Positions 1 through 64,000 of a DNA stretch of 64,000 nt are shown here, in pieces. Made by a program: the position numbers and the translations under genes. The stretch covers positions 310,001-374,000 of the forward strand of contig JAUGWO010000042.1 in the NCBI GenBank assembly GCA_049724395.1, read 5' to 3'. The notes under the pieces were generated by a model. That model was not told where the DNA came from, searched no databases, and saw only the letters and a list, made by a program, of their open reading frames with translations. This stretch comes from Spongospora subterranea f. sp. subterranea (lineage: Eukaryota). Each line of letters begins with the position of its first letter. The first letter of the stretch is position 1.

Positions 1-110
1 CATCCGCCAAGGTGAAGGAAACCGGGTGATTTCGTTCTTTGTAAATATCGGGAGAAGTGGGCGCTAGATGTCTCCAAACATTAAAACCGACGATAGTAAA
101 ATCAGCACCA

Positions 111-896
111 TCATCGACAGCCGTTCGAGAACTCAGAAATCAGTTCGCGTATTTGAACCAAAATTTTTAAAATTCTTGATCTAGGCTTTGCGATCAGTTG
201 ATTACTTTCTGATTTCTTCGGTTCATCTTGATCAGACTGAAGAATTATATTTTGGTCTAGCTGAGGAACGTTCCAAATATCATCGATGGGTAAATTGGAA
301 TGCACGCGAGTAATTCGAGGCTTTTCGTCCTTGATAAAAGTTCTGACTTCTGGTTGTTTCGGAGAGAAATGAACCGATGGTGTATTTCTCTGTGACACTG
401 ATCTGTCAGAACCACGGAAACTGGAAGTGCTTCTCGAATCGTTAGTCTTGTTGAACCTCCGTTGCCGTTTTTCCGACAATAGACGAGTGGCGCGATCCGT
501 AGAGCAGGTAGGACACTGGCGAACATGATGTGGACCTGAACTTTGCAAGCATGTGAGTGACCGCATTGACATAGAGGAAATTTCTTCGTATTTTGGCAGA
601 TCAGCAGCACCGTTACTATTGCTCTTATAAAACTGTCGGACACTTGTTACTGTTTCAAGTAAGAACTTGTAAAATAATTTCAGGTTAATCCGACATTCGA
701 TTCTGTCTAAAGATAGTCGATTCAGGATCGACTCACGAAGGTTCTTTGGATGGACAGCATTCACAATGGCGAAGACTTGTTTACGCGTTAAATCATCATG
801 TTGAGAAAATAATTCAGTTAAGCCATTCGCTGTGATAATTTTGACGACTCTGCGCGAAAATTTCGTGGACACTGAGAGCTGAGTCCTCGTAAACAT
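111..896 (-). mobile_element. Degenerate retrotransposon Gag-like ORF
   Basis: Intronless 261-aa ORF with a knuckle-like motif (CLQSSGPHHVRQC), adjacent to other retroelement fragments. Confidence 0.4.
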
Positions 897-1100
897 TGAA
901 TCTTAACTCTGAAAACAGATGTGCGCTATCTACACAGGCGGCTATGCTTTTTGAGATGGCCTAAAAGGTCTTCGTCTGAAATTGATGTAAGTTCAGATTC
1001 CTTCCTGTCCAAGTCGAACACAACTATAATGTATAAAAGCGAAACTTCGATTGAGTCTTTTACTGAAACAGAGAGAACGATACATCCTTCTGATGGACAT

Positions 1101-1733
1101 TTAGACGATCAACATCGTTCTTATATCGATCCCATTCGGTCCCAAATGTGATAATTGAGTGCTGTCATATTGGTCCAGGAACGGTGGCTTAGTTACTGAT
1201 ACATTGAATGTCTCCATGGGTAAAATGTAAACCGATGGATTTGATTGGAGTAAGTTGAGTTTGTCCCGACAGTCGCGGGTCCAATGTTCAACCTTTCCAC
1301 AAGCGTAACATTTGCCCTTGGGTCTTCGATTACCCTTGTGCTGGCCTAATGGGTTTCTGGACTCCTTCGCCGGTAAGCCACTATCTCGGGTTAGCCGGGA
1401 CAATCCTCACCAATCGTTGACGTCACCGAGTCTCGACACGCTGGCCTCGAGGCGCTCAGAGAAGCCGAGACGACCGACACCACCGTCCCAATTCAACAGG
1501 TTGTTGGCCCAGATACGCCGCAGGCATCGGCGTTTCGTGGGACGAAGCTGAATGACCCAGCTCGAGTTCCAGTTCACAGCACACCTGCGGCAGTTCAACC
1601 TGCAAAACGCCCTGGTGGGCAAGACGTCGGCGGCAGTTGAAACTGCCTGCTTCTCGATCCTGATCCAAGCACTCTTAGAGGGGAGGCTCTCAGAGAAGCC
1701 GAGACGACCGATACCACCGTCCCAATTCAACAT
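1101..1733 (-). mobile_element. LTR-retrotransposon Gag remnant with CCHC zinc knuckle
   Basis: CYACGKVEHWTRDC (CX2CX4HX4C) in ORF 1101..1403; broken frames upstream. Confidence 0.65.
1455..1732. repeat. 44-bp direct repeat (1455-1498 and 1689-1732)
   Basis: ctcagagaagccgagacgaccga(c/t)accaccgtcccaattcaaca occurs twice with one mismatch. Confidence 0.9.
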
Positions 1734-1751
1734 GTCGCAATACCGGAGACG

Positions 1752-2070
1752 TTGGGATTCGTCGTCGACAACAGCGGATCGAGACCTGATCCCGGCGATA
1801 TCTCGACGATCATGGGGATGCGACCTCCAGAGAGCGTCGACGATGTGAGGGCGCTCCTGGTCCTCGCGGGATTTTACCGGCGATACATTTCAGATTTCTC
1901 ATCAATAGCACAGCCGCTTAATCTTTTGCTATGCAAGGGACCACAGTTTTAGTGGGGAGTCGAACAACGAGAAGTTTGGTCGACACTGAGAACCGCGATA
2001 ACCACCATTCGGGTGTGCGACATCCAGGAGAAGGGCGGAAGTACACGATCGGGACGGATGCAAGCCCGGA
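1752..2070 (+). mobile_element. Ty3/gypsy RT-RNase H remnant
   Basis: DVRALLVLAGFYRRYISDFSSIAQPLNLLLCKG (RT thumb/connection), followed after a frameshift by the RNase H start TDAS. Confidence 0.8.
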
Positions 2071-2318
2071 GGGCCTCGTGCAGTCTTATAACAGTGAGAC
2101 GATGGCAACCACCTATATTCGCCTTTCGTCTGAACGGGGTTTGCCCAACACGGCTGAGGCACTCCTAATGACGCAACACATTGCGAGGAATGTGAACAGA
2201 AGAGCTCCCGCTGCAGTACCACAATGTACCGCTGTATTCCATACGCTCTTTCAACATTCTACGTAAAAAAGCAATGGATTTTCTAAAAAATAGGATTTAT
2301 ATATTGTAAACGAAGAGA

Positions 2319-4132
2319 CTATGAGACTAAGTATTCCGCTAAATCATCAGTGTCCTCGATATCGCGAAGATGTGCAAGGTCACGCCTGTTTTTCGTACAA
2401 CACGTCCAGATCGTGGTTGCAAAGTAGACTAATAACATGGCGATGTTTGAAAAGAATAATAATCCGCCAAGAAGGGGCATGTTGTCAGATAGTAATTGAT
2501 CCAATTTGAATAACTCTGAAACTTGGCAATTTCTTCCTGCATCATTGAACTGGCAAGGTTGATTGCGACCGTCATCTCCGACAACTGTCTGGCTGCCAAA
2601 CGACGCATAGTGTGGAGCAAGTACGAGAGTTTGGACATTGACAGCTAATAAAACAAATACAATTAACCATACAGCCATCAGCAACGCATTTTGTTTAGTG
2701 CGATAAGCTCGAATATTGTAAAGCTATTGTAGAGTCAAGTTAGCAGTTCGAATCGAAGCGTACTATGATTATCACCTTTATGAAAACGATGCGAACCCCG
2801 AGCTGGACTAAACCGGTTAAAGTTGCCAAGAATAAATATAGGGCTATGAAAGCGAAGCAAATAAAATCCAAGGGGAAAGCGAGAGATGCATAGCTGAGAA
2901 GCATGTCGATAGGGTTGGGCAGAGTTTGGTCACTCTTGTAGCCGCAGAAGAAGCCGCACTTGGAGTTGATTACTTTATCGGTGACGCTTAGTACCAATGA
3001 TGTGGCAATCAACACTGAGCATAAAAAAAACAGACAGCCTACCAAACATCGTCCTAAATTGGCCAATGAAGGCGAGCTGGGCGATTGTTGAGCGATAGCG
3101 TAATTGTCACAATTGAGAGCTAGTTGCGCCTCTCGATGCTGCAACTTGGCCAGTTCTATGTTGATGAGTTAGATGCAAAAAAGCCTTGTATAACTGACAA
3201 ACCCAGCCGATCTTCGCGAGACCATGCACTTTGCGGAAGCGACACATATCGGGCTTGGAGCTGCTCTTCTTGGGAATGTAGCTTAACAAGTTCCGAGTCT
3301 TGGTTGGGGGTTGAAGATGCCAGAGTTCTTGAAGGAGATGTTTTTCTTGATTCAAACATTATGATAGGAAGCCAGGCTAGACCATATGCCTAAAAAAAAT
3401 AAAAAAATTACCCAATGCTGTAATGAGCGTGGCCTCACTCCTTACAGAATATGTCATCCATCCAAGATGACCAATTGCGATCATTATTCCCATAATGACG
3501 GAAAAAATGTCCAATAATCGCGATTTATTGTCCTCTTCCAGCAAGTGGTGAAGATCGAAAAGGACTAAGGCTGAAATTAAAAAAACAAAAGCTGCGACAA
3601 AACTAATCGTATATTTGCACGATCTATAGGCTCGAGGAAGCGACTCGTTCATGCCATCTTCTTCTTCATAATAAAAGTATGCAAAGGGCAACATCGCGAA
3701 CGCGGATATCGCTAGAAAAGAGTATATTCCTGAATATTGGCATCTCATAGATCAGGTACTGAAACAGGATGGCGTTCAGAATATATTCAACATACCTAGA
3801 TAAAGAACCTTGACGACATCATGGCCATCTGGCGTTGATTTGCCAAGAAAATAAACATCTACTGGCAAAAGGAACCTGAATAGTGATAGATTAGCAGCTA
3901 AATTAAGCACTCAAACAATGCATAACTGTACATTGCACATAATGATGCGAAAACAGTTAAAGTAGCAATGGATTGTGTCACGAAAGATCTTTCTTTCACA
4001 TCCGTATACACATGGATGCAGAAAATACTTCCTAACAACAGCTACCAGAAAAAGAGCGCATAAGAATAATGGTTGTCGTTCAAGCCATTCAATTACCATA
4101 AAAACAACGGGGAGAACAAAAACGAGAATCAT
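2319..4132 (-). CDS. LMBRD1: LMBR1-family membrane protein (LMBD1-like lysosomal cobalamin transport escort), multi-exon
   Basis: Exon peptides LPFAYFYYEEEDG, CGFFCGY..LPNPID..FPLDF, LAPHYASFGSQ; multiple TM segments; short GT-AG introns. Confidence 0.75.
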
Positions 4133-4559
4133 TGTGGACGAAGGTCGAGTACTGCTATCGATGGTGGTGTCAACACACAACTCGCCAAGCGAGACGATTA
4201 GATTGTCACTGTCCAGAAAGGCCGCGCCTACAAGCTCATGCTGCGTGTCGACTGTCGTGATAATGGACTGGGATTGTCTTCGTAAACGATTTCTAGTTTA
4301 TACGATTTGATATCGCTGCGGCATCGACCTTGATGTGAGGCACTATCGGGTAATGTTCGGCATACAGAATAGCAGGTAGTCGGTCTCTCAGGAAGTTGTC
4401 GGACAAATTAAGTGTGCAGCGAACAAATGTACTGCCTCTTGAAGGGTTATATAACCAAAGCGTCCATTAGAAGTCCACCCAATCGCTATATCTAGTGGCA
4501 TCGACAATGATTCTCCCGAGCCAAGCAACGGTTACCTCGAGAAACAGTCTTGCCCAGGG

Positions 4560-5090
4560 CTAGCGAGCCTCAGAATTTTCCGATTGTCGTGACAAATTGG
4601 TTTTGCCTCCGTAATATTCAAGAGATAGCATGACTGTATATATGATGTGCACATACCAACGCAAATGGGAATTGGGGTCCTGAAGAAGCCGGTGCATGGT
4701 TCTACCATAACTGCACACATTAGCAGATTTTGCTTTGCGATGCATTCTGATGAAGTTTGTGTGCCGAAACAATGTCCCAGAACTGATTCCTGCCTCGATC
4801 TCGTCCACAACATGGATTGCAGAATTAACTGGCATGAATGAGAACATATCGCAGATTCCTGATAGATTGTGGATGTGTGCACAAGGGATGGATATAGGTT
4901 GCTCAGATTCCCTGACGTCGAGTGACAGGTAGAAGATGAATATCGCCAACAATACAATACATCCGATTTCATGCAGCCATTGCAACTTTGATTTAGTCCA
5001 TTCGGCTGATCCAGCACCGAGCTGTACAGATACTGTAACCTGATCATGTTGAACGTGAACGAAAACCATTGATAATGGCAGTATATACAA
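4560..5090 (-). CDS. Hypothetical protein fragment with one predicted TM segment
   Basis: 176-aa ORF with a hydrophobic stretch (IGCIVLLAIFIFYL); no recognised family. Confidence 0.25.
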   Translation of the reverse strand: MYILPLSMVFVHVQHDQVTVSVQLGAGSAEWTKSKLQWLHEIGCIVLLAIFIFYLSLDVRESEQPISIPCAHIHNLSGICDMFSFMPVNSAIHVVDEIEAGISSGTLFRHTNFIRMHRKAKSANVCSYGRTMHRLLQDPNSHLRWYVHIIYTVMLSLEYYGGKTNLSRQSENSEAR

Positions 5091-5640
5091 TGATCAAGAT
5101 AGAGTTGACGATCGGGTTCAGCGGTACCTCATCTCAATACTTACAACATTTTCGCTAGGTGGTTGAATTCATAACAATTACAGGTCAATTACACATAAAA
5201 AACTCGTCTGACTTCCGTCAGGCGATGCCCTATGGTAAAAACGGTGTGTCTACTAAGTCAATGAAAAATTGGTTGGGATAACCCGTGAACTTTAATGTCG
5301 CATCATTCTCTTTAAATTTTTACTCGATATTAGTCTGATCGATGTACCGTGTGCTCGAATCTGTTTCGATAAGTATCTTGGAGATCTTTCCTAAGATTCG
5401 TCACAATTAGACCCACCTTCATTGACGTTCCCCTTTGCGATCAGTATTTGCTGTATCCATCTAGACCTGGTTCCTGAGTGAGCCCCGACTCCTGACCCCC
5501 ATTTTCAGAGAGTCACTTGCGCTGCTGTCGCTGATTAGTACACGGGATTAGTCTATGTCCGCTTATTTCCCTGGATCTCCGTGACAATCTCGGCATTTGA
5601 TCAACACACTACACTTCCTTTATAGCCAATATATAGTGGC

Positions 5641-8431
5641 ATGAGCGAGGCAGACGACGATGAAGCGGATATTTTGCATAAAGCAGCCAACACACATGAG
5701 TTTATTGCAGTTTTAACTATAATGATTACGCTGCTGATGCATGTTGCCTCGATAAAGCTTGAGCAAGTACGGTTGCTGAATTGTGCTGAAGTCGAGTCGG
5801 GTTTCAATGTTTTCTAGGTTCTGAAACGACATAAGCATTTGTCGGAGATGCTTCATCATTTGTATAGAGAGCTCATGGTTCTTGGATTAATTTCATTCGG
5901 GCTATTTATTATCGAGTTACATAACTGGGAGGCCTTGCACTATACCAAAACGACATTCGAATCGATTCACATTTTGGTAAACCACTGAAATATTTGATTT
6001 TTACCAAATGATTGAACTTAATCTCAGATTTTTCTTATTGCGTTTGGTTATACTACATTTACTGCCCTGCTGATGACGTTGTCTGTTCGCATATCGAAAT
6101 TCTGGGATGGAATCGAACAACAGCATCATTCAGTATATCTAGAAAACAAGGCCAAGTTTGACACAATTAGGCAGTCAATGGATGAAATGAGTTTTGCTGG
6201 TCAATTTCTTCATTTTCCTTTGTATCTCAGGTGGCGACTCGTTTTTTTAACTAGTTTTATTTTGGTCTGATCCCAGTACTTCAGGTATTTTACACTTGTC
6301 GAGCAGATATCGTTCCACGATCTCCGTCTTCATTTCCTACATTCTAACCATCTTCCACCCTCATTTTCCTTTGCTCGTTATCTTCGAAAATGTAAAAGCC
6401 ACGTGCTTCTGCAGTTTGGGGATATTCACTCGACATGCTGGATGTCATTGGTTGTGCTTGTTATTCTCGATATGCTACAGCGTAATTCTATTGGAATAAC
6501 ATCTGAAAGTCCGTTGACAGCATTTCAATCATGTCGTTATCTGATGTATATCTGTCCAGATTACATTTTCACGTTCTGGCGTATCACGTTTGCTGTTTTA
6601 GGCACGTCCCTTTGCGTAATCCCAGTATCGATATTGTTCAAGACCAGATCTATTTTGTCTGAAATTCTCTGTCACTCTGAAATGATTGACTTTGACCCTG
6701 TTGCCGCAAGGTTTACTGAACAGTTCTGTGTTTTTCATTACACTGCTAACTCTATTCCAAAGGTACTATATCGATCATTGGGGCGATGATGACGACGGAT
6801 CTCATGAAAGCTCACTGTCTTATGCATACGATGATGGAGAAAACCCTCAACAGCCTGTGGTTCACTTTACGTCAGAATCTGCATTAAGGCGTGTTGCAAG
6901 AACGTTTCAAATTGACCATTGGGGTCAAACAGGTGCCTAGTCTTTGCAATATTCATGTATATTACAAATCATCATGACTATATGAGGTTAGGTTCATCGC
7001 CAGATGTTGTCTTATTCCCATCTGCCTCGAATCAACCTCATGTTGAAGCAAGTGAACTCGAACCACCTCGATTAGCGCGGGTTCAATCGGTGCATAATGT
7101 CGAGTTTTCACAAATGAACCTTTTTTGGTTCAACTCACATGTTTTCATGCTTAGGTATTTCTAAAACTATTAGTCTGTTGATGCAAACACTGAACCTAGG
7201 CGCTGTTTAGGCTCATGCAGGTCTGTTTATTTCTTGTGGTATGCTATTTTGCCACCCTTTTTCAATTCCACACGTACATCTTCGCCGGGAGATATTGGGC
7301 TTATCCATTCGCTCTTAGTCAGTGTTTACGTAAATGTGTTTTACTGTAATTAACCGTTGGCGAATCAGTTCCCCTCGGTGTTCTTTTAACCTGTTTTGCA
7401 TGGACCGTTCCAATATATACGATCATCATTCACGTTGGACAGCTAGTCGATCTTGATATCGTTCTTGAAGCCAGGAGAAAGGCATCCAAGCCCGTATTGG
7501 TGGGTCTTGATTTGGCGTTCTCCCATTACGATTGATCAAACTAAAGCAGTATTCAGGATATGACTGCTGTTTCTGTAACACCATCGCAGCTGCGACGCGC
7601 GTCTACATTGATGCTCCTTGACAATTCTGATAGGCTCCGTTTACGGGTAATCGACGGATCTAATCAAATTTGATATCTGGTCAACCGTTTTTGTATCAGG
7701 TATCTATGGCAATATTTGGAGGAAGGTTCCAGATTCTGCTCTTTTGGTGCATTCTGCTTCAAACTGTCATTGTCATGCTTTCTTATTTTGAAAGCCTTTC
7801 CCCGCATCTGTTCTTGCCATATGTCACTCCAATCATCCCAAGTTTATTCGTTATTGAAATGTACATCTTTTGTGTTCTATCGTTAATTTTACTCACCTCT
7901 TGTATTAGGCTTGCGAAATTCTATGCAGCAGGACCCAAATTCTTCACACGATCTGCCGTCGTCGTTTTCGACCTCGTTGTAGTTGTTTGTGCATTCTTTG
8001 CTGCTTTCTTGCAATTATTTGTTCCCAGAGTTTCACCTGTACTCACAGCCTGTGTACTTTTGAGGATATACCAGATCATGCGAGTATCGCGAATCGGCCG
8101 AATCATGCGTCATCAACAAGAATGCCATTTTGAGGGTTAGTGGGGTGGTTTCGTTGAAGTTCCTATATACTGATTTTTTTTAGCTAAAATAGGAGAATCT
8201 GAAATTGAGGAACAAATGAAACGAACGAAGCGAAGAATAATTGAAGCAATTAGCGCTGAGCCGTCATTTCACAAGAAAGCTGCTTCGTACCCTGAGACCC
8301 AGTTTGCTTTAGGACGATCGCGGACAATGCCTGTTTCTCCACAGAGAGTTCCAATGAAATCATTGCGATTGAATTTTGAGATTGCAGATCACATAGAGCT
8401 TCCTGTTCGAGCGTGTGTTCCTGATATCTAA
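5641..8431 (+). CDS. MLO-like membrane protein fused to a C-terminal voltage-sensor-like (S1-S4) domain, multi-exon
   Basis: Spliced peptides match MLO motifs in order (RELMVLGLISF, FESIHILIFLIA, FWDGIE, DLRLHF, FSFARYL, LFWFN, TVPIYTIIIHVG). In-frame introns 7500-7556 and 7647-7699 join it to a 4-TM unit with GPKFF..VFDLVVVV and LLRIYQIMRVSRIGRIMR. Confidence 0.75.
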
Positions 8432-8488
8432 CTTGTAAAAAATAACAACAACTATCTTATTATTATTAAACTACAACTTGTGTAAAGT

Positions 8489-8907
8489 CTAATTATTTAG
8501 CGAATATTTATGCTTGCAATTGAGGCATTCATAGAAAACAGTCTGCCCTTCATCAGCCGAACGCATTTGCATTGTATAGAACGACAGCTCTGGATGTCCG
8601 CAGGAAGGACATTCTTCTTGAACCGTTGCCCTGGTGGCACTAACATGGTCAGAGGATACTAGAGACGTCTTGGCGTGATCCCTGTATGAGCGTGAATCAA
8701 TCTCCTTGGCAACATTAAGATCTGGAAAGAGGATTAAAATGATAGAAATCGACCGAGAAAAAAAGGACCTTCCGCCCGACAAACATGCCCACATTCGTAG
8801 CACGAACTGTTATCGTTTTCATCCGGTAGAGTCATGATTGAATGGCACGAAGGGCAAAAAGACGCAGTTGGGGAAATTTGGAGGAATTTCCAGGAAAGCC
8901 CTGCCAT
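8489..8907 (-). CDS. RPA12: RNA polymerase I subunit RPA12
   Basis: N-terminal Zn ribbon [14 protein letters not shown], one intron, C-terminal TFIIS-like ribbon [24 protein letters not shown]. Confidence 0.9.
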
Positions 8908-9329
8908 TTGGGATGCTTCTCAGAGGCCTGACCTTGTGCGGACTGCGGAGTATCTTGATTGATCGCTGGGTTGGCGCTCTGTTGGAAAATGTAGTACAGT
9001 AAGAAGTTCGAATTACTGTACTGTACGAACAATTTTGTAAATGACACTCAAATAAGATAACGGCAGAAGACGAGGAGGAGGTATGATCCGCAGATCGTGT
9101 GCAAGAAACTCAATCCGTGGAAATTGTGTGATTTCCTGATTTCACAACAGAACCCAAATTACGCAGTTACAGCAGCGCCAAAGTCTGGTAGTGAGTGTTT
9201 GAATCAGGAGAACCTGATTACTGTTTTACCTGTTGACGAAGGAGAGAGAAAATCAGGGGCTCCATTGTCAACAGGTAAACCAGTAATTGCAATCTCCGGG
9301 AGCCTTTCTGCTTCAGACACTAGGCCTTA

Positions 9330-10353
9330 CACATCCAGTTCATCTTCTATGATCATGTGCAAAATGATGGGTTCATGATTATATGCCATCGCGATTGTAA
9401 AAGTTAATGCTTCATTTCCTCCAAAATGGCCTTTCCACGTCTTTCCGATACCCTTCCTGCATTTTTGCGAATTGTTTTGCCTTGTTCCCAATTGGATGAG
9501 GAACTGTTTTCACAAAGCAGGCATATTCCCGATCGATTCATTCGTCAACCAAACATCCCATGTTATATTGTTTGCCACTCAAGGTGTACTTTACTCGACA
9601 AGATTCGCATTCAACGCATCTCGGAGGAGCGTGGAACGCTCCAGAACGTTGCCACAGTATAGTAATTACGCCCGGCATACAGAAAAAGCAATGCCAGACG
9701 CGTCCTACGAGATCTAAGACGGCTGCAGAACGATTATCGGATGTCCTTCTTTGCCTGATTCTCACTCACGCTTCAGATTACTGATTCAATGCGCCATTTA
9801 CCTGAAAACTGCCCTACCCATGCTTTGGAGCAGTTTGGCCAAGACCAGTGCATACAATCGATACCATTCCTGGCATGTTTCGCTTGTCGTTTACGTTTAA
9901 AGGTCCCAGACAGTGATTGCTGAATACTCCTTCAATAGCGCTACAGAATATGCAAAGGATTTTCAGCATGATAGATTCTGCTAGACGAAGGCGACCAGAC
10001 CGTCACATTCATCAGCTGATTCCTGAAGTCCTCAAGCGCACTTGCTGCAGCACATATTTTGCGGTACAGTCGTGATTTTGACGAAAGTACTCATCATGCT
10101 CCACGACAGCGTCTACGAACTTCAAGAAAAACAATATTCGCACTGAACCTTCAGCAGAAATGCCCAGCAGGGGACTTAGGTTTCTCAGCACAGTAATCTT
10201 CGTGCAGCATCTTCGCATAGAGCTGTCGATGTTGGTTGATGTTGGGGCAAATTTCCAGGTTCAAAACCGTCAGCACCGTCTTGATCACTTTTCATTTCCG
10301 AGCCAGACTTGGAGTATGCTCTTCTCAGTGACCAAGAGGTCGTCTGTATCCAT
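9330..10353 (-). mobile_element. Degenerate PIF/Harbinger transposase
   Basis: Motifs in shifting frames with stops: LHEDY..KP, HDEYFRQNHDC, GIDCMHWSWPNCSKAWVGQFSGK, VWHCFFCMPG. Confidence 0.75.
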
Positions 10354-10605
10354 TCAATCTTAACCTTCGCTGCCCGATGGGAGACATCGGTTCCATAAAT
10401 ACAGAGTTGTGATCCGTGGAGGTGTTACGGGTTACTGATAGTGTGTGGGAGAAAAGAGCGGAGCCGCCTTGTACCAATGACCTGTTGTTGACGCCTTGAC
10501 CCGTCAAGCTGTTGCAGGCCCAGCAAGATCCGTGTTACGAGTGACCTGGGACTGAATTAGACTTTTGCCCACCCCATTCCTGCTACATTAGAAGTTGCTG
10601 GCATA

Positions 10606-12543
10606 ATGAGCTCGGTAAGAGCGCTGCGTCTATTGACTAGACAAAGCAATGCTCTGCATTGCTCCCCGTATTCCACTGGCTTCCGGATATCGCATCATCC
10701 GTTGCGCCCGTCTTCTGTGCTCTCTCGTCCTGTTTATTTACACTGCGCTAGACGATTTCTGTCAACTGATTCAACAGATTCTAAAAACGGAAAGCAAACT
10801 CGCTTGGAAGTCATTAAAGGTGTGTTGGTCCACTACTGGAACGGCTCGAAACTTTTAGCTGCAAATGTATCTACCGCCGCGAAACTCGTACGTAAATCGA
10901 CCACCGGAGAGAAACTCAGCAGGAGAGAAAGAAAATTGTTAGCAATTACGGCTGCAGACTTAGCTCGACTTGTGCCGTTTGCTTTCTTTGTTATAATCCC
11001 TTTCATGTAAGTGGACCTTTTTCCGATATTTTGGTTAGTTTCTCATGCTTTTTAGGGAGTTACTGCTGCCATTTGCATTGATGCTTTTTCCGAATATGCT
11101 TCCATCTACTTTTCAGGACAAGCATAAGAAAGAGGAGAACATGAAGAAACAGTTGAAATTGCGATTGGAGCTTGCTGAATTTTTACAAGAAACAACTGAG
11201 GTGGTGGCGAAAGATATAGAAAAACGGTCAAATAATTCTCAAGAAGCGAAAGAAAAAGCGGAGAGGTTGATCCGGTTGCTTGGCAGAGTGCGGCAAGGAA
11301 AATTTGTCACAAACGATGATCTGCGGGAACTAGCATCTTTGTTTGAAGACCAATTCACTCTTGAACATCTATCACGCGAACAACTTCTCAGTTTGTGTCG
11401 TTACATGGGGTTGCCAACGTACGGAACAGAAACGCGTCTACGTTATGAGCTTCTCAAGAGACTGGACGACATTCGAGATGACGATCGTGCAATCATTGAG
11501 GAAGGAGGAATATTCTCTTTAAATCTTCCTGAGCTACGTTCCGCAGTTCAGCATCGCGGCATGCGAGCGTTAGGTGTTGACGAAATAATTTTGAAAAGCC
11601 AACTGCAGAGCTGGCTTGATCTTTCGTCGAATAAGTCAATTCCGCCACTTCTTCTCATCCTTTCACGGGTGTTTACTTTGAACCAAACGGAGAATCCAGC
11701 AGCTATGGAAGCAATCAAGTCAACATTAGCACAATTTGATGAAAAGATTGTTGAGGAGGCGATTGATGAAACTTTGAAACCAGATGGTCATGCAGAGAAG
11801 CTTGAAGACGTCAAATTCCAGCTTGAATTACTTAAAGAAGAGGAGGCTGATAAGAAAGCCAAGCAGGTAAAAGACGTTGCAGGTGAAAGTCGGGCTAACA
11901 GCAACGAGGTTATTTCGGGATGAATCGGATCCGGAAACGTTATCCAAGATCAAAGATATTGGCGAAGATTTGGCGGTTTTATCAGACGAAAGCGCTGTGG
12001 TTCAAGAAAGGGAAAAATTGCAGCAGCTGACAGCCAAATGGAAAGACGGTGGTTCTTCGGCCAAAGAGCCTACTGTTATTGTTGCGCCGAAGACGACTAA
12101 ACTTGACATAAAGGAGAAATCGTCGGCGAAAGAAGCCGACCCGGCGATATCTGAAATTGAAAACGAAAAGACCATACAAACAAGGTTGCAACAAAAAATT
12201 GGTAACATGCTGGCTGAATTACGCGCCGATATTGACAAAGCGGATTCGAAGATTGGCGATAAGCTAAACGTCCTTGATCGAGATCATGATGGGGTGGTGA
12301 GTGTCAACTTCTTTTTTTTAGTGGTTTCACTGCTTGCTGACCGGCTTTACCTAGATGTCTTACGACGAGGTTGTAAGTGCACTAAAGAACAGCCTCAAAG
12401 ATTGCAAGACTGATGAAGAAGCTCGCGAAATTGTAAAAAAACTAGACATCAAGAAAGATGGAAAAATTGATACTGAAGAGCTTCGAGAATTCATTCGTAA
12501 ATCTAACGGAGCTTCAAATGGCGGATCTGCATCATCGAGATGA
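10606..12543 (+). CDS. LETM1: Mitochondrial LETM1/Mdm38 family protein with C-terminal EF-hands, multi-exon
   Basis: Presequence-like N-terminus; HYWNGSKLL, LSRRERKLL..ADLARLVPF..FVIIPFMELLLP..LFPNMLPSTF; EF-hand loops DRDHDGVVS and DIKKDGKIDTEE. Confidence 0.95.
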
Positions 12544-12686
12544 TAAACTTAAGTAGTACTTTATTGGAGCAAAATAAATTGTCCAGAGTTTTTTGTGTCA
12601 GCCGTTGGGAGCGTCCATTTATCCATATCTGGTCTCTCAAACATATAACACGTCCAGAGTGGTGTGCAGGATTCTCATAAATACTG

Positions 12687-12797
12687 TAGCTGGCGAATAC
12701 TTTGGCCAGGGCTTTGAGGCATTTAGCTGGCGAATACTTTGGCCAGGGCTTTGAGGCATTTAGCTGGCGAATACTTTGGCCAGGGTTTTAAGGCATT
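12687..12797. repeat. 37-bp tandem repeat, 3 copies
   Basis: tagctggcgaatactttggccagggctttgaggcatt at 12687, 12724 and 12761 (third copy with 2 mismatches). Confidence 0.95.
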
Positions 12798-12938
12798 TAA
12801 ATATGGTAGATGGCGGTTGAGTAGTGGTTGGTAACCTGCGGTTTCAAAGTCCTGGTTGCGTGACGGTCCTGAGACCGAGGGATCAGTATTATCAGGTGGT
12901 CAACAACAAATTGACTTTCCAGAATTTGTTGGACCACT

Positions 12939-13562
12939 ATGACTCTCTTTCATTTCATTAACTGTGCTGCCCTTGCCGTTGGTCCACATGTTATTCTACA
13001 ACAGGCACAAGAACAGAACCGACGGTTGTCGTTGATGGGGTTCATGGCGTTCATCACGACACAGTTCCTTCGAATTGTTTTGGTTGCACCTATCATTGAT
13101 ATCGCACCAGCTGTTGTCTCACGATGCTGTGATATAGTTGGTTTTTATATCATAATCTCTGTTTTGGCACCTCGCAATCCTACAACACTTGCCATTTCGT
13201 GGTCGTTTGCAGATTCTTTTTGCTCCAATGCCCTTCATCAGTATCATCTGCTCCGCTCAAGTGAATTCGATTGGTCAACCTTCGGATTGGCATTGTTTTC
13301 GAACACTACCCTGTTTATAATTGTTAGCTTGGCTTTAAGCATAACAAGTCTTCGTCGCAGTCCAAAGAATCTGCCATCTTTTTGCTGTCTCGCATTCAGC
13401 GTTGGCATGTTCATATTCAGCCCTTCACTCATTTCGGTTGTCGACGATCGTCATCCTGTTCTTCCCCACACTATCATTATATTCGCTTCGTTAATAATGG
13501 TTATTTTGGCGAATATTGTTTATTCTGCAGTTGATGGATCCAATGTCAAGAAGGTCAAATAA
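12939..13562 (+). CDS. TMEM147: Transmembrane protein 147 (BOS complex subunit)
   Basis: Signature N-terminus MTLFHFINCAALA..P, AISWSFADS, EFDW; multi-TM 207-aa ORF. Confidence 0.85.
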   Translation: MTLFHFINCAALAVGPHVILQQAQEQNRRLSLMGFMAFITTQFLRIVLVAPIIDIAPAVVSRCCDIVGFYIIISVLAPRNPTTLAISWSFADSFCSNALHQYHLLRSSEFDWSTFGLALFSNTTLFIIVSLALSITSLRRSPKNLPSFCCLAFSVGMFIFSPSLISVVDDRHPVLPHTIIIFASLIMVILANIVYSAVDGSNVKKVK

Positions 13563-13752
13563 ATCAATCAATGTTCAAATTTGCACACATGATGACGCGT
13601 TAATATTCTGAATTGTACCTATTGCTGCATGGCAGTATTTCAAAACTGGAAGAGGTACGTAAACTTGTGGATATGTTGGTGCGAAGCTTGAATATACAAA
13701 ATGTTTGTAAAAATTATGTTTGCGTTGGGGCCACTTTTGCATTGCTCGTGAG

Positions 13753-14096
13753 CTCAGTTCAATCGTCACAATCAGGGGACAGGCTCGCAAGTGTTTTCGC
13801 TATATCGACAATTACTCGATGAAAATGGTCAATATCTTAGCATGAAGCAGGTGGGATTCGCTGCGAAAATATCGTTGACAACAATCAGTATCAAGCTTAT
13901 AATGGAAGAATGGTAAAACTTTTTGATATCAAACTGGATGACTGAAGATCTCTATTTGCAAATCGTTCAATTCGCATTATTCGAATCGATTTCCACCTGC
14001 TTCATGCTAAGATAAGACCATTTTCCATTGAGTAAGCGTTCATATAGCGAAAACCGTTGCTAGCGTGTTGACTGATTGTGGCTATGGAAACTGAGT
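13753..14096. mobile_element. MITE-like element with diverged ~110-bp inverted arms
   Basis: Left arm ..gaaaatggtcaatatcttagcatgaagcaggtgg.. (~13753-13860) is the reverse complement of ..ccacctgcttcatgctaagataagaccattttc.. (~13987-14096). Confidence 0.6.
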
Positions 14097-14469
14097 CAAA
14101 TGCCTCCTGGCAACATCGCTCCCAGGCCTTGGTATATTAGTGGCAGTATTGTCTCAATACCTTATCACTTGTCCCCAATACGTGTAATTGAAGTGAAAAT
14201 TTGAGAAACGGTTTCGGTGAGCCATTCATGTTGCTCCTGAAAGCCTGGTTGCTGACTAATAGGTTCCTGGCGCTTTTCAACAATAAACTGCTTGAAGGCC
14301 ACAAACCAACGCTCCTGTAAAATTATTCTGCAGCCTTTCTGCTACCCTTCTCCATTCACCATAACAGTGCTCGACTTTCACACCGTCTAAAAAGTGCCAT
14401 CCTGGACTTGTAAATTTTACGTTTTTTTTTCCACCATCGCTCATGTTTAAGCGGTTTGATACCAAAACA

Positions 14470-14878
14470 TCAAAGCAAATGCAAGGTGGTTGGCGGAATT
14501 ATCAGATTACGAGAGCAACCAGGATGTAGGAATTTAAACAGCGGCATCTTGCGATTTTTTGCTGGTCGCCTGGGTGGAGCGATTCTCGCTGAAATCAAGA
14601 GGTATCTGAAATGATTAATGTGATTGATACACGGTTCCCCACCCATGCTCCTCGTGTCCAGGCGAGAGGGCAGCCTCAGCGTACCGGTGAAACAACAGGA
14701 ACTGGGCAGTGTAATTCCATCCATATCCAGAAAAACCTATAAATGAGGCATAACCTATGCCGTTATTTTCACGTTCAAAACTCATGGCATCTGCCCAGAC
14801 TTTTACAGCAGAACCAACCGGTGTCGATTTCATTGGTGGCGAGCAGTGGGCTGCCCCGCAAAATACTGCAACTGACAA
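14470..14878 (-). mobile_element. Possible highly decayed Tc1/mariner-like transposase fragment
   Basis: SAVKVWADAMS..GIG resembles the Tc1 SVMVWGAIS..G motif; a later frameshifted stretch resembles FQQDNAPPH. Confidence 0.25.
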
Positions 14879-15134
14879 AATATGTGCGGCGCGGCCATGA
14901 CGTTGGTGGACAGTACAACACTGTCACAACAATTGCACGCACCGCTTCAGAGCCAGGGGCCCTTGGTTATGCGTTACAAACTGAGGGTCGTTGTGAGTTG
15001 TGACTCGCAAACAATATCCCGCTTTGGATATAGAGTTGAGGTGACTCCGGGGATATATAATACCATTGGTCACATTGGCATTGCTTGTGATAGTTTGAAT
15101 ATTTACAATAATCATATACTGATAACCATCAACA

Positions 15135-16302
15135 ATGATCCGCTCTTTAACCGGCGCCGGTTTCCGTATGTTTACCCGGGGTAGTGGCAAACGCTACCTT
15201 CAAACGACTCCAAGGAAAACTACTATGTTGAAGAATTTATTGTCAAGTCCGAATCTTGACTTTATTATGGAAGCGCATGACGGATTAAGTTCAAAAATTG
15301 TCGAAGAAGCTGGATTCAAAGGAATTTGGGGGTCAGGACTTTCAATTTCAGCATCAATGGGCGTTAGAGACAGTAATGAAGCTACATATACACAAGTTAG
15401 TCATGCCAGATTACTGTACGTTGCTGATTCGTTAATCAAGTTCCTAGGTTGTCGAAGTCCTTGAGTTCATGAGTGACGCAACCAAAATTCCAAGTAAGTG
15501 TCCATCAGCTGTCTGCAAACATGGCTAATCATTTCTTTGTTCAGTTCTTCTAGGTAAATATTCAAAACACACTTAATATTTTTTACAGATGTGATTTGCA
15601 GATGGCGACACAGGGTACGGTAATTTCAACAATGCTCGTCGGTTAGTGTCTAAGCTAGAGTCTCGTGGCATCGCTGGAGTATGTCTGGAGGATAAACTCT
15701 TTCCAAAGTCGAATTCTTTGTTATCTGATTCATTGCAACCTCTGGCCGACATCGAGGAGTTTTGCTTGAAAATTAAGGCTTGTAAGGACACCCAAAAAGA
15801 TCCAGACTTTCAAGTTGTTGCGCGTGTCGAGGCATTCATTGCTGGATGGGACGTGAACGAAGCATTGAAGCGCGCAGAAGCTTACAGAAATGCTGGCGTT
15901 GATGCAATTTTGATACACTCGAAACAGGATGACGGAGCTGAGATAACATCTTTCTTGGATGCTTGGGAGTAAGTTGCGCCATTTTTGAGACGGTGCTGGC
16001 AAAATTTATACAGTGTTTATAGAGCACGCCATCCAATTGTCTTGGTGCCTACAAATTATTATCAAATACCTACAAGCCATTGGCGCGAAAAAGGCGTCAA
16101 TCTGATCATCTGGGCTAATCATAACCTCAGGGCATCTATTGCAGCGCAGCAGGCGATATCTAAACAAGTTTTCGCAGAGCAATGTTTGAACAATGCTGAG
16201 GAAAGGATTTGCTCCGTCAAAGAAGTGTTTCGGTTGCAGAATCAGCATGAATTAACTGCTGCCGAAAAGAGATACCTCCCAAACGTAACGCGACGAGCTT
16301 GA
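15135..16302 (+). CDS. pepM: Phosphoenolpyruvate phosphomutase (PEP mutase), multi-exon, with a presequence-like N-terminal extension
   Basis: [50 protein letters not shown], diagnostic [31 protein letters not shown]. Confidence 0.95.
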
Positions 16303-16371
16303 TCAAACACAACTTGATAACAAAAAGGCAGTTATTGTATTAAACGACAACCAATTTGGCAATCCATAGAC

Positions 16372-19227
16372 TCATGAACCAGTAAGCGTACGACGATCCT
16401 CAAAGAAAATGGAATTCGACTGCCACTCAATGTCCCGTTTGAGATAGCTTAAAGCGGCAATGTTAAAACCAAGTAGATCTTTCTGTGCTCGTAACTGCTC
16501 CCGCATCCCTTGCTTTAATGAAGACAAAAGCGTGAGCATATCGTTAGATGCAATCATACGCTGATGGTGCAGCTGAATAAGAAACATTGCACATCGGACA
16601 CACAATTCCGTGCCGTCGTCTCCAGCACATATAATCTCCTCTAGCAAAACCATTAACCGTTTCGCGTATGCAAATGGCAGGACCATAAGAATAATATCCA
16701 GTTCGCTTGGGCGGGAGGCCCTTAAGACTTTCAGCAAAAAGGCAGAAGAAGGCAACCCCAATAACATTAGATGTGGAATATGCTTTTTCTTTGATAACGT
16801 TGCCTCAGCCAAGGCGGCTTTGTCAGCTTCAATAAAGTCAATTGCTTCCATTAACCGCTCACCGGTCTTTACGGTTCCAGTAGTTGTTACTTCAAGAGCA
16901 GGAACTGATTCAAACGTGCTAGGGTCCGGTAAGCCAGAATTGGGCAATGCTCCAATTTTTCCAGCAGGCTTAGCAATGGCAGCTTCTTCAAATGCCTCCT
17001 CGAGGCGATTTTCTCTTTCCACATCGAGAAAAACTGAAATCCCGAATAAATTAAAGATTAATCATAATACGCACAACAACCAACTTACTTTGTTGCTCCG
17101 TCTGCGACCACTTGCGGATGGATCTATCATTGCCAACGCTAACCAGCGTTTGGCCTGACTTGGAAACAGCAAGGCCCCAAATCTCCGAATGATGACCTTC
17201 AAGCGAAAATACATGCTCAAATTTATCAACATCCCAAAAACGGATCTGGCAGATTGACTCATGGTTAATGGCACAAATTCAAAACGTATGAATGCATTAC
17301 CTGTTTATCCTTGCTGCATGTGAAAACGTAGTGAGTGTCAGGCAAAAATTTTACAGACATAACACTGTCATCATGTGCAAGTAGAGATTTATGACAGTCG
17401 CCAAAATCGAGTCCCCAAATTTTCAAACTCTTGTCGGCACCTGCTGAGCAAAGCAGAGTGCCATCTGAACTAATATCCATGGACAGGACAGGAAGCTTGT
17501 GCCCATATAGAGACAAGAAAAACTTCAAAGAATCCTCATGAAAAACCTAATGGACGACTTTTTAGAATAATAACCAGAAATCTTGGAATGGTAAGGTACC
17601 TTGATTGTAGAGTCTAACAGAGATGCTGCAATATATTTACCGTTAGGGCTGAACTTCACGCACATGACATCATCGACCAAACGAAGAGTTCGTGTGTGGA
17701 CGAACCCAAGCGTCTTCTTCCTTTTTTTTGTCACTGTGTCTTCACTATCAACAAGTTCAAAAGCCCAGAACTTGACTTCTTTGTCTGCACCACCAGTGGC
17801 AAATCCGCAACCATTGGGGTGCATGTCCATTGACCAGACAGCCCCAGTGTGGGCCTTAACACGTTGGGTAATTTCAGCAGCCCCTATTGAATACAGTTCG
17901 AGATCACCAGTTTTAGTGCCAACGAGAACATGTTGATCTCCCGGAACAAAGGCGCAGCAAAGACCATATCCCGAAGATAACGTTCGAATAGACTTATGAC
18001 TCTGCAAGTTCCATACTTTGATAGAGCCATTGGAAACAGTTGCCTGAAAATCTGTGGATTAGTTAACACAAAAAACATCAATGAGGAACGCACCAAAACG
18101 GTTTCATCTCGACTAAGAGAAGCGGCACGGACGCCTCCTCTGTGCCCACCATCTTCTAGCATATGGCACGGGTGTAGCACTGTTGCTTCCGTGCTTAGTC
18201 CTTTTAGATTATAGACGTGAATGGCGTTGTTAGCTAGACCGATGGCGAACTTATTCGCAGAAAAGGCGAAGGATCTCTGATTACTCTCAGTACGAACTAT
18301 ATTTAAATGCTCGAGGGCATCTTTGGGCAATACTTGTGGGATCGCGGGAGCTGCATCGCAAATAGAATCATCGGATGGGCGGTTTTCCCTGGCTCTTTTC
18401 AACCTTCGAGTGATGTGTTTCTTCATGGCAGCTTCAGATCGCAACTGCCAGAGCTCCAATACCTTTCCGGTTCCCTGAACTCCAAGGAAATTTCCATGAA
18501 AGCGAACTTGACTGATCCTTGATGTGTCGTTACGTAAGATTGGGCCAATAAGCTTAACTTCATCTGCTTGAATTTCCCAAAGGTAAAGTTCCGCTTCACT
18601 TGCTCCTGAAACTAGATACTTCATCTGAGAATCGACATCCAAACTCCAAACTTCGTTCCGATGACCAGTAAGCGTCTGAACACAATGTTGCGTGTCCATT
18701 TCCCAGACTTTGATAAATGTGTCTTTGGAAGCGGATAGGAGTCGATTATTGACGAAGCAGATATCAGTGATGGCGGAGACATGTCCTCGTAGACGATATA
18801 ACCCCGTTTGACTAATGATATCCCATACGATGATATCGGTATCATTACTACCCGAACCCAGTCGAGACCCATCACTGCTCACTCGCAGACAGGTCACTCC
18901 TGATTTATGGCCATGCAGTGCCACCTTACACTGACCGGATCGGATATCCCATATGCGGATAGACCCGTCCGAATACCCAACCGCCACCTGGTTGTCGTCA
19001 GGGAACGCGGCGATCGCACTCACCGAGATTGGCTTCTTGCCTGGATTTTCCTTCGGGGGACAGAAGCTGGACACAAGAACACCCTGTTTCACATTCCAAA
19101 CTTGTAGCGCTTCAACTGCGCCGCAAATTGCCAATCTACCAGCTTTGTCAAGTATAACACTGCTTGATGGGCTAAAGATTACACCAAACGCAGCCGTTTG
19201 TTCATACCGTAAATAAGCTTTCACCAT
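16372..19227 (-). CDS. WDR3: WD-repeat protein 3 / U3 snoRNP protein Utp12 (Dip2), multi-exon
   Basis: N-terminus [13 protein letters not shown], many WD40 repeats, [28 protein letters not shown]-terminal Utp12 domain ([16 protein letters not shown]). Confidence 0.95.
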
Positions 19228-20677
19228 ATTCGGTTTTGACGCGAATTTGGCAGTGAAAAAGCAAACATCAGATTCTTCTTGTCGGAATCCGTCACGGACT
19301 TTTTGAAGTCCGTGAAATAAAAATGTATATCAGCTCAATTTATACAAGGAAAAAAGACCATTAAATTATCAATTATTCTGCTGGGGATATCAACTGCTCA
19401 GGTGCCGAGGAACCCATTGCTCTGGTAAAACTCTGCAGTACAACGGTGAAGTCAATGTAAGCTTGCGAATCGATGAGACTCTCTTCTTGTTCTTCCCTTA
19501 GAATCTGAACAAAGGTCTGATTGAATATACCTCTATTGCACGCGAATACTGATGGCGGCATTCTATCTTTAGTGGGAATAGTTCTGATTTGTTGATGCTC
19601 GTTGGCCTGGCGTACCTATACTCGCATTTTTGAATCACAATAATGAAATAATCGAATAGTGTGATACTTTCTCCATCACTGCGGCAATGTTTAAACCTGA
19701 TTCTCCCTCTGAACTATTACCATCTTGGCGGCATAAGGACTTAACTTGAGCATTATTGGATACAGACGACCTGTACGAGAAGTTTGCGAATTAGTAGGTG
19801 TATATGCTTAATCAATGTGAATTACGCTGAATGATCAAGGTTGCTATACGATCCATTTAATTTCCAAGGAATAACCGGCCTGTCTTTTGTCTCAGATGGC
19901 CTTTTGGACAATGAAGGGATACGCCTCGGCTTTGAGATCCGTACGCGCTGCATCAACGTCTTTACATCTTGCATGGGCTCAATCGATCCTATTCCGTGCC
20001 AGCGGCCCTCCCTACAAACCTAACGAAAGATATGCACGATGATGACATTAACAGTTTACCATCAAGAGCCAGTAGTGTTTGTCACCGTCTCATTAAGTCA
20101 CTATACTCTTGATAACAGCCAGTCATTGGACCAGGCAAGTGCTCGAGTAACAGAACTTGAGGTAATTTATCAACATTTTTGCAATGATTTCTTGAATATT
20201 TTTGATTTTTTCTTTACAGTAAAGACATGCACAACGTTATCAGCGATCGTGGTCCAAACATGGCAAAATCTGATTGCTATTTGTACGCTGTCGCAATAAA
20301 AGCAGGGCATGTTTATTAATCTATAAAAAAAAAGGAAAGGGTTCCTTTGAGTTAAGCATCATTACCATGCATTTACAGAGATGTGCTGGTATAGGAAAAG
20401 GGTGCAGAACACAGAATCAACCACATTGGACGAATGTCCGTTTACTGGAATTTCAATAAATGTCCTTCTTCGAATCCTGCAAGTTGCAATGAGTTGCGAC
20501 TTGTTTGAAGTTGCCACCAGTGATTCTCTCATTTCGCTTCACCGTTCCGATAGAGGGTACAGTGTCATCCCCGTCACGGCGCATTTTTTTGGTTCCACTT
20601 GGCTGATCTCTTGGTCTCAGCCCTTTGTGCAAACACGAGTCTGTGAGTGAGATATAGATAACCTGTGTCATCGGTCA

Positions 20678-21961
20678 GTGTGTGTCCCGCGTTATACGCC
20701 TTTATCGGTCACAGACGTATCTGCTCTATTGCTAGTTTACGCCGCCCCTACGTACTTCAATACGACGGTTGGTGTTCGTCAAATGGCGTCCCCTTCAGCT
20801 CCGCATTATCCTAACCATTTCCTTAGGAGTCCATCTACTTTGCCTAAAACCATGCAGGCCAGCTCCGCAATATTTGCCGATTTTGTTCGCAAGTTTTCGG
20901 AATTAGAAGAAGAAAACGCTGCTCTTAAGCAAAGCCTTCAATCGGAGAAAGATGCACATATTTCCACCAAAAACTTGCTATCAAGCGTCATGCAGCAGTT
21001 GCAATCTGATCCGGATCGTAAACCTCCTGGAGAATCCGGTATCAATGCTATACAGAATGCTGATATGAAGGAGTTTGCGCAAAAATCCATCGCTTTTTGT
21101 GATCAAATGAGGGCATTCGCATCCCATATTTTGAATCAAAGCCTAGTTCAAGATCCTGATCTTGCGGAAGTAAAGTCTGATTCTGCATCAGCTGATTCTA
21201 ATGAGAAAATAAGCTCTCCGGAAAGGAGCGAGCAGGCTGGAGCAGAAAAACCTGTTGATTCGGAACCTACATCTGATCATGAGGAAGCGCCGGGTGCACC
21301 TGGACAGGACGCATGGATTCCAGACTCTACTGCCAAATTTGATCCTGATAATAAGCATATTGAAGCCCAACTGCTTCGTTTGGAAAGAGATTTTGAGCGT
21401 TTGCTACGCGAGCACTCTAACAAGATTGAACTCAACTCGTTGTTTAGATTGTATTTCAGGCGATTTCATCGTGAGCCAACCGCGTTTCCAAATACGAGTT
21501 TAGAGGACACGATCCGGGCGTTTCCTGGTGGAATTATTCATATTGAGTCTACTGAACTGGGGCAGTTCGTTATACTACGCTCTTCGAAATGTCCATCACA
21601 GGAAAGAACATTCTCGCGGTCGGAAGTTCGTATATCTAGGCAGACTCGCCGTTCCCGAAGTCGTTCGCCGCGATCTTCTAGGAATGCTTCTCGAGGACGC
21701 TCGCGAAGTCAAGGTCGTGAGCGTTTTGTCCGTAATTTTTCAAAGTCCAATCGCGGCGAAGAAGGTCATCGCCCAACTCGTTCATTTTACCGATTTGCCC
21801 GGAGTCAGGACGGTTCTCTCGTCTGTATCTATTATAATTCTCGTACGTGCCCTAATAAGCCATGTAGCTATGCCCACATATGCGGTCAATGTGGAAAGTC
21901 ATCCCATGGCATGCGTACTTGTCCATCACTTCAACAAGATGGCAACAATATGACCTTATGA
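20678..21961 (+). CDS. Putative RNA-binding protein: coiled coil, LOTUS/OST-HTH-like segment, RS-rich tract and C-terminal CCCH/CCHC zinc fingers (likely ATG at 20783)
   Basis: Intronless 427-aa ORF; IELNSLFRLYFRRF..SLEDTIRAFPGGIIHI; SRSRSPRSSR; CIYYNSRTCPNKPCSYAHICGQCGKSSHGMRTC. Confidence 0.55.
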   Translation: MCVPRYTPLSVTDVSALLLVYAAPTYFNTTVGVRQMASPSAPHYPNHFLRSPSTLPKTMQASSAIFADFVRKFSELEEENAALKQSLQSEKDAHISTKNLLSSVMQQLQSDPDRKPPGESGINAIQNADMKEFAQKSIAFCDQMRAFASHILNQSLVQDPDLAEVKSDSASADSNEKISSPERSEQAGAEKPVDSEPTSDHEEAPGAPGQDAWIPDSTAKFDPDNKHIEAQLLRLERDFERLLREHSNKIELNSLFRLYFRRFHREPTAFPNTSLEDTIRAFPGGIIHIESTELGQFVILRSSKCPSQERTFSRSEVRISRQTRRSRSRSPRSSRNASRGRSRSQGRERFVRNFSKSNRGEEGHRPTRSFYRFARSQDGSLVCIYYNSRTCPNKPCSYAHICGQCGKSSHGMRTCPSLQQDGNNMTL

Positions 21962-23274
21962 AATATTGCCATTTTTTTATATCTGCCTTTCTCAAATGCC
22001 TTTTCTAAGAGGCACCAATTTGAATTTCAAAGGCGGGATTTACATCGAATGTGTTTGTTCACTTCATATTGTAAAGGTTGTGCGCCCAGTTGGAATCTTA
22101 TCCCAACCTTTTGTCTATCGTCTTATCTCGATTACAGTAGATTCTTCGGCCTTTCCCGTCTGCCTTGCTTCTCTGATTCCGATTATTTTCAATCCTGCAC
22201 AATCTGTTCAATGCGCGGTAATTTCTTGGCGATTTCTTTTATGGCTTGACCGCCCGATATTATGTGAAAAGGTAGCTGTGCTGTGTTTTAACGTGGCGCC
22301 TCCTTGGGGTTTTCTAGGACTTCTGAACCGCCTGATTGTTGTTCTGCAAGCGTATAAAATAGTGAGGCGCAGTTTAACTTTCGCAGCAATTCAGCTATTG
22401 TTGCTCGAAGAACCGGCTTCGTGAGTCGGTATGTAAATCATCCAGGATGTTATTCAATCCGTATACTTTCAATTTGTATCCATCGTTATCAGAATGCTCT
22501 GCCATCCACATCTCTATATGCCTTTGTCAGTAAATACTAGTTGCAATGCTCCAATTCAGGTATGGGAGACCGTTGCTGTCCCGTTGTCCAGTATTTGATC
22601 ACTAACTCGATTCATTGGGGAATAACTGTTTCCGTCCTGGTCGTTTTTTACCAGGGTGATCTGGAACACATAAATAGCCAATCGCGATTGTTGTTACTGT
22701 TGAGTCATGCTGTATGTCGGGCGCCTGTAATTGTTTTCGAATCGGGTTTTCGTCTCACAATGTCTCATTTCTCGAAGGATGCATCTTGTTCCCACTCGTT
22801 CACGAATCCACCCAAAACAAACCTGAACTTATCTTCGGCGTTAAGCCAGTTGGACACTCAGGCGACAAAACGAAAGCGTAAAGCAAAGAATGTCACAAGT
22901 TATCAATGCCCAGTCAAGTCTGATCACGATCATGATGAGGAAATGTCAGACAAGGTTAATGAGGATTCTTAACACTGCTTGAGGTTATAGACCCCAACTC
23001 GGCGTTTTTCAGTATTTGCCCGATCGCGCGTCCATGCTTGTTTACATTCCCAAATCATTCACCGATTTCAGATGATAATAAAGAACATTTTCTGTCGATC
23101 TGAACGCTTCCCCAGCACGTCGCCAAGGGATAGGTCCAGACTGCGAATTGACCAAAGGTCTGTGAAATTAATGCTCGAACCGGTTTGTGTCTACAACTTA
23201 TTCGAAGTAGTTTATATATTTAGCGGGTAATTATCCACTCTGAACAGACGACTTATTGGAGACGAAGACGGATA

Positions 23275-26200
23275 TCAATCATCTTCGCTCATCAATGCAG
23301 TAGTAATGTCGTCTTTCGAGAACGACGAGTGGCCAATGAACTTTGAGAACACAGAAAGGATGACACTAATGCACAAATTCCTACAGAACGACCCATGGCC
23401 GAAATGAGTGTCGTTCAGGCAGACTGCACATCGACCAGAACTTACGAAAACAAGACGGTGACGATGATCATATAGGAGAGGAAGTACCAGGTCATATTCC
23501 ATCCACGAACCCTTATTGCTGCATACATTATCTCGTGCCAGTTCTACCAAACAATCACCAGTCAATCTGACAATCCATCGCCAAAAATTCGATCATCAGA
23601 ACCTACGTCTTTGACCAGGATTTGCAGCAACGCCAGTATGCTATCGGAAAGGCTGTCGAAATTAGTAAACGGCCGATCATCGTCGGGAAGCAAATCGAAC
23701 TGGTTCGACAGGATCCGAATCCCGATCATGGCGTATATGTAAATGAATATGATCAATAGAATCATGAGATCTTTGAAGACGGGGACGATCTTCAAAAACA
23801 CAAACACTATATGGCGGGTCGATTGTGTCTGGGTGAATATTCTCATCAAGGGAAGAGCGAGAAAAAATCGAAAGACGTCCTGAGAAGTGCTGTAATTGAC
23901 AGATAATCCATCGATGGTGCGACATATCACCGCTCCAATCAAGGAAGCGCATACGATAACGATATCGGCACGATGAGCGAACTCGATCTCCTGCGATCGA
24001 TCAGAGCCGTCGTAGAGCGATGAGTTCCAGTAGACAGAAGGGGAGTAGATCACGATCCTGATCGTCATGTCGATCGTGAGCAGAACTAGATAGACCTCGG
24101 CGAACGTGTCGACGTATCGCTCGTGGTTCGTGTCGATCACTCCATAAAGGCAGATCACCGATATGAAGATCACCGTCATGATCTGATGGATATCGTGGTA
24201 ATGGCCATTATCAAACACGATCTGGCGAGCGATAAGACGCCAGGATCCTTGCACATGATACGGATCCGTCTTCAACTTGCTGATCGTTAACGCCTTCTCA
24301 TACCCTCTCACAAACCCTTCAAGTTCGATATACTCTCTAACAGGAGCGAATGTCGCCGATGAACCTTCTCTGTCTTTTCCTGGTTTATGAGGGGCGTCGA
24401 ACGCGCCTCGTTTGCTGCTCAGTGCCCGCAGTGCAGACGATGCTCGGGCAGGATTACTATCCGACCCAACAGACAAACGAGGTCGAATGTCGGACGGCCT
24501 GGACAGGTTGGCGATCGAGGATGAGCCCTTATCGCGATCGTGATTTGTCCCCACTATCGTTGATCTGCCATGGATCGGGGCGCGATCCATTCGATTAACC
24601 CCATCATCATCGTTGACCTGGTGCGATCGATGATGCGCTCGAACCGGCGACGCTTCTTCCTGTTCTGTTGTTGTTCGCTCACGTATCGGCCCCAGCTTTG
24701 AGCTGGACTTGTTCTTTGAAAATCGTGACGATCGTGGATGTGCCATAGACTCGGGATCGGATTGGGTTTTACTCGTTGATGATCGGGCAAATTGCACGAT
24801 ATCAGCGATGTTGGAGTCGGATAGCATTGCGTTGGTGGAGCGAAGAAATCGCTCGAAATCATGGACAGGTAGAACATTATCTTCATCGTTGTCGAGGAGA
24901 ATAAACGCTGCGATTATACCCGCTCTGCTGAACACACTTTCATATGCTTGCAGCTTTCGCTGATGATTATGGAATGAGTTCTGGAACGCTCCTATCATGA
25001 TTCCGAGCATTAGGAACATGCCAACCATAACCAGTACAATATAGAGAGTATATAATGCAGGATTGCCGTTCAATAAGGGATAGAGGACTTCGCTGAAGTT
25101 GGACGATGACGATAGGAATATGAAACAGGTCGTCATCGAGCGAACAATGTTGTTGAAACTGGAGCTCAATTGCTGAGCGTTGATCCTGGTCTGGAACAGA
25201 ACTAGGCAGATACATGACGATATGATGACGAGATACATGTACATGATGATGATGTTGACAGCGTCGATACAGGATCGAACGAACAGCTTCAACGTCTTCA
25301 ACGATCCCGAGTTCATAAACAGATAGAGAAACGCTCTGGATGGAACAACATACTCAATACTGGAATAGGGACGGGAACTGGCAATCAGGACCCAATCTGA
25401 AAGGATAATGATGAACATGGCGATAAGACCAACATCTCTCCATCGTAGACGGGACGATGATATTGAGTTGATGAGCTTGTTCCGATCCCATCGTGGGTCG
25501 GATCTGGTGGGGGCGAACCGAACCCAGATGTATTTGGTGAATATCCTGGCGGTGATCGAGGTGAACTCAATGGCGAGACAGATTCCCTCGGCCCCGATCA
25601 CCATCGCCGACGTCCCCTCGATCGCCATCGCATCGCCCGTATCCGGTTTACAGAAGGAGAGGGCGATGTGAATGGCGGTGATGGCGGTCATGATCAGCTT
25701 CACCGATCGGCTCTGGACCAGCTTATAGACCCGCAATGGCAGACCCGACTCGAGCTTCTCCAGCAGACAGATATGGAGGATATTCAGACCCGATCGCCCT
25801 AATCCAATCGCCGATCATTATTCACCGGAACAGATCACGACAACCCCCTTTACCGTCTGTGATATGACCACGAGCACGATTCCATGAATGGGCCCGATAA
25901 TACTCATTGGTTATTGGGAAATCAACTTTATCGATATGTCCTCGTTCTTGTACTAATGAACACGCTCTGGCTTCGTTGATCAGTGTTTGAATCGCCATCT
26001 TATTATCCAATTAGAGTTCATCCAATATTCAAATACTGTTAACAACTCACCTTGAAATCGGTCAATTCTCTGTATTTGATTCGTTTATCGTTCTGTTTCA
26101 ACTTCCTAATGGAATCCAATAATAGTGTGAGAGGGGGTGATTTACCCGCTCCTGAATGGGCAACAGATATGATCGAGTTGAGGGATATGATCAACATGAT

Positions 26201-29200
26201 AATACATAGGGTGATAACCAGGGTTCGTGTGTGGTTATTGTTGAGATGTAATGAGAGGGATTCGATAGGGACAATCACGATCATGATCGGGGGATACGAT
26301 CGTGATAACGAGGACATCACATATCCCATCGATAATGGCTGGAGAATATCGCGATGGATTAAGAACGGGTTCCGATCGGACAGGTTGATGAGACCAGGGC
26401 GCTGAGCGATATACGACACGAGATTGGACAGATCGGTCTGAGCGCGGTCAGATGAATCAACGGCTGATTGGTTGAGAAGCGATGACGATGATGCGATGAC
26501 ATTGAGACCAGATCGGCCATCGTGATCCGGATATGTTCCTAATAGCGATAACGATGATGGAGCTGGTGATGACGACAGCGATAACCGGTCTAATCGACGG
26601 GATATCGCCAGCGATCCCAACTCCACCAACACAATACAGGTTCGGTTGGCGATGGCGGTGGCGGTCGTGACCAATACCGACAGATCATCTCCTCCTGATA
26701 CCGATCGGCCCAACACAATCCCAATATCATTATCGGATAACGGGCCGATATCACCCCCATTCCCCGAACCAATCTCGGGATCATATTTCTCATCGACCAA
26801 CGCCAATCCCGCTCCGTTATCGTCATATCTGAACCCTTTCAGGGAATTGTCCACAGAGCACCATGAATATATTCCAGATAGATCAAACGACATATTGTTA
26901 TTCCTCCACCTGTTCATCGTCTTCTCGATCATATCGCCATTCACCATCTGCTCAGGATCGGTCGCATTACCATAGGCGAACGCGATCGAGACCAGAGCCG
27001 ACGTGGTATTCGCCGAGGCGATCATCGATTGGAGAGACAGATGAGCTAATTGGGTATTGAGGGCGAGAACGTGATTGAGATACGATGTGATCGCCGAGTC
27101 GATGTTGATCGTGTAGACCATCCACAGAGCGGATGGGGCGATGATCATCGATAACAGACAGGTGTAATGGATGATGTGATGGGATCGCGACGACGATAGA
27201 CCATAATGGTAATTGTGGTAATAGAGATATGTCGCTGTCGATATCGACAGGATCACAATGTCGATATATATCATGTAGTCGATATCGTGCACATAAACTG
27301 ACGAATCCGATCGGGATAGGACGGTGAATGTCAATCCCGATTGGGAATAATTCCATATCTGATGAGGATTAGGGACAGTTCGCTGTTCCTTTACCAGATG
27401 ATCATAGTCGATATCGGTGATGATATCGCCAATATTACGATTAAGGGATCGATCAGAATCAGCGATGATTGTGCCCGATTCGTGATCGAATATGATGATC
27501 GATTCGGATCTCATTCCATGATCTGATAGGAATCGCCCTAGTGTTCTGTTGATTATTGTCAGATCAATATCGGCGATGATAAAGCCGTTGATCGGATGAG
27601 GGGGATCAACAGATGGATTAGCGAATGGGGATATACAGAATATCGAAGGGATTGATGATGACGATAATGGGGTGAGATGAGGCGATAATACCCATAAAGG
27701 GAATTGGATCGGGGAGGAATAACGGGACCAGATATTGAGGGATTGGTTATAGGTGAGAAAAGGGGAAGAATGGTGTTGATCAGGGGAACAGGGGGAACAG
27801 GTTGAGATAGTCCCAGATGGAGCAAGACGATAGGCGGCGGCGACGGGGGAGATATCGGTGGGATTGGCGATGTGGATTGAGGTGATGGACGGGATGAGAC
27901 AAAGGTGTTGGGCGAGGAATGAGGGAGAGATGGGATCGGAGGACGATGAGGATATGATGAGAGATATGGCCATATCGATAGGGGATAGGGCGTCGTCAAC
28001 CGATAAACGGGCGAGATGGGATAACGTCTCATAGGATATGATATTAGGGGCGGTCAATATATCATCTAAACTATCGCCATAATCACTCCACACCAGATAT
28101 AATCCCGTTGATAACACCAATAGGGACGCGATCGACACCAGCCCGATGATCAGACCGGATGATAAACCCGACCAGGATGACGATCGGGATGATGGCGATG
28201 AAGGGAGGGACGGTGCATCATGATGGGGATCAGGAGCCGCCGCCGCCGCCCCATTTGATGGTTTCACCATCGAGAGATGGGGAAAACGGTGACGGCTGAT
28301 CTGTAATTGGCGACGAGAATGATGCCGATGAGGTATATCGTGAGCAGGTTCAGGTTTATAGACCAACATCGATAAGATATTGTCGATCTTGTTGATGAAT
28401 CCGCCTTTGGTCAGATTGCGGTTCAATCGGCACTCGATATCCCTCATCATTACTATAGTAGAACATATCTGATTGATGATAAGGGATATCTCAGGGCGGA
28501 ATTGCCGCCTTGATCCCTTGTTCAGGGCGAATATCGATCGACATAACCGATTGTATTTGGACATCTGTTGCGATGATGGAATATTACGGGTTAATATTGA
28601 AATTGGTGTTGAGGGGGAATCGGTTCTCATCATCTGGATAATGTCGTTGAACGACTGAACATGTTCGATCTTGTCCAATCCTATCCATTGCTGAACGACA
28701 CACCCACACACACGACGACGATCAATCAGGGCCGAGCGATAATGATGATAATCGTCCCCATAATTACCTGTATCAATAGGGTGTTAAACCCTCCCGAATT
28801 CCTCTCTTTATCGTCCCCATCGTCATCATATCTCGTCAAACGCCCTTCCTGAAGCGCTTCCTGCGATAGACTTTTACTGGCGATCCCCCCGATTCCAATG
28901 GGGTTTGTCGATGATGATCTGATCATTCTGTGATTATCCCTAATATCTGATACAGTTCGTCTATGTTTTAACCCGCTAATACTATTGGTATTAGCAGTTG
29001 TCGTCGCTTCTCTATGATTATCGTTTGGATTATATTGTTCAAGGACCTGGGCGATATCCAATCCCTCCAGATACTCCAATGCACACAACAGGCGTTTGCA
29101 ATCCGATATGATCTGGGACCACGATTGCTCGTGCTCCTCGTTCGATAGATCCTTCCTGGTCGGATTGCGAATGGCGAATATGGGTTTGAGGCGATCCCAT

Positions 29201-29379
29201 AATGATGGTGGTGATGGATTCGATGATGGTGGTGATTGAGTTATTCCTGGGTCTAACGAGAACTTGTTGTGTCGATAATGACTGGGGTATCTGGTCATTA
29301 TATCGCCAATTGTCTCGTCATCATAATCGTCATCATTACCAGCTAATCCATCACCATTCCACCCACTGATACTGCTCAT
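23275..29379 (-). CDS. Channel gene A: N-terminal domain, two TM-flanked dCache-like modules and a two-pore-channel-like 2x6TM unit (1930 aa, 6 exons)
   Basis: Exons 29379-28768, 28690-26051, 25998-25854, 25798-23607, 23543-23446 and 23380-23275 join with GT-AG introns to 5793 nt in frame. Pore loops SFNNIVRSMTTCFIFLSSSSNFSEVLYP and NFDSLSDSILALLQILVKD/NWHEIMY; EF-hand-like AAFILLDNDEDN; Cache-like GFIIADIDL..IIIFDHESGTIIADS. Confidence 0.8.
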
Positions 29380-30599
29380 CCTATCAGATTCGAATATCTA
29401 TAATGCCTTGTAGTAAAGTACCGATTATTGATCATAATCTGTCGAACGTCATCATCGCCAGTAATAATGAAGGCCAAGACAGCAAACACACAAGTGTGCC
29501 CGATTGAGTTCAATATTACAACAACCACAGCATATCGTTTGTTTAACACAAGGTTTCAAAGGCTGAGATTCAACATTTATTCACTCAACAGCGACAAAAC
29601 AAATACAATGAGGTATTCGCTGGAAATTAACAAGACGAGAGCTAAATACCAAACCCAAGTAGAGTAATGATGAATATTTCTGTACTGTGTCGGAATAGTC
29701 ATAAAGAAGGGTCACTCAAATCAATAGTCAATATGAACAGCCGCCAATTCGCTCCCATCGTGAAACCTCTCCGGAATCTTGGCATTCCTCGATTGTGGGG
29801 TGTCAAAGTCGTGGGGAAATGATCAGGCGCTCTTGATTTGGCCCCAGGGGCGTTTCCAAAACAAGTGCCCTGAAGTTTTGAAAGCGCTTTGAAACATCGG
29901 TTGACAATTCGTAGCTTCATCCGCTCCAAACTTGATTACAAGTCTCACCTTCCCTCCCTTCAAAAGATTAGGATGTGTAGAAACACGTGTCGGAATGTGA
30001 AGAAGGATAATGAACATTTTTCAGTCACGATCAAGTACATCCCAAAATCAAAGAAACAAAGGGTCTGGCAAATGGCTGAATAGCACAGGCGTTTGTCGTC
30101 ACAACACTGCCTGAGGTTTTGTTCATGGGTGAAATTGTAGAGATCCAAGAAAGTTTCGATTTGCAGGAGGCGCTGCCGAGGGCAAGCTTATGCAGGCTGG
30201 AGAAACTCGTGAAGACCGATGGATACAGGGCGTTCCCATAGTTTATAAACAAACATGGGAGAACGGCAAAGTGTCGTGGAGCGATTTCTCACATTCCACT
30301 TTTCGTGCTGGTTTTCCTGACCAGGCGAATACAACAACTAAACTGTGCTAGTTTGATGGCAGAGAGCAACAATATAACGGCTGGTCGTCGGGTGTGTACA
30401 TCGACTCAACCGAACCGCATCAGGATTGTGCTCAATAATCGTTCAGTGCTCGGCCAAAACTTGCCCAATTCATCACGCTTTGATCTACCCGACCCATTCG
30501 TTTGCTTAATACCCTGAACAATCCGATCTCACAGTCCGCTTCGTCATTTCAATGCTTTTGAGGAGTGGAAAAAACTGGGGAAGTGATTAAGCAGAATCT

Positions 30600-31460
30600 G
30601 GGCCCAGTGTGAGATATCGAATGGCGTGATTGTGTTGTTGATATACCTAACAGATGTATTGCATTATAGGAGCATCACGTGCCAGAACACGAACATGTTG
30701 TTGAATGCGGAAACCTTGTTCAAATGGACATTCTACGAGTTCTGCACGAGATTACCAAGAAAGATCACCCTCAGTACATTATTCAACGATGAGCCCCATC
30801 TCCTGTCGATCCCTAAATAAGCCCTATACACAATCTATTCTCGCCTTTCCTTCGAGCTCTGGGAATCCCACACCAACTGCAACAGCTCCATCGGTGTTCT
30901 TGGGTCAAGCAATAAGCATAGAGCTTTGAAGAAAACACTCTTCGATTCTATATTAGTGTTGAGATGACGCTTGGTTCTGTTGAACAATACAGGAAGTTTT
31001 ATGAGAGATATATTTTGTAGGCAAAGTACTTTTCGCCGTCATCGATGCGATTAATTACATCGAATAAGTTTCCTTATGAAACATTGTTTCGTGTGGTCTG
31101 GATGTGCCCAGCTATAAGAACCTCTTCAAGAGTTATCTGTGTAGAAAGGGTGTGAAGGACGATTACAGATCTTTCCAGGGCGATGTTGGAGTTGGGTGTT
31201 TCCAAACGATGCTGAATATATTCCCGAATTCCTGACACAAAGAATATGGTAATATTCGCACTCTGTACGAGCGTCTTCTACAAAAGACGTTTTTTGTTTC
31301 TCTCGACAATGTTTGCAAGTTATTTATCGTGATTGGTTTAGGTGAATTAGTAACACAGGCTAAAACGGCGGCTACGATGAGCGACATGCCACAAATAGTG
31401 CATTTGGAAGGGGAAACAGACTGAAAAGGAATTCCGCCAATAACGACGATGATCATGTCA
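30600..31460 (-). mobile_element. Possible decayed hAT-like DNA transposon remnant between the two channel genes
   Basis: Short motifs TDGA and RRWGSSL in broken frames resemble hAT TDGA/TRWNS; no long ORF. Confidence 0.25.
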
Positions 31461-31637
31461 TTAGGGCCATTGATTTCTGCCTATTCATATAATCATTATT
31501 CTCTCTGGTAGTGAAATCAGTTCCGTTCAAGTGTCGTTTGCGATGTCCTCCTGAATGAGAAATACCCCTTCCCATCCGTCGTCCATCGTCATGTCCTTCA
31601 TACCAAGGAATAGTGTCATTTGAGGAACAATCGCCAA

Positions 31638-34600
31638 CTAGTTCAATGCCTTGGAGAAGAGCGATAATATAATCCCAAGACAGAGATTCCTAAAACGATA
31701 TATGAGACGTGGACAAGAAGGCGATGATCGTCAATCCCAACTTACGTGAATATGATATTGATTAACAACATATAGGACAGGAAATACCATGTGATATTCC
31801 ATCCATGAACCCTTATTGATGAATACATAACCTGGTGCCAGTTCTGTCAACACCAGAACCTTATCAGTTAACGAAAGCGATCACGATCGTGTGGTCTTAC
31901 ATCGCTAACCAGGAGCTGGATCAGGGTTAGGGTCGCCCCAGACAGATTGTCGAACGTGGCGATCGGTGTCTGATCGGACGGAAGACGATTGAACTGGCCC
32001 GATAACAGGTTGACCCCAATCATTCCATAGATGTAGACAACCAAAATCAGGACCAGGATCAGGTTTTTGATCGCCGGGATGATCTTCACGACAACATGGA
32101 CCAGATGGCGACACGAGTTGGTCTGGGTGAATAGGCGAATAACAGGTAGAACGAGGAATAGGCGAAACCCATATCGATCCTGATCGTAATCGAACGGGGT
32201 CGTGTTGATCGCGAACGCGATCAAGGTGCCGATTAGGGCGATCAGAAGTAAACACAGATCGGATCTGTGGACGAACTCTGTCTCTTCAGCCCATCGCCCT
32301 GGTCGATAACTGCTGTAGTTCCAGTATCGATTTGGCGAATACAGATAGATCTTGATGGCGATCTCGATAGATGATCCGAATACGGCGGCGATACAGATTA
32401 GGTCGATGGTTTGTTGGGAGGAATGATCGATAATCCCATAAAATGATATCGCTGTAATATATAGAATGGTGACGATCTTCATCAACCGATTGTAGTACAA
32501 GTTCTCGTATAGGATCGAGGCGAAATCGTGATGAACGGGTCGCAGAGCGATATGATTGGATAACAACAGGACCCGCTCGATAATCGTGATGAACTGCTCC
32601 AGAGAGATGTGACGAGGATGATGGAGATCGGAATGAGCTGTTGGGGAAGACGATGGCGATGCAGGGAGATGGGGCTTCTTAACCGATGGGCGCTTGTTCT
32701 GTGATGATGATTGATGAAATCCTAATCGGATCACATCCTCGACAACCGCCCCTAGTTCGTCGGCGACGATATCAGGGCGGATATATTGCAGGAACAGGTG
32801 CAGATTTTGACCCCGATATCATGTTGGACTCGTCATCGTCCAATAATATGAAGGCGGATATGATCCCAGCCCGACCATAAACCGCATCGTACGCCTGCTT
32901 CATCTGTCGCTGCTTGTCGAACGCCCAATAGAATCGGGCGATGAACACGCCCAGGACGGCGAACATTCCTGTGATGACCAGGATGAATAAGAACACGCCA
33001 TATAATGGATCAACACCAATCGCTGGATAGATGATATCGCTATAATTCTCGGCCGTCGTCACGAACACGAAACAGGTCGTCATTGATCTGACGATGTTGG
33101 TGAAACTGGAGTCGATTTGATTGGTATTGATAAGGGATCTGAATAGAACTAGACAGATTGAACCCGATGTGAGAACGAGATATAGGTATAAGGTGAGGGC
33201 GGACGTGGCCGATATCGTGGTCCTGAGGATAAGGCGAAGGGTCTGGCGACAACCAGAGCTGTGTAATAGGTAGAGCAGCGCCCTACAGGGGATCACATAC
33301 TCAATACTCATATTGTATATCGTCATGATCAACCAGTCGATCGCCACAACGGTGAACAGCACGACCAGGACGATATCCTTAACCTGTATTCGGGTTGTGG
33401 ATAACGGGTGGAATATGCTCTTGTGATTGAGATGGGGATTGATTGATGTGGGCGCGAAACGAACCCAGATGTATTTGGTGAATATCCTGGCGGTGATCGA
33501 GGTGAACTCAATGGCGAGACAGATTCCCTCGGCCCCGATCACCATCGCCGACGTCCCCTCGATCGCCATCGCATCGCCCGTATCCGGTTTACAGAAGGAG
33601 AGGGCGATGTGAATGGCGGTGATGGCGGTGATGATCAGCTTCACCGATCGGCTCTGGACCAGCTTATAGACCCGCAATGGCAGACCCGACTCGAGCTTCT
33701 CCAGCAGACAGATATGGAGGATATTCAGACCCGATCGCCCTAATCCAATCGCCGATCATTATTCACCGGAACAGATCACGACAACCCCCTTTACCATCTG
33801 TGATATGACCACGAGCACGATTCCAAACGTGCTGATGATGGTGATGAATCGGTATTGGACAGCCATCATCCCCCGATATATACTGTGATCTGTATAGGGA
33901 GATGGCGCTAGCACCATGGACCATCCTCTCGATCGCCTCCTATACACCATCATTCAGATATCAGCCCATAGCCCATTACCGCTCAGCAACAACATGATCA
34001 GCACCTTGAAATCCTTATACTCTTTGAACTTGACCCGTTTAGTATTGAAATGATCAGATTCAAACGATGTTCTGATCGATAACGACGATCCCAAATTTGA
34101 TCGTGTTGACCCTGATCTTCCCCTGATAACCCTCTTAACACTGTTCAATGATCTACTGGCAGAATGCGATAATAGGCTGAAGGTGATTGTGATCGTGATG
34201 GCGATGATCAATGTGAGAGTGTGGTTATCATCGATAATATCGTTGAATAACGATCGCGACACCATGACGGGTATCAGCCAATTGTATAATGATGTGATAT
34301 TGGTCTGCAGATTAGCCCATGACGATGGCTGCAGAGTATCTCGTATAATATTGCACACCGATTGGGAATCACAAATCAACAGGTCGGGTTTATCCTTGAT
34401 GAACGCGATCAGCTCGTCGATATCCGGCTGTACCGGGTCCGAGTTCTCCCCGATCCCAACCGGACGCGGCGATCATGTTGGCGGATTGATAATGGCGATC
34501 GTGGCCGATCTCTAATACGGCCATGGCCAGATCTGATGACGACAGCCTCGCCCTTGTACTCTCCAGTACATCCTGGATCGATGATGACCCGATCTCCACG

Positions 34601-37455
34601 AACACCGACCCGCTTCTGTTCAGATCTCGCGTAGACGGCTGGATCATGTTCTCATTCTTCCCTGAATGGGATCGCGTCATGAAATATCGTGTCTCCCCGT
34701 TGTCGATGAACCTGGTCGACAGTATATCGTGTGTCGGTTGGTCAAGTTGATGACGAACATGGTCTGGGGATTGATCGCAGAATGTCCTGATGGTCTGTTG
34801 CGATCGCAATCCCTGTTCGCGATAGCAGCCAGGCGACCCCGATACGGGAGTGATGATCGTCTGAGATGGGTCTGGCGATAAAGGGGAATACCCTCTGATC
34901 GACCCGTTCACCGCCCTCCAATATATCGATCGATACGGTATTGGTCCATAATCCCTTTCCCAAATCGCTGATGCGCTCAATAGTATTCCGTCAACACCGT
35001 CATCGTCATCGCCGTTTGTCGTATTACGTCCCCGATTATTGACGACCCCTTCGATAAGCCCCATGACGTGATCGGCCGAATCTAGTGAATATCGAATGGC
35101 GTTTCCCGTCTCAAGCGCCAGACTATCCATAATCCGATCCTGTTGTGTTTTCATATTGTCGATGGCGATGTCGGTCCATATCAGCCATATTATCAATGGT
35201 GATATCGATACGATCACCCTGATCCCCAACCTCATCTTATTGCTGTTCATCGCGCTCGCCCATGGTCGATCTCGCCCGGTGTTGCTCTCCATGAAGAGAG
35301 TAGAGTTGCCAAGGGAGCGGCTGGACGATCCATGCCTTCTCCCCCGTTTCGAATCCCTCTTCATCATCACCATATCGATGATGATCGTGAACAGGTAAAG
35401 GGTTATCGTCAAACCCGTTACGATCGAGATTCCAATCAGGAGCAGAGTATGTGATGAACCGATTTCGATAAGCGATGGGATGGCGATAACCGACAGATGA
35501 GTTGGCGACCATCGAGGGCTGGTATCGGATTGAGGAGGATGAACAGCGTCTCGTATTTGTAATCCCATTGATTATATCAGGGATAGGATATCCAACGACA
35601 TCAGCTAACTCATTCATAGTCGACGCTATCAACATATCGCTATGGCGGTCGACGACAACAATATCGCCGGCCGGTGATTGCTGGGAGATAAACATGCGAT
35701 TGAGGAGCGATAATGACAGATCAGCAATGATGAATCCATTTCCATATCGCCATGGACTGATGTATGATATGAATGGATTGGCGCTAGAGACGTTGGTCCA
35801 ACCGATTCCCTGATGGCGCCAAGATCGTAGCGCCTCCTCATACGAGAGGACAGGCCAATCACAGATGAGAGAGGATGGGAAATATTGACCAGGATCAGAT
35901 ACGATCAGGACCTGAACACATTCGCGACCTGGTTCAGCGGTGAATAGAACTGGGTCATGATCAGGCTGGGGAGGACGATGAACCCCTGTCGTGAGTCCAT
36001 CGCCATTGAGGAGATATAAGGTGGATATGGATGGGGACTGATCGAGTTGGGACGAGAGATAGGAATGAAGATCGGATAGGGGAGTGTGAGGTGAGAGGAG
36101 TTGGGCACAATCAAGATTGGAGGAGATGATCGACATGTCTATACCAACCTGATCGATACCGGTCGCGATCAGATCAGCACCCACCATGGTCAAGATCCCT
36201 TTCTGCAGACTGGATATATTCCCCTGTGATAGCCGATAGGACTGAGCAGATACCGACCATAACAGTGAGATCCCCGATATGAACAAGGCGATGGCGATGG
36301 CGGCGAACAGGGAAGGGGTGTACATGGACAACTTCAGGGATTCGTCTAATGTGAAGAATAGACGTGGCCGGCCAGAGACAGGCTCTTCAGTCTGGCCCGA
36401 TGCTGATCGGTTGGGTATTACGTCGAATTGGCCATCGTCAGGAATGGCTATCAGGATCGCCAACAGATTATCGATCTTGTTGACAAATCCCCTGACATGG
36501 GTCGACATGGGGTGATACTCTAATTCCCTCAATATCACCAATGAGGTGGCAGTCTGCTCCAATAACGTATGGGAGACAGATGAGGTTAATGGGCTCTCGT
36601 GAAGGGGCCGGAAGATCAGCTTGCACAACTCCACGTAATCGTCCTGCTTTTCATGACTCGGAACCGAACCTTCGCAAATGGCGCTCAAAATTTCGAATTT
36701 CGACTGTTCTCGTATTTGAGATACGAATCTTCTCCGAAACAGCTGAAACTTCTGACGACAGGGCAATCTATCTTGTGCAATTAAGGCCTGATAGTGTTCA
36801 TGGAACAGCACCAAAATCAGAAGAAGGCAGGTCGATGTACCTGGACCCCAAATACCTGAACAGCATCCGATTTGAAATCCAGCAATGATTGTTGGACACC
36901 CCGTATCGTCTGATGTCCTTTCCGATATTCGACTAATGCCTTAACTAATGTCTGATAGCCGATATGGGCCTTCTTTGAGGATCGGGTCAAGTCGTGTTTG
37001 AACGAGTCAACTCTCTCTAACTCCATAGACGATGAGCGATTATGAAACAGTAAAGACCGTTTGGAGGGTTTTGGAGCGGAAACGGGGTCATGTTCGGATA
37101 TGGATATAGGAGTGTAAGAACTCAGGAACTTGTTGATGTCCATCTCTTCCTCAAGCCATTCCATAGCACAAATCAGCCGCTTGAATTGAAGCAACCGAGG
37201 AGAAGACGTTGTCTGATATGTTAACCGATCAATAACTGGGGAACCATAATAGTCCATCTGTTCATCCCCTTCACGAGGATTAGGTTCTCGTAACCCACTG
37301 TTGTTCACCTCACAATGTTCATCGTGAACGAGGTCCAACGCCGCCGACCTGGTTGTGCTGGTGCCCAGATTGAACAGGGGGTCGGCGACTGAGCCAGGAT
37401 CGCCATCTGTAGGCATCATTGGACCATGATGAATGGTTCCTCCAATACCCTCCAT
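31638..37455 (-). CDS. Channel gene B: paralogue of gene A (dCache-like x2 + TPC-like), interrupted by three +1 frameshifts in this sequence (pseudogene or consensus errors)
   Basis: Collinear similarity to gene A with equivalent intron positions; pore loops TTCFVFVTTAENYSDIIYP and LIQLLVSD/NWHQVMY; Cache-like ISTLYLLNGDG..GWTNV..GFIIADLSL..IVVVDRHSDMLIAST; frame changes near 35565, 34455 and 32812. Confidence 0.75.
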
Positions 37456-37859
37456 CAGATGAGGGGGATCAGTTCAATGTGTACCAGATGGACTCGGGGG
37501 GCGGATCATCATCATTATCGAACTGAATCGTACCAGGGATATGCATCCGACACTTCAACATATCAGATCAACCCTAGGGAAACTCTTCATATTTCGGTTA
37601 ATTTCATAAGGTTTGAGATTAGTTGTTTAACTCGATAATACAACTGATAATCGGTGATGTAATCGACTCGAAACGGTCGAAAAACATTGGTTTCTACACT
37701 GGTCAAGGTCTGTATCAGACGATCAACGATCTACAAATACATGCGCCCGCCTTGAAGCCTGTTGTCTGCTGTGGTAAATGGTCTATCAATAAAGGACGAC
37801 TGACGTTCACTGAATTTCGAATATTGTTTACATTTGGTTAACAACATGACCCTTGAAAC

Positions 37860-38320
37860 CCAGACATTCTTCAACTTTTGATCGACATAAAACCCTGTTG
37901 AAGGGGCCACCTCTCATTGTCTTTGACCAACACTGTTGCTAAATCCCGAGTTGATACCCAACTTCAAACTGCACAATGTGAGGTCGCAGCTTTGCATGAA
38001 GACAAGCCGTCGTGGTCTGCTCCCCGACTTTGTACGAAATGGGACAACACGTTGAGAAGGACGACATAGCCGGATATCGAATGCCTGGAGTCGATATCAC
38101 CGGCCCAATCGGAATCAAAATATTTTGTCAATATGGGTCTCGGCAAATTGTTTTATCGTCGACACAAGAGCTCGCAATCTATTGCATTGTGCCCTAGAAT
38201 TGCAGTGAAATGTGCCTTTCCTGGATTTTGGACATGACGCCAACAGCATAGGCTACATCACGAGCGTTGTGGCAATAACCAAACCAGATATCCGGCAGCA
38301 GTTCAACAATCGATGCGAAT
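37860..38320 (-). mobile_element. Ty1/copia RT-RNase H remnant
   Basis: YFDSDWAGDIDSRHSISGYV is the copia RNase H start; surrounding frames broken. Confidence 0.8.
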
Positions 38321-38684
38321 TCGTTCGGTGAGAGCGGCACCACTATTAGGGGAAGTCGTTGGATGGTTTATCTTGACATTGGTAGGTTTGGGGACAGTCA
38401 ATCTCACCCGTTTGTCGCCACGACATTTTCTGCACATTCGGCCTTTGGATGGAACCTTTGGGTTTCATCTAAAGCATTAGTGGAACCTGCTTCCGTTTTT
38501 GTCGTTATCCAACGATCATCGGTTTTATGATCCTCTGAAGTCGCAGAAAGCCGTAATGCGTCTCATAACTATTACAGCAACTGATGAATGACGCAAATGG
38601 GAATGGAACAGCTGCTCTGTTCATGTACGAAACGGGGCTGAATGATCAAGTCAAACGAAAGTTCGTTGCAGTGCTTCAATGAAG

Positions 38685-39405
38685 CCAGTGTCGTGGGCCA
38701 CTCCTTCCTCTGTCATGTAATATACACCTAACTGTCCCGACTTATCTACACCTATTGCCGTACGGGGTTGTCAAAGTTAAGAAAACTCCGCATCTTTGGG
38801 TTTGGAAAACATCGACTCTTTTTGGCCCAAAATTTGGGCAAAAGATTCCGAATTCCGGGGTAGGGGTGATCAAAGTGCAGTCCGCAATCCACTCCCAAGG
38901 TTCGTGTTTTTGGCAACTTGGGTAATCAGCACACCAGTAATGCTGAAGTTACCTACATCACATTGACTTGATATCAAAGAACAATTTCGACTTTGTTACC
39001 GGCAAGACCAGGGGGCCCATGATTGCCGGTAAAGGTGAAAATCATCGGGATTTGCATCGATGGCGGATTTCATTAATGAACAGTTCAAGGATTCCAAGCG
39101 GGTTTGGGATACCAAGACCGCAAAAAGTAGGCTCGCGTCCATTTTAAAGAAATATAAAAAGACAAAGAAGGCGTCAATGGCAACCGGATTCGGTGTAACC
39201 GATGAAGAAAGGGATCGTGGTATCACCTTGATTGAAGAGAAGCTGGAAAGTCTCTGTTTCGGCTTTACTCGTCTGGACGCTATGTTCGGAGATGTCCAGA
39301 CGAGTGAACCCAAAACAGAGACTGTCCAGCTTCTCTAGGTGATACACGATCCCAGTGCCGTGGGCCACCCCTTCCTCCGTCATGTAATATACACCTAACT
39401 GTCCC
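38685..39405. repeat. ~54-bp direct repeat (38685-38738 and 39352-39405)
   Basis: ccagtg(t/c)cgtgggccac(t/c)ccttcctc(t/c)gtcatgtaatatacacctaactgtccc occurs twice. Confidence 0.9.
39060..39338 (+). mobile_element. Truncated Myb/SANT-like ORF of the type accompanying PIF/Harbinger elements
   Basis: W..KTAKSRL..ILKKYKK....TGFGVTDEE..GITLIEEKLESLCFGFTRLDAMFG; ends in an inverted duplication. Confidence 0.5.
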
Positions 39406-39612
39406 TTTGATCCCAGTCATCTCGACAGTACAGTACACACCTCCTACAGTACTAGCGTATCTCCGGTAATCGATCAGATATATCACCACTTGATTACCTT
39501 TACCCCAGATTAGATTATAGACCTACAAATAGGAGACTCGATATATTATCATTATCCCATAAATCCGCCATCAATTGGGGTTTCAGCTTTTTTTTGCTAA
39601 CGCTTTCATTCG

Positions 39613-41251
39613 ATGGCCGAGTTTGAGACTATTGATGAAAACAAACTTGGGGCCGCTGCAGAAAAATTCGAATGCAAATTGGATCAGTCCGAAAGAACCC
39701 AGCTGGATCAAGATTTACGTGAAGCATTAGGTACGACTTCAACATTGTTGCTTTGTTCATATATGAGGTATTGACAATATAGCACAGAACGCGACAGGCT
39801 AATGGTCGGTGATGTGTCAAATGTGTGCCAGACGGGTGGGCTGATATTTGATGATCCAAAGATGCTTGATATTCAGGTAATGTCAAACGAGTTAGTTTTG
39901 TCTAACGCATATATAAACCATTGTCTTCAGCGTCGTATTGTCTGGGATGCTGTGAAAACGTTAGGCTGGAATATAATGGCAGGAAACACTGTTAATATTA
40001 TTTCGTTGGTTTGAACGATGACTAAAGTAATGCTGCTTCTTACTTCGGGTTTTATAGTGTTTCGTTGCCAGTTCGTATATTTGAGCCCCGTTCATTTCTG
40101 GGTCGACTGTCAGATGGGTGGTCCTGTGCTCCAATTTTATTGCGGAAAGCAGCATTGCAAACCGACCCTGTTGAAAGGTTCAAATACGTAATAGCGTTTG
40201 CCATAGCAGGTCTACACGTCAACATCCGGCAATGGAAACCATTTAATCCTATCCGTAAGCTGGAAGATAAGAATTACATTCGGAAGTTCTTTCAAAGCTC
40301 TGTTATGCTGTCTGGCATATAGTTGGGGAGACATTGCAGTCAACCTTTCCTGATGGTACTCAAGTATATCTTGAGCAAACAAGCCATCATCCCCCTGTTT
40401 CCCATTATCAGGTGTTTGGAGCGGATGGGCTTTGTCAGTTACTCTCCCGATCTTACTGTTCAGTATCATTCAATTTAAGTGTATTCAGATAAACTGCATG
40501 GATGTGCTCAATTTGCAGCGTCATGGCGAGGAAATGCGCTGAAAGCGTATTTTGCTAAACGCTTATTGATTTTCTGGGGCTGATTTTGGTTTGTGTTAGA
40601 TCGCAGAGTGGTCCTAACATTGTTGAATTTTCCGATGGCACATCTATATCATATACACTGCCATACCTTTGGTTAAGTGGCGTCCTGTAGGGTTCATCAA
40701 CATGTTCCGATACTCTCGACTTACGTCAGTTTGCGTGTGTTCCAGATATGGAGACCGTGTTTCCGAGTATTTAGGGCAGATGACAATACGGGACGAGCAG
40801 AACAACATATCGTGTGAAGTTGTATTTCATCCTGATGGTGTTGGCTATCTGAAGTTGGGCTATTCCTTCCTGGACAATATAGTATCCCCTTTGTTGACAT
40901 TTTCACAGAAGCTGGTTTGTGTCAAGCCCTAGCCCATCGGACACTTTTCGTGGTGACATCATCAAGGACGGCAATAAGGTGGACCAGATTGATGGATCGT
41001 GGATTGGCGAAATAAGAAGCAATGGTGTCGTCCTATATGACGTTAGACAGAAACTGGATGCTTCAACCGTCCCAGCCGAAAACCCTATACCGTCAGATTC
41101 ACGATTTAGAGAGGATTTGAAGGCCCTTTCGGAAGGAAAGTTTGATCTCGCGCAGGCCAAAAAAGTAGAACTTGAAGAACTTCAGAGATCTGACAGAGCT
41201 TTGAGGAGGCAAGGTTATGAACAAAGGGAAAGTGCTAGCAGTGATCTGTAA
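39613..41251 (+). CDS. Oxysterol-binding protein (short ORP/Osh type), multi-exon
   Basis: SLPVRIFEPRSFLGRL, DPVERFKYV, KPFNPI/LGET, fingerprint EQTSHHPP, PSDSRFREDL..AQAKKVELEELQR. Confidence 0.92.
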
Positions 41252-41426
41252 ATATGACAGAAACGAATAGCTAATAGAATCAACTAAACCTCCTTAATGC
41301 TTTTTCCTTGAGAGCACCAAAATTTAACACTGTTTTCGCACCAATGTAATATCGGTTAACTCTGAGTTTGGGTGACATAGGCTGAAGTCATAATGTTCTG
41401 CAGAGATTAGTCTGAAGTAGGATGAC

Positions 41427-41945
41427 ATGATGGTTTTTGATACAGAGATACCGAGTATGGCTAACGGTGTTAGATCGTATAGCTCATTAACAATGCATCG
41501 CCAGACGGATGATATAGAAATCAGCTCGCTATTACTGATGTCAAATTGCTTAAACCATAACATTCGGGACCTGTCTACCGCCCAAGATAAACTGACTTTA
41601 TCGATGGAGGCATTGCTGGATCGGTTGTCTTCATTGAGTGTAATCGACATGTCAGTTAAACATGAACGTCTGGGCAATCAGTTATCTTCGAATATCAACA
41701 CAAGCGAACAATGTTCCGTCGCAGTGCAGACTGGGCCCCAATGTGATGAATGTATTAATAACAGGTGCGATGTCAGAGCTTTTCAGAATTCAATGGCCAA
41801 AGCTGTGGCATCAATGGCTGAAGTACTGTCAGCGACATCGGAGAGTGCAAAAGAGGCCATTCAAGAAAAAAATGAAGCTATTAACCGTGCGACACGACTC
41901 GAGAAAAGATTACTGAAATTCAATCAGCAGTTTTGCGGAACCTAA
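41427..41945 (+). CDS. Hypothetical coiled-coil protein
   Basis: 172-aa ATG ORF with a heptad-like C-terminus (AKEAIQEKNEAINRATRLEKRL). Confidence 0.5.
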   Translation: MMVFDTEIPSMANGVRSYSSLTMHRQTDDIEISSLLLMSNCLNHNIRDLSTAQDKLTLSMEALLDRLSSLSVIDMSVKHERLGNQLSSNINTSEQCSVAVQTGPQCDECINNRCDVRAFQNSMAKAVASMAEVLSATSESAKEAIQEKNEAINRATRLEKRLLKFNQQFCGT

Positions 41946-42169
41946 TGATCATCATCCATAGAGCCATTACGTAGAAGATTAGATGTTCAATAAAGGAGCA
42001 TGTGTTCGAACCGTAACAGAACTTTTACTATTGGATTGGACGTTAGAAAACATGAGAAGTGAGCGATTTATAATATTAATAAACAAATACATTAGAATGG
42101 TCTGGAAGAAGACGGAGGAAGCGAAGGACCTCGTAAACTGGGAAGCGTCGGTTCATTGTTTCAGTTCGA

Positions 42170-44360
42170 GTACGGTTAGATCTGACGTAGAGAGCAATAA
42201 TTTCACTAAGATACTGTCAGAATCAGAGTGTAAATCATTCGAGGCAAAAAATCTAACATTTCTGCTCGGCGGTGAGATTCATCAACCGTTGTTGTTGCTG
42301 CATTTTGTCAACTGAAGCTGCAGGTTGCGCAGTGATGATGTCAGGCTTCGACGGTAACGTGGGCGGTTCACCAGCCTTCACAAATTGGGCGAATGAATGA
42401 AACAAATATTGACAACTTTCACAACCATCTCGAGACCTACCAATGCTATTGCATGTCCAGGAATCAGCGGCGATGACCTTGACGGCGCTAAGCAAGTTCT
42501 TTTCAGCCATTATTTGAGAATTCAGAGAACAGGTTTACCTCGAGGATCAAACCGAGGTGTCGCTGGTGCCGGTGCTGAAACACCTCTTTTCACTGACTTT
42601 GCTTTGGGCTTTCGACCTGGCCGTGTCGTAAGCGATGCAATCGCTGGCCTTGCCGACGTTAAACCCATCGACATGGCCGCAATGTTTTTCTTTATCATTT
42701 GAGACTCGAAAATTCTGATTAGCTTGTGATGTCTGTTGATGCTGCATTTGGAGTTGCATCTGTGCGACGCTTATCACTAAAGTCTACAAATTTCCAAGCG
42801 ATACATATTCAGACCATATGCTTTTGTTGCTGCGAAACAAGGAATTGTTGCTGTTGCATCCTTGGATCAATATTTGCAGCAGCAGCTGCTGAACGTTGCG
42901 AGTTCATTAACACCTAACGACTGGGTAAACATCAAACATACAACAAGGACCTCAATACAGCTTACCTGACGAGCTGCAGCCATCTGTGCCGACATTTGAA
43001 TGTTTGACGGTGCTGAAATACCAATCAGTTAAATATTTGAAAAGGCATCAGAACCATACGTGGCCGGGGAATATTCGGAGCTGTCGACCCAACATCTATT
43101 TGTGGACTATAGAAACAAACGCTATTCAAAATGAGTAGGTGATTGAAGGAAATGGTGCGTACGAGGGGCTTGGGATCGATGGCGTGGCCGAAGGAACTGC
43201 CAAAGGGTTAACCCTTTGTGGCATTGGCTTACGAAGGGGCTTCATAGTTTTCGCAGGGTTTTGCCCTTTTGGTATAGGGTTTTGTGTCAGTAACAGATCA
43301 CGAACGAAAGCTCGCTTCCGATTGATCTTTCTCAAGTAATTATCCCCGGGCCTTGGTACGCAAGGGTATCTCAACTGAAGACGTTGTCAGAAACCTAATA
43401 AAATTCAAAAACATGATAGCCGACCTTCCGAGTAAACATGATTTTGAGATGACGCAGTGGATAATCACCGACTGAAGTGACTGATAACGAACTAAGTCAG
43501 CAACTGTACGGGCCGAATTGGGGCACAATTGTACTCTTTTGACCGAAATGGTATCCCATCATAAGATTGGGGGACGTCTCCACTTCCGATTTTGATTCAG
43601 CTGCTGTGCAGTCGTCAACTGCAACTGCTGATGGAGCACCTATTTTTCAAAATGAGTAATACACAATATCAGAGTTCAAAACCATACTTTGTATATCAGG
43701 GTCACAAATCATAGGAACCACACGACAAGCTTCAGCATCAATTTGTTTGGCCGAAATGGGCGAGCAACGATCTAATCAACGGGTTAAGTATTCAAGTCAA
43801 ACAACTTATGAGATAGTAGGCACCAAGGTGAGTAAGAAACGCCACAGCTGCCATTATGCGCCGGCAATGAGTGCAACTAACAAGCGATAATGGAGCAGAT
43901 GGATTAATTCGTTTTGACAGAAGCGACTCTAAGTTGAAAAATGAGATGGACATTTGACGTGGGTAAAAACATTTTGTTGTAAAACCAAATCGAACGTGAT
44001 TCAAATGAGATTATACCATTAAAGGACGTTTCTGCAGCAGGTAAATACGTTTTCAACTGTGCCCAAGGATGACCAATAAATGACGCAACATCGACATCAT
44101 TGCGATCGACAACGGCTTTATCTTCAAATAAAAGATAACCAAGGCGGTTTGGCGATCCATTTTCTAACCCGGAGCCAACCAACAAGGTATCTAACTTTTT
44201 GATCTCTAAAAAATTGTCATTAGATACAATAAAGGAGATTCTGCAATGGGAAGAAAATTTTGACCATTTTTCAGGCGAAGTATTTCGTCATTTTGTGCTC
44301 GCAGAATCAGATCTTGCTCAGGAGTCATGCCATCCGATAAGCAGGAAGTGGACGCGTGAT
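42170..44360 (-). CDS. Hypothetical multi-exon protein with Q-rich C-terminal part (boundaries approximate)
   Basis: Series of minus-strand ORF segments separated by intron-sized gaps; Q/A-rich low-complexity exons. Confidence 0.45.
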
Positions 44361-45000
44361 TGATGCCTGGGGATGCGGTGAGTAAAGGGTGTAGAATGAG
44401 AGCGGGCGCGACAAGGCGCAGGCGACCTTGGATAAGAGTGAGATAACCGTGAGGAGACAAGCAGCAGCAGATAGAGAGATATAAACGGGCACGGACTAAT
44501 CACTATCAATGAGGATCGGCCGATCAGGATACGGTCGGTCGGATAAAGGACGGGGTTAACCGGATAAAAATCGAATATAGCAAGACCGCGTGGCAACCAA
44601 GGCAATTGTAATTACATGAATGGCCTTCCTAGGAAGTGACGTCTAGAATTGCTAATAACTGTACGGCGTTTATACGGGATCACTGACTAATACTTAGACT
44701 AAGCAAAACCAAGTAAATAAAAGCTTTATTGAGCGAAGTAGTTATTCTGCGAGCATTTGGAAATGGATCCGTTGACCAGATACGACTCAGACAATGAATC
44801 CGTGGGGGTCAATTCCATGATCAATCACAGCATTAATCATCATCCGTGCTAGCACGAATAAAATGCGTGCGGACTTTTGGTGTAATCATACATTAGGTGA
44901 TTGCAATTCGAATACGTCAAGGACTGAGCATTATTCCTAGTGCTGTTGGTTGCGGTTCTAGTTAGTCTCTCTCAGGTTATTAACAGGCTGCCCACTGTCC

Positions 45001-48000
45001 ATGTCGTCCTTCATGCCTCGGGAATGGAATTCAGTGGTGGCATCTCCTCCGCCTCAAACATCGAAGCCAGCGCAAGAAAGCGTGCGGTCGACGTTACAGC
45101 TGCCGCCACGCCAGATCACAACCGCAGCCGTAGCAGCTACTGTACCATGTCGATACACTAAGGCGGAGATGCTCGCACTCTTCTCTCCCTCTGATCGCGC
45201 TCCCTCAGATTTTCAGTTCAATATTCCCATTGTCTCGTCAGACTGTCTATTACCGGTCAACTCTCAACCTCCCTCCAAGGCCGAGTCAGAGATATATGAA
45301 TCTGGATCTTGGTATATGCCAGGTTTTCATCAGCGAACCGGGCCTGTATCTGCCGGTTCCGCTCGGCCTAGGAATGTGGCTGGGAAAGGGTCCCGTCTTT
45401 CGTTCCCTCGGGCTCGATCCGCGGTTCCTGATGAACCACCGAGCCCGCAAATAGCGAATACAAAGCCGAGCTGGCGTCATGACGATCGAGATATTCCTGG
45501 TGGCCATGACAGTGGCCATGGTTATTCGGATCACAGTGCGCCTGAACATTTACTGGGAGAAAGCAAACGTCCAGTGTGGGGCGCTCGTAGGGATCATGTG
45601 TTCACTGCCGAAACGCCGATGCCTTTTACCACTCCTGAGCGCGAAAGGTCGTCAAATACTCCCTCACGGTCCTCTGTAAATTGTCGTTCAGACGCTGCAT
45701 TATCATGGCGTCGCTGCTCAGATCAGAGCGAAGGTCAAACCACACCACAGTTGAACCAACCTGCACCTCGTCCGTTGCCAAACGCTTCCGATGTTCTACC
45801 TACTTCAAAGACGGTTTCTAATGTAGCTGGTGCTTCCACAACTGCGACTGCTGCCCCGTTAAAGAATCAATCGATACCATCAGTGCAACCTGCGATCGAG
45901 GACTCCAATAGGGAGCCAAACCAAAAGCACAGTAGCGCTAGTTTAAATTCGGTGGAGCGTATTTCTGTTGCGGATGACATCCATCACCCTTTGGATCAAG
46001 CTCCGGGCATCATCACAGATTCGTGGTGGTACCAAGATCCCTCTGGAACAGTTCGCGGTCCGTTTTCTTCCGAAGCTATGCGAGAATGGTATAACCAACA
46101 ATATTTTCATTTGACCCTCCCCGTCAAGAACCGCATAGACGAAGCGTTTGTCCCATTAGGTGCGTTGTTTCTTCAAGGTAATCCGGCATTCCTGGATCAT
46201 GTACCCGTTATTATGGCAGCGCCTTCCCCGCAAATGCCTGTTTCTAGTGCAGTTTCGAGCAATCAGCAGTCTGGAGATCCAAGACTTCTGCGATCTTCCC
46301 ATGCTATTCAGCAAATGCCGCCTTCGGTTGTATATCCTCCCAACTATCGACCAGAAGTTTCTAGTAGTTATGCATCGCCTTCGTATCCCTGCCTGTTTGG
46401 AGTCACTTCTCAGTTTGGCCACATGGGAATCTCATCGGCAGTAAAGCATACTTCAGTTCCGACAGAAGGACCTAAGGTGTCGGATATGGCTCCTGCTCGG
46501 TCGGCCTGGCCAAGATTCAGCTCTTCTAGCGTTCCATCGCAAGCTACTGTTATCGACCCTTCTGTAGAAATGCCCCTTCAGGTCCCACCTGTTGTGGAAT
46601 CGTCACTGTTAACAATTCCGGATCACGTCGAGAGTTCTGAAAGCGATGAACCACAAAAATGTGCTGTCGGCGCTGCAGCAGTTGAAGAGGCTTCCCTCCC
46701 TTTGAATGAGCCAGAATCAACGGTACTTATGCCAGATGTGGTATCTCCGGTCGAACCTGTCAAAGCGGTGCTTATAACTCAAAAAGACGCTCAAGTTCCA
46801 CCATCTTTATCAAATAGCAGCGCAGTGCCATCTGGCGAATCCGTTAAGCGTGGTGAAAGCCAATGTGAGCCTCCCCGTGCGCGTCTGCATGATTGGTTTG
46901 GCAGTTCTATCAAAGACGAAGAATTGACGCCAGGCAAGCGAAGCAAGCCCTTAGCGAGCCTTGTTGAGATACAGCACGAGGAAGAAGCATTAATTCTGCA
47001 CCAACAAGCGGAGGCGAATGCCCTGAGGAAACAGAAGGAGGCTGAGCAAAAACTTCAGGCGTCGTCTACTCTGGGATCTGTCTGGAGTACTGGATCTCGC
47101 GTGTCCCAATCACTGCTTGAGATTCAAAAGCAAGAGGAGTTGATCCAGACTGAGGCAAATACCAAACCGGCTCCGGCTTCTGGTTGGGCTTCTAGAATTG
47201 CTGTTACGCCAGTCGGCAGATCACAACCTGAGATCGGTTCATCTCATTGGGCACAACCTCCGAAAGCGGCCGTTAGTATTCGTCAGATTCAGAAAGAGCA
47301 GCAAAAGGTCGTACAATCCCACGCTCGGCCTGCCACAACTTCGGCCTGGAGCGCAGCCGTTGCCGGGCCAGCCTGGCCTCGTGCACAGGCTGCTGCAACG
47401 CCGGCCTGGTCCAACGGCCCCGCTCTGTCTAGGTCTCAAGGTGCCAGTTTGAGCGGACCGTCTAGCTGTAATGATGCTCCAATTTCTCGTCCTGAAGCAA
47501 TATTATTAGCGCCACAGTCTGCCACTCTCGATCCTGCCACGAACCCGATATCTTGTGAGGTTGGTAATTCTCCATGCTTATCCGATGCAGACGAGAGTTC
47601 GAGCGGTTCAGAAGACGATCTGTTCTGGGCGTCAAACGATAGGAGCAGTGTTACGAATTCAGCCTCAGAGTAAACAGTCAAGCGTATCACGACCAGGGCT
47701 GAACAGCAATGAGTTTGGTGGACCAAGACTCTCTCCTGCATTTCAGCAATGGTGCAAAGTACAAATGGAGGGTATTTCTGCTGACTGTGGTATGTTGAAT
47801 TTGAAAGTTTAGCAGTGTCCTGTTTCTAATCACAATCTTCACTCAGACATTGCACTTGCTGAATTTCTCATTACGTTGAAGTCACCACAAGCTATTCGTC
47901 AATATATTTATGAATATTTGGGTCGTTCGTCCAAAGTAGAAGCTTTTGCAACGGGCTTTTTGCAGCATAAGGATTTTGACGAAGCGAAATTGCCTGTTAA

Positions 48001-48133
48001 AGGCCGGTCCCGTGCCGACGAACGCGCAACTTCAGATATGAATTCGGATGCTCAGTCCAGTGCCACCACGAAGAAGAAAAAGAATCGACGCCGTCGCAAG
48101 AAAATTGATCCTGTATTATTCGGTTTTCAATAA
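45001..48133 (+). CDS. GIGYF/Smy2-like GYF-domain protein, multi-exon
   Basis: RYTKAEMLALF (4EHP-binding-like motif), GYF domain WWYQDPSGTVRGPFSSEAMREWYNQQYF, SLxEIQ repeats, C-terminal FQQWC..YIYEYLG..FATGFL and KKIDPVLFGF. Confidence 0.85.
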
Positions 48134-48285
48134 ATACGCTTAATACGATTGTAATTTCTGTTGAACGGTTTACATAAGTAGTATTGCATGTATTATAGTA
48201 GCTGTAGTTTTAAATCAACAAAGTGACGTAAAATGCATTTATTGAGAAGATGAATCATAAAAAAATTGCTGTATCAGATGGTGAA

Positions 48286-49171
48286 TTATTTCTTAGCAGC
48301 ACGGCGATCAGCGCGAAGCGTGGCATGGAAACCAGATTTGATAGGGGCGACGGAGCGAGAGGAACCGCACATCTCACACTTGATGAAATACAACCGTGTA
48401 AGACTGTCCCGAGAAAGGGTCGTCTCTGGGTTCTTACACATACTGCATTCGACGTATTCTTTGATGTACTTTTTCAGAAGACTCTCTATCTGTTTTGGAA
48501 GATAGCGCCCTTTGATCTGAATCATTCGTAAAATATTAGGATAAAAAGCCGACATGCTATGAGAGCTAATCGGTTCTTACAACAAGCCGTTGGTTTCCAT
48601 CAACCGAACCTTCAGTACCCAGTTCAGCAATAAAGAACGAGATCATATGTTCCATGTTGCGATTGAGCGTATCGCACATTTGGCTGATATTCGCCCACAT
48701 CGTCTTACGAGACCCAATTCTGACCATTTGTGGTGGAGGCATCGAATGTCTTTTCCTTTTCGGACAGGTTAGGGTTTTTCTCCCGTAGCAAACGAAATAT
48801 ACGATCGAGCATCTAAAATATTTAGTGTGAGTAACTGGCCAAAACTGCATTCCATCATAGGTCTCACTTCAATATATCCATAATCGCGATCACTACCATC
48901 CCAAGTTCTTTCACCCGTACTTGTGGCCACAGACGTTGAAACCTCTGAACAGCCCATCGAACTTAACACAGAATCTTATTCACAACTCACTAGCCAATGT
49001 ACCAGATAAATCGTCCTTCTTCTTCTTCTTCTTCTTCTTTTTCTTTAGGGACAAATCAAACAGTTCAAGATCGTCCGCTAATAAATCATCTACGAGTTCA
49101 GACTGAGGCCTGCCGACATTGGCGATGTCCTCTCCATCGGAGCTAACATGACCTCGATCTTCCATCATCAT
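48286..49171 (-). CDS. EIF2S2: Translation initiation factor eIF2 subunit beta, multi-exon
   Basis: Poly-K box, [72 protein letters not shown]. Confidence 0.95.
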
Positions 49172-49725
49172 CGCCCCAATCAGCCGAAGCCACCGCTGTT
49201 TAAGACTGCGATCCTTAACTCCGTACGGGTTTGCTCTCTGAAGCCAGATGTTTCTGCTCGCACAGCTTTAGTACACTCATTCCTGTACCCAAATAGGTCA
49301 TTACCAAAATCCCCTACTTTTTCATGATAATGCAGCTTTGAAGTTCTCGTCGCTTCGGTTTGCTCTGATGTCAAATGCCCTCTGGTGGTGCCAATTATTC
49401 GGCCATACAGAACCATCAACATGAGTTGCCAATCGCTGCAACAATATTCATTTTAGGACATTTTGAACGTCGTGTCTTCTGTTTGCATTAATTGATGTTA
49501 TATTCTTAACACACATGTTGAACGAACCGTCCCAGCATTAAGGATGTACTGTATATTTGAGGCATATGGTTTGCCGAGATCCAACCTGAACGCAATAGCA
49601 ATTCAATACAAATGTGTTTTGTGTAGTCAAAAGTGATGATCCTTGCATGAAAGACTTAGCCAACTTTTGACCCGAAAAGACTCTGCTATTTATTGGTAAT
49701 GGATACCTAACTTATTTATCATTGT

Positions 49726-51494
49726 TCAAGCCTCTTTGGCATATCTGATAAGGTGTTGAAGCTGATCCTCCAGGCAGTTCCCAAGCCACCTTTTATCAAT
49801 GCAGCTATTCTCCAGATATATGCCGTCAGCAAATGCATCGTCGTTGGCAGCTCCACCGACCTGACAAGAATTTTTTCCCACACGTCCGACCATTTTTTTA
49901 TATCTAATGGTGGGTTGTTTTCTGGGTAAGTTCACAGTTGCATGAGAAAATGGCCACCTACTCAAAGGTTCTAAGAAATTATGCAAGAATTTATCTCGGA
50001 CTGCAGATTGGGCGGTGCTGATTTCTGCGATCAAAATCTGCTCGATACACCGACAAAGATATGGTGAATTTTGAGTAAGCCTAAGCCAGCGTTGACTACC
50101 CAAACTGGGAGGATCTTCAAAACTGGTCAATAACTCAGAACAAAGCATGGACAGCACCAGATTTCTCAGGCCACTGTTTTTACCAAAAGATACTAAGAAA
50201 ACCATAATTTGATCTCTGATATCTGTGATGCTTTCAATCGCCCTATAAACTCAACGATTTGAGAATCACCTGTATGGGTTACATAATGACTTTGATAAAC
50301 CGTTTCCGGTTCTTGCTCTCTTGTTTCAAAATGATTTAGTTTCCAGACCATTTCAGAAAGAGCTTCAACCAATTTCGCACTATGAGGCTGCAATTGTGTT
50401 GAATTGAAAATCCCGGTACGCATCGGCAAGGGAGCCTACAAACCTAGCATGCTCAGTTGGAACTTGTTTTGATAAAAACTTTCGTACATGCAATCCATTC
50501 TCCCGCAAAGCCGATATCGTCATGATTCTGCATAAGCTCAGGATCCGAAATGGCCATGATCACATCTTGGGCGATTTTTACAACAATGTCGCCTAAATAT
50601 TGCACCATTAGCTACCATACGTCATGAGGGTATTTCGTTATTACCAAATGGACGTGTTTGATCTTTACATTCTTTGATATTTCGTTGAATGATATCTATT
50701 TGCCGGATTGCAGCGACGGCTCCTGGGGCCTTCATGTAAATGTTGATAACACTTTCTGTTGATTGTTGCGTTTGCGTCGCAGTGTCGGCCTGAAGGGTGT
50801 CGATTTGTTGCTGAAGAACATTATTTGCTATTCACCAAATTGATTACAGCACAGTACGAAGTAGTCTGTCTTACTGCGATGCAACTGGTCAACTTCAGAC
50901 ATGAGATTGCGAACCTTTATGTATAACCCGTCGTCTTCATTCTGCTTAGCAGAACTCGCTTCTCCCCCATTGTTGCGGCAAGACCGATCGCAAAATGCAA
51001 ATCGTCAAACGGTGATGGGTTGATCATTTTGATTATGAAACACGATACAACAGTTGATAGCCTGATCCGTTGATCAGCAGCCAACATGACATGTAACTTC
51101 GGCAGTTCAGTCTGGCAGGTCTGTAACCATAACTGTGCAGGGTACAGTACACCTGTATGGCCCTCACTCTGCTCACATGATACCCGTGCTCAGGTCCAGT
51201 AGGTTTCTGTACAATGCTGCTATTTGCATGTCGTGCTGTCCCCGCCAGCAAGGACAGGCAGGCGTCCATGTCATGGCTGCACCCTCTTCGAAATCATCTC
51301 GTTCAGGTTGACATTTACTGTCGTAACTTTTTCGCTCTTGTTGCGTGGCGTTTGCCGGCTTCAAAATTCAATTTCTGCCACCGCCTCCCCCGCTGGCGTC
51401 CAATCTAGAATTCGCTCGTGTGTGAGTGTTGCGTGGGCAGCAGAGTCAACTCGCGCTGAAGGAATGCTGACTAAAAATTGTGTCTACCGGTAAT
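49726..51494 (-). CDS. Hypothetical multi-exon protein (boundaries approximate)
   Basis: Chain of minus-strand ORF pieces with intron-sized gaps and GT/AG boundaries; no recognised family. Confidence 0.4.
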
Positions 51495-51956
51495 GTATAA
51501 GGCAATGAGGGATTCCTCATGGCATCAACCGCCTAAGAATTTGACGGCACACATCTCAAATTAAAGTAGTTTGCGAAAAAAACCCATTTCAAGAAATCGC
51601 GCGCCCAAAATTGCACTACAATTGTAGAAGTCCGAGACGAGCTCCCGAAGATGGCGATGTCAAGGATCCCACCATCTTACTACAGAACCGGTTGTTTGCT
51701 AGCTGTGAGCGACCCTGACTATTTTCACCATATATCTCCCTGATCTGTTGTTGTTAAGTCTTTAGCCGGGTTATCCTTTGCGTTTCCCTGGTTTTATCTA
51801 AGGTCGGTTTTCCTTAACTCATGGAGTGCTTGTGTTGACTTTATGAAGTTCCAAGTCGACAAAAAGTCCCGACCGCCGACAATTTAGCGCTATCAATTCA
51901 CAGCAACGGTTGCCTCCATCTTCCTGATGCTTGCAACAAACTTGGTATCGACAAAT

Positions 51957-53745
51957 TTATTTAATGAAGGCACCTGTGACATTTGGGGTTCTAACAATCA
52001 TATATCCAAAATCTTCTATCAGTTCCAAAATTTTGTTAGCATCGCCAATATATTCTTGTTGTTCACTTGGCCGAAGCTCATCGAATTTTGCAGCACGAAA
52101 GTATTCAGGAGATCTGGGAGATATCATGTTAGAGATAAGCCCTTTTGCTGCAATATTTTGCAATCGGCTGACGACCATGCACCAATGTGCATGGCCATTC
52201 TCCGCTAGAACTTGGACCAACTTCACTTTCTCAGGGATGTCAAGACCTGAAAGTTCACTGATTTTCGGTGAGGCTGAGAAGCCGAAGAAAAGAATGATTC
52301 GAAGCATCGCTTCAGTAAATTCCATAGTAATAGAAGCTGATTTCCCTCCAGTAAGGAACGGGACACTGATTTGATGAGATACAAATGTATCAGCAGCATT
52401 CTTAAGCCAAGTTTTGGATGGCGATTTCTGCCATGCCTTCTTCAGTCCCTCGTTAATGATGTATGTAAGATCCTCTAAATCGGGAGTCAATTCGGTAGCG
52501 CTTGTATCAAGGACGATTGGTGTCCATGGTGCATTTTGCTTTGATGGCCCTGTGCTAGTTTCTCCCATCAGCGTTTGGTTGAGCAATTTTACAAACAACA
52601 TCGAAAAAAACGCGCTGTTGAATACGAAATGGTCAATTTCGACCGAAGTCGCTGCTTGTCTAAGCAAAATTGCCTCAGCCCTGTTTGATGGTGATATCTC
52701 CACTGATTGCACATTTCTTGCCAAGATTTTGACCTCTTGGAGCCAGCCATCAGAGGATATTATCATCCATCTCCATTTGGTGCTAATGCGTAATGTGCAA
52801 TCTAATGAAGAAAGCTGCCCTAGTGTTTTCTTCACATGGAAGCAATGCACAACACAGTCATCTTCGTATTCTTGCCACAATTCTTTTACATTGCCGTCTT
52901 TTCCCTGACAAAGGGTATCTAGTCAAACACTGCTAAACACCAAACAAATATTCTGACTGATTTTGACGAAGCGTTATCGTCTGTGCCTGTTGAAAGGGTT
53001 GTTCCGACTACATCAAAGATCATGTCTGCAATCCTGCGACACAACAGTGCCCGTTCACGGTTGAGCTGATCTTGTAATTTCGTCAACGACCGGCTTAGAA
53101 GTCGTGTGCCTTGCCTTGCAACCTATGAATTTGTTCAGATCAATTTCATGAACGATATCTGGTTACCGTAATCGCCCCATCGTTTGCGTCAAAAGAAGCT
53201 TCTTTCTGAAGCGAAATTGTTACAAGTTCGACGAAGTCAGCGATCAGCTCATTCTCATTTTGAACAAGGTTCGCCCATCGGTCTAAGGCGTCGTTTTCGA
53301 TTCTCAAATCGTTAAATTCTTTTGAGAGTTGTGCAACTGAGTGACTATCGACTTGCAATGGTTGAGGTTTGTCAACAATACGAGCCTCAGATATTGGAAT
53401 ATCGGCTAATAGACGTTTTTTCAAGATTTCCGATACTTGAGATGGCATCTCAACATTATTGGCCATCTCATTGACGTCTGGTGTCGGCGATAAACATATG
53501 CTGTCCAGAAGTTCCGATATTGAGGCTTTGCTATCACATGATGCAATCTGCTTCTGTACTACCGCGGTCGCCTTTGACAATGTATCTTCATTGGCGAGAT
53601 TATCTGGCAACAATGATGAAGGTTTGGACAAGGGGGGTGGGGGTGGGACATAATGCTTTCTGACCGGAGGCATTTGAATACTGATGCAAGAACGGGAGAA
53701 GATATTTACGAGCAACAGTACGGTTATCATTAGAATAACACACAT
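51957..53745 (-). CDS. Hypothetical multi-exon protein with Pro-rich start and coiled coil
   Basis: 199-aa and 307-aa ORFs joined via a short intervening exon; no recognised family. Confidence 0.55.
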
Positions 53746-54369
53746 CCCGCAAACACAAAATTTATTTAAGAATTTGATAGCTGGAAAATAAGCAGTGGCA
53801 TCATGTAATTATTAATTGCCCCTCGTGTATGGCAAGTTCAAAAAATGAACTAAATAAAAAAAACCGCAATGAACTAAATAAAAAAGTCACTCAATGTGAT
53901 GCATGCAGGGTCCACATATTTAGATTGTAAGTGGTCAATGTACAATAAATGGCATATAATGGCACCGGATGGATATGGGCACAGCGGTTGTCGGAACGCA
54001 GCGGACGACGTGCGCTGTTACTTTCCACCAGCGAAAAACAACGGCCATCTCTCGAGATACCCGAAGGAGTCACCCGACTTCCGACGAACAGCGAGAGATT
54101 CGAAGACGGCGTCAACAAGAGCAGTCTCTCGATCTGTGCCCAATTTCTCTGGCTTGGTGTAACGCAAACAGCGCACGTGGCCCGCTTGCGTTACACCGAG
54201 AAACTCCGTCTGGGTGCTGTAACGTAGGGGTACAGTATGAACTTAGACCGGATTAGGACTGAAATAATACGGATAATCGATAGTGGTCTTCCGACCATTG
54301 CTCATCCACATTCGGTGGAAAGAGAAGGAGAACATTGAACATTGAGGCAGGACGGTGGTGACCAGGACC

Positions 54370-56515
54370 ATGGACCGATCACATCATGAAAACAAATTTG
54401 ATCGGCAAATAAGGTTCACACGATTCGCAAAACGGAGTTCATTCAATTGTTGACCGAGGCTGGCGATAGACTTTGGGGGTTTCATGGCCAAGCGACGCTA
54501 GAATCCGCTCATGTTCTAGTTTTGGGATCAGGTGGTTTGTTAATTTGAAATAATGTTTCTGCCAGATTTGATGTGTGAACAGGCCCAATTGCTTCCGAAT
54601 TTATCAAAAATTTGATTCTCGCCAATGTCGCAGGTAATTATCTTGCATTGATTTCCCCAAATATCACAAATTGAGATCATCAAACATCATAGAATTTACG
54701 ATCATGGATGATAGCACCGTTTCATTGTATGATGTTGGAAATAACTTTTTCATCTCGTCCTCATCTGTGGGGAAAGATCGAGGCGCTGTGGTTGCCAGTC
54801 TGTTAAGCGAATTAAATCTCGATTGCGCCGTTAAACATATCGACAGAAACCCGGCAGAGTTTATCAAGTCGTGTGGCGATGGACTATGTCACAGCAATGA
54901 AGACTATAAGAGTTTATGTCAGTACACAATCGGTATATTCTCGCTGCTTTTGTCTGTTAGCTGTTTACCAATTGCTATCATGACAGTAGTAGCAACGGGC
55001 ATCCATTTGGTGGACGCCTCTTTACTTTGCGACATCTTATTCCCTTTAAAAATCCCACTGTTGCACATCAGATCTTTCGGATTAATTGCATCGTTGCGCT
55101 TAGGTAAGATGATCCAGGGAGTATTTGTTAATTAGCACTGAAAACGCTTTAGCAATTTCGGAGCATGCTGTTATCGAAACCCACCCGGAGAACGAATCGG
55201 GTGATCTATTTCTTCACCCGTCTCAGTTAATCCATTTTCCGAAGTTAAGCCAGCTTCTCTTATCGTTCGATTTATTTGGATCCAACACGGATGAATTTGT
55301 CTTCACTCATGTTCCTTTCCCGGCCATTCTGCTTCAACTATCGAACAAATTTGCGTTGGAAAAAGCCTAACGTCGTGTGCACACCCGAAGAATTCAAAAG
55401 TTTTATATCTTCACATAATCGCCTGAACTCTAGTAATTTCGATGAAGCAATTCGGTTTACCCACTATCGGACTCGTGACCCGCGTCATCACATTAGGCAA
55501 GTGGCCTTCCAAAATTTCCAATTTATCGCAAATTCTTACAAACGTTCAGTGGCGATCTTAGAGATATACTTAGTGATTCAAAGGCTTCTTTAACATCATC
55601 CGAAGCGGATCCTTTCTGGATATTGGTCAAAGCGTTGAAGTTGTTTCTTTCAAATGAAGGTCACGGGTTTTTACCCGTCTCCGCTTCGTTGCCAGACATG
55701 ACCGCAGATACCGATTCATATCTTGCTCTGAAGCTGGCGTACTCGGAAAAGGCACTTGCTGATCGACAAAGTGTCGGAAAGTATGTCAAAGACATACTTT
55801 TAGCAATGAATTTAAGGTCCGATCATGTCCCGGATTTGATGATTGACGAGTTTGTCAAGAACTGTCGCTCCATCCACGTATCTCGAATGAGAGGAATTTC
55901 TTATGATGTTGGAACGTTTTGTGACGAAACTGCTAAAGCTGTCGTTTGCGAGGCACTCGCTGAAGAAGTCGACTCCTTAGACCAAGATCAAGATTCAGCA
56001 ATTTGCATAGATCAGGATAGCAATCGCCCACCGAATGACATTCACTGGTATCTCGCGATTAAATGCGCCGATATCTTTCATCAAAAGCATGGTTATTATC
56101 CAGGAGATCGGTCAGTATTTGCAACCATTCTGACCTAAGGGTTGCTAAGTGGTACATGCATCGCAGGGGTGACAGCATTATCAACTCAGATTTACAGGCT
56201 CTTACAGAAATTGCATCGACTGTTTTCAAATGCATCGGATTTGACCCAGATAATATTAATACGTCCTGCCTTGAAGAGATTGTGCGGTTCGGGTCATCGT
56301 CCATACACAACACAGCTTCATTGATTGCAGGTATTATCATTTTTCTGTACTGCTAACTCGAACAGAAGCTTATGAATATTTCAGGCATTGCCGCGCAGGA
56401 ATCTCTGAAGTTGATCACGAGACAGTATGTTGTATTCAATAACACAGTAGTCTGGAATGGGTGTCCATGCTACTCTTGCAAGATGGAGTTTGTAGATGTT
56501 GTATATATATATTAA
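54370..56515 (+). CDS. NAE1: NEDD8-activating enzyme E1 regulatory subunit (APPBP1/Ula1), multi-exon
   Basis: KFDRQI/RLWGFHGQ, DVGNNFF, VIETHPE, HVPFPAILL, LPVSASLPDMTADTDSY, EEIVRFG..IHNTASLIAG/IAAQESLKLIT.QY..FNNT. Confidence 0.93.
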
Positions 56516-58982
56516 TCAATTGTCGAGACTTGGCTCTTTCGTTGGGCCCCACGAGCTTTGGATGAGCGGTGATCTAATAGTGCACTGAGATGTGAACGAA
56601 TCGCAATCAACGTCCCTGTTTCAAAGGAATCGTCGACCGGTTTTGATAGCCGATCCAGTAGCGTGCACGACTCTGATCTGCTGACACCGCGAAATTGCTT
56701 CGACGACTGTTTCTTGATATGTATCTAAATTATGGCGAAAATGGTAAATATGGCGAAACGATGTTCTTGTTTTGAAGTGGATACAACCTGGCTTTTTGAG
56801 TTTCTCATTCGGAATTCAATCGATTTTTTCATCTCAACGTGTCTTGTTTTGGGATGAGATGTAAGTTCTCCTCCACGCTCAGTCGATATAATTGTCGTCA
56901 AGGAATCGATAGTTGTTGAGTCCGTCTCTTCCAATGCTAGTCAACGACAATTAAGCATGGGGTTGTTCAGGGTACCTCCAGAATTGGTGAAAGCCACTTC
57001 GTCATCATCCAGAACTTTCAGGCTAGATAGATTTTCGATCGAATTTGAGTTTTTTAGCGATGAATATACTTTGAAGAATGCGAATTCTCTCGCCAAAGTT
57101 CTTCTTGTCAGAACGTGCTGCAGTATTGTTGGTTGGTATAAATGTATAAATGCTGATCGTGGCAACAGTAATAACGTGCAATGATCGGATAAACATATGG
57201 CTGCAGTTGGCGATCGTCGCACCTGTTTTTACATGAAATCAACGACTTAGTTGAGTTGAGAGTTGTGATCCCACATCACACACATACTCCCAATATTGCC
57301 TCATCCCCAAAACAGTCGTTTGCTTTGACGACATCTACGACGAAAGACTTGGTGGTGTTGACGTCTAGCCTTTCCCACTTGATACTATCAACAGGCCATT
57401 TATTGTGGCGATAGATATGTATCTGTCGTGTTAGCGATATCGATCCTGTCGCAACAAAATAGATGAAATTCAACGAGGCACCCTAAATCATGAATCAAAA
57501 TTCGAGTTATTCTGCAAAAAAGGAAACTATAGTTACCTGGTCAATAATCATCTGTTTTTTAAGAAAACTCGCGCCTAATCATCTTTGATGTAAGCCGATC
57601 AAGGCGCGACTCTCCCCAAGTTGAGAACATGCTCATACTTGTGAGTAAAGATTTCGCTTGTCCATTAAGGTACTGCCGCTGTTCATCCACAAGCTCTCGA
57701 TAAACTGGTCAACAGAATTAGCCCGATATTGCCATGATAATTACATCAGATTACATCGGTACGGGCATGAAATAACCAATGAATCAGATACCGCACGAGC
57801 GGAATTGTTTCGCGCTTTTACCGAGGAAGCGTTTTCGTTGACGTTGATTGGAAAGAACGCGGTCCTGATCATATCCCAGCGACGAATACATGGTGACCGC
57901 CGTTTTAATCGTTTGACTTCCGCTATTGCTTCAGGCTGTAAAGGATAACCGAACGTTGTCCCAACCGATATCTGACCACGATGATCGATAATCAGGCCCA
58001 GTTAAGTTCAATCCAGCTATTACCTGTTCTGTATAGCCAGATGGTTTATCGTCCATATTGGATAGCTCCGTAATTCCTGATTTCATCACATAAAGCGCAT
58101 CGACCGGATCGTTTCTCGTGTAGAGCAGAACTCCCTTACGAACGGTCACCAGACTTGCCACCTTCAACAGACCAGATATTGCTTGATCATTTAGTTCGCC
58201 GAAGCATTTTACAGAACGGCACCATTGAAGCGCCTATGCAGTTTATCATGCCAATTCTTAGGTGATCGACATAAAACACAATCTGTTAGGAAATCACCAT
58301 CGATGTCTCATACGTTGATCGTTTTTCACAGGGTTTCATCAGCATGTCAATACACAGTTCTTCTGAGCTTATTTCATACACATTCTGGAAATCGTGCCGT
58401 TGCCAAAGCCACTGAGGGAATATAACCGGTTTCGGTAGTGATATGAGCGGCTTAGAGGGAGTTGAGGGAGCGGCACCATCACCAGATAGATGTCGTCTTT
58501 GCTGCACTATCTAATCGAACACCATTAGGCGATCGAGCTGATCTTCGCTAGCCAAAATGGGCAATGAGATATGGTTTACCTGCATTGGAGATAAGGGACG
58601 CCCTTTATGCTGAACACGAACCTGGTTTGGGTCAACTGCTAAGGAATCGCCTATCGCCTTGCCTTCTCTTCATCTTCTGGACGATAGGATTCTGTGAACA
58701 ATATTGACGGGAACGATTAGATGAACCTGTTAAACCCACATTCTGTAATGGGAGTGGGACAATTCGATGGCGTCGATATCGTTGAGGAGCACACTGTTGG
58801 CGCCCTCTCATGAACTCCAGAGCAGAGCTGATATTCTTGATCCCTAGTTTGCTAGGGTCTCTCCATCCTTCCGACGCCTGTTGAATCCCCAGAACCGCAT
58901 TGCACCGTCGCCTAACGACATCTTCAGATGCTGCCTGGTCTAATGTAAGCTGTTGATCATTGGACATTGGGGTGAACGCCAC
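56512..58982 (-). CDS. Cyclic nucleotide-binding domain protein (two CNB-like domains), multi-exon
   Basis: KGVLLYTRNDPVDALYVMKSG; FIYFVATGSISL..CFGDEAILG; RSPTAAIC..LLLLPRSAF. Confidence 0.7.
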
Positions 58983-59129
58983 TCGCCCCTCACGTCATCC
59001 AGTGATTGGATGATCAGTGTGACCGGCCGTTCAAATGGACCATCTTGATTAGAACAAACATCGATACTAAAACAGTTTCCAACAAGATACGAACACATTG
59101 GTTATCGATATGATTCAACTATCACCTTT

Positions 59130-60390
59130 TGAACAATCGTCCATGAACTGCTCAACTACTGCTCTCAGCAGTTCTTTCATTTATTTGTGACCGCGAATGA
59201 AAGATAGATAGCCTCGAGCGTCGGTGGGGAGGATACAATATCAAGATAAACTAACATTCCAATCTCGGTTTCGTACCAATAGCTTTGAGGCTGGCTGGGT
59301 TGACGTCAATGTCTTTAAGCTGGCTCATTACGGCATCTCCTGACATTGTGAGGAACTCGGCAATGGAATCACGGGCCAGCAACATGACCATTTCGCTGCT
59401 TTTGAGCACCACTCGTTGGAACACCGAGTAGTTTGGAAGTGGGTCCCCTTTCCTGAAATCCTGACGAGGTTTCCAGTAAGAGGATTTCTGCGATCGGGAT
59501 GGGGTAAACAATTGAATCTAATCAACTTCTCAATCGAAGACCTAAGAATCTGATATCACTTCGTGATGTCCCTTCTAGCTGAAATTGCAGTAGTTAGCAG
59601 CTGACGATCGAGGTCTTCTCCCAATCTTAATGGGTATAATGCTTCTACCATCGACTTGACCTCTTCGTTAACTAGTTTGGTCATTTCCCAAGTTCAGTGA
59701 TTGTCTTGCGGGACGGCACAATCAAGGCACATCACGTACATGATATGTGTGTGGATTGAATTGAATGGGATGGAACATCGTCCGACCGTCGACGTTCGCG
59801 ACACAGAAATTTAAACAGGTCTTCGTCGTCCATTGTCGACATGTCAGACCGTGGCCGATCTAATTCTATGGTCAATGATGAGTCGTAACCTTTGTACAAC
59901 GACAGCTTTGGACGTTGAAGGATCTCTGAAATTGTGGAGCGCTTGTCGATAGCGCTATTACCGACTACCGTATTCCCTGGTTTCGTTTTCTGTTCAAAAT
60001 ATGTAGTAATTAGACGGCGAGATGAGTTCAACATTATGTCACAGCCATTACTAAAGGACATGGACTCAATCCTTTTCAAGAGCTGACGCTTGCACAAAAG
60101 GAACAGTTTTTCCTAGGCCATTCCGTTCCTCTTGATCTTTTCCTGAAAAATGTTCTGGGCTCATTTGGGCAAAACAGTCGATGATCTCTAGTATTGTAAA
60201 TAACAAATCTGGCATTCCTGACATCTTGGACGACAAAATAGGGGAGAACCAGTTGTGAAATCACCTGAATTGGAAGGCATTTTTGACCGAATGGATTCAA
60301 CGTCAAGAACACCGAGTGATCTTGACCTAAAAACTGAAAAATAAAAGCTCAATATTTTGCTGATCGACCAAAACTCTGGGTCAAGATCAT
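59130..60390 (-). CDS. Hypothetical multi-exon protein (boundaries approximate)
   Basis: Several minus-strand ORF pieces separated by intron-sized gaps. Confidence 0.4.
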
Positions 60391-60595
60391 CGTTATATCG
60401 GGTGACAGTGGTCCGTTCATCTCATTGAATGTCTTGAAATCTAATTTTTAGCCGGTTCCGGTTAAAATCATTATGAATACAAGAAAAACCTATTTGATAA
60501 CCCATAGAACGCAATCAATGGACATACTGACAATCAACTACAATAGAGGCTACACTGTGTTGTTTGAGCACATGAAAACCACTGTTTACAAACGA

Positions 60596-60818
60596 GATTT
60601 CCATTTGCATCGGTCTTTAGCCTGTAGCACCATTTTCCTCCTATCGCCCTCTGGCCAATAGGCAGCTCTGCGATTTTCCACGTGTCGTTTTGCTCCAGCG
60701 ATTCCATCTCTTCGTTCATGGCGCGTTTCCAGTCGACGGAGCCGGCTCCAGTTATTGCAGCTTCATAAGTCGAGATGTTCGCTTCTTTGAGGGGCACCTT
60801 CCCCGAGAGAAAGCCCAC
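60596..60818 (-). mobile_element. Ty1/copia RT N-terminal fragment (inverted copy)
   Basis: WKRAMNEEMESLEQNDTW..LPIGQRAIGGKWCYRLKTDANG. Confidence 0.85.
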
Positions 60819-60989
60819 TCCACCCGCTCACGACGAACCAGACACGTCTAACGACGAGTTGGATGACGACTACATGCAGGTACCCGCAGGAAACGCAGCC
60901 AAATTACCGACCGACAAGCGAGTTAGATTACTGGAAAATAGACGAGTACCGCCACAACGCGAGCAGGTCATGATCGCAACGACAAGCGA

Positions 60990-61938
60990 ACCTATGAAGC
61001 TGCAATAACTGGAGCCGACTCCGTCGACAGGAAGCGCGCCATGAACGAAGAAATGGAATCGCTGAAGCAAAACGACACGTGGATAATCGCAGAGCTGCCC
61101 ATTGGCCAGAGGGCAATAGGAGGAAAATGGTGCTATAGACTCAAGACCGATGCAAATGAAAATCCGATTCGATACAAGGCGAGATTCGTAGCGCAAGGCT
61201 TCTCGCAACAACAGGGAATCGATTAGCGCGGAAAGGCATTCACCAATGGCCCACATGATGAATATAGGGACACTCTTGAGACATCGCTGCAATTAAGGAC
61301 ATGGAGGAGGTAGGTGGATTCAGTTTACCTCGACGGCGAATTGAGCGACGATTATTTTATTTTATCCTAATTTTACTAACCATTGTTTAAATACCAACTA
61401 AAAACCACAAATTATATAAAAAACTAAAAAACCCCAAAAAAACCCGATTTATGTCAAGCAGGAGCCCGGATACGATGTTTGTGGAACCGATGGCAGGCCC
61501 CTATTTTACAAGATGAAGAAGGCACTCAAGCAGAGCGGACGCACCTGGTGGAAACAGATCGACGGTTACTTGAAGGACCTAGGATTCACTAGCACGCCGA
61601 GCAATCCATGCATTTACTCGAACGGACCCGAACTTATGATTGGATTATACGTCGACGACATCACAGGTGTGGCCCTAGATATCCAGGCCTTATACAAGCT
61701 TCAGACCGACCTCGAACAAAAATATAAAATCAAGCCACTAGGAAGAGTTGAGTACATTCTAGGGATCAAGGTTGAAAGAAAGCGACAGGAACGAACAATG
61801 AAACTTACGCAGACAACATACGCAAAGAGGGTGCTCGTGCGCTTCGGAATGACGGATTGCAGCCCAGCACCGGCGCCGTACTCGCCAACGAAAACTGTGA
61901 ACACCGACGGCCAACAAGACGAACCCGCGAGGCGGTAA
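60990..61938 (+). mobile_element. Ty1/copia reverse transcriptase remnant
   Basis: MNEEMESLKQNDTW, RYKARFVAQGFSQQQGID*, LKQSGRTW, GLYVDDI; stops, frameshifts and an insertion. Confidence 0.92.
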
Positions 61939-61973
61939 ACTTGGAATGACCAATGGGTCGATGGGTCGATGAC

Positions 61974-62019
61974 AGTGGGGTGAGTGACCCCCTCCTAGTG
62001 GGGTGAGTGACCCCCTCCT
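61974..62019. repeat. 23-bp tandem duplication
   Basis: agtggggtgagtgaccccctcct twice in tandem. Confidence 0.9.
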
Positions 62020-62148
62020 AAGTGGTACTGTCGATATATCCGACTGACAAGTGCCAACGACTCCCTTTCCTCTATGACATATTCCCTAATCCTCTACCTA
62101 GGTAGTTCTCCCAATCCATTATCGGTCACAGGTTGATTCATTCTGCAC

Positions 62149-63714
62149 ATGGTGTTGAGGGGAGTCCCTGATCTGCCTGTTTATGCCAACCGCTAGGATT
62201 GGGGATAATGTCCATCCGATATTAGGGCAGCTGCTTCAACAGCGAGGTTTTCGCCTCGCATGTGAAACACACGATCTTATCTGATGGTACTAATTCAGGA
62301 TGGGAAATTGCATCTGGTAAATGCCAGGATTGGCAGTTAAATTGGCAGCACAGCCGCTTTCCAATTTTACAATATGCCGATTGTCGCGGAGAGCAGCTCC
62401 TAAACCGCTTTCGAAATGCGCATGGAATAACAAGGAAGGTTGGAAGAGTTTTGAAGAAACCTGTCCATGAATAAAGTGTTAATCTGTTAGGATTGTTTAG
62501 CAAGGCATCTTCGACGTATGAAGAGCACATATGGGAATATCTATAGCTTCAGTCCCTGTACGTATATAATGCCCAGAGAGCGCCATCAATTGGTACTTCA
62601 GCTGACTGATCCTCGTGTAAGGGTTTGCTGCTCCAACCCTACGACGCCGCCATGTTTTGAATTGAAATTGCTTGCTGGCAGATATGGATCGTGAAACCCT
62701 GCGCCTCCAGCCAAGGCAGAGATATATATGTGTGTTGCAGTGCAGATCTGAAATCCCAAGACCTCTCTAGAGTGTCGTGTATAGTCCAGGAATATATCCC
62801 TCATCCAATGCTCGTATCTGGATATAAATTCGATCTTCGCCTTTACGTCCTGGTCAGGTCCTTTCAGCCATTGCGCCTGTATTTATATAGGCGTGGGCTC
62901 ACCAGATTCTCGTCAGAAAGGTGTTGCTGAGCTAGGTTCATTATCTTTATGTTGAAAAATATGGGTTAGATACAGCCTAGATATATCCTCCTTGGGGAAT
63001 GTTTATAGCCATTTGACCAACAGCTCCATAAACAAGCACAGTCCATCATTGGGTCAGGATAAGGATGGAATAGGCATTGGATGTAAATGGACTGCGGCGC
63101 GCCTCTATCTTCATCTAGCTCAGTCTGGGTTTGATGTTGACCGTCTAAAACGTAGGTCGGTCATCACCAATTCTAACGTCGGCTCTCTTAACTGAATCAT
63201 TTCTTATCAGGATTCGCCATTTGATTATTCTGACATTTGCCAGCATTTGCCAGGAAGTGGATCCGAATCCACACTGCTTTGAGCTATTTGGCGTTGACAT
63301 TCTTATTGATAATCGAGCAAAACCGTATGTGATCCTCATTCCTATTTCGATTATGAACTGACCGTTTTCTTATCAGCTGGCTAATCGAAGTCAACTCATC
63401 TCCCGCTTTGGCGGTATCTTGTGAGGAAGATCAACAAGTCAAAATAGTACGAGCATGTCTGTGTTCAGATAAGTCACATACTAATGTTTTATTTTTTTCA
63501 GCCGATGTTGAACGATTTGTTTGATTCGATTGGTTTTACACATCCCGTGTTGACTGGACAGCGATCAAACGAATTTGATCAAATTTTTCCTATACCGAAC
63601 TTGTCTACGGCTAATGGCTCGAAGAATAAAGCTAATATGTCATCGAAGTCGTGCGTTGATGCCGTAAGGAAAGACATTAAGAAAACTCGAAACATGAATA
63701 AGTTGGGCGAGTGA
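62149..63714 (+). CDS. Tubulin-tyrosine-ligase-like polyglutamylase (TTLL family), multi-exon; start approximate
   Basis: WIVKPCASSQGRDI, IVQEYIPHPMLVSGYKFDLRLYVLV, HLTNSSINK, CFELFGVDILID, WLIEVNSSPAL. Confidence 0.92.
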
Positions 63715-64000
63715 AGTCCATCGAATTCATGAGTTCACCCGTATATATATATATATACAAAATAAACGGAACCGTTGAAAATCGTCAAGATTGCATCGGA
63801 GTGTACTCGGCGATTTGTAATATCAGGTTTAGATATTTACAGAATATCAGTCCCCTTATCTGCAAGTTTAAAGTTCGTGTTCGATGCTGTCGCACACATT
63901 CCATTCGACTGTGGAATTCAGAGGGCGAAGGCATTACCGAGTAGATGGCGAAGCGGACAGATGGAACTTTTTGATGCATCATGATTCCTCGTCAAACATT

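What the first reader, a model, noticed from the sequence alone, without database searches (positions are those of the whole stretch)
5641..8431. MLO-family protein fused in frame to a voltage-sensor-like domain
Seen: MLO-type motifs occur in canonical order across exons, and phase-0 introns (7500-7556, 7647-7699) continue the frame past the last MLO helix into a 4-TM unit with an S2-S3-like GPKFF..VFDLVVVV and an S4-like R-x2-Q-x2-R-x2-R-x2-R-x2-R series, with no pore domain after it. Established: plant MLOs are 7-TM proteins reported to act as Ca2+-permeable channels with a C-terminal calmodulin-binding tail, and pore-less voltage sensors regulate other proteins (VSP, SLC9C1) or conduct protons (Hv1). 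Inference: a voltage-regulated MLO channel in a non-plant eukaryote, a domain-fusion clue to MLO gating.
Basis: partly seen in the sequence, partly recalled or inferred. Interest (0 to 1): 0.8.

Follow-up and report, generated by a model that had tools for sequence, protein, structure and literature searches.

The report
MLO channel with built-in voltage sensor
A protist gene, confirmed by spliced RNA, joins a relative of the plant MLO calcium-channel proteins to a voltage-sensor domain that has no pore of its own, so membrane voltage is predicted to tune this likely channel; the pairing was once listed in a data table but apparently never discussed or tested.

Summary
The fusion is real. Spliced contigs give 13 exons (5641-8431) and a 719-residue protein identical to a Spongospora subterranea record. 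It has seven MLO-type helices (Pfam Mlo 27.4 bits, cut-off 24), then a four-helix voltage-sensor domain (VSD) with F558/E561/D583 and five S4 arginines, and no pore. Four other relatives found here carry the same unit. It lacks the Hv proton-channel signature and the plant MLO cysteines and calmodulin Leu/Trp pair. Best reading (0.42): a voltage-modulated MLO-type Ca2+ channel; conduction, sensor movement and coupling are all inferred. Against: the relatives keep only three S4 charges, and the VSD is 16-24% conserved versus 37-49% for the best-kept MLO helices. Not wholly new: a 2016 supplement row lists the Plasmodiophora brassicae relative with a 'voltage-dependent channel' domain and 11 helices, without discussion in the text. 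This scan earlier noted MLO plus VSD-like plus PH proteins in diatoms (untested here). New variant of a known kind; interest 0.6.

The parts
5641..8431 (+). Whole gene, 13 exons, 719-aa MLO-VSD protein (= P0001, UniRef A0A0H5R9K4, S. subterranea)
   Evidence: RNA joints; model identical to P0001; record name
5641..5766 (+). Exon 1, aa 1-42, N-terminus and MLO TM1
5818..5976 (+). Exon 2, aa 43-95; TM2 with E60, M62, G65, S68 (5863-5907), the likely pore-lining helix; short Cys-free loop to TM3
   Evidence: (Mlo E 0.019 on this exon alone); pore role inferred from plant models
6028..6230 (+). Exon 3, aa 96-163, TM3 and start of cytosolic loop 2
6285..6508 (+). Exon 4, aa 163-237, conserved loop-2 motifs and TM4
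6560..6710 (+). Exon 5, aa 238-288, TM5
6763..6932 (+). Exon 6, aa 288-344, variable cytosolic loop 3
6992..7154 (+). Exon 7, aa 345-399, loop 3 ending in the FWF motif
   Evidence: FWF listed as an MLO motif in PMC4824068
7211..7317 (+). Exon 8, aa 399-434, TM6
7369..7499 (+). Exon 9, aa 435-478, TM7 and the conserved post-TM7 helix (HxGQL at 456)
7557..7646 (+). Exon 10, aa 479-508, linker and start of the S0 helix; both flanking introns phase 0
7700..7860 (+). Exon 11, aa 509-562, VSD S1 (W524, Q529) and S2 (F558, E561)
7909..8135 (+). Exon 12, aa 562-637, end of S2 (K565), S3 (D583 at 7970), S4 (R614, Q617, R620, R623, R626, R629 at 8063-8110)
8184..8431 (+). Exon 13, aa 638-719, cytosolic tail with an amphipathic helix (643-660); no pore

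Best explanation
The gene makes one spliced mRNA for an 11-helix membrane protein, an MLO domain followed by a pore-less voltage-sensor domain, which likely works as a Ca2+-permeable MLO-type channel whose opening is predicted to be tuned by membrane voltage. Shown: the single reading frame, both domains, their order, the missing pore, and the same fusion in relatives. Inferred from plant MLOs: subunits would assemble as trimers with TM2 lining a central pore. Inferred from known sensors: S4 (five arginines) would slide past F558/E561/D583. Inferred and weakest: the movement would reach the MLO core through the long post-S4 helix and tail packing on MLO's cytosolic helices, as in SLC9C1, rather than through the TM7-S0 linker, whose length varies threefold. 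On this reading the VSD takes the place in the chain where plant MLOs carry a calmodulin-binding tail and other protist MLOs carry EF-hands. It is probably a modulator whose strength differs between lineages rather than an obligatory gate.
For: One transcript. MLO: Pfam 27.4 bits over cut-off 24, 7 hydrophobic segments in MLO spacing, TM2 M62/G65/S68 spaced like AtMLO6 M63/G66/S69 (mapped by spacing, not by alignment). VSD: 14 of 14 PDB matches at E up to 10 are VSD-bearing proteins; the profile gives TPTE2 E 9e-8 and Cav3.2 E 1.5e-7; the folded domain of relative P0003 (pLDDT 63.6) has Ci-VSP's sensor as top match, prob 1.00, E 0.012, and all 42 listed rows are VSD proteins. S3 Asp, S4 R1 and an S1 Trp align in all five units; S2 F-x2-E-x3-K is kept in P0001, P0002 and P0003 and is seen as F-x2-E-x3-K in the L004 splice. 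Topology fits: MLO ends in the cytosol, where a VSD begins (established). The fusion has persisted at about 30% identity in 4 of 10 other clusters found. Precedent for a VSD behind a transport domain: SLC9C1 (PMC13095418, passages).
Against: No functional data. S4 registers in relatives carry only 3 basic residues of 6 (P0002 R,T,Q,K,R,V; P0003 R,N,R,Q,K,L; P0006 R,V,P,R,R,L), and P0006 has lost the S2 Phe. VSD pairwise identity is 16-24%, like the variable loop 3 (20-27%), against 37-49% for TM1-3 and 38-48% for TM6-7; the tail has 0 invariant columns. The distance from the post-TM7 motif to the S1 Trp is 64-211 residues. P0001 lacks an acidic residue in S1 (Q529) where three relatives have Asp. 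Pfam Ion_trans is not hit; P0002, P0003 and P0013 alone match no VSD in the PDB by sequence. The plant pore residues E56 and T73 would map to H55 and F72. Plant MLO1/5/9/15 needed a kinase partner to conduct (PMC9810639, passages), and trimer pores rest on models.
Confidence: 0.42

Rival explanations
1. The four-helix unit is a voltage-sensor-like domain that has largely lost electrical function and serves as a structural, lipid- or ligand-binding, or trafficking module of an MLO channel gated by something else (tension, Ca2+, phosphorylation).
For: Low VSD conservation and reduced, shifting S4 charges in 3 of 3 relatives with a complete S4; variable linker; voltage-insensitive sensor-like domains exist in TRP and CNG channels (recalled). 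A mechanical gating model is proposed for plant MLOs (preprint 2026.04.10.716904, passages).
Against: P0001 keeps five arginines in strict three-residue register plus F558, E561, K565 and D583, which would be expected to decay without selection (inference). Three charges suffice in Hv1. The extracellular cysteines that the mechanical model needs are absent.
Confidence: 0.33
2. The VSD is itself a conduction path (a gating-pore or proton leak) that locally changes voltage or pH beside the MLO part.
For: A neutral residue at the second S4 position in 4 of 4 complete S4s, and double gaps in P0002 and P0006; double gaps suffice for omega current in Shaker and natural gating pores exist (PMC10651576, passages). 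S1 Asp in P0002, P0003 and L004; a helix after S4 as in Hv1.
Against: The Hv signature fails: no S1 Asp in P0001, Y for W and Q for the second R of RxWRxxR. P0001 has only a single gap. Ci-VSP-type sensors without the Hv signature carry no proton current.
Confidence: 0.12
3. The sensor works, but this MLO is not a channel: voltage moves S4 and changes how the MLO part or the tail recruits partners (for example exocyst or other channels).
For: Plant MLOs are described as either recruiting channels or being channels. The protein is a distant MLO (27.4 bits) and lacks the acidic exit residue and the second pore hydroxyl by spacing.
Against: TM1-TM3 is among the best-kept regions (25 invariant columns of 109) with the M/G/S pore motif retained.
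Confidence: 0.11
4. Two adjacent genes were joined by chance or by assembly error.
For: Contigs are assemblies, not single molecules; exon 10 (90 nt) is shared by both joints; no raw reads were laid.
Against: In-frame GT-AG joints in four apparently separate data sets (P1 and P6 counted once, P2, P3, P7); the same fusion in four other relatives and in the P. brassicae record.
Confidence: 0.02

Closest known systems
[quoted passage not shown] 2016, PMC4824068, Supplementary Files 8 and 9)
   Same: 733 aa, 11 predicted helices, InterPro IPR027359 'Voltage-dependent channel'; its visible first part is plainly similar to P0001 by eye. Very likely the ortholog with the same architecture.
   Different: Only a table row: 'voltage' occurs 0 times in the main text and it is missing from the paper's list of hybrid proteins. 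No transcript support, S4 analysis or wider relatives were given in what I saw. Its S4 was cut off in the copy I could read.
Land-plant MLO proteins (Pfam PF03094; barley Mlo, Arabidopsis MLO1-15)
   Same: Seven helices, TM2 ELM-x2-G-x2-S motif, loop-2 motifs, FWF before TM6.
   Different: No long Cys-bearing first outer loop, no Leu-x2-Trp calmodulin site, and four extra helices in place of the disordered tail.
MLO-EF-hand fusions of oomycetes, alveolates, green algae and Apusozoa (PMC4824068; e.g. P0018, Albugo candida)
   Same: A regulatory module fused after TM7 of a protist MLO; P0018 aligns to the family profile with probability 97.6.
   Different: There the module is a soluble Ca2+ sensor; here it is a membrane-embedded voltage-sensor fold.
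SLC9C1 (sperm Na+/H+ exchanger)
   Same: Same order on the chain: transport domain, pore-less VSD, cytosolic tail; a long S4 helix couples through cytosolic helices.
   Different: Unrelated transport domain; SLC9C1 has a cyclic-nucleotide-binding domain and measured gating currents; neither is present or shown here.
Voltage-sensing phosphatases (Ci-VSP, TPTE2), Hv1 and TMEM266
   Same: Closest sequence and fold matches of the four-helix unit; no pore domain.
   Different: No phosphatase domain; Hv signature absent; the sensor sits behind a seven-helix domain rather than at the N-terminus or alone.

Membership tests
MLO (PF03094) | Profile score above the curated cut-off | tested here: met
   27.4 bits against 24, E 1.4e-6, 3 stretches. 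Relatives P0002 and P0003 alone do not hit it; P0006 does, 34.3 bits.
MLO (PF03094) | Seven helices with large cytosolic loops 2 and 3 and FWF before TM6 | tested here: met
   Hydropathy windows 22-40, 61-79, 92-110, 209-227, 246-264, 395-413, 437-455; FWF in 388-391.
Land-plant MLO | Four invariant extracellular cysteines | tested here: not met
   First Cys is residue 199; the TM2-TM3 loop is short and Cys-free; feature.
Land-plant MLO | Calmodulin-binding helix with Leu-x2-Trp just after TM7 | tested here: not met
   No Trp between residues 447 and 523; feature from PMC10586775. A non-canonical site is not excluded.
Land-plant MLO | TM2 pore residues (AtMLO6 E56, M63, L64, G66, S69, T73) | tested here: inconclusive
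   By spacing only: M62, G65, S68 match; H55, V63, F72 differ.
Land-plant MLO | Oligomeric Ca2+-permeable channel activity | not testable with these tools
   Needs electrophysiology.
Voltage-sensor domain (S1-S4) | Four-helix fold homologous to solved sensors | tested here: met
   E 9e-8; TM 0.55-0.59, under the Atlas bar; relative P0003; prob 1.00, E 0.012. Pfam Ion_trans not hit.
Voltage-sensor domain (S1-S4) | S2 aromatic and Glu, S3 Asp, periodic S4 basic residues | tested here: met
   F558, E561, D583; R614, R620, R623, R626, R629 with Q617. Reduced to three S4 charges in the relatives.
Voltage-sensor domain (S1-S4) | Charge movement with voltage | not testable with these tools
   Needs gating-current or fluorometry recording.
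Hv proton channel | S1 Asp/Glu and S4 RxWRxxR | tested here: not met
   Q529; S4 has Tyr and Gln at the Trp and second Arg positions.
6-TM voltage-gated channel (Ion_trans) | S5-P-S6 pore after S4 | tested here: not met
   No hydrophobic segment after residue 616; transcript ends near 8471-8492 and a convergent gene ends at 8489.
Voltage-sensing phosphatase | Phosphatase and C2 domains after S4 | tested here: not met
   89-residue tail with no Pfam or PDB match.

The most novel reading that the evidence does not exclude
A voltage-gated Ca2+ channel of a new build: three S1-S4 sensors around a trimeric MLO pore made by TM2, the first case of a classical voltage sensor gating a channel with no P-loop pore. 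It would be spread through Rhizaria and, if the scan's diatom notes hold, through other SAR protists, and would give a direct electrical handle on how MLO pores open.
Probability: 0.25. Interest if true: 0.88.

Novelty: new variant of a known kind. Interest (0 to 1): 0.6.

Why it matters
How MLO channels gate is open: 2026 preprints offer trimer models and a mechanical hypothesis, and no MLO structure turned up in the PDB searches. A natural MLO carrying its own sensor could be switched with a voltage clamp, so channel activity and gating could be tested without plant cofactors. It would add a new effector to the short list run by pore-less sensors (phosphatase, Na+/H+ exchanger, Hv1, TMEM266). 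In this organism, zoospore chemotaxis and root attachment are blocked by La3+ and Gd3+ (PMC8921600, abstract), the same ions reported to block plant MLO currents. That makes the gene one candidate among several; a T-type Ca2+ channel transcript is also reported, and nothing here links this gene to zoospores.

Tried and rejected
Full-length AlphaFold2 model from 4 sequences: mean pLDDT 43.3; its Foldseek search gave 0 matches at E up to 0.001; not used as evidence, and it says nothing on MLO-VSD contacts. Trimer job on residues 12-295: score 0.00, no verdict, alignment not used; no evidence either way. Exon-wise Pfam: only two weak Mlo hits among 12 stretches. ESM Atlas: feature scores 0.76 and 0.86 and structure matches under the bar; leads only. 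Raw-read runs X20 and X23: 0 reads laid, no test. X1 and X15 give identical contigs and are counted once. No whole genome is held, so copy number and the organism's other channels were not checked; no second MLO or VSD gene in the window. The deep profile search of 1.84 billion representatives and the VIA fold comparisons never ran, so the family's range is a lower bound and the diatom proteins were not compared. Six of 10 other clusters (P0004, P0007-P0009, P0011, P0012) have no VSD-like unit (best 2.4 bits); P0012 may be incomplete. L002 and L003 end before the region; L001 holds only the first 180 codons of P0003. With the three-sequence profile P0006's unit was marginal (6.9 bits, 1 of 1000 shuffles as high) and is 10.8 bits, 0 of 500, in leave-one-out: the weakest member. 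The L004 splice was chosen by hand with the VSD in mind, so its score is optimistic. Rejected: Hv channel, truncated 6-TM channel, VSP, chance neighbour genes. Literature: no paper describing an MLO-VSD fusion in searches; a diatom Ca2+ channel survey has 0 mentions of MLO. Most subscription papers are not held, and supplement file 1 of PMC4824068 could not be searched.

Full report
Observation. Public contigs laid on 5400-8700 show 12 GT-AG joints. Spliced at these, 5641-8431 is a single 719-codon frame, identical to P0001, a record named 'MLO-like protein, Spongospora subterranea'. The 7499/7557 joint stands in 6 of 6 contig runs and 7646/7700 in 5 of 6. X4 holds one 2236-nt contig from 5605 to 8471; X10 (on record as oligo-dT RNA) and X18 hold single contigs across all six joints from 7150 to 8183. 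X1 and X15 look like one data set, leaving four. X1, X4, X15 and X18 are not on record as RNA, but they lack the introns. Contigs are not single molecules, and two raw-read runs gave nothing, so a small doubt remains.

Anatomy, MLO part. Pfam Mlo scores 27.4 bits against a cut-off of 24. Hydropathy gives seven segments in MLO spacing, then four more. TM2 has M62, G65 and S68, spaced like the pore residues M63, G66 and S69 of Arabidopsis MLO6 (preprint 2026.05.18.725938, parts 1-3 of 4 read); by the same spacing E56 and T73 are not kept. This mapping is by spacing, not by alignment. The extracellular cysteines and the Leu/Trp calmodulin pair of plant MLOs are absent (features from passages).

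Anatomy, sensor part. Residues about 505-630 match only VSD-bearing proteins in the PDB: 14 of 14 matches at E up to 10, best Cav2.3 at 1.2e-4. The four-sequence profile gives TPTE2 at 9e-8 and Cav3.2 at 1.5e-7, 8 of 8 matches. Pfam Ion_trans is not hit. The charge-transfer residues F558, E561 and D583, plus K565, are present, and S4 reads R614, Q617, R620, R623, R626, R629. The Hv signature (S1 Asp, RxWRxxR; PMC10377628, passages) fails. Nothing hydrophobic follows S4, and a convergent TFIIS-type zinc-ribbon gene ends 58 bases after the stop.

Relatives. Protein searches returned 10 other clusters. Four carry the C-terminal unit: P0002, P0003/P0005, P0006 (Cercozoa sp. M6MM) and P0010 with locus L004, where the unit had to be spliced by hand and the contig gives only the start of S4. 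In leave-one-out tests each unit scored above all of 500 shuffles (29.9, 32.4, 46.8, 10.8 and 34.4 bits), while six MLOs without the unit scored at most 2.4. The domain of P0003, folded with a five-row alignment that includes P0001 (pLDDT 63.6), has the Ci-VSP sensor as top Foldseek match (prob 1.00, E 0.012, TM 0.53/0.60); no match reached E 0.001, and all 42 listed rows are VSD proteins. An S1 Trp, the S3 Asp and the first S4 Arg align in all five, which suggests one origin. All named carriers are Rhizaria; three are unnamed. P0003 is probably an intron-free frame (first 180 codons colinear in L001; rest inferred).

Results against a tightly coupled sensor. The three relatives with a full S4 keep 3 basic residues of 6 in different positions, and P0006 has lost the S2 Phe. 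VSD identity is 16-24%, no better than the variable loop 3 (20-27%), against 37-49% for TM1-3, 23-35% for TM4-5 and 38-48% for TM6-7; the tail has no invariant column. The stretch from the post-TM7 motif to S1 is 64, 68, 77, 119 and 211 residues. P0001 is the least degenerate member seen. The full-length model was too poor to show contacts.

How it most likely works. Shown: one chain, MLO then VSD then tail, no second pore. Inferred from plant work: a trimer with a TM2-lined Ca2+ pore. Inferred from sensor anatomy: S4 moves. Inferred by analogy with SLC9C1, which has the same order and couples through a long S4 helix and cytosolic helices (PMC13095418, passages): the post-S4 helix and the amphipathic helix 643-660 pass the movement to MLO's cytosolic face. 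I give this 0.42, a structural or ligand-binding sensor-like domain 0.33, conduction through the VSD 0.12 (PMC10651576, passages), a non-channel MLO steered by voltage 0.11, and artefact 0.02.

What is known. Kusch et al. 2016 (PMC4824068; passages, section 10, supplement searches and parts 150-151 of file 2; file 1 not searchable) list P. brassicae CEP02083 with InterPro 'Voltage-dependent channel' and 11 helices; it is the only row with that InterPro id. The main text never says 'voltage' and the hybrid table omits it. Seven searches found no paper describing the fusion, within a library that lacks most subscription journals. A 2026 preprint still calls MLOs exclusive to plants. Earlier notes of this scan describe diatom MLOs with a VSD-like unit and a PH domain; I could not test them, and no note matched this sequence.

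Verdict. A real, expressed and conserved fusion: a member of the MLO-like family, not of land-plant MLO in the strict sense, with a VSD-fold domain that is not Hv, VSP or a truncated 6-TM channel. New variant of a known kind, interest 0.6; 0.88 if it proves to be a voltage-gated MLO pore (probability 0.25).

Noticed in passing
window 8489-8809 (-): Convergent gene whose last exon has a TFIIS-type zinc ribbon (Pfam 68.4 bits), by recall like RNA polymerase I subunit RPA12; its stop lies 58 bases from the MLO-VSD stop and the transcripts nearly touch.
   Followed up: partly
window 15126-15972 (+): Phosphoenolpyruvate mutase gene, the usual entry step to phosphonate synthesis (recalled); a PEP mutase transcript is also in a spore-germination table for this species.
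   Followed up: partly
window 10561-12413 (+): LETM1-like gene (Pfam 194.8 bits), a mitochondrial cation-exchange family, about 2 kb downstream; no evidence of a link.
   Followed up: partly
window 2319-3751 (-) and 12915-13562 (+): LMBR1-like membrane protein pieces (22.7 bits, under cut-off) and a DUF2053 membrane protein (54.3 bits).
   Followed up: partly
window 4560-5093 (-): 177-codon open frame with hydrophobic stretches, divergent from the MLO gene, no Pfam match.
   Followed up: partly
PMC4824068 Supplementary File 8, Ectocarpus CBJ32356: A 1187-aa MLO-like protein with 10 predicted helices; it may hide a similar extra membrane unit, but its C-terminal part was not visible.
   Followed up: no
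P0001 275-295 and relatives: A conserved 'IDFDP' motif after TM5 and a conserved post-TM7 helix (HxGQL) mark the VSD-bearing group and are altered in the VSD-less MLOs seen; candidate contact sites.
   Followed up: no
P0011 / P0018 (Albugo candida record): MLO with weak EF-hand hits, an example of the known MLO-EF-hand fusion.
   Followed up: partly

Follow-up and report, generated by a model that had tools for sequence, protein, structure and literature searches.

The question raised by this locus is whether a small-molecule sensor and a two-pore-type cation channel are encoded there as one polypeptide. In the window (the whole stretch of 64,000 nucleotides analysed from Spongospora subterranea f. 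sp. subterranea), gene A occupies 23275..29379 of the minus strand. Its six exons (29379-28768, 28690-26051, 25998-25854, 25798-23607, 23543-23446, and 23380-23275) are separated by introns of 77, 52, 55, 63, and 65 nt, all five of the GT..AG type, and the spliced translation of 1930 aa has a stop codon at its terminus only. The preliminary description had joined separate open reading frames into this protein, and the exact model and its GT-AG introns were confirmed. From the N- to the C-terminus, the layout is a cytoplasmic N-terminal region, TM1–module 1–TM2, TM3–module 2–TM4, a linker, and a 2x6TM channel.

Splicing was assessed on contigs from four of the eight public runs listed, none of which is on record as RNA. 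Among the matches listed, three of the five gene A introns were skipped at their predicted ends. The key intron (25999..26050, minus strand; 52 nt, phase 0) lies between the sensor and channel halves. It was spliced in one contig of run X1, the shorter side of which covers 56 letters, and the contig recurs in X7. X7 is apparently the same data as X1. The 63- and 65-nt introns were spliced in contigs of X1/X7 and X2. Support for the 55-nt intron amounts to 11 loose letters in the public-run contigs, and no contig among the matches listed bridged the 77-nt intron.

The contigs disagree at the sensor/channel join: one of X2, from another study, retains the 52-nt intron. Retention introduces an in-frame stop, and in gene A an ATG stands directly past the acceptor. 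The locus might thus mainly give a separate sensor and a separate channel acting in trans, a reading to which a channel-only gene model for one Plasmodiophora brassicae paralogue also lends itself. We consider it very improbable. The same X2 contig skips a plus-strand GT..AG intron and may therefore mix antisense and sense reads, whereas the X1 contig is spliced across the 52 nt. Gene B, the paralogue of gene A, has Glu instead of Met at this place, one P. brassicae paralogue has no intron at the join, and the homology of the relatives runs ungapped through it.

P. brassicae provides two collinear full-length relatives of 1952 and 1714 aa. PBRA_002472 (1952 aa; two accessions, CEP02207.1 and XXQ29725.1) aligned with gene A from end to end, and its unspliced ORF calls are interrupted at the same intron positions. 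The layout recurs in the second protein (XXQ29723.1/SPQ93609.1, 1714/1692 aa), in which one uninterrupted ORF of 909 aa continues from the sensor modules across the linker and on into the channel N-terminal segment. The spliced contig and these independent full-length models support the proposed single-chain fusion, with gene A as one polypeptide from sensor to channel. The suggested search for the same architecture in further protists yielded these proteins and one from the foraminiferan Nonionella stella (EP01083_P188981, here P0016; 2346 aa), which shares the four-helix layout, the longer filter I, and the KIDNxL motif, and additionally carries a SAM-like domain. In the databases, the relatives are labelled 'Ion transport domain-containing' or not at all. 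A full HMMER search with exon 2 of gene A returned two matches, both from P. brassicae, and none beyond; a word-seeded search with the sensor ORF for longer proteins gave none among 7978 candidates.

The segments ahead of the channel were delimited on the minus strand. A conserved helical region at the N-terminus (aa 90-320, 28343..29112, across intron 1) has no Pfam name. It shows 24-31% identity among A, B, and the two P. brassicae proteins, and a weak match of 15 columns to P0016. It ends in KIDNxL, which is common to A, B, and the foraminiferan protein; both P. brassicae proteins have IDNxL. Hydropathy placed TM1 at aa 383-401 (28100..28156; 2.22), TM2 (aa 669-687), a short loop, and TM3 (aa 714-732) at 27107..27298, and TM4 at aa 1029-1047 (26162..26218; 2.58). 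TM2 is weak in A (1.42) compared with its four relatives (2.06-2.51). According to hydropathy and the charge pattern, an extracytoplasmic module flanked by two membrane helices occurs in all five proteins. The basic cytoplasmic linker (aa 1048-1163, 25707..26161; 17% K+R) contains a conserved helix-like motif spanning the key intron, and aa 1060-1120 are 26-39% identical among A, B, and the two P. brassicae proteins. A HAMP reading of the linker was dropped, since no Pfam HAMP match was obtained for P. brassicae protein P0001 (E ≤ 10) or for P. brassicae protein P0009 and P0016 (E ≤ 1).

Pfam Ion_trans matched twice in gene A and in P0001, giving the 2x6TM arrangement anticipated for a two-pore-type channel. 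Repeat I (24966..25706, minus strand) had its best PDB matches in TPC2 (E 5.6e-5) and AtTPC1 (E 7e-4) for gene A, and in AtTPC1 (E 3.4e-6) for gene B. Repeat II (23345..24191, minus strand) gave Ion_trans and Cav/TPC matches, and scored higher against Cav channels than against TPCs. The proposed EF-hand-like loop past repeat I (24858..24893, minus strand) aligns with the AtTPC1 loop; its Pfam score is weak (EF-hand_6, E 0.067). The T-T-x-N filter of the preliminary description does not hold for gene A. Filter I of gene A is FLSSSSNF (25124-25086), and both SSSSN in A and TTAEN in B (FVTTAENY) depart from the TPC consensus T-T-A/S-N. In HMMER alignments, filter I exceeds that of TPC1/TPC2 by one residue, and its length is equal in all five family members. 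Compared with the TPC consensus V-x-N/G-N-W, filter II (LVKD|NW in A, split by intron 4; LVSDNW in B) keeps V and NW, with Asp where AtTPC1 (VMGNW) has Gly. Taken together, the sequence comparisons support a TPC-like channel half.

The S4 segments lack most of their charges. In TPCs, the repeat II voltage sensor is charged in TPC1/3 and functionally absent in TPC2. In gene A, S4 retains one Arg in repeat I and two in repeat II; the latter stand eight residues apart, which differs from the charged sensor of the TPC1/3 type. This spacing is unlike that of the three gating charges of AtTPC1, given as R537, R540, and R543 in 10.1101/181578.

Module 1 (aa 402-668, 27299..28099) and module 2 (aa 733-1028, 26219..27106), both on the minus strand, are predicted to be extracytoplasmic and likely of the dCache type, as judged from ESM Atlas, composition, and a helix–strand order from low-confidence models. 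Module 1 contains four Cys, three sequons, and 4% K+R. In ESM Atlas, the first matches scored 0.96-0.97 and dCache_1/PDC clusters 0.94-0.96; according to the tool's note, about one in 100 shuffled proteins attains at least 0.95. The order predicted in these models would fit a long N-terminal helix followed by two PAS-like subdomains. The expected identification of dCache_1 by Pfam and AlphaFold/Foldseek failed: none of the four modules in A and B matched a Pfam Cache-clan profile at E ≤ 10, and the models were of low confidence (pLDDT 34.3 for exon 2 of gene A, 42 for the other). Foldseek and VIA returned generic helical matches and no Cache fold for exon 2, and Foldseek gave no match at E ≤ 0.001 for module 1 of gene B. 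In the fold search with the latter, bacterial extracytoplasmic sensor domains were weakly enriched (nine of the 50 listed chains) and accounted for the six longest alignments among these chains. PDB profile searches gave no Cache match with alignment A3, and a single match (7k5n, E 0.5) with alignment A7, which includes P0016. No significant match was found by hmmsearch or hhalign between module 1 and module 2, or between module 1 and the P0016 modules.

These negative results would suit another extracytoplasmic fold with a superficial Cache likeness. Such a reading seems improbable, given how few shuffled proteins reach the ESM score and that the modules agree with the Cache-bearing ones of P0016 in size, position, and helix–strand order (from low-confidence models). 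P0016 is the only family member with a Pfam match to MCP-like_PDC_1 (E 1.5e-5; 25.8 bits, under the 27-bit cut-off). The dCache_1 assignment made earlier is thus backed by ESM similarity, topology, the foraminiferan relative, and a weak structural hint, but not by Pfam, PDB sequences, or confident structures; we regard dCache folds as likely.

P0016 carries two full YxxxxRxWY motifs, which are of the amino-acid-binding kind. The dCache_1AA motif (Y121-R126-W128, Y144, D173) was not found in the four plasmodiophorid-type proteins, and YxxxxRxW is absent from A, P0001, and P0009. Gene B has one doubtful YxxxxRxW match; this partial motif in module 1 is doubted because Tyr, Arg, and Trp fall on the predicted helix following the pocket. 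A, B, and P0001 each have an Asp at the D173-like place of module 1.

Gene B (31638..37455, minus strand) forms a tandem pair of loci with gene A, as claimed, and its introns (36855-36788, 34004-33940, 33794-33740, 31900-31844, and 31745-31690; minus strand, GT..AG) occupy the same five protein positions. The first and the last were spliced in public-run contigs among the matches listed. The claimed collinearity left three frame breaks unmentioned: as assembled, gene B is not a single open frame, but changes frame near 35.57, 34.45, and 32.81 kb (32780..35600, minus strand), each time near a run of 3-4 G, and reads as about 1837 aa with X at the breaks. At two of the breaks, no GT-AG intron of 30-120 nt in the right phase was found; the third has one 91-nt candidate. 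Either an assembly error or a pseudogene may account for the breaks. A 378-nt tract at 25507..25884 (blastn, no strand assigned) is 98.9% identical to 33448-33825 of gene B, intron included. Protein identity between A and B is 98% within the tract and 41-42% over the remaining channel, and either gene conversion or assembly collapse may account for it. On the best explanation, gene B is an old, expressed paralogue whose filters differ from those of gene A; it would be either intact, with errors in the assembly, or a gene that broke recently. Neither inner branch was settled in a tree of the five channel halves, so the filters are the sole basis for pairing A with PBRA_002472 and B with the other P. 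brassicae gene.

Among known systems, TPCs are dimeric cation channels of endolysosomal or vacuolar membranes. Gene A resembles them (Arabidopsis TPC1, 5dqq/6e1k; human TPC2, 6nq0/8ouo) in its two 6TM repeats per chain, the repeat I matches, and, in part, filter II (V-x-x-N-W type), and resembles plant TPC1 in the EF-hand-like loop. It differs in the longer filter I, the Asp in filter II, a repeat II nearer to Cav channels, and an N-terminal extension of about 1100 residues that contributes four helices and two extracytoplasmic modules. As in bacterial dCache_1 receptors (PctA type, dCache_1AA), a module of 220-310 aa lies between two membrane helices, with a long first helix, strand clusters (order from low-confidence models), and a C-terminal signalling part; gene A, however, has two modules in series and an ion channel as output. 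The alpha2delta and CACHD1 proteins of Cav also place Cache domains at the outer face of a pore of the Ca2+-channel superfamily, but in trans and as a nested dCache with a VWA insertion, whereas the gene A modules are separate and in cis. PMC8915833 states the nested form for all eukaryotic dCache_1 proteins examined. We found no Pfam VWA match in the family proteins searched, and the modules are too short for such an insert.

Gene A most likely encodes a ligand-modulated, voltage-independent cation channel, for which ligand, location, and gating are inferred. That its two likely Cache-type modules gate or tune the pore on small-molecule binding is, in our estimate, an even call. Hydropathy, basic loops, Cys pairs, and sequons suggest that the four helices ahead of S1 place both modules on the pore-loop side (cell exterior or organelle lumen), with a cytosolic linker. 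Two TPC chains dimerise into a four-repeat pore, and the gene A product would do the same. In bacteria, a dCache domain passes its signal on by way of the C-terminal helix; here, ligand binding may shift TM4 and the conserved linker helix, which continues into the channel N-terminal segment and S1, and so open the gate. With the S4 charges largely gone, voltage would have little influence. Asp in filter II may favour the passage of Ca2+ or of cations without selectivity, and Ca2+ feedback could come from the EF-hand-like loop. Ligand binding would probably not follow the canonical amino-acid mode. The likely role would be chemical sensing by a motile stage; PMC8921600 describes zoospore chemotaxis of S. 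subterranea to glutamine that is blocked by La3+ and Gd3+.

A rather unlikely alternative keeps the same chain and the Cache fold, with modules that assist folding, trafficking, adhesion, or tuning like an alpha2delta in cis, while cytosolic Ca2+, lipids, or pH open the pore as in ordinary TPCs. The retained EF-hand-like loop, the fast divergence of the plasmodiophorid-type modules, and the loss of the canonical motif in these four proteins, against its two copies in the foraminiferan, would agree with it. However, each module keeps the TM–module–TM receptor layout and the conserved linker into the channel, and two paralogues with divergent modules are maintained in two organisms. According to PMC8915833, dCache domains for ligands other than amino acids still bind them without the motif.

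The architecture had been thought undescribed, and we found no account of a Cache–TPC fusion in the literature searched, although subscription papers could hold a mention; nor did any paper name PBRA_002472 or its accessions. Ion_trans and Plasmodiophora do not occur in the six supplementary files of PMC8915833 or in 12 of the 18 files of PMC4822843, the other six of which could hold a mention. The literature searched contained no characterised TPC with its own outside-facing small-molecule sensor. Characterised TPCs respond to voltage, cytosolic Ca2+, lipids, or second messengers.

We tentatively put forward, as a serious possibility, an undescribed class of ligand-gated channels across Rhizaria (plasmodiophorids and foraminifera), in which one chain unites Cache sensors of bacterial type with a two-pore channel. 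Such a channel would be the receptor so far missing between root-exudate chemicals and the Ca2+ signal that steers zoospores, converting the former directly into the latter. A and B differ in their sensors and filters, and pairing between them could broaden the range of ligands. If true, this would be a new way of building a chemoreceptor channel, with outside chemicals directly opening a cation channel, comparable to the glutamate receptors, in which a binding protein is coupled to a pore. The intact amino-acid motifs of the foraminiferan relative make the ligand question directly testable. Gene A is a testable candidate for the receptor behind Ca2+-dependent plasmodiophorid zoospore chemotaxis and might therefore be targeted to keep the parasites from finding their hosts.

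For gene A, six exons (29379-28768, 28690-26051, 25998-25854, 25798-23607, 23543-23446, and 23380-23275; minus strand) were joined by removing five introns, each 52-77 nt long and bounded by GT and AG. The 1930-aa product has a single, terminal stop, bearing out the single spliced protein proposed in the preliminary description. Transcript evidence was taken from the contigs of four of the eight public runs listed, none of the eight being on record as RNA. Runs X1 and X7 gave identical figures and were therefore treated as one data set. One X1/X7 contig skipped exactly the 52-nt intron between the sensor and channel halves (25999-26050; depth 5.4, shorter side 56 letters). The last two introns were skipped in X1/X7 contigs and confirmed in X2, which belongs to another study. 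The joined transcript was thus supported at the key intron by X1/X7, but an X2 contig reads unspliced across it. That X2 contig also omits a plus-strand GT..AG intron (26072-26125), and 11 loose letters in it agree with the beginning of exon 4; it could represent a transcript that retains the 52-nt intron, or sense and antisense RNA mixed together. In the contigs of the four runs, none covered all of gene A or bridged its first intron. Separate sensor and channel products from this locus, a reading set against the X1/X7 splice and compatible with the X2 contig, are quite improbable; at the join, gene A carries sensor and channel in one chain. Because X2 contigs skip two plus-strand introns, the one inside gene A and another just beyond it (about 23156-23209), spliced antisense transcription across the locus is suggested. 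Coverage of the plus-strand neighbour (22541-22972) was far deeper.

Database searches located the same architecture in P. brassicae (two paralogues), the plasmodiophorid that supplied the closest relatives, and in the foraminiferan Nonionella stella. Of 5774 candidates screened with the channel exon, a single longer protein matched: PBRA_002472 of P. brassicae (1952 aa, two NCBI accessions), collinear with gene A protein residues 91-1928. Unspliced ORF calls in the same cluster left the protein frame just past 'AFK' and 'VKD', so the intron positions match those of gene A. HMMER with exon 2 against 1.84 billion representatives yielded two proteins, both P. brassicae clusters. One is a second paralogue (models of 1714 and 1692 aa, plus a 712-aa channel-only model), in which an uninterrupted 909-aa ORF joins the modules, by way of the linker, to the channel N-terminal segment. 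In each of three annotations (PBRA_002470/002472, XXQ29723/29725, and SPQ93607/93609), the accession numbers of the two P. brassicae proteins differ by two; this spacing indicates a near-tandem pair in that species as well, and both filter types (KDNW, SDNW) recur there. The channel-half profile gave four longer proteins among 7980 candidates: two multi-repeat channels by Pfam, one that is named a sodium channel, and, as the best, the N. stella protein P0016. Here, four helices enclose two modules, followed by a basic to neutral linker of 119 aa and a pair of Ion_trans repeats; filter I is also of the longer form, and a KIDNIL motif lies upstream of TM1. P0016 further has a SAM/Pointed-like domain (aa 422-486, E 0.004) in the N-terminal region, before the KIDNxL motif common to the family.

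Gene B (37455-31638, minus strand) was described as collinear with gene A. Its five GT..AG introns do lie at equivalent places, but the gene is not open as assembled, its reading frame changing near 35.57 kb, again near 34.45 kb, and a third time near 32.81 kb. All three sites are close to a stretch of 3-4 G. No GT-AG intron of 30-120 nt and suitable phase was found at two of the breaks; the remaining one has a 91-nt candidate. With X at the breaks, gene B encodes 1837 aa free of internal stops, aligning with gene A over its full length (26% in the N-terminal half, 40-44% in the channel). X1/X7 contigs skip its first and last introns, and its key intron is unbridged in the contigs of the four runs. 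Because P. brassicae is equally close to both genes, the breaks would fit an assembly error or very recent loss. A 378-nt tract spanning the linker end, intron 3, and S1-S2 is 98.9% identical between the paralogues (25507-25884 in A, 33448-33825 in B), which are otherwise about 40% identical; it reflects recent gene conversion or assembly collapse. Elsewhere, a minus-strand ORF (51957-52922) holds a single RyR repeat domain (Pfam PF02026, E 5.8e-7). Ordinary neighbours are LETM1-like (11039-11920, plus), WDR3/Utp12 (16375-19329, minus), oxysterol-binding protein (40898-41248, plus), and GYF-domain protein (44962-47670, plus) genes.

The assignment of the channel half to two-pore channels (TPCs) held in part. 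Repeat I best matched human TPC2 and Arabidopsis TPC1; repeat II also matched TPCs, its higher scores being with Cav channels. A loop resembling an EF-hand comes after repeat I (E 0.05-0.14). However, filter I (FLSSSSNF in A, FVTTAENY in B) has one residue more than its TPC1/TPC2 counterpart in all five family members. Filter II reads VKDNW in A and VSDNW in B, KDNW aligning with KDGW of Cav3 repeat III. Most voltage-sensor Arg residues are gone: S4 of repeat I retains a single one and S4 of repeat II a pair at a spacing of eight residues, whereas AtTPC1 has three gating Arg spaced by three (10.1101/181578). Since the plan is TPC-like but filter I and the voltage sensor differ, the sequence points to a TPC-related variant.

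In the part of the Cache-domain survey consulted (PMC4822843), ion channels appear only as alpha2delta-type proteins, and eukaryotic dCache_1 proteins are stated to carry a VWA insertion (PMC8915833, section 12). Neither layout matches the fusion, which goes unmentioned in the supplements of PMC8915833 and in 12 of the 18 supplement files of PMC4822843. The listings of the literature searched held no description of a Cache-TPC fusion, and no paper was found naming the P. brassicae proteins. We infer the topology and fold of the outer modules, which are enclosed by TM1-TM2 and TM3-TM4; a non-Cache fold is unlikely. The fusion is real and conserved, and apparently undescribed.

We consider it an evenly balanced possibility that the protein is a dimeric, largely voltage-independent cation channel with the outer modules as predicted small-molecule sensors. 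The modules would bind small molecules and relay the signal by way of TM4, then the conserved linker, to the channel N-terminal segment. Cache modules that do not gate, acting in cis as alpha2delta does in trans on Cav channels, are a possible but doubtful alternative to this sensor-gated channel. For the plasmodiophorid S. subterranea, PMC8921600 reports that Ca2+-channel blockers stop zoospore chemotaxis to glutamine. Such chemotaxis is a plausible setting for the channel, without a link to gene A, and there is a fair chance that the fusion represents a new class of ligand-gated channel.
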